Notes: generated by a model not told the origin, from the letters alone. Counted from the first letter of the stretch, positions 1 through 23,538 are shown. The stretch is DNA of 23,538 nt from a bacterium (GCA_046331705.1 JAXLQJ010000032.1:62001-85538), one strand, 5' to 3'. Numbers and translations are program-made.

Positions 1-52
1 CGCCGAGGATCCGGATCGGCGTCGCCGATCCCGCCGCTTCGATTCCATTCAT
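1..52 (-). CDS. Probable 5' end of a divergent gene running off the left edge (MNGIEAAGSATPIRILG...); product unknown
   Basis: ATG at 52 on the minus strand, preceded by GGGAGGAG (complement of ctcctccc, 62-69). The frame is open to the window edge. Only 17 codons are visible. Confidence 0.45.
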   Translation of the reverse strand, partial: MNGIEAAGSATPIRILG

Positions 53-218
53 CGTGGATCGCTCCTCCCGCCACCCCCGCGCATCCGTTTCCCGGCGCGC
101 CCGCGCGCGCCGTCGCGGTACGCCGCCCACGACACGAAGTCCTTGCGCATGCCGGTGCGACTCCCTACGATCCCCGTGTCCGTCACCGCGCTCCCGCGAC
201 GACGACGAGGCTCGGCCG

Positions 219-1634
219 ATGTCCGAAGCGATCACCGCGCGCGCCGCCGCCAGCGTCGTGCTCATCGACGACAGCGACGCGATCCGGTCGGCACTCAAGC
301 TCGCGCTCGAGGACGCTGGCTACCGGGTGCTCGACGCGGCAACCGGCGAGGCGGGGCTCAAGCTGGTGCTGACGTCGTCTCCCGACGCGCTCGTCACCGA
401 CTACGAGCTGCCGGGCATCAACGGCATGGCGGTGATCCATCGCGTGCGATCCCACCCCACGGTCCAGAGCCTGCCGTGCATCCTCCTCACCGGCGCCGAC
501 GCCGCCCCCGCCGAGGCGCGCGGCCTGGAGGGTGGCGCAGATGCCTACATCCGCAAGACCTCCCCACTCGAGGTGATCGTGGCGCGAGTGGGCGCGTCCG
601 TGCGCCGCGCGGGATCGACGGTCACGCCCACGCCCACCGCGCAGCCGAACGACGGCGCCGCCGGCGCTCGCCGCGTGCTGGTGATCACCGCGGACGCGGC
701 GCGCTCCGAGCTCCTCTTCGTGCTGGCGGGGCTCAAGCACCAAGGGCTCGAGGTGCGCATCTCGTCGGAGCAACCGACCGAGGCCGAGCTCGGCGCCGTC
801 GAATGCGTGCTGCTCGACCGCACGGACGCGCTCGCCGCGCGCATCGCGGCGATCAAGGCTCACGCGCAGAGCGCATCGGTGCCCGTGGTGGTGCTGGGCA
901 GCGAGGACGACCCCGACGGTGTCGTTCTCGCGCTGCGGGCCGGCGCCGACGATTGGGTGGCGCTGGCGAGCGGGCTCGACGTCATCGCCGGCCGGATCCG
1001 TGCCCATCTGCGTCGGCGCCAGGCCGAGGACCATCAAGCCCACCTGCGGGAGCAAGCGCTGCAGCGCGAGCTCGCCGACCGCGAGGCGCGCGCCCAGCGG
1101 GAGATCGCCGACGCACGCGCCGAGCTGCTCGCCGAGCTCGCCCGCAAGAACGCCGAGCTCGAGGAAGCGAACTCCAACCTGGCGGCGAGCCTGCGCGAGG
1201 TGCGGGTGCGCGACGAGCAGTTCCGTACCGTCGCTCGCTGCGTACCGGGCGTGGTCTATCTGATGCGTCACGGCGAGCATCGGACACCGCTCTTCATGAG
1301 CGTCGCCGTGGAGGTCCTCACCGGCCATCGCGCGCCCGATTTCGTCGCGGGCCGCGTGAGCTGGACGAACCTCGTCCATCCCGAGGACCGCGACCGCGTG
1401 TTCGCCCGCATCGATTCCGCCATCGGCCAGCGCAAGCCCTTCGAGACCACCTACCGGATCCAGCACGCCAGCGGTGCGTGGCGCTGGGTGGAGGAGCGCG
1501 GCCGCGCGATCTTCGACGAGGACGAGGTTCGCTGCGTGGGCGGCACGGTCTTCGACGTGACCGAGCGGCTCGAGGCCGAGGAAGAGCTCGAGCGCTTTCG
1601 CGCGCGTCAGCGCCCCGCGACCCCTCGCCCGTGA
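219..1634 (+). CDS. Response regulator-type protein: REC - degenerate REC - coiled coil - PAS/PAC, no output domain (471 aa)
   Basis: REC1 has VVLIDD...LVTDYELPG...LLTG...YIRK. A second REC-like segment has VLLD and PVVVL...ALRAGADDW. A heptad region (RKNAELEEANSNL) precedes a PAS/PAC (VHPEDR...YRI...WRWVEERG...DVTER). Start moved from 54 to ATG 219, which has GAGG at 207-210. Confidence 0.85.
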   Translation: MSEAITARAAASVVLIDDSDAIRSALKLALEDAGYRVLDAATGEAGLKLVLTSSPDALVTDYELPGINGMAVIHRVRSHPTVQSLPCILLTGADAAPAEARGLEGGADAYIRKTSPLEVIVARVGASVRRAGSTVTPTPTAQPNDGAAGARRVLVITADAARSELLFVLAGLKHQGLEVRISSEQPTEAELGAVECVLLDRTDALAARIAAIKAHAQSASVPVVVLGSEDDPDGVVLALRAGADDWVALASGLDVIAGRIRAHLRRRQAEDHQAHLREQALQRELADREARAQREIADARAELLAELARKNAELEEANSNLAASLREVRVRDEQFRTVARCVPGVVYLMRHGEHRTPLFMSVAVEVLTGHRAPDFVAGRVSWTNLVHPEDRDRVFARIDSAIGQRKPFETTYRIQHASGAWRWVEERGRAIFDEDEVRCVGGTVFDVTERLEAEEELERFRARQRPATPRP

Positions 1635-2242
1635 CGAGCGCGAACCCCACCGCGAGTGGCACGCCATCCGCCGCCGCGAAGCCGGTGCTGGTCGCGTACG
1701 AGACACGCTTCGGCTCGACCGCGGAGGTCGCCCGCGCGATCGGCGCGGTTCTCGCCGAGGCGGGATTCGCCGCCGAGATCCGGCGCGCCAGCGAGGTGGA
1801 CGATCCGACTCGCTACGCCGCCGTGATCGTCGGCGCGCCGGTCTATTCCCGGCGCTGGCTCCGCGCCGCGTGCGCGTGGGTGCGACTCCATCGCGATGCG
1901 CTTGCGCCGCGGCCCGTGTGGTTCTTCGCCCTCGGGATCCGGGTGCCGGACGGACCGCACGCGAACGAGCGCCACACGCTGCGCCTGCTGCGCCGGCTCC
2001 ACCAGCTCGCGCCCGACTTCGAGCCGCGCTCCATCGGCCTCTTCGCGGGCGCGGTGAATCCCGCGATCGTCGGCCTGCGCGAGCAGATCCAGCTTCGGGT
2101 GTTTCGCCCGAAGACCGGGGATTTTCGCGACTGGGCGAAGATCCGCGCGTGGGCGATGGCGGTGCGCGACGAGCTGCGGAGCGCAGCGTCGCCGCCATGC
2201 GACGAGCGGCCGCGCGCTGCGCAATCGTCGTCAGACCGTTGA
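1631..2242 (+). CDS. Flavodoxin-domain protein (Flavodoxin_5 / HemG-like, 203 aa)
   Basis: FMN phosphate loop VLVAYETRFGSTAEVA, then YAAVIVGAPVY, PVWFF, FAGA and the terminal GDFRDW..IRAWA. GTG start overlaps the upstream TGA (GTGA at 1631-1634). It is the 3' part of ORF 143..2242. Confidence 0.85.
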   Translation: MTSANPTASGTPSAAAKPVLVAYETRFGSTAEVARAIGAVLAEAGFAAEIRRASEVDDPTRYAAVIVGAPVYSRRWLRAACAWVRLHRDALAPRPVWFFALGIRVPDGPHANERHTLRLLRRLHQLAPDFEPRSIGLFAGAVNPAIVGLREQIQLRVFRPKTGDFRDWAKIRAWAMAVRDELRSAASPPCDERPRAAQSSSDR

Positions 2243-2437
2243 CAGCGGTGCCACAGCGCGTCCGCGCCGCAGGCCGCGAACGCCCGGTGCGCCCGCGACG
2301 TCGCCCAAAACCAGCTTTCACGCCCGCAATACCACTCGCGTTTGCACCGGCTCGTACCGCACTGCGTCAGCCGGGACGCGGTATGAACATTGCTGTAAGG
2401 CAGCGCGGCTGATTATCGTCTGAGGAGAAATCGCTCG

Positions 2438-4996
2438 ATGCCTCCCCCCCAAGGCTCGTCGTTGGCGCACCGCGTGGAACCCGAGCCCACTCGTCGCAAC
2501 ATCGCAGCGCCGCGCCCCACCGCGGCGGCGGTCCGCCAGCTCCCGACACCGGCGGCGGTCACGTCGAGCCGCATGCGGACGCTCGTCGCCGACGAGGACG
2601 AGGCTTCGCGCTCGATGCTCGAACGGGTGCTCGGCTCGCGTGGTCACGACGTGACGGCGTGCGCCGACGCCGACACCGCGTGGACGCTGTGCCAGGCCGA
2701 CCCTCCCGCGCTGCTGGTGGTGAGCGCCGGCCTGCTCGACGCCCACGGCGTGCCGCTGACGCGTCGGATCCGCGCCATCCCCGGGGGCGACCGAACCGTC
2801 ATCCTGGCTCTCACGGCGAGCGCCGAACCGGTGTCGCTGCAAGCGCTGCTGCAGGCAGGCTGCAACGACTACATGGCGCGCCCGCTCGAGGAAGCGCTGC
2901 TCAAGGTGCGATTGGCCATCGCGGAGCTGGGCGTGCGTCAAGAGACGCGCGCCAAGCACACGGTCGAGTCCGCGCGGCGCCTCTCGTTCGCCGTCGATCA
3001 GAGCCCGGCGGCCGTCATCATCGCCGACCCCAAGGGCAACATCGACTACGTGAACCCGAAGTTCACCCAGCTCACGGGCTTCTCGCACGCGGAGATCCTG
3101 GGCTCGCGGTTGCTCGAGCTCTCCGACCTCACGCTCGAGGAGAAGGCCAAGTTCTGGGAGACGATCGACCGCGGCCTCGAATGGCGCGGCGAGTTCCGTT
3201 ACAAGCGCCGTAACGGCGACTACTACTGGGCGTCGGCGTCCATCTCGCCCGCGCGCGGCACCAACGGCAAGACCGCGTACCTCGTGGAAGTGCACGAGGA
3301 CATCACCGAGCGCAAGCGCGTCGAGGACGCGTTGCGCGCCGGCGACGAGCGTTATCGCGCGCTCGCCGACAACGCCTACGACTTGATCTGCGAGATCTCC
3401 GTGGACGGCCGCTTCCTCTACGTGAGCCGCAACTACCGCGAGGTGCTGGGATACGAGATCGACGACCTCGTCGGCCGCGAGATCTTCGCGCTCATCCATC
3501 CCGAGGATCGCCCCAAGGTGATGGAGCGCTTCGTGCGCGCCGTGCAGAGCGAGGCCCCGAGCAGCCCGCGCGGCGAGCAGCTCGTGTTCCGCTATCGCCA
3601 CAAGAACGGCCAGTACCGGTGGTTCGAGTCGGTGGGCCGCGCCTACCGCAGCGCCGATCGCGAGTCGCGCCGCTTGGTGGTCGCGCGCGACATCACCGAG
3701 CGCAAGCGCGCCGAGGACCAGCAGCGCGAGCTCACGGAAAAGCTCCAGAGCATGAACACGCGGCTCGAGACCATGACCTTGGTCGATCCGCTCACGGAGC
3801 TGCTGAATCGCCGCGGGCTGCAGCAGGTGCTGACGCGCGAGATCGACGTCGCGCGGCGCGCGGGCACCGAGCTCTTCGTGCTCTTCGTGGACCTCGACGA
3901 CTTCAAGAAGATCAACGACACCCTCGGCTACGCCGTCGGCGACGTGGTGCTCAAGGAGGTCGCGCGGAAGCTGCGCGCCAGCATGCGCGGCACCGACCAC
4001 GTCGCGCGCATCGGCGGCGACGAGTTCATGGTGCTGCTGCCGCGCAGCCGCACCGCGGAGGCGATCCGCGTCGCGGAGCGCGCGCGCATCGCCGTCTCCG
4101 GCTCGCCGGTGTTCCTCTCGTCCGGGACCGTGACCGTGACCGCGAGCCTCGGCCTCGCGCTGGTCTCCCACGACACGCCCTCGATCGACGAGCTGCTCTC
4201 GCAGACCCACGTGCTGCTCAGGCAGAGCAAGCTCGGCGGCAAGAACCGGCTCTCCTACGACGTCGGCATGAACGAGAACGAGCCGGACGGGGCGAGCCCG
4301 CAGGGCGACCTCATCGATCTGTTGCGGCGGGGCGAGGGGCTGAAGACCGTGTTCCACGCGATCTATCGCCTGGTCGACGAGGCGATCGTCGGCCACGAAT
4401 GCCTGACGCGCTCCACCATCCCCGCGTTCGAGCGCCCCGACCACTTCTTCCGCATCAGCCAGGAAGCCAACATCCTCACGCCGGTCGACCATCACTGCTT
4501 CAAGACGGCGCTCGCCGCGACCGCCGATCGCGACCCCTCGTTGCGCTTCCACATCAACCTGCTGCCGTCGACGATGATCGACATCCCGGTGCAGCACCTG
4601 CTCGAGGCCTTCCCCACCAGTCGACCGCATTCGAGCTATTGCATCGAGATCAGCGAGCAGCAGATCATCGGCGACCCCTCGTACCTGCGCGAGCCGGTGA
4701 ACGAGCTCAAGCGCGCGGGGGTGCTGATCGCCATCGACGACGTCGGCTTCGGACGAAGCTGCCTGGAGTCGATGGTCTTGCTCGAGCCCGACATCGTGAA
4801 GATCGACCGCAAGGTGGTCTCGGGAATCGGCAGCGATCCATCGCGCGCCAACGTGCTCAAGCGGATCTTCCACGTGGCCAAGGTGCTGGGCGCGGACGTG
4901 GTGGCCGAGGGCATCGAGACCCGCGACGAGCTTCGCATCCTGCTACAGCTCGGCGTCTCGTACGGCCAGGGCTTCCTCTGGGGCAAGCCGGCATAG
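2438..4996 (+). CDS. Diguanylate cyclase/phosphodiesterase: pseudo-REC - PAS - PAS - GGDEF - EAL (852 aa)
   Basis: DPLTELLNRR, DLDDFKKIND and RGTD-HVARI-GGDEF mark the cyclase. EAL motifs are ECLTR, INL, IEISE, IAIDDVG, IVKID, VAEGIET and GQGF. Two PAS/PAC units end in DITERKR. GAGGAG lies upstream of the ATG. Confidence 0.93.
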   Translation: MPPPQGSSLAHRVEPEPTRRNIAAPRPTAAAVRQLPTPAAVTSSRMRTLVADEDEASRSMLERVLGSRGHDVTACADADTAWTLCQADPPALLVVSAGLLDAHGVPLTRRIRAIPGGDRTVILALTASAEPVSLQALLQAGCNDYMARPLEEALLKVRLAIAELGVRQETRAKHTVESARRLSFAVDQSPAAVIIADPKGNIDYVNPKFTQLTGFSHAEILGSRLLELSDLTLEEKAKFWETIDRGLEWRGEFRYKRRNGDYYWASASISPARGTNGKTAYLVEVHEDITERKRVEDALRAGDERYRALADNAYDLICEISVDGRFLYVSRNYREVLGYEIDDLVGREIFALIHPEDRPKVMERFVRAVQSEAPSSPRGEQLVFRYRHKNGQYRWFESVGRAYRSADRESRRLVVARDITERKRAEDQQRELTEKLQSMNTRLETMTLVDPLTELLNRRGLQQVLTREIDVARRAGTELFVLFVDLDDFKKINDTLGYAVGDVVLKEVARKLRASMRGTDHVARIGGDEFMVLLPRSRTAEAIRVAERARIAVSGSPVFLSSGTVTVTASLGLALVSHDTPSIDELLSQTHVLLRQSKLGGKNRLSYDVGMNENEPDGASPQGDLIDLLRRGEGLKTVFHAIYRLVDEAIVGHECLTRSTIPAFERPDHFFRISQEANILTPVDHHCFKTALAATADRDPSLRFHINLLPSTMIDIPVQHLLEAFPTSRPHSSYCIEISEQQIIGDPSYLREPVNELKRAGVLIAIDDVGFGRSCLESMVLLEPDIVKIDRKVVSGIGSDPSRANVLKRIFHVAKVLGADVVAEGIETRDELRILLQLGVSYGQGFLWGKPA

Positions 4997-5191
4997 GTCC
5001 GCGGCCCTCGATTCGGCGCGCGGCCGTCGGGCCGCCACGGCCCTACGGCTCGCGCGGCGAGCCGCCCCCCCCCGCGACGAAACTCGCAGGGCTGGCCACA
5101 CTTGCCCGCCCGGGTGACGGCGGGTGGTGATCCACCGTGCGGGATCGACCATCCCGGCAGCCACCGCGCGACGAACGGAAGGCCTCGGTAG

Positions 5192-8100
5192 ATGCCCCAG
5201 CCCCCCCGGTCCGGCGTTCGGGAAGCGACCACGCGAGTGGTGGTCGGCCGTCGCATCGAAGACCTCGGCGCACGCATCTCGGCGCGCTTCGCGATGGGCG
5301 AGGACGTCGACGACGCGATCGCGGCGACCCTCGGGGACCTCGGCAACCATCTCGGCGCGGTGCGCGTCTCGCTCTTCCAGCTGCGGCCGGACGGCGACTG
5401 GATCGATGCGAGCCACGAGTGGTATCGCCACGATCACGGCCCCGCTCTCGTGCTCAACCAGAATCTCGCGTGCACCCATCAGGCGTGGTGCATGCGACAG
5501 ATCGACGCCCACGGCTTCGTGCGGCTCGCATCGGTCGCGCAGATGCCCGAGGAGGCGTGCGACGAACGGCGGCTGCTGAGCGCGCGCGGCGTCGAGTCGC
5601 TGCTGGCCATGGCGGTGCCGATCGGCAGCACCGTCGGCGGCATCATCCGCATCGACAACCCGACCACCGATGGAGTGACGCTCGAGCGGACCCTCACGCT
5701 GGCGCGACACGCGGCCCACGTGATCGGCCTCGCGTTGTCACGGCGGCGCACGGAGGAAGAGCTGCGCTGGCACGTGCGGCTCGACGAGCTGGTGATGCGG
5801 GCCGCCGCCACGCTGCTCGAGGCCACGCCGGAGAGCATCGACGCGGCGATCACCGGGATCCTCACGGAGCTCGCGACCACGCTGGGCGCGGACATCGGCT
5901 ACGTCCTCGACCGCGCCGACGACGTGCAGGCGCGCGTGATCACCCACGTGGGACGCTCGGCCCAATCCCCCGCTTTCCCCGCTCCCGATCCGCGCGATCT
6001 CGACTGGCTCGAGCTCGACGCCACGCACGACGATCAGGTGCTGGTCCGGCGCCGGAGCGGGTCCGAGCCGACACTCGACCGAGCCTCGGCCGCTACGATC
6101 GGCGGCGAGGAGTCCCGGGCGCTGGTCGCGACGTTTCGACGCGAGCCCTCACGGCGCGGCACGCTGGTGTTCGAGGTGCGGGGCGCGCGGCGCAACTGGG
6201 GCCGTGACACGCAATCCTCCACGCGCATCGCCGCGGGCATGATCGCCAGCGCCCTGCACCGCACCGACGCGGTGCGGGCCCTGCGCGACAGCGAAGCGCG
6301 TTTCCGACTGCTCACCGAGTCGGCGCACGACGCGATCGCCGAGTTCACCGCCGAGGGCATCTGTCTCTACGCGAACCGTCGCCACTGCGAGATCCTGGGC
6401 CTCGAGCCGAGGATGCTGGTGGGCGAGCCGCTGCTGCCCCTCGTGCACCCGGACGATCAGGCATCCGTCATCGCGAGCTTCGTCGAGGCCCGCGAGCACC
6501 GATCCTCGGCGCGCGGCGTCATCCGCTTCCGCGATGCCCGCGGCGGTTATCGCTGGCTCGAGACGGTCGGCACCTGGTTCACGGCGGCGAGCGGCGAGGA
6601 ACGCGTGGTCGGCGTGTCGCGCGACGTCACCGACGCACGCGCCGGCGAGGAGGAGCTTCGCCGCAGCGAAGCGCTGCGCCGCGCCATCACCGACCACTCG
6701 ATCGACATGATCACGGTGGTGCGCTCGGACGGCACGATCGCCTTCCAGAACCTCGCGGCGGATCGCGTCCTGGGCTACGCGTTCGAGGAGCTGGGAGACG
6801 TCACCGCCGAGCAATTCGTCCATCCCGACGACCTGGAGCTCGCGTGGAGCGGTGTCCAGGCGTGCGTTTCCAGCCGTGGGCAGCCCATCACCGCGGAGCT
6901 GCGCGTGCGTCGCAGGGACGGCGACTGGCGCACCGTGACGGCGACCGCCATCAACCTCATCGGCGATCCGGGCGTGGACGGCATTCTCGTCATGTCGCGG
7001 GACGTGACCGAGCAGCGTCAGACCGAGCAGGCGCTGCGCCGGCGCGAAGACGAGCTTCGCCAGGCGCAGAAGATGGAGGCCATCGGACGGCTCGCCGGCG
7101 GAGTGGCTCACGACTTCAACAACATGCTGTCGGTGGTGCAATGCCACACCGACATGATGCTCTCCGATCTGCCGACCGATCACCCGATGCGCGACGGCAT
7201 CGGATCGATCCGCGACGCCGGGCTGCGTGCCGCGGCGCTGACCCGCCAGCTCCTGGCGTTCAGCCGCAAGCAGGCCTTCGTCCCGCGGCCGGTCGACGTC
7301 TCGGGCGTCGTCACGGCGGTCTCCAAGATGCTCAAGACCCTGATCGGCGAGGACGTTCGTTTCGACGTCCGGCTGGCCACCGATCTGCCGACCGTGCTGA
7401 TCGACGTGGGCTACCTGGAGCAGGTCCTGATGAACCTCGCGGTCAACTCCCGCGACGCCATGCCACAGGGCGGCGAGCTGCGCATCGAGACCGAGAAGGT
7501 CGACGGCGCGGGCGCGCACGGGGCCGCGCTCGGCGCCGGCGACTGGGTCCGCCTCTCGGTCATCGACTCCGGCTGCGGCATGGACGCCCAGACGCTGCAG
7601 CACGCCTTCGAGCCGTTCTTCACGACCAAACCCCGCGACAAGGGCACCGGGCTCGGGCTCGCCACCGTCTACGGCATCGTCAAGCAAAGCGGCGGCGAGA
7701 TCACCGTGTCCTCCCAACCCGGGCTCGGCACCCGCTTCGACATCTTCCTGCCGAGCGCGACCAGCGAGCCCGAGCCCATCGCCGAGGGCGTCGCGCCCGT
7801 GGCCACCGAGTCTCGTGGCCACGACACGATCCTGCTCGTCGAGGACGAGCCCACGGTTCGCGAGATCGCGGCGCAGGTGCTGGAGTCGGGCGGATTCCGG
7901 GTGCTGTCCGCAGGGAGCGTCGCGCAGGCGGTGGGGGTGATCGACTCCGCCGTCACGATGCCGGCGCTGGTGGTGAGCGACGTGGTGCTGCCGGACGGCA
8001 GCGGCGTCGACGCGGTGCGCGCCGCGCGCCTGCGTTGGCCCAGCGTGCGCGTGCTGCTGATGTCCGGGTACCTGGACGACATGCTCGACTCGCGCGGCCT

Positions 8101-8218
8101 CGAGGAGCTCGGCGCGGCGCTGCTCGAGAAGCCGTTCAACCCCGCGGCGCTGTTGCGCGCGGTGCACGACGCGATGGACGCGGCGAGCCCCGCGCCACCC
8201 GCTCGTTGGCCCGGCTGA
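5192..8218 (+). CDS. Cytoplasmic hybrid sensor histidine kinase: two GAF-like - PAS - PAS - HisKA - HATPase - REC (1008 aa)
   Basis: H-box QAQKMEAIGRLAGGVAHDFNN, N-box EQVLMNLAVNSRDAM, DSGCGM, FEPFFTTK and GTGLGL. C-terminal REC has LLVEDE...SDVVLP...MSGY...KPF. The N-terminal GAF-like region includes SHEW and GVESLLAMAVP. No TM helix seen. Confidence 0.92.
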   Translation: MPQPPRSGVREATTRVVVGRRIEDLGARISARFAMGEDVDDAIAATLGDLGNHLGAVRVSLFQLRPDGDWIDASHEWYRHDHGPALVLNQNLACTHQAWCMRQIDAHGFVRLASVAQMPEEACDERRLLSARGVESLLAMAVPIGSTVGGIIRIDNPTTDGVTLERTLTLARHAAHVIGLALSRRRTEEELRWHVRLDELVMRAAATLLEATPESIDAAITGILTELATTLGADIGYVLDRADDVQARVITHVGRSAQSPAFPAPDPRDLDWLELDATHDDQVLVRRRSGSEPTLDRASAATIGGEESRALVATFRREPSRRGTLVFEVRGARRNWGRDTQSSTRIAAGMIASALHRTDAVRALRDSEARFRLLTESAHDAIAEFTAEGICLYANRRHCEILGLEPRMLVGEPLLPLVHPDDQASVIASFVEAREHRSSARGVIRFRDARGGYRWLETVGTWFTAASGEERVVGVSRDVTDARAGEEELRRSEALRRAITDHSIDMITVVRSDGTIAFQNLAADRVLGYAFEELGDVTAEQFVHPDDLELAWSGVQACVSSRGQPITAELRVRRRDGDWRTVTATAINLIGDPGVDGILVMSRDVTEQRQTEQALRRREDELRQAQKMEAIGRLAGGVAHDFNNMLSVVQCHTDMMLSDLPTDHPMRDGIGSIRDAGLRAAALTRQLLAFSRKQAFVPRPVDVSGVVTAVSKMLKTLIGEDVRFDVRLATDLPTVLIDVGYLEQVLMNLAVNSRDAMPQGGELRIETEKVDGAGAHGAALGAGDWVRLSVIDSGCGMDAQTLQHAFEPFFTTKPRDKGTGLGLATVYGIVKQSGGEITVSSQPGLGTRFDIFLPSATSEPEPIAEGVAPVATESRGHDTILLVEDEPTVREIAAQVLESGGFRVLSAGSVAQAVGVIDSAVTMPALVVSDVVLPDGSGVDAVRAARLRWPSVRVLLMSGYLDDMLDSRGLEELGAALLEKPFNPAALLRAVHDAMDAASPAPPARWPG

Positions 8219-8390
8219 GCGCGGCGCGCCGGGCCGACCCGCCGCGCCGAACCCGTCTTCCGCCGCTCGATCGGCTCACGCGCCTTCGGTCGCTCCTTCG
8301 GTCCACGTCCACGGCCTCTTGCGACAGCGGTCTCGGGCCGTGCAAGATGGCGCGCGCACGAAGAAATCCTCGTAGTTCGGGCCCCCACAC

Positions 8391-10001
8391 ATGGTCGACC
8401 TCGACAACATCGTGGCTCTGCTCGACGACCCCGCCACCGAGCGTCGGGTCGCCGCAGCCATCGTCCTCGGGGCGCTCAAGCCCAAGAGCGCTGCCGTGGT
8501 CGAGGGGCTCCTCGGGCTGCTGGAGACCGGCGAGCCGGCGCTGATCCGTCACGGGCTCGATGCGCTCGCGGCCCTCGGCGCACGCAAGGCCGCGCCCGCC
8601 ATCGTGGGGTTCCTCTCCTCGCGCGACGTCGAGATCCGCGACGCGGCAGAGCGCGCGCTGGTCGCGATCGGCGAATCGGTGGTTCCGCTGATCCGCGAAC
8701 GCATGGAGAAGGCGGCGCCCGAGGAGCAACGCGCGCTCAACCACGTGCTCGCGGAGCTGGGTGGCGCGGAAGCGTTCTCGACGCTCTTGAGCGGCATTCT
8801 CGCCTCCGAGGGAGATCCGCAGGCGGCGCTGGCGGCGCGCCAGCAGGTGCGCTCGGCGGACGCCTCCTTGCGCAAGAAGTACCTGGCGCAAACGGAGCGC
8901 TTCCTGGCCGAGCAACGCAAGGGCGGCGAGCATCCCGGCGCGGTCGCCGCGGCGATCAAGGTGCTGGGCTTCCTCGAGGACCCCAAGGCGGTGCCGACGC
9001 TGCTCGCCCACGCGCAAGCCGCCGACCAGCCTCCCGCCGTGCGCAAGGAAGCCATCATCGCGTTGCGCTTCGCGCTGCAGAACGGGCGCTCGCCGTCGGC
9101 CGAGGTGGTGAACGCGCTGGTCGGCGCGGCGCTCGCCGAGGACCGCTCGCTCGCGCAGACCGCGCTGCTCACGCTGGGCGGGCTGGATCTCGACGCCCAG
9201 CAATCCCAGCGCATCCAGAAGCTGGCCGAGCATCCGGATTTCGAGCGCGCGCGGCTCGCCATCGAGCACCTGGGACGTCAGCGCGACACCCACGCGGCAC
9301 GGGTGCTGGCCAACGTGGTCGAGCACGCCGACCGACGGCGCGCCGAGCTTGCCGTGCAGACCCTGGCGAGCAAGGCGGAAGGCGCGGAGCCGCTCGCGAA
9401 AGCGCTCATCGCCACCGCCGATGCCGAGCGCGCGCGCTTCATCGCGAAGGCCTTGGCACCGCACCTGCGCACGCTCGCGCCCGCGCTCAAGAAGCAGTTG
9501 CGCGCCCAGGGTCTCGCGCGGCTCGGCGCCGGCGAGGGTGGCGCCGAGGCCTTGCTCGACGCGGCGCGCATGGCCGACCCCGGTGCTTGGGTCGACGAGC
9601 TGCGCGCGCTGGCCGCCAAGCAGCGCAAGGCCGCGAAGCTCGAGGAGGCGCTGCGCACCCTCGGGGTGCTGTGCCGAAGCGATCAGGCGACCGACGAGGA
9701 TCGCTACCACCGCGCGGCGCTCGAGCTCAAGCGCGCGCGCCACGATCGCGCGACCGGGGCGCGCGCCCACGACCCTTCCCTCTCGACGCTCGGCCAGCTC
9801 CTGACCCGCGGCTTCGACGTGGGCGCGGCGCTTCGCAAGGACAAGTCGATCGGGCTCGAGGAGCTCTACTACGTCGGCTTCCACTTCGCCGAGCGGGGGC
9901 AACCGCTCGGGATCGAGCTTCTCGAGGCCGTGGTCGCGAAGGCCGGTCGCGCCAAGCTCGGCAAGATGGCCAAGAACAAGTTGGCGTTGATCGCGGACTG
10001 A
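8391..10001 (+). CDS. HEAT-repeat (alpha-solenoid) protein (536 aa)
   Basis: Repeated HEAT-like units such as LLDDPATERRVAAAIVLG, LSSRDVEIRDAAERALVAIG, LGFLEDPKAVPTLL and AVRKEAIIAL. Strong GC3 codon bias. No catalytic motif recognised. Confidence 0.8.
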   Translation: MVDLDNIVALLDDPATERRVAAAIVLGALKPKSAAVVEGLLGLLETGEPALIRHGLDALAALGARKAAPAIVGFLSSRDVEIRDAAERALVAIGESVVPLIRERMEKAAPEEQRALNHVLAELGGAEAFSTLLSGILASEGDPQAALAARQQVRSADASLRKKYLAQTERFLAEQRKGGEHPGAVAAAIKVLGFLEDPKAVPTLLAHAQAADQPPAVRKEAIIALRFALQNGRSPSAEVVNALVGAALAEDRSLAQTALLTLGGLDLDAQQSQRIQKLAEHPDFERARLAIEHLGRQRDTHAARVLANVVEHADRRRAELAVQTLASKAEGAEPLAKALIATADAERARFIAKALAPHLRTLAPALKKQLRAQGLARLGAGEGGAEALLDAARMADPGAWVDELRALAAKQRKAAKLEEALRTLGVLCRSDQATDEDRYHRAALELKRARHDRATGARAHDPSLSTLGQLLTRGFDVGAALRKDKSIGLEELYYVGFHFAERGQPLGIELLEAVVAKAGRAKLGKMAKNKLALIAD

Positions 10002-10191
10002 ACGACGGATCGGAAGTCGTGCGAGCCATGGGGCACGCTCGGGCGAGCGGCGCAGCGCGCGAAAGCCGGGCTCGGAACCTCTCGGGGCCGAGCCGCGGCG
10101 CGTCGCCCGAGGCTCGCTCCCCGAGTCACGGCGCTCGGCGGCCGTTGCCGCGCGCGTCGACGTGCTCGCGCCGGTTTCCACCGGATCGCCC

Positions 10192-13100
10192 ATGAAGCTC
10201 TCGCAGAAGACCCTGCTCGCGATCGGGCTGCCGCTGGTCTTCTTGGTGATGCTGCTCTTCGCGCTCTCGCGCCAGACCCTCCTCGAGAGCTACACCCAGT
10301 TCGAGATCCGCGACACCGAGCGCGACGTCGACCGCGCCGTGAACTCGATCCACGAGCACGTCGCCAAGATCCAGAGCCACCTCACCGACTGGGCGGCGTG
10401 GAGCGCCACCTACGAGTTCATGCAGAGCCGCGACCCGGCGTATCTGGAGGAGAACATCTCGGGGGGCCTCACCCTCGAGGACCTCGGCATCCACTGGATG
10501 GCGTACGTCGCGCCCTCGGGCGAGCTCGTCTACACGAGGGCGATCGATCCCGCGCGCGACTTGCCCGCGATCGTCGACTTCCCCGCGGGCGTGCTGCCCC
10601 ATCTGGCGCCAGGCCACACGCTGGTCGCGCACACCGCCGTCACCGACCAGGTGATGGGCTTTTTGCTCGTGCCCGAGGGCGTCCTGGCGGTGGCGTCACA
10701 GCCCATCCTCACCACCAGCCACGAGGGCCCGATCCGCGGCTCGCTGGTGTGGGGCCGATTCCTCACGGATCGCGACGTCATGGAGATCGCCGATCTCACC
10801 CACCTGCGCATCAGCGTCCGCCGCCACGGCGATCCCGCCATGCCGCCCGACATGCAGCGCGCGAGCGTCGAGCTCGGGGCGGCACCGGCGCGCGACGGCG
10901 GGCGAGTGACGGTGGTCCACGCGATGACCGACGAGACCGTCGCCGGCTACGCGCTGATCCCCGACATCGAGGGCAAGCCCGCGCTGGTGGTGCGCGTCGA
11001 CTCGCCGCGCACGCTGTTCCAGCAAGGCCGCGCGAGCATCCGCGCCTCGCTCGCGTGGCTGATCGCGTGCGGCGCGATCTTCGGCGTGGCCGTGGTGGCG
11101 GCGCTGCGAGGCCTGGTGCTGCTGCCCGTCACCCGCCTGGCGAGCGAGCTCGAGGCGATCGGCGCGGGCGGCGATCCGGGTCGGCGCGTGAACGTGGTCG
11201 GCCACGACGAGATCGCGCGGCTCGCCGTCTCGGCGAACCAGATGCTCGCCGATCTCGAGCGCAGCCAAGGCCAGATCCAACGGCGGGAGCGCTACTTCCA
11301 CGCGCTCATCGATCAGACCTCCGACGTCATCGCCGTGACCGGAGTCGATGCGCGCATTCGCTACGTGAACCAGGCGTCACGAACGATGTTCGGCTACGAG
11401 CCCGCCGAGCTCGAGGGGCGCAAGGCCTTCGATTTCGTGCACCCCGACGACAAGAAGGTCATCTGGGAGCTCTTCGCCCAGGGCATCCAGCCGGGCACCA
11501 CCGCGGCGCGCGACTTCCGCTTCCGTCACAAGGACGGCACCTGGCACTACGTCGAGGCCGCGGGGCGGCTCCTGCTCGACGACCCCGCGGTCGACGGCGT
11601 GATCGTCGCCATCCGTGACATCACCCGCCGCCGGCAGACGGAAGAGGAGCTGCGACAGGCGCGTGTGGCCGCCGAGTCGGCCAATCGTGCCAAGTCGGCG
11701 TTCCTGGCCAACATGAGTCACGAGCTGCGCACACCGCTCAACTCGATCATCGGCTTCTCGGAGCTACTCCAGGAGCAGACGTTCGGCCCGCTCGCGCCGA
11801 AGCAGCTGCGCTACGTCGGCAACGTCCTCGCCAGCGGCAAGCACCTGCTGCAGCTCATCAACGACATCCTCGATCTGTCGAAGATCGAGGCCGGTCACAT
11901 GAAGCTCGAGATCGGGACGCTCGACGTGGCCGCCGTGCTGGAGGACGTGCGCGCCATCGTCCACACCCTCGCCGCGAAGAAGAACGTCACGCTCGAGCTC
12001 GGCACCGGAGGGGCGATCCCCACGCTTCGCGCCGACTCGGCGAAGTTCCGGCAGGTGCTCTACAACCTGCTCTCCAACGCCATCAAGTTCACTCCCGAGG
12101 GCGGCGTGGTGCGCACCCACGTGCGGCTCGCCGGCGATGCGCGCGGCGCGCCGCCGCGCGCGGGCGCCGCGGCCGAGTTCGTGTGCATCGCCATCGCCGA
12201 CTCGGGGATCGGCATCCGCTCCGAGGACCGCGCGCGACTCTTCCGCGAGTTCGAGCAGCTCGACTCCGGCTATTCACGCCAGCAGCAGGGCACGGGGCTC
12301 GGGCTCGCGCTCTCCAAGCGTCTGGTCGAGATGCACGGCGGCGAGATCGGGTTCGAGAGCGAGGGCGAGGGCCGCGGCACCACGTTCTGGTTCACGCTAC
12401 CCATCGCCGGCCCGCGCGAAGCGCCGATACCGGCGCCGCGGCGCGCCGACGAGCCCAAGACCACGCAGATCGTCGGGCCCCATTCGCCGCTGGTGCTGGT
12501 GGTCGAGGACGACCTCACCTCGGCGGCGCTGCTCAAGGAATGCTTCACCATCGCTGGCTATCGGGTCATCCACGCGGCCGACGGTGCCACCGCGCTCGCG
12601 CTCGCGGCGGAGAAGCAGCCCCGCGCGATCACCCTCGACATCATGTTGCCGGGGATGGACGGCTGGACGGTCCTCAAGGCGCTGAAGAGCAAGCCCGAGA
12701 CGGAGTCGATTCCGGTCATCATCGTCTCCTCCACCGAGGACCACGAGCTCGGCTTCACGCTGGGCGCCACCGATTGCCTGGTGAAGCCCACCGACCACCG
12801 GCGCATCCTCGAGATCCTGCGCAACGTGACCGGCGTCGACCGCGGCGAGGATCGCGCCGTGCTCGTCATCGACGACGACCCCGCGCTGCGCTCGCTGCTC
12901 GAGGACACCCTGGGTGCCCAGGGCTACCGCGTCACCTCCGCTCCCGACGGCGAGCGCGGCATGGAGCTCGCCGCCCGCTGGCAGCCGGACGTGATCGTGC
13001 TCGACCTGATGATGCCCGGGCTCACCGGCTTCGACGTCGTGACCCGCTTGCGCGAGCGCAGCGACTCGCGCGATCTTCCGATCATCATCTACACCGTGAA

Positions 13101-13224
13101 GGATCTCACTCCCGAGGAGCGCACGCGCCTCATGAGCCAGGTGCAGGCGATCGCCACGAAAGGGAGGCCCGCGGACCTCGTGGATGTGCTACGCCGACTG
13201 GGGCTCGGGGTGGCGCGAGCGTAG
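10192..13224 (+). CDS. Membrane hybrid histidine kinase: TM - CHASE4 - TM - HAMP - PAS - HisKA - HATPase - REC - REC (1010 aa)
   Basis: N-terminal TM, CHASE4-like DWAAWSATYEF...YLEEN, second TM and HAMP (PVTRLA...DEIARLAVSANQML). Kinase motifs are AKSAFLANMSHELRTPLN, NLLSNAIKFT, DSGIGI and GTGLGL. Two RECs follow (LDIMLP...KP; LDLMMP). Start placed at ATG 10192 rather than GTG 10162. Confidence 0.93.
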   Translation: MKLSQKTLLAIGLPLVFLVMLLFALSRQTLLESYTQFEIRDTERDVDRAVNSIHEHVAKIQSHLTDWAAWSATYEFMQSRDPAYLEENISGGLTLEDLGIHWMAYVAPSGELVYTRAIDPARDLPAIVDFPAGVLPHLAPGHTLVAHTAVTDQVMGFLLVPEGVLAVASQPILTTSHEGPIRGSLVWGRFLTDRDVMEIADLTHLRISVRRHGDPAMPPDMQRASVELGAAPARDGGRVTVVHAMTDETVAGYALIPDIEGKPALVVRVDSPRTLFQQGRASIRASLAWLIACGAIFGVAVVAALRGLVLLPVTRLASELEAIGAGGDPGRRVNVVGHDEIARLAVSANQMLADLERSQGQIQRRERYFHALIDQTSDVIAVTGVDARIRYVNQASRTMFGYEPAELEGRKAFDFVHPDDKKVIWELFAQGIQPGTTAARDFRFRHKDGTWHYVEAAGRLLLDDPAVDGVIVAIRDITRRRQTEEELRQARVAAESANRAKSAFLANMSHELRTPLNSIIGFSELLQEQTFGPLAPKQLRYVGNVLASGKHLLQLINDILDLSKIEAGHMKLEIGTLDVAAVLEDVRAIVHTLAAKKNVTLELGTGGAIPTLRADSAKFRQVLYNLLSNAIKFTPEGGVVRTHVRLAGDARGAPPRAGAAAEFVCIAIADSGIGIRSEDRARLFREFEQLDSGYSRQQQGTGLGLALSKRLVEMHGGEIGFESEGEGRGTTFWFTLPIAGPREAPIPAPRRADEPKTTQIVGPHSPLVLVVEDDLTSAALLKECFTIAGYRVIHAADGATALALAAEKQPRAITLDIMLPGMDGWTVLKALKSKPETESIPVIIVSSTEDHELGFTLGATDCLVKPTDHRRILEILRNVTGVDRGEDRAVLVIDDDPALRSLLEDTLGAQGYRVTSAPDGERGMELAARWQPDVIVLDLMMPGLTGFDVVTRLRERSDSRDLPIIIYTVKDLTPEERTRLMSQVQAIATKGRPADLVDVLRRLGLGVARA

Positions 13225-13257
13225 GCGGCGGCAGGCGAGCCGCGACGAGGGATGCGC

Positions 13258-13641
13258 ATGGCGGGTGAGAAGGTCTTGCTGGTCGAGGATCAACCGCTGA
13301 ATCGCGAGCTGGCGACCGACCTGCTCGAGATCGCCGGCTTCACGGTCTGCCAGGCCGAGTCCGGAGAGCGGGCCATCCAGGTCGCGCGCGCCGAGTCCCC
13401 GGGCATCATCCTGATGGACATCTCCCTTCCCGGCATGGACGGGCTCGCCGCGACGCGCATCCTGCGCGCCGACCCCCGCTTCCGCAGCGTGCCGATCGTG
13501 GCGCTCACCGCGCACGCGATGAAGGGCGACGAGGACCGCGCGCTCAACGCGGGTTGCGACGGCTACATCACCAAGCCCATCGAGACGGCCTCGTTCGCCC
13601 AGCGGGTGACCGAGATCCTGGCGCGCGGTCGGCCGGCGTGA
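13258..13641 (+). CDS. Single-domain response regulator, DivK/CheY-like (127 aa)
   Basis: VLLVED...ILMDISLPGMDG...PIVALTAHAMKGDE...GCDGYITKPI, with all catalytic residues present. GAGGG spacing favours ATG 13258 over 13252. Confidence 0.93.
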   Translation: MAGEKVLLVEDQPLNRELATDLLEIAGFTVCQAESGERAIQVARAESPGIILMDISLPGMDGLAATRILRADPRFRSVPIVALTAHAMKGDEDRALNAGCDGYITKPIETASFAQRVTEILARGRPA

Positions 13642-14768
13642 CCGCTCCTGCCGACGCCACCCCTCACATCCCCAAGTCGCGGCTGCGGCCCTGGGTCCCG
13701 GGCCAGCCGTTCGACGCGGCGACCGAGAAGATCTTCCGCCGGCGCCGGATCGATCGCGCGCTGCCGGTGATCCGATTCGCCTGCGTGGGCGCGTGCATCA
13801 TCTTCGGGTCGTTCTTCCTGCGCGATCGCTATCTCGCCCCCGACCAGGAGCGCCTGACCCTCGCGATCCGCTCCGTCGCGTGCGTCTTCTACCTCGTCAT
13901 GATGCGGGTCGCGCGGGTCGAACGGCTGCGCGACCACATCCCGCTCTTCGTGCCGGTCGCGGCGGGCGCCGGATCGGTCTTCGTCTCGCTCTTGTGCGCG
14001 GCCTTGCCGAACGGTTTCGACATCGGCATCGGCGGGCCGCTGCTGGTGGTCATGGCGGCGCCCGCGGTCTCGCCGTCGGCGCCGGCGGCGATCCTCACGT
14101 GTCTCGTCGGCGTGCTCGTGCCGAACGTCGGCATGATGCTCAACCGCGACGGTTGGCTGACCATCTTCAGCACCAACCACTACCTCGTGATGGGCGCGGC
14201 GCTGTCGATGGGAATCGCGATCCTCGTCGAGCGCGACGCGCGGCGCGCGTTCCGTCGAGGCCTCGAGCTCGAGACCGCCGCCACCACCGACCCGCTCACC
14301 GGCGTGTTCAACCGCCGGCGCGTCCTCGAGCTCGCCGAGGCCGAGGTCGCGCGCGCCCGCCGTTACGGCCACGCGCTGTCGGTGGTGATGTTCGACCTCG
14401 ACCACTTCAAGCAGATCAACGATCGCCACGGCCATTGGGGCGGCGACCACGTGCTGCGCGCGTTCCCGATCCGGCTCGAGAAGCACCTGCGTCGCAACGA
14501 CACGCTGGGCCGGCTGGGGGGCGAGGAGTTCGTGATCGTGCTACCCGAGACGGATCGCACGGCAGCGGCGGCGGCCGCCGAACGGGTGCGGGCCGCGATC
14601 GCCGCGGAGTCGATCCCGATCGGCAGCTCGTCCGTGACGCTCACCTTGAGCGCGGGTTGCGCGGAGCTCGCGCCCGACGACGTCGCGTTCGAGCCTCTGC
14701 TGCGCCGCGCCGACGCCGCGCTCTACGCCGCCAAGCGCGCCGGCCGAAACCGCGTCGAGCTCGGCTGA
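13638..14768 (+). CDS. Integral-membrane diguanylate cyclase (about 5-6 TM helices plus GGDEF domain, 376 aa)
   Basis: Hydrophobic N-terminal half, then TDPLTGVFNRR, DLDHFKQINDRHGH..GD, I-site RRND, GGEEF and ADAALYAAKRAGRN. GTG start overlaps the upstream TGA (13638-13641). Confidence 0.9.
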   Translation: MTAPADATPHIPKSRLRPWVPGQPFDAATEKIFRRRRIDRALPVIRFACVGACIIFGSFFLRDRYLAPDQERLTLAIRSVACVFYLVMMRVARVERLRDHIPLFVPVAAGAGSVFVSLLCAALPNGFDIGIGGPLLVVMAAPAVSPSAPAAILTCLVGVLVPNVGMMLNRDGWLTIFSTNHYLVMGAALSMGIAILVERDARRAFRRGLELETAATTDPLTGVFNRRRVLELAEAEVARARRYGHALSVVMFDLDHFKQINDRHGHWGGDHVLRAFPIRLEKHLRRNDTLGRLGGEEFVIVLPETDRTAAAAAAERVRAAIAAESIPIGSSSVTLTLSAGCAELAPDDVAFEPLLRRADAALYAAKRAGRNRVELG

Positions 14769-14815
14769 TCGCGCGCGCGTGCCCGGCGCCCGGCGCGCGG
14801 CGCGGCGTGAAAGGC

Positions 14816-16249
14816 TCAGCGGACGACGAAGCCGGTCCGCTCGAGCAGACGGACGTGGAAATCCACCGCGCGCTCGAGCCCGGCCGCGGAGATCTTGTCC
14901 AGCGTGTCGTGATCGGTGTGGTAGTAGGGCGGCGCCTGGATCAGCGAGAACGTCGGCAGGCGATCGCACACGACCAGCAGGTCGCTGATGCACGCACGCG
15001 AGGTGGCGGGCGGAAGCGGCATCAAGCCCGACGCTGAGACCAGCTCCGGCAACGCGGCTTCGACGGCCGGCCAGGGCGCGGGGCCGAGGAACGCCTGGCG
15101 CTTGTCGTCGAACGTCGCCGGCCAGCCGGGGTCGGGGACCTCGTGACCGGCGACGGCATCGGTGTGCTCGATCAGCACGATGCCCGCGAGCGAAGCGAAG
15201 CGCGCCGAGTCGTGCGTCTGGAAAGCGCGCATGCCCGCGCCGCCGTCGTGATGGGCGGCGAGCCCCACCAGCACGAAGCTCGCGGTGCGCGCCCCCGCAC
15301 GCCGCGCCGCGTGGATCCGGCGGGCCAATCCCACCAGCGCCGCGAGCCCGCTGGCGTTGTCGTTGGCGCCGCTGAAGAAGCTGTCGAGGTGGCTCATGAC
15401 GGCGACGGTGGCGGGAAGCTCGCCCTCGATCCGCGCGACCACGTTGGCGGCCGGCCAATCGTCCCGCGCGCCCGCGACCGCCGAGCCGGTGAGCGTCGCG
15501 CCGCCGGCGGCCGCGATGAGCGCGCCGTCGTCGGCATCCACGCAAAACGCGGGGATGGGTCGGCGTCCGTCGGGGTATTGCGAGTCGGCGAGGGCGAACG
15601 CCTTGTCGACGGGGGCCGCCAGCCGCCAGACGCCTGGCGGGGTCGGCAGCGAGAACACGAACCCGCGCGCGCCCGCTCGAACCGCTCGCTCGTAGAGCTT
15701 GCCGTCGCGCACCGAGTTGAGCGCGGGCGTGCCCTTCATGGTGGCGGCGACGTAGACCCAGCTGCCGGCCGCGCGCTCCCAGTCGTCGTCGGTGTCGATC
15801 ACCGTCACGGGCGCGGCCACGACCTCCGGGGGAAAGAGCGCATCCACGGGCGCCGGCATCGCGCTCGCGAGCGGCGCCCGTCCGGCGATCGCCAGCGACC
15901 AGCGCTGGGGCCGAATCGCGCGCAGCGGGAAGTGTTCGATCACCACCCGATCGGCGAGCGGCGCGAGCGCGTCGGCGAGCAGCTGGCCCGCTTCGCTCTC
16001 GGCAGGCGAGCCGCCGAGCCGGCCCCACAGGCCCGCCGCCGAGCGCCCGCGTTCCGCGATCGCGACGAATCGGCCGGCAAGAGCGAGCAGATCGTCGGGG
16101 ATGCCTTCCGGCGTCGCGCGCGGGAGGATCGCCTCGCCCGCGTGCGGTCCGAATGGCAGGGTGCCGGTGCACGCCGTCGCTCCCAGCGCCGCGAGCGCGC
16201 CAAGGAAGGAACGTCGCGAGCGCGGCTTCAGACCGGCGCCCCCACCCAC
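14816..16249 (-). CDS. Tat-exported probable lipoprotein, M28 metallopeptidase fold with a PA-like insert (about 477 aa)
   Basis: Signal SRRSFLGALAALGATAC. M28 motifs NVVARIEG, SHLDS, GANDNASG and YHTDHDT. PA-like AVRAGARG...IPAFCV. Start uncertain: GTG 16249, or CTG 16231 overlapping the Rieske gene's stop. Confidence 0.8.
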   Translation of the reverse strand: MGGGAGLKPRSRRSFLGALAALGATACTGTLPFGPHAGEAILPRATPEGIPDDLLALAGRFVAIAERGRSAAGLWGRLGGSPAESEAGQLLADALAPLADRVVIEHFPLRAIRPQRWSLAIAGRAPLASAMPAPVDALFPPEVVAAPVTVIDTDDDWERAAGSWVYVAATMKGTPALNSVRDGKLYERAVRAGARGFVFSLPTPPGVWRLAAPVDKAFALADSQYPDGRRPIPAFCVDADDGALIAAAGGATLTGSAVAGARDDWPAANVVARIEGELPATVAVMSHLDSFFSGANDNASGLAALVGLARRIHAARRAGARTASFVLVGLAAHHDGGAGMRAFQTHDSARFASLAGIVLIEHTDAVAGHEVPDPGWPATFDDKRQAFLGPAPWPAVEAALPELVSASGLMPLPPATSRACISDLLVVCDRLPTFSLIQAPPYYHTDHDTLDKISAAGLERAVDFHVRLLERTGFVVR

Positions 16250-17349
16250 CGGCTCAGCGCACGCTGATGGTGGAGGATCGCGGACTCGTATTGGTGGAAG
16301 ACGTGCTCGGGGGTCCGTCCGCTGCGCACACCCTGCTGGAAGAGGTGCAGGATCTGGACGTCCTCGTGGAGGATGTAGCGCGACGCCAGCCAGGTCGCGT
16401 AGGCGCGCAGCCACTCGAGCCCGCGCGCGCCGCGGCGCTTGAAGAACACGTAGCGGAAGCGGCAGCGCTGCGCGTCGATCGGAAAGGTCTGGAAGATCGT
16501 CAGGTGATACGGCAGCACGTTCATCAAGGTGTTGGGGAAGATCAGGTACTTGTGGATGCACTCGTACTCCTTGTCGGAGTACGGCCCGCCGCGCGAGGTG
16601 TGGTGATCGAGCCAGCGGCGCCACTCGTAGGCAGCGATCGGCAAGGTCTGGCGCGTGTGATCACCGTAGGCGACCAGCTCGGGGCGCGTCGCGACGTGCT
16701 TGTCGATGGTGACGTGGTGCACGGTGGGCGCGTGGTAGTACTCGGTCGCGTTGTCGAGGACCGCCTTCCAGTTGACGGGCAGCTCCCAGGTCGCGTCCTG
16801 GATGGGCACCATCTCCTCGAGGCGATAGTGCGCGACCTCGCGGTCGATGCCGCCCAGCGACTCGGAAAGCGAGGGCGCGGCGGGGTCGAGGTTGATCCAG
16901 ACCTGGCCCGCGAAGGTCTCCGCGCGCACCGGCACCAGATCGAGCCGCGCGCGGTCGAGCGCCTTGAAACCCGCTCCCTCGGGAACCTCGCGCAGGCGAC
17001 CGTCGTGGCCGTAGATCCAGCCGTGGTACGCGCACTTCAGGTGCGCGGACTTGCCGGCGTCGCAGGCGAGTCGCGTGCCGCGATGCCGGCAGCTGTTGTG
17101 GAACGCGCGCACCACGCCCTGCTCGTCACGGGTGACGAGCAGCGATTCGCCGAGCTCGTCGAAGAGCGCGTGGCTACCGGGCTGGCGGATGCGGTGCTCG
17201 GAGCACGCGACGGTCCACGTGCGCCGGAACACGCGCTCGAGCTCGCGCTGCAGGAACTCGGGGTCGCGATAGCGCGAGGCGTCGGTGGTGCGCGCCGCCA
17301 CGCCTGCGCCTGGCGTGGGCTCGACGCTCACGGACGCGGCGGTCGACAT
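16228..17349 (-). CDS. Rieske non-heme iron oxygenase, ring-hydroxylating alpha-subunit family (373 aa)
   Basis: [2Fe-2S] ligands NSCRHRG and CAYHGW. Mononuclear iron region NWK..LDN..EYYH...VH and a distal ED. GGAG-like context is weak, but the ORF is intact with strong codon bias. Confidence 0.93.
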   Translation of the reverse strand: MSTAASVSVEPTPGAGVAARTTDASRYRDPEFLQRELERVFRRTWTVACSEHRIRQPGSHALFDELGESLLVTRDEQGVVRAFHNSCRHRGTRLACDAGKSAHLKCAYHGWIYGHDGRLREVPEGAGFKALDRARLDLVPVRAETFAGQVWINLDPAAPSLSESLGGIDREVAHYRLEEMVPIQDATWELPVNWKAVLDNATEYYHAPTVHHVTIDKHVATRPELVAYGDHTRQTLPIAAYEWRRWLDHHTSRGGPYSDKEYECIHKYLIFPNTLMNVLPYHLTIFQTFPIDAQRCRFRYVFFKRRGARGLEWLRAYATWLASRYILHEDVQILHLFQQGVRSGRTPEHVFHQYESAILHHQRALSRWVGAPV

Positions 17350-17364
17350 GTCGCGGAGACCGCT

Positions 17365-17571
17365 TCAGCCAGCACGTCGCTTGGCAGCAGCACGGTTGAC
17401 CTCACGAACCTTGTGAGACGCCACGCGCTCCACGTCCGCCGCCGTCAGCTCGATCCCGCGCAGCCGCGAGAACACCCGCGCCACGTAGCGCGACGAGATA
17501 CCGCGCTTGCCGAGCAGGATCATCGACACGACGTCGGCATCCGAGATGCGGGGCATGCCGTTCGGGCTCAT
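17365..17571 (-). CDS. Small basic hypothetical protein, possible helix-turn-helix (68 aa)
   Basis: ATG 17571 has GGAG 9 nt upstream. Third codon positions are mostly G/C. The ORF stops 15 nt before the Rieske start. Sequence ISDADVVSMILLGKRGISSRYVARVFSRLRGIELTAADVERV. Confidence 0.6.
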   Translation of the reverse strand: MSPNGMPRISDADVVSMILLGKRGISSRYVARVFSRLRGIELTAADVERVASHKVREVNRAAAKRRAG

Positions 17572-17594
17572 CCGTTCCGCTCCAGGGCGCGTCG

Positions 17595-17603
17595 AGCGTA
17601 ACA
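17595..17603 (-). promoter_or_regulatory. Candidate extended -10 promoter element for the small ORF-Rieske-M28 operon
   Basis: The minus strand reads TGTTACGCT (TGnTAnnnT pattern), 23 nt upstream of ATG 17571. No convincing -35. Confidence 0.3.
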
Positions 17604-17808
17604 CAAGGCGGCCACGTCACATGCGAGTCGGACGCCCCCGGAACGCGCTCCGCTTGCCGCAGAAAGCGCGCGCGCTCCCGATCCGATTCACGACGCGCGA
17701 CATTCGCCTCGGTCGCGACGGATCGTGATCCGCCACACGCGATTCAGCGCGCTGGTGGCGCGGGCTGCGCCCGCGTGGCGGCGACACACGCGTGGCGCCG
17801 GCGCCCGC

Positions 17809-18435
17809 TCAAGGAGCGCGGTAATAGGGGTTCGCGCCCGAGCCGTGATCCGTGGTGTCGAGGATCTCGGTGACCTCGGGGATCGCCTCGCGGATCATCA
17901 CCTCGATGCCCTGCTTGAGCGTCACGTCCGACATCCCACAGCCGTGGCAGCCGCCGCCGAAACGCAAGAACACCCGCGTGTCCTGAACGTCGGCGAGCAT
18001 CACGCGACCGCCGTGGCTCGCGACTTGCGGGTTGATCTTGTCGTCCAGCAACTCCTGGACGCGCGCGGCGATCGGATTGCCGAGCAGCGGCGGCTTGTTC
18101 GGATTGTCGAACTTGAACCACGAGCCGGAAAGCTCTTCCACGTAATCGAGCGTGGCGCCAGTCAGCCGCTGTGCGCTCTCGGTGTCGATGAAGATGCGGA
18201 TGCCTTCGACCTCGAGCGCCGTGTCGTCCTCGGTTCGCTCGCTCGCCTCCACGAAGTAGAGGTGGTAGCGCCACGCCGCGGCGCTCTCCTCCTCGACGCT
18301 GACGCGCAGCGCGCTCTCGCTGCGATTCTCGGCCTCTTGCACCGACTTGATCTTGTCGCGCGCGACGGCGGTGAGGGTGAGGATGTCGCCCTCCTGCGCT
18401 GCCGTCGTGTGGGGTGCCGATGCGGTCTCTGCCAT
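17809..18435 (-). CDS. nfuA: Fe-S cluster carrier NfuA (degenerate A-type/HesB domain plus NifU-C domain, 208 aa)
   Basis: The N-terminal HesB-like domain has no Cys (LTGATLDY...FKFDNPN). The C-terminal domain has INPQVASHGG, FGGGCHGC and TLKQGIE...IPEVTEILDTTDH..GANPYY. GGAGG ribosome-binding site. Confidence 0.92.
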   Translation of the reverse strand: MAETASAPHTTAAQEGDILTLTAVARDKIKSVQEAENRSESALRVSVEEESAAAWRYHLYFVEASERTEDDTALEVEGIRIFIDTESAQRLTGATLDYVEELSGSWFKFDNPNKPPLLGNPIAARVQELLDDKINPQVASHGGRVMLADVQDTRVFLRFGGGCHGCGMSDVTLKQGIEVMIREAIPEVTEILDTTDHGSGANPYYRAP

Positions 18436-18461
18436 GGGGGATGCCTCCGACGCTCTGCGTC

Positions 18462-18490
18462 ACCGTATCCGACCGCGTCCCCATCGCCAA
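18462..18490 (-). promoter_or_regulatory. Candidate sigma70-type promoter for nfuA
   Basis: The minus strand reads TTGGCG-N17-TACGGT, ending 26 nt upstream of the nfuA ATG. Confidence 0.35.
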
Positions 18491-18644
18491 ACCGCCGCAT
18501 GCCGCGCGGTGCCGACGGAGAAAACCGCATGATGTCGACGGCTTGTCGGCAAACGACGTGGTGAAGAAATGGACGGCTCGTGACACGCGCCTGACGAACG
18601 AGCCCTAACTTCCGGGCCGTCATTCGACGTTCATCGGGGGATCC

Positions 18645-18674
18645 ATGAGCACCGTGACCATGAGCACCGTGACC
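18645..18674 (+). repeat. Perfect 15-bp tandem duplication (ATGAGCACCGTGACC x2) spanning the desaturase start codon
   Basis: Read directly at 18645-18659 and 18660-18674. Encodes MSTVT-MSTVT. Confidence 0.95.
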
Positions 18675-19607
18675 GCCACCGCCTCGACGTTTTCCGCCGC
18701 CAGCGTGCCCGCGCCGCGTGCCGACGAAAAGGTCTCGAGCAAATCGCTGCCCTTCTTCCTCATGCACGTCGCCGTGCTGGGCGCGGTCTTCACCGGCGCA
18801 CGCCCCGTGGACTGGCTCCTGTGCCTGGGCCTCTACTACCTGCGCATGTTCGGCATCACCGCCGGCTTCCACCGCTACTTCTCGCATCGTGCCTACAAGA
18901 CCAACCGGGTGTTCCAGTTCGTGCTGGCCTGGATCGGCACGATGTCGGCGCAAAAAGGCGTGCTTTGGTGGGCGGGGCACCATCGCCACCACCACCGTTT
19001 CTCCGATACCGAGGAGGACATCCACTCGCCGACGAAGCGCGGCTTCTGGTGGTCGCACGTCGGCTGGATCTTGTCGTCGCGCTACGACGAGACGCCCCTC
19101 GACGACATCCGCGACTTCGCGAAGTACCCGGAGCTGCGCTGGCTCAACGATCACTACCTGGTGCCACCCACCCTGCTGGCCATCGCGGTGACGATGCTCT
19201 TCGGCTGGTCGGGGCTCTTCGTCGGATTCTTCCTGAGCACCGTGCTGCTCTGGCACGGGACGTTCACCATCAACTCGCTCTCCCACGTCTTCGGCAGCCA
19301 GCGCTACGTGACTGGCGACACCAGTCGCAACAACTTCCTGCTCGCCATCCTCACGATGGGCGAGGGCTGGCACAACAACCACCACTACTACCAGAGCACC
19401 GCGAACCAGGGCTTCTACTGGTGGGAGATCGACCTCAGCTACTACGTGCTCAAGGCGCTCTCCGTCGTCGGCCTGGTCTCGAACCTGCGCACGCCGAGCG
19501 AGCGCGTGCTCCGCTCGAATCGCGTCGGCAGCACGCCCGAGCCACGCGACGCCGCCGTGCGCGTCCCCGCCGCGGTCGAGCCCATCCCGACGGCGCTCGC
19601 CGCCTGA
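18645..19607 (+). CDS. Membrane acyl-CoA/acyl-lipid desaturase, delta-9 family (320 aa)
   Basis: Three histidine boxes HRYFSH, HRHHH and HNNHH. Also DIHSP..GFWWSHVGW, INSLSH, GEGW and WWEID, plus hydrophobic segments. Confidence 0.95.
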   Translation: MSTVTMSTVTATASTFSAASVPAPRADEKVSSKSLPFFLMHVAVLGAVFTGARPVDWLLCLGLYYLRMFGITAGFHRYFSHRAYKTNRVFQFVLAWIGTMSAQKGVLWWAGHHRHHHRFSDTEEDIHSPTKRGFWWSHVGWILSSRYDETPLDDIRDFAKYPELRWLNDHYLVPPTLLAIAVTMLFGWSGLFVGFFLSTVLLWHGTFTINSLSHVFGSQRYVTGDTSRNNFLLAILTMGEGWHNNHHYYQSTANQGFYWWEIDLSYYVLKALSVVGLVSNLRTPSERVLRSNRVGSTPEPRDAAVRVPAAVEPIPTALAA

Positions 19608-19635
19608 TCCGCGCCGCCGCCCCTCTCGCGCTCGC

Positions 19636-19657
19636 CGACGGCGGTGTCCCGCCGTCG
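19636..19657 (+). terminator. GC-rich hairpin downstream of the desaturase (terminator-like or mRNA-stabilising)
   Basis: CGACGGCGG-TGTC-CCGCCGTCG: 9-bp perfect stem with a 4-nt loop. No U-tract. Confidence 0.4.
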
Positions 19658-19771
19658 CGGCAAGCGCATTCCGCCCTCGGCGCGCTGCAGCCGGGGGCTT
19701 TCCAATCCGCCCGAGCCACCCGAAGCTTGGGGTGCGGACGCGCGGCAGTCTCGCTCGTCTCGCGCGCGATC

Positions 19772-20725
19772 ATGGACCTGCGCGTCAAAGCCGTCGACGT
19801 CACCAAGCTGCGCGGCCGGCTGCCGGACCCCGCCAACGTCTGGCGCCCGGCGCTGTTGATCCTGCTGCTGATCTTGCTGCCGAGCGTGATGATCGGCGCG
19901 GTCGGCATCCTGGTGCTGGTCTTCCAGCGCGGCAGCGTCGACGTCGTCCTGGGCGTGCTCATCCTGGCGTTCTGCGCAGCGCTGGGTGCCGGCATCGTGC
20001 TGACGTTCGGCTCGATCCGCCGCCGCGCCCAGCTCTCCGCGCTTCAGACCGCGTTCGTGTCCAAGGTCTCGCACGACCTCCGCACACCGCTCACCAGCAT
20101 CCGGATGTTCGTCGAGACGCTGCAGATGGGGCGCATCCACGATCCCGAGCGCTACAACGAGTGCCTGAACGTGCTCGCTGCGGAAACCGAGCGGCTGTCC
20201 TCGATGATCGATCGGCTGCTCGACTGGGCGCGCATGGAGGCCGGCCGCAAGATGTACCGCTTCGCGCCCACCCCCGTCGGCGAGGTCGTCGAGCGCGCGG
20301 TGACGGCGTTTCGGCCGCAGACGCTGAGCGGCACCGTCCAGCTCGGCGTCGAGGTCGAGCCCGATCTCCCGCTCATCCGCGCCGACGCGGAGGCGCTCGC
20401 GGAGGTGGTGCTCGACCTGCTCAACAACGCCTACAAGTACACCGGCGACGAGAAGCGTATCCAGGTGCGGGCCCGCCGCGATGGACGTCACGTGGTACTT
20501 TCGGTCACCGACAACGGCCCGGGAATCCCACGCTCCGAGCACGTGCGGATCTTCGATCGCTTCTATCGCGGCGCGGAGCCGCAGACACGAGCCATCGAGG
20601 GCAGCGGGCTGGGCTTGGCGATGGCGCGCCACACCATCGAGGCGCACAACGGCACCATCCATCTCGAGAGTGAGCCAGGACGCGGCAGCACGTTCAGCAT
20701 CGTGCTGCCGGGCGGGCGAGACTGA
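19772..20725 (+). CDS. Small two-TM sensor histidine kinase (HisKA-HATPase, 317 aa)
   Basis: Two hydrophobic helices joined by QRGSVD. Kinase motifs are SHDLRTPLTSIR, LLNNAYKY, DNGPGI, FDRFYR and GSGLGL. Start placed at ATG 19772 within ORF 18821..20725. Confidence 0.92.
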   Translation: MDLRVKAVDVTKLRGRLPDPANVWRPALLILLLILLPSVMIGAVGILVLVFQRGSVDVVLGVLILAFCAALGAGIVLTFGSIRRRAQLSALQTAFVSKVSHDLRTPLTSIRMFVETLQMGRIHDPERYNECLNVLAAETERLSSMIDRLLDWARMEAGRKMYRFAPTPVGEVVERAVTAFRPQTLSGTVQLGVEVEPDLPLIRADAEALAEVVLDLLNNAYKYTGDEKRIQVRARRDGRHVVLSVTDNGPGIPRSEHVRIFDRFYRGAEPQTRAIEGSGLGLAMARHTIEAHNGTIHLESEPGRGSTFSIVLPGGRD

Positions 20726-20727
20726 CG

Positions 20728-21447
20728 ATGGCCAGCAATCATCGCAAAGCACGCATCCTGCTGGTGGAGGACGACCACTCGATCCTGCGCGGGCTCGAGC
20801 TCAACCTCGGCGTCGAGGGCTACGAGGTGGGGACCGCCGCCGAAGGCAAGACCGGGCTCAAGCGCGCCATGGAGGAGAGCTGGGACCTCATCGTCCTCGA
20901 CATCATGATGCCGGGCCCGGACGGACTGGAGATCCTGCGACGCGTTCGCGCGGCCAGGAAAGAGACCGGCGTGATCTTGCTATCGGCGCGCGGCGCCGAG
21001 TTCGACAAGGTCGTGGGCCTCGATCTCGGTGCCGACGACTACCTGACCAAGCCGTTCGGCCTCGCCGAGCTGCTGGCGCGGATCAAAGCGGTGCTGCGGC
21101 GTCGCAGCCAGGCCCCCGCCCCCACCGGCGAGCCGATCTCCCAATTCGGTGACGTGCAGGTCGATCGCGAACGCCGGCGCGTCACCAAGGCCGGTCGCGA
21201 GGTGGCGCTCACCGCTCGCGAGTACGAGGTCCTCGAATACTTCCTCACGCGCGAGGATCGCGTCGTGACTCGCGAGGACTTGCTCGAGAAGGTGTGGGGC
21301 TTCGCGAACCTGGAATCGAACCGCACCGTCGACAACTTCGTTTCCCAGCTCCGCGCCAAGCTCGAAGCCAACGCCGATCAGCCGGTTCACTTCCTCACGG
21401 TGCGCGGCGTGGGCTATCGGTTCGTGGCACGACCCGAGACGCGGTGA
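20728..21447 (+). CDS. OmpR/PhoB-family DNA-binding response regulator (239 aa)
   Basis: REC has LLVEDD...LDIMMP...LSA...GADDYLTKPF. Winged helix has LTAREYEVL...RTVDNFVSQLRAKL...TVRGVGYRF. Starts 2 nt after the kinase stop. Confidence 0.96.
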   Translation: MASNHRKARILLVEDDHSILRGLELNLGVEGYEVGTAAEGKTGLKRAMEESWDLIVLDIMMPGPDGLEILRRVRAARKETGVILLSARGAEFDKVVGLDLGADDYLTKPFGLAELLARIKAVLRRRSQAPAPTGEPISQFGDVQVDRERRRVTKAGREVALTAREYEVLEYFLTREDRVVTREDLLEKVWGFANLESNRTVDNFVSQLRAKLEANADQPVHFLTVRGVGYRFVARPETR

Positions 21448-23216
21448 CCCGCGGCGCGCGCAAGCTCGACGCGGCGCTCACGGCGCTCGCGTTCGGGGAG
21501 CACGTCCGGGGGGCGCGCGCGGTGGACGTGGGCGCCTCGACCGGCGGCTTCACGCGCACCTTGCTCGACGCCGGCGCCGCGGAGGTGCTGGCGGTGGACG
21601 TCGGTCACGGTCAGCTCGATCCCGCATTGCGCCGCGACCCACGCGTGCGGGTCCTCGAGCGCGTCGACTGGAAGCGACTGCCGCCGTCGATCGAGCCAGG
21701 TCCCTTCGACGTGTTCACCATCGACGTGAGCTTCACCGCCGCGCGCACCATGCTGCGCGGGCTGGCGTTCCGCCTGCGGCCGGGCGCCCACGGGCTCGTG
21801 CTCGTGAAGCCGCAATTCGAGCTTCCCGAGGGCGCCGTCGAGCCCGGCGCTCCCGGCGACGCCAGCGTGCGCGCCCGGGCCCTGGAACGATTTCGCGCCA
21901 AGGCCGAGCGGCTCGGCTTCACCATCCTCGGCGCGGTCGACTCGTCCGTACCCGGCGGCAAGGGGACGATCGAGCTCTTCGCCCATCTGCGCTTCGACGG
22001 CTGGCAGGCGCGACCGGGCGCGCCCGCTGCCACCGCTACGACGACCAGCGCTCCCGTCGAACCGACCCGGGGCGAGGCGCCTGCGATCGCAACCGCGACC
22101 CGGCTCATGCGCTGGTTCGCGATCACCGCGCCGGGCCTGGAAGGGATCGCCGAGGTCGAGGTGCGAGGCCTCGCCGGCGTGAGCGACGTGCAAGCCAACG
22201 AGGCGGGAGTCGGCTTCGGCGGGACCCTCGAGACCGGGCTCCGCGCGAACCTCGAGCTGCGCACGGCAACCCGGGTGCTGGCGCGCGTGGGCACCTTTCG
22301 CGCCGAGGACTTCGCGTCGTTTCGTCGCCGTGTGGGCGGCCTCGACTGGTCGCCGTTCCTCCGCGCCGAGCAGCCGCTCGAGGTCCAGGCGAGCGCGCGC
22401 CGCTGCCGCCTCTTCCACACCGATGCCGTGCGCGAGAACGTCGAGCAGGGCCTGCGCGACTGGGCCCGCAAGCACCCGCCGGCCGGAGCGCCGGCGGCCC
22501 AGCCGCTGCGCATCGCCGCGCGCGGCTCGTCGAATCGCTGGACGCTCAGCGTCGACGCCTCGGGCGAGCTCTTGCACCGGCGCGGCTGGCGAACCGAAGC
22601 CGTCCGCGCGCCGCTGCGCGAGACGCTCGCCGCCGCGTTGCTCGAGCTTTGCGAGTGGCGCGGCGTGACGCCGCTCGTCGATCCGATGTGCGGCGCGGGG
22701 ACGCTGGTGATCGAGGCCGCGGCGCTGGCGGTGCGTCGAGCGCCTGGCCTCGAACGCCGCTTCGCGTGCGAGGACTGGCCGTGCTTCGACGCAGCGCTCG
22801 GCGAACGCCTGCGCGCGGAGCTGCGCTCGCGCGAGCTCGAGGTGGCGCCGGTGCCGATCGTCGGCTACGACCGCGACCCCGCCGCCGTGCGTCTCGCGCG
22901 CCGCAACGCCGAGCGCGCGGGGCTCGCCGCGAGCATCGCGTTCCACCACGGCGACCTCGCGAGCGTGCGCGCCACCGGCGCGACGGGACTGCTGATCGTG
23001 AACCCGCCCTACGGCCGCCGGCTCGGCGATCCCGCCCAGGCGCGCGAGACCTTGCGCGCGCTCGGGCAGCTGCTCACCGCGCGGTTTCGCGGCTGGAACG
23101 CCGCCGTGCTCGCCCTCGACCCGAGCTGGGCGCGCGCGCTCGGGCTCGAGCCGACGCGGACGACGGCGCTGCGAAACGGCGGGCTGCGCGTTCACCTGCT
23201 TCAGTTCGCGCTCTGA
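21444..23216 (+). CDS. Fused RNA methyltransferase: TlyA-like FtsJ domain (no S4) plus THUMP/RlmL-like N2-methylguanine methyltransferase (590 aa)
   Basis: N-terminal part: TRGARKL, DVGASTGGFT, AVDVGHGQL, DVSF, LVKPQFE, GKGTIE. C-terminal part: APGLE, NLELRTATRVL, DASGELLHRRGWR, APLRETLAAALL, DPMCGAGT, NPPYG. GTG start overlaps the regulator's TGA (21444-21447). Confidence 0.88.
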   Translation: MTRGARKLDAALTALAFGEHVRGARAVDVGASTGGFTRTLLDAGAAEVLAVDVGHGQLDPALRRDPRVRVLERVDWKRLPPSIEPGPFDVFTIDVSFTAARTMLRGLAFRLRPGAHGLVLVKPQFELPEGAVEPGAPGDASVRARALERFRAKAERLGFTILGAVDSSVPGGKGTIELFAHLRFDGWQARPGAPAATATTTSAPVEPTRGEAPAIATATRLMRWFAITAPGLEGIAEVEVRGLAGVSDVQANEAGVGFGGTLETGLRANLELRTATRVLARVGTFRAEDFASFRRRVGGLDWSPFLRAEQPLEVQASARRCRLFHTDAVRENVEQGLRDWARKHPPAGAPAAQPLRIAARGSSNRWTLSVDASGELLHRRGWRTEAVRAPLRETLAAALLELCEWRGVTPLVDPMCGAGTLVIEAAALAVRRAPGLERRFACEDWPCFDAALGERLRAELRSRELEVAPVPIVGYDRDPAAVRLARRNAERAGLAASIAFHHGDLASVRATGATGLLIVNPPYGRRLGDPAQARETLRALGQLLTARFRGWNAAVLALDPSWARALGLEPTRTTALRNGGLRVHLLQFAL

Positions 23217-23253
23217 TCCCCGCGGCGCCGAGCAGCGCGCGCCCCGCGCTCGG

Positions 23254-23538
23254 TCAGCCGAGACGCAGCCAGACGAGCAAGGCGCCGAGCGCGAGACCCA
23301 GCCCCGCGATTCCGAGCGCAGCCTGGGATCCGACGCGCTGCGCCTCCGCGAGCTCGTCCTGGGGAGTGGTCGAGAGCACGAAGGGTTGCGCGCGCGTCCC
23401 CGGCGCGATCAAGCGCAGCATCCCGAGCGACGGCCCGACCGACGGCGCGTCCTCGCTCGGGTCGGCGTCGGCGTCGCGCTCCTCGTCGGCGTCCTCGTCC
23501 TCGACCGGCAACGCCAGCTCACCGAGCGCGTACAGAGG
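23254..23538 (-). CDS. 3' end of a membrane-anchored protein entering from the right edge; possibly GIDE-domain-like
   Basis: Frame is open from 23538: PLYALGEL...acidic tract...QPFVLSTTPQDELAEA, then a C-terminal TM helix and TGA at 23254-23256. The family call rests only on the LYALG...PFVLS pattern. Confidence 0.6.
   Translation of the reverse strand, partial: PLYALGELALPVEDEDADEERDADADPSEDAPSVGPSLGMLRLIAPGTRAQPFVLSTTPQDELAEAQRVGSQAALGIAGLGLALGALLVWLRLG

Follow-up and report, generated by a model that had tools for sequence, protein, structure and literature searches.

What might a single bacterial gene do when it joins, in one reading frame, what look like the catalytic parts of two ribosomal RNA methylases, and is the junction between them real? 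The question is raised by one gene in the window, by which we mean the whole stretch of 23,538 nucleotides analysed (GCA_046331705.1, JAXLQJ010000032.1:62001-85538). A first-pass annotation, made from the sequence alone, had recognised one uninterrupted frame with two SAM-dependent modules, and this was borne out: the frame is stop-free over 590 amino acids, and a Pfam and NCBIfam profile scan finds both modules within it (Table 1). We consider it reasonably probable that the product is a bifunctional SAM-dependent RNA methyltransferase, in which two rRNA-methylase lineages have been fused and are aimed by a tether, probably on 23S rRNA.

Table 1. Features of the fusion locus, in positions of the window.
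Feature	Positions	Strand	Residues and basis
Upstream histidine kinase (scanned part; start may lie further 5′)	19781..20725	+	HisKA and HATPase_c matches
Upstream OmpR-type response regulator	20728..21447	+	Response_reg and Trans_reg_C matches
Whole gene P0001, fused methyltransferase	21444..23216	+	GTG start, TGA stop at 23214-23216; open frame, domain matches
N-module, S4-less TlyA/FtsJ-type class I 2′-O-methyltransferase	21444..22013	+	aa 1-190; PF01728
Linker, Ala/Pro/Thr-rich, predicted disordered	22014..22106	+	aa 191-221; pLDDT, low identity
Ferredoxin-like domain of RlmL	22107..22283	+	aa 222-280; PF22020
THUMP-fold region, sequence-diverged	22284..22580	+	aa 281-379; fold comparison of AlphaFold model
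RlmL-type (UPF0020) methyltransferase domain	22581..23213	+	aa 380-590; PF01170, DPMCGAGT, NPPY

The same frame is already open from a GTG at 21294, in a stretch that overlaps the upstream response-regulator gene in a different frame. In-frame start codons at this end of the gene are those at 21294 and 21444 only, and the GTG at 21444 overlaps the TGA of the regulator as GTGA. Translation from an internal ATG at 22107, raised earlier as a possibility, is not a family feature, as Met222 is kept in just nine of 80 members.

The fusion gene is real and conserved, and is not an artefact. Contigs from two studies bridge the linker, and the contigs of four runs show no indels. Record 1 of run X1 covers 21300-23300, and record 15 of run X7, from another study than X1, crosses the linker gap-free. 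Run X5 has no contig across 21836-22036, which is not usable as evidence of a gap, and an RNA-library run, X17, offers only one identical contig, 252 bases long (21580-21828), plus minor fragments, which do not serve as evidence of transcription.

The fusion also recurs well beyond this genome. It is present in all six genomes of the window's small phylum, where the copy in G003 is divided between the ends of two contigs. In an order of another phylum, that of G006, 68 of 89 genomes match and 65 of 89 carry the fused form; the 68 matches comprise 56 at full length, nine partial but junction-crossing, and three with the C-module only. Matches came from 371 species-level genomes in all, and the best 80 of these 371 loci, on which every 80-member count given here is based, are all fused and all from metagenome-assembled genomes (MAGs). 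A locus counted as fused when a single frame took in the N-module from residue 72 or earlier and the RlmL part to residue 331 or later. Further, 120 listed full-length homologues of 554-660 amino acids all have FtsJ, RlmL_1st and UPF0020. Carriers are Myxococcota-like uncultured bacteria, part of them Polyangia-type, with no cultured organism among the best 80 of 371 loci. The architecture is found in other genomes and is lineage-wide, not rare. A literature search found no paper on the fusion, in keeping with the earlier remark that no described example was known, and database records carry generic names, including 'putative N6-adenine-specific DNA methylase'.

A metagenome-assembled draft of 118 contigs invites the suspicion that two adjoining genes were merged by an assembly or sequencing error. 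This is now vanishingly improbable, as the same in-frame junction is found in the best 80 of 371 loci, in the 65 fused cases among the 89 genomes of the G006 order, and in the X7 contig from another study. In none of the genomes examined does an S4-less N-module stand as a gene of its own, and splits are confined to contig ends or to one two-frame assembly (G003, G010). Candidates for unfused S4-less N-module genes were short matches of 57-71% identity, mostly fragments on short contigs, several of which begin the RlmL part, and were rejected; neither relatives' genomes nor homologue searches yielded a convincing standalone N-module gene. Four relatives carry a C-type protein without the fusion, which suggests that a C-type protein can work alone.

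The N-terminal half corresponds to the catalytic part of TlyA. The FtsJ profile PF01728 matches residues 1-184 (E 1.4e-22; profile positions 2-181 of 181), and the NCBIfam TlyA models align from positions 56/58 to the end only, that is, over everything past S4. Both scores for these models (TIGR00478 and NF049952) lie below the family cut-offs, at 100.4 bits vs 185.8 and 101.5 vs 250. The N-module shares 45% identity with the separate TlyA of this genome (from residue 64 onward), matches the C-terminal domain of Mycobacterium tuberculosis TlyA (5ks2) with 126 bits, and is aligned by Foldseek with 5kyg at TM 0.81 and rmsd 2.1. Its SAM motif is DVGASTGGF. The K-D-K-E tetrad that had been read from the sequence was verified as K7 (in RGARK), D94 (DVSF), K122 (VKPQFE) and E177 (GTIE), each invariant in 80/80 members, and the named motifs align with catalytic residues of the M. 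tuberculosis enzyme. A tree that includes 30 canonical TlyAs places 20 N-modules in a single group of their own (SH-aLRT 100).

The S4 domain is indeed absent, as had been claimed: PF01479 matches neither P0001 nor any of the 80 members, which have 1-38 residues, most often 10, before the first catalytic Lys. The first residue of the protein lines up with Val63 in M. tuberculosis TlyA, past the position of S4. In that enzyme the interdomain linker consists of residues 60-63, including Trp62, and a catalytic domain without these four residues is deficient in SAM binding, according to the accessible part of PMC9168844. Val63 is the last of the four and the only one that P0001 retains, and no conserved Trp is visible ahead of the VGRGG motif in the N-termini of 20 aligned members. 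The RNA-contact residues of TlyA described in the accessible text of PMC9168844 were counted across the 80 members. Arg65 is R3 (kept in 78/80), the base-flip residue Phe157 is F97 (79/80), Arg137 is K77 (77/80), and the equivalents of Gly232 and Gly235 are present in 80/80. At the Tyr115 position, 70/80 have His, Arg or Lys; at the Lys189 position, 75/80 have Asp, Ser or Glu.

Beyond this module, pLDDT drops below 50 at residues 191-213 of the AlphaFold model, and across the family the linker measures 29-71 residues (median 35) between its flanking conserved Phe residues. The model as a whole (pTM 0.66) has high pLDDT in both halves and shows no confident fixed geometry between the active sites. 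In comparisons with 76 distant members, the N-module shows an identity of 0.60, the methyltransferase 0.53, the ferredoxin-like domain 0.51 and the THUMP-like region 0.44, against 10% in the linker. These identities, together with the invariant motifs in both halves, argue that both modules are under selection, and to judge from their sequences both look catalytically competent.

The C-terminal half resembles a standalone RlmL (COG0116). RlmL_1st (PF22020) matches residues 225-279 (E 1.7e-12) and is present in 80/80 members, and UPF0020 (PF01170) matches residues 380-584 (E 8e-45). The RlmKL model NF008748 matches at positions 4-380 of its 704, with 245.9 bits vs a cut-off of 466; PF10672, for the C-terminal RlmK half (COG1092), has no match in P0001. 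Among the NCBIfam models, Trm14 scores 106 bits vs 246 for RlmKL. The first-pass annotation had described a module of THUMP, DPMCGAG and NPPY, of which the motifs were found, as DPMCGAGT at 413-420 and NPPY at 520-523, whereas THUMP has support from fold and not from sequence. D413, C416, G417, G419, N520 and P522 are invariant in 80/80 members; P521 is kept in 78/80, and position 523 is Tyr in 74 and Trp in six. The THUMP profile PF02926 has no match in P0001 at E<=1, and matches five of 80 members at E<=0.01. By fold, the AlphaFold model aligns 374-379 columns with standalone RlmL-type structures of 377-380 residues (TM 0.89-0.90), with full-length alignment to 3ldg, 3ldu and 3k0b, and its THUMP-fold region can be aligned with the corresponding THUMP stretch in the standalone RlmL-type protein of this genome. 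The top solved-structure match is Smu472 (3ldg), with 169 bits, TM 0.89 over 379 columns and 31% identity. Smu472 has been demonstrated to make m2G2445 (PMC3367195, accessible part). Consequently, the suggestion of a 'new site' is far from certain where the guanine methylation is concerned.

The genome also encodes separate relatives of both halves. A check for a full-length tlyA found one with the canonical S4 and FtsJ domains, scoring 235.2 bits, above the family cut-off, and a standalone homologue of E. coli-type RlmL, distinct from the fusion, is present as well. By sequence comparison, the fusion is a third paralogue beside these two proteins. A second RlmL-type protein accompanies it in 6/6 genomes of the window's phylum and in four of five other carriers, and in G007 the fusion is the only UPF0020 protein. 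Canonical TlyA occurs beside the fusion in 6/6 and 5/5 of the genomes examined, with a partial match in G008. We also considered whether the FtsJ module might replace RlmE (Um2552). RlmE was not found in the six genomes of the window's phylum (top match 26 bits vs a cut-off of 300), where TlyA and the fusion are the only solid FtsJ matches. A full-length RlmE coexists with the fusion in 5/5 Polyangia-type carriers (166-183 bits), so RlmE is not complementary to the fusion and the idea was dropped. Replacement of RlmM, which was not detected in the window's genome (completeness 95.7%), was no more than a loose idea and was set aside; RlmM is rare, being detected in four of 14 control genomes.

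The neighbourhood offers no functional clue. The regulator adjoins the fusion in five loci of the window's clade and is absent from this position in the other 75 of the 80. In three of the five (L014-L016) the regulator match ends at the methylase start, and in two (L017, L078) it ends a few to about 40 bases before. An upstream histidine kinase is conserved solely within this clade. Neighbours in Polyangia-type loci include a CBS-domain protein, a radical-SAM protein and an aminotransferase. Neither a link to ribosome genes nor restriction or specificity genes were seen among the neighbourhood clusters of the loci.

We infer the RNA substrate, the rRNA region, tether-dependent targeting and both target nucleotides. 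On the reading that we prefer, the C-terminal two thirds would work autonomously as an RlmL-type enzyme, composed of a ferredoxin-like domain, a THUMP-fold region as RNA-binding platform, and an NPPY methyltransferase. This module would N2-methylate a guanine, the likeliest target being in domain V of 23S rRNA, at or near G2445, in an early assembly intermediate. The N-module would be a duplicate of the TlyA catalytic domain, minus the S4 domain and interdomain linker needed to locate helix 69. A flexible linker of some 30 residues might tie it to the RlmL platform, and the tether would then place it at a ribose near the guanine target, where a nucleotide could be flipped out and 2′-O-methylated. 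Tether-type logic was proposed earlier for RlmK within RlmKL, and RlmK enhances the activity of RlmL (PMC3351187, accessible part). The substrate of TlyA appears to be the mature 50S subunit (PMC9168844, in part), whereas RlmKL acts early in assembly (PMC3351187, in part); the N-module would thus need a different kind of substrate. The idea of the first-pass annotation that THUMP may serve in place of S4 for targeting, possibly at a new site, may find some backing in the parallels of RlmKL and RlmM and in the coexisting TlyA and RlmL-type paralogues. More tentatively, and with some doubt, the fusion could produce a pair of modifications made by no described enzyme, namely a ribose methyl at a new site and m2G, through a re-aimed TlyA domain. 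Points against the preferred reading are the diverged THUMP region, the replacement of Lys189, the second RlmL-type protein in most carriers, the loss of most of the linker on which SAM binding by TlyA depends, a neighbourhood unconnected with ribosome genes, and a model that shows no confident fixed geometry.

Other functions can be weighed against the same evidence. The THUMP enzymes Trm14/TrmN, Trm11 and ThiI, for example, bind the acceptor end of tRNA, and with two RlmL-type paralogues in most carriers, one could have left the ribosome to place m2G and a ribose methyl on tRNA or another small RNA. The model is also similar to TrmN (3tma, TM 0.81) and Trm14 (3tm5, TM 0.75). However, RlmL-type comparisons are preferred at every level, in profile scores (246 vs 106 bits), in solved structures (149-169 vs 40 bits) and in fold (TM 0.89-0.90). 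In G007 the fusion is the sole UPF0020 protein, and m2G2445 is described as highly conserved in bacteria (PMC3367195, accessible part). A small-RNA substrate is therefore unlikely. We give somewhat less credence again to the fusion as a spare copy of the canonical enzymes, making Cm1920, possibly Cm1409, and m2G2445. The C-module is indeed nearest to an m2G2445 enzyme, Smu472, and the N-module keeps residues that touch helix 69, with equivalents of Arg65 and Phe157, and Tyr115 and Arg137 conserved by type. Yet the domain that carries Arg6 and Arg20, both essential for 50S methylation by TlyA (PMC9168844, accessible part), is missing in 80/80 members, and the retention of the fusion beside canonical TlyA in 6/6 and 5/5 genomes examined, one of these TlyA matches being partial, argues against pure redundancy. 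The two 23S positions, C1920 and G2445, moreover belong to different domains of that rRNA.

Slightly less probable still is that only the RlmL-type half is enzymatic and the TlyA-like half serves as a helper in RNA binding or folding. RsmC, with its N-terminal pseudo-methyltransferase, provides a precedent (cited in PMC3351187, accessible part), SAM binding is poor in a TlyA catalytic domain deprived of its linker (PMC9168844, in part), and four relatives have the C-type protein unfused. Against this, the N-module is the most conserved part of the protein, and 79-80 of 80 members retain its tetrad, its SAM motif and the residue matching Phe157, as would be expected of an active enzyme. NPPY is common to DNA amino-methylases, and many database records name these proteins as N6-adenine-specific DNA methylases. 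This function is highly improbable: the name is a legacy family label, also carried by the solved structure 3k0b, the neighbourhood clusters showed neither restriction nor specificity genes, and Smu472, YcbY-N and Bacillus subtilis YpsC make m2G in 23S rRNA (PMC3367195, accessible part, for Smu472). We therefore retain the fused, tether-aimed rRNA methyltransferase as our preferred reading.

If the TlyA domain has indeed been re-aimed to a new site, the fusion would represent a natural experiment in the re-targeting of an rRNA methylase through domain fusion. RlmK is thought to have acquired its site specificity through fusion to RlmL. Here, the known targeting device of TlyA, the docking of S4 at helix 69, has been deleted, and re-addressing by an RlmL platform becomes directly testable. 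The ribosomes of abundant uncultured bacteria of activated sludge and soil probably carry an unknown 2′-O-methylation. In the window's clade, where the gene ends a kinase-regulator operon, ribosome methylation might even be switched by a signal. The database labels 'DNA methylase' and 'hemolysin' would be corrected for several hundred proteins.

Comparison with known systems places the fusion among enzymes that share its parts in other arrangements. RlmM (YgdE, 23S Cm2498) likewise combines THUMP with a TlyA-type ribose methylase; its 2′-O-methylase is TlyA/YiiB-like and acts on domain V (PMC3488215, accessible part), which provides a precedent for THUMP guiding a catalytic domain of the TlyA type. 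It differs in its opposite domain order, with an N-terminal THUMP, and in having no second methylase. The RlmM model NF008734 matches P0001 poorly (residues 21-71 only, E 0.014, 14.8 bits vs a cut-off of 176), and so does the RlmM fold (4atn, query TM 0.24). With TlyA (16S C1409 and 23S C1920; Rv1694, YqxC), the fusion shares a catalytic domain of 44-45% identity to solved C-terminal domains, the K-D-K-E tetrad, the SAM motif and the Arg65 and Phe157 equivalents; it is set apart by the lack of S4, the single remaining linker residue, scores below the NCBIfam cut-offs and a separate group in the tree. The standalone RlmL of Gram-positive bacteria (Smu472, YpsC) is the closest sequence and fold match of the C-module, yet identity is only 31%, and the fusion has an additional N-terminal methylase, a diverged THUMP and a coexisting E. 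coli-type RlmL.

RlmKL (YcbY, E. coli m2G2445 and m7G2069) is the textbook case of the rare fused rRNA methylases, and the RlmL part of the fusion also matches its structure, 3v97. Both proteins unite an RlmL-type unit and a second, mechanistically different methyltransferase in one polypeptide. In RlmKL, however, the partner is RlmK (COG1092), placed C-terminally after an EEHEE domain, whereas in the fusion it is a TlyA-derived 2′-O-methylase, attached N-terminally via a disordered linker. RlmKL belongs to the lineage of the Gammaproteobacteria and the fusion to that of Myxococcota-like MAGs. The latter is an independent second case of a fused rRNA methylase, with a different partner.

The fused methyltransferase gene of the window (P0001) has 590 codons in one open frame, in which Pfam finds FtsJ at aa 1-184 (E 1.4e-22), an RlmL ferredoxin-like domain at aa 225-279 and UPF0020 at aa 380-584 (E 8e-45). 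This confirms the first-pass annotation of one uninterrupted ORF with two methylase modules, and the motifs it named are all present where it had placed them. We refer to aa 1-190 as the TlyA/FtsJ-type N-module, to aa 191-221 as the linker, and to the remainder as the RlmL-type C-module. The GTG start and the TGA that ends the gene of an OmpR-type response regulator overlap (sequence GTGA). The frame is also open further upstream, yet this extension does not resemble S4 and is without parallel among other family members. Translation from the internal ATG 22107 (Met222) alone, raised at first pass as a way in which the fusion might dissolve, finds no echo in the family, as Met222 is kept in just 9 of 80 members. 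An identical 252-base contig over the N-module (21580-21828) in the metatranscriptomic library X17 hints at expression, but is no proof of it.

Features of the window discussed here, in window coordinates
Feature	Position	Strand	Remarks
Fused methyltransferase gene	21444-23216	+	GTG start, open frame
Upstream open part of the same frame	21294-21444		from GTG 21294; inside the regulator gene
Histidine kinase and OmpR-type regulator	19781-21447		
Dense signalling genes	54-14768		

The fusion is no artefact, and it is not rare. The linker is crossed without gaps by two public contigs: X1, possibly from the source sample, covers 21300-23300 with three substitutions, and X7, from a different study, spans 21797-22136 with no difference. 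No indels are listed across the public contigs of four runs. A search of 5.8 billion proteins (8000 candidates scored, 1557 matches) gave, among the matches listed, 120 homologues of 554-660 aa at about 50% identity, all with FtsJ, RlmL_1st and UPF0020. In a survey of one genome per species, with both search patterns located in the N-module, a relative was encoded at 371 of 391 pattern matches, and in the best 80 of these 371 loci the N-module and RlmL part always share one frame. The architecture that had been noted in one genome thus recurs in others. The carriers of these 80 loci are all metagenome-assembled and labelled Myxococcota, Polyangia, Myxococcales, 'delta proteobacterium' or similar. 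Two irregular copies, one divided between two reading frames (G010:C6:2169174-2170996) and one truncated with an internal TGA (G217:C8:532485-534002), could be assembly errors or decaying genes.

Within the window's GTDB phylum, which comprises six genomes, all six carry the fusion, cut by two contig ends in one (G003). Around the carrier G006, matches occur in 68 of the 89 genomes of the order (56 full length, nine partial across the junction, three C-module only) and in 19 of 151 sampled genomes of the class; among 201 evenly drawn genomes of its phylum, G006 alone matches. The ESM Atlas holds one 136-member cluster with the FtsJ, RlmL_1st and UPF0020 domain set. An exhaustive HMMER search with the N-module returned 51 cluster representatives at E<=1e-30. 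Within the first 30 (E<=3e-35), the longer proteins (433-694 aa) mostly match with their extreme N-terminus, the shorter ones resembling fragments; from about the thirtieth on, canonical TlyAs of about 250 aa predominate, in which the match starts at residue ~60.

The S4 domain, reported missing at first pass, is indeed absent. Pfam finds no S4 match in the window protein, NCBIfam TlyA models align only after S4 (position 56/58 to end; 100-101 bits, under cut-offs), and the first residue of the protein corresponds to Val63 of M. tuberculosis TlyA, where the interdomain linker of four residues (60-63) ends (residue numbers here and below from excerpts of PMC9168844). K7, D94, K122 and E177 are invariant in all 80 members. 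Arg65 of TlyA is kept as R3 (78/80) and Phe157, which according to the same excerpts stabilises base flipping, as F97 (79/80); the Arg137 position retains a basic residue (K77; 77/80), and the two Gly flanking Ser234 are kept throughout (80/80). The Tyr115 position holds His, Arg or Lys in 70 members, and that of Lys189 Asp, Ser or Glu in 75. With S4 missing, and the K-D-K-E tetrad and several RNA-contact residues kept, the N-module therefore appears to carry TlyA chemistry and part of its RNA-contact surface without the address label.

In a tree of 20 N-modules and 30 canonical TlyAs (the genome's own and 29 chosen from similarity matches; midpoint root only), the N-modules fall into a single group (SH-aLRT 100, branch 0.61) separate from the TlyAs. 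Outside the fusions, their closest relatives are TlyAs of the ordinary S4+FtsJ type (45-51% identity). Six proteins of 354-482 aa (P0254, with two matched stretches, P0262, P0320, P0336, P0350 and P0379) have a TlyA-like catalytic domain in their C-terminal half and may be further fusions or mis-called starts.

An AlphaFold model built from an 80-sequence alignment (mean pLDDT 89.7, pTM 0.66) has aa 191-213 as its sole disordered stretch. Its N-module can be laid over 5kyg, the catalytic domain of M. tuberculosis TlyA (TM 0.81, rmsd 2.1, 45% identity), and its C-module over the entire standalone RlmL-type structures 3ldg, 3ldu and 3k0b (TM 0.89-0.90, 374-379 columns), with a poorer fit to TrmN (TM 0.81) and Trm14 (TM 0.75). 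The NCBIfam RlmKL model likewise aligns over its RlmL half (positions 4-380, 246 bits). The THUMP module named at first pass stands as a predicted fold but not by sequence: Pfam finds no THUMP in the window protein and finds it in only 5 of 80 members, and the superposition on whole RlmL-type structures therefore argues for a THUMP fold whose sequence has drifted past Pfam's reach.

Against 76 distant members, the window protein's N-module is the best-conserved part, its identity (0.60) exceeding that of the methyltransferase (0.53), ferredoxin-like (0.51) and THUMP-like (0.44) regions and the linker (0.10). D413, C416, G417, G419, N520 and P522 are invariant in 80/80 members. The linker, counted between flanking conserved Phe, measures 29-71 residues (median 35). 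Most Polyangia-type members have a basic motif, roughly LPxPGExR, right after the N-module (alignment A1, about aa 190-200 of P0001); it is missing from the window's clade, whose linker there is Ala/Pro/Thr-rich. In that clade (the window; loci L014-L017, L078), the methylase gene lies downstream of genes for a histidine kinase and an OmpR-type regulator, which is not the case at any of the other 75 loci. Together with the GTGA overlap in the window, this points to co-transcription and possibly to control of methylase expression by a signal. The window's dense signalling genes code for REC-PAS and REC-PAS-GGDEF-EAL proteins, two hybrid histidine kinases, of which one carries CHASE4, a lone REC and MASE8-GGDEF; after them come genes for a Rieske oxygenase, a NifU-like protein and a fatty-acid desaturase.

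The window's genome (95.7% complete) also has the separate full-length TlyA whose presence was to be checked (S4+FtsJ, 235 bits, above cut-off). An adjoining ORF of roughly 300 aa is, from its DDxxD motifs, presumably a polyprenyl synthase. There is also a standalone RlmL-type protein of 387 aa, in which the THUMP domain is recognisable. Identity to the fusion is 45% for the full-length TlyA and 31% for the standalone RlmL-type protein. Among solved structures, the standalone protein best matches E. coli RlmKL (166 bits; Gram-positive proteins 103-130), and for the fusion's C-module the order is reversed (Smu472, 3ldu and 3k0b 164-169 bits; RlmKL 149). We take position 2553 to be the counterpart, for the same enzyme, of B. 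subtilis 2582. PMC10798245 gives position 2574 for the enzyme that PMC13232135 places at B. subtilis 2603. Since the offset is a constant 29, m2G2474 (B. subtilis numbering), assigned to B. subtilis YpsC in part of the 2026 preprint PMC13232135, equals 2445; an excerpt of PMC3367195 calls Smu472 and YcbY-N 'functionally equivalent' m2G2445 enzymes. Both RlmL-type kinds, Smu472/YpsC-like and E. coli-like, are thus known m2G2445 enzymes.

All three genes occur in all six genomes of the window's phylum. Polyangia-type carriers have a TlyA-like gene in 5/5 (one match partial) and a second RlmL-type gene in 4/5, the fusion being the only RlmL-type gene of G007. Four relatives (L096-L099, in G293, G243, G377 and G239) encode an unfused C-type protein at 43-49% identity to the C-module, and about 2 kb of sequence upstream of it contains no N-module; all four additionally encode a canonical TlyA and a second RlmL-type protein. 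Their state may be ancestral or secondarily reduced. Probably, a second RlmL lineage already existed, and in most of the group this lineage gained a TlyA catalytic-domain duplicate.

On the best-supported reading, the fusion acts as a bifunctional methylase of RNA: its RlmL-type unit would bind RNA and make m2G, and the tethered S4-less TlyA domain would ribose-methylate a nucleotide nearby. This is plausible because, in the excerpts consulted, RlmK enhances RlmL and the pair acts cooperatively on helix 74 (PMC3351187), Wang et al. suggest that a COG1092 partner is guided by the COG0116 part, its specificity changed after fusion (PMC3367195), and RlmM pairs a THUMP domain with a TlyA/YiiB-like 2'-O-methylase acting on domain V, which shows that the one can serve the other (PMC3488215). 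The architecture and bifunctionality of the first-pass interpretation are sound; as it proposed, THUMP may stand in for S4 in targeting, possibly at a new site. The tethered mechanism has weak points. The interdomain linker needed for SAM binding is missing but for its last residue, and the TlyA catalytic domain without it binds SAM poorly (PMC9168844); TlyA appears to act on the mature subunit but RlmL early; and a second RlmL paralogue is present. We rejected the N-module as a stand-in for RlmE, the Um2552 methylase: no homologue was found in the six genomes of the window's phylum (G000-G005; completeness 74-100%, best match 26 bits), yet all five Polyangia-type carriers have one. RlmM was not found in the window's genome, which allows a Cm2498-like role but lends it no support.

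The main texts of CC-licensed PubMed Central and bioRxiv papers yielded no published description of a TlyA-RlmL architecture, and database names of family proteins are generic or misleading ('putative N6-adenine-specific DNA methylase', 'SAM-dependent methyltransferase', 'TlyA family rRNA methyltransferase/putative hemolysin'). RlmL-type units also occur with other partners in the ESM Atlas, for example with a MEKHLA domain in one 579-aa cluster, whose members come mostly from Planctomycetota. Since such units are fused to various partners, RlmL seems to be a recurrent fusion platform. The fusion is likewise built on RlmL, and represents a variant of the known fused rRNA methylases rather than a new kind of system.
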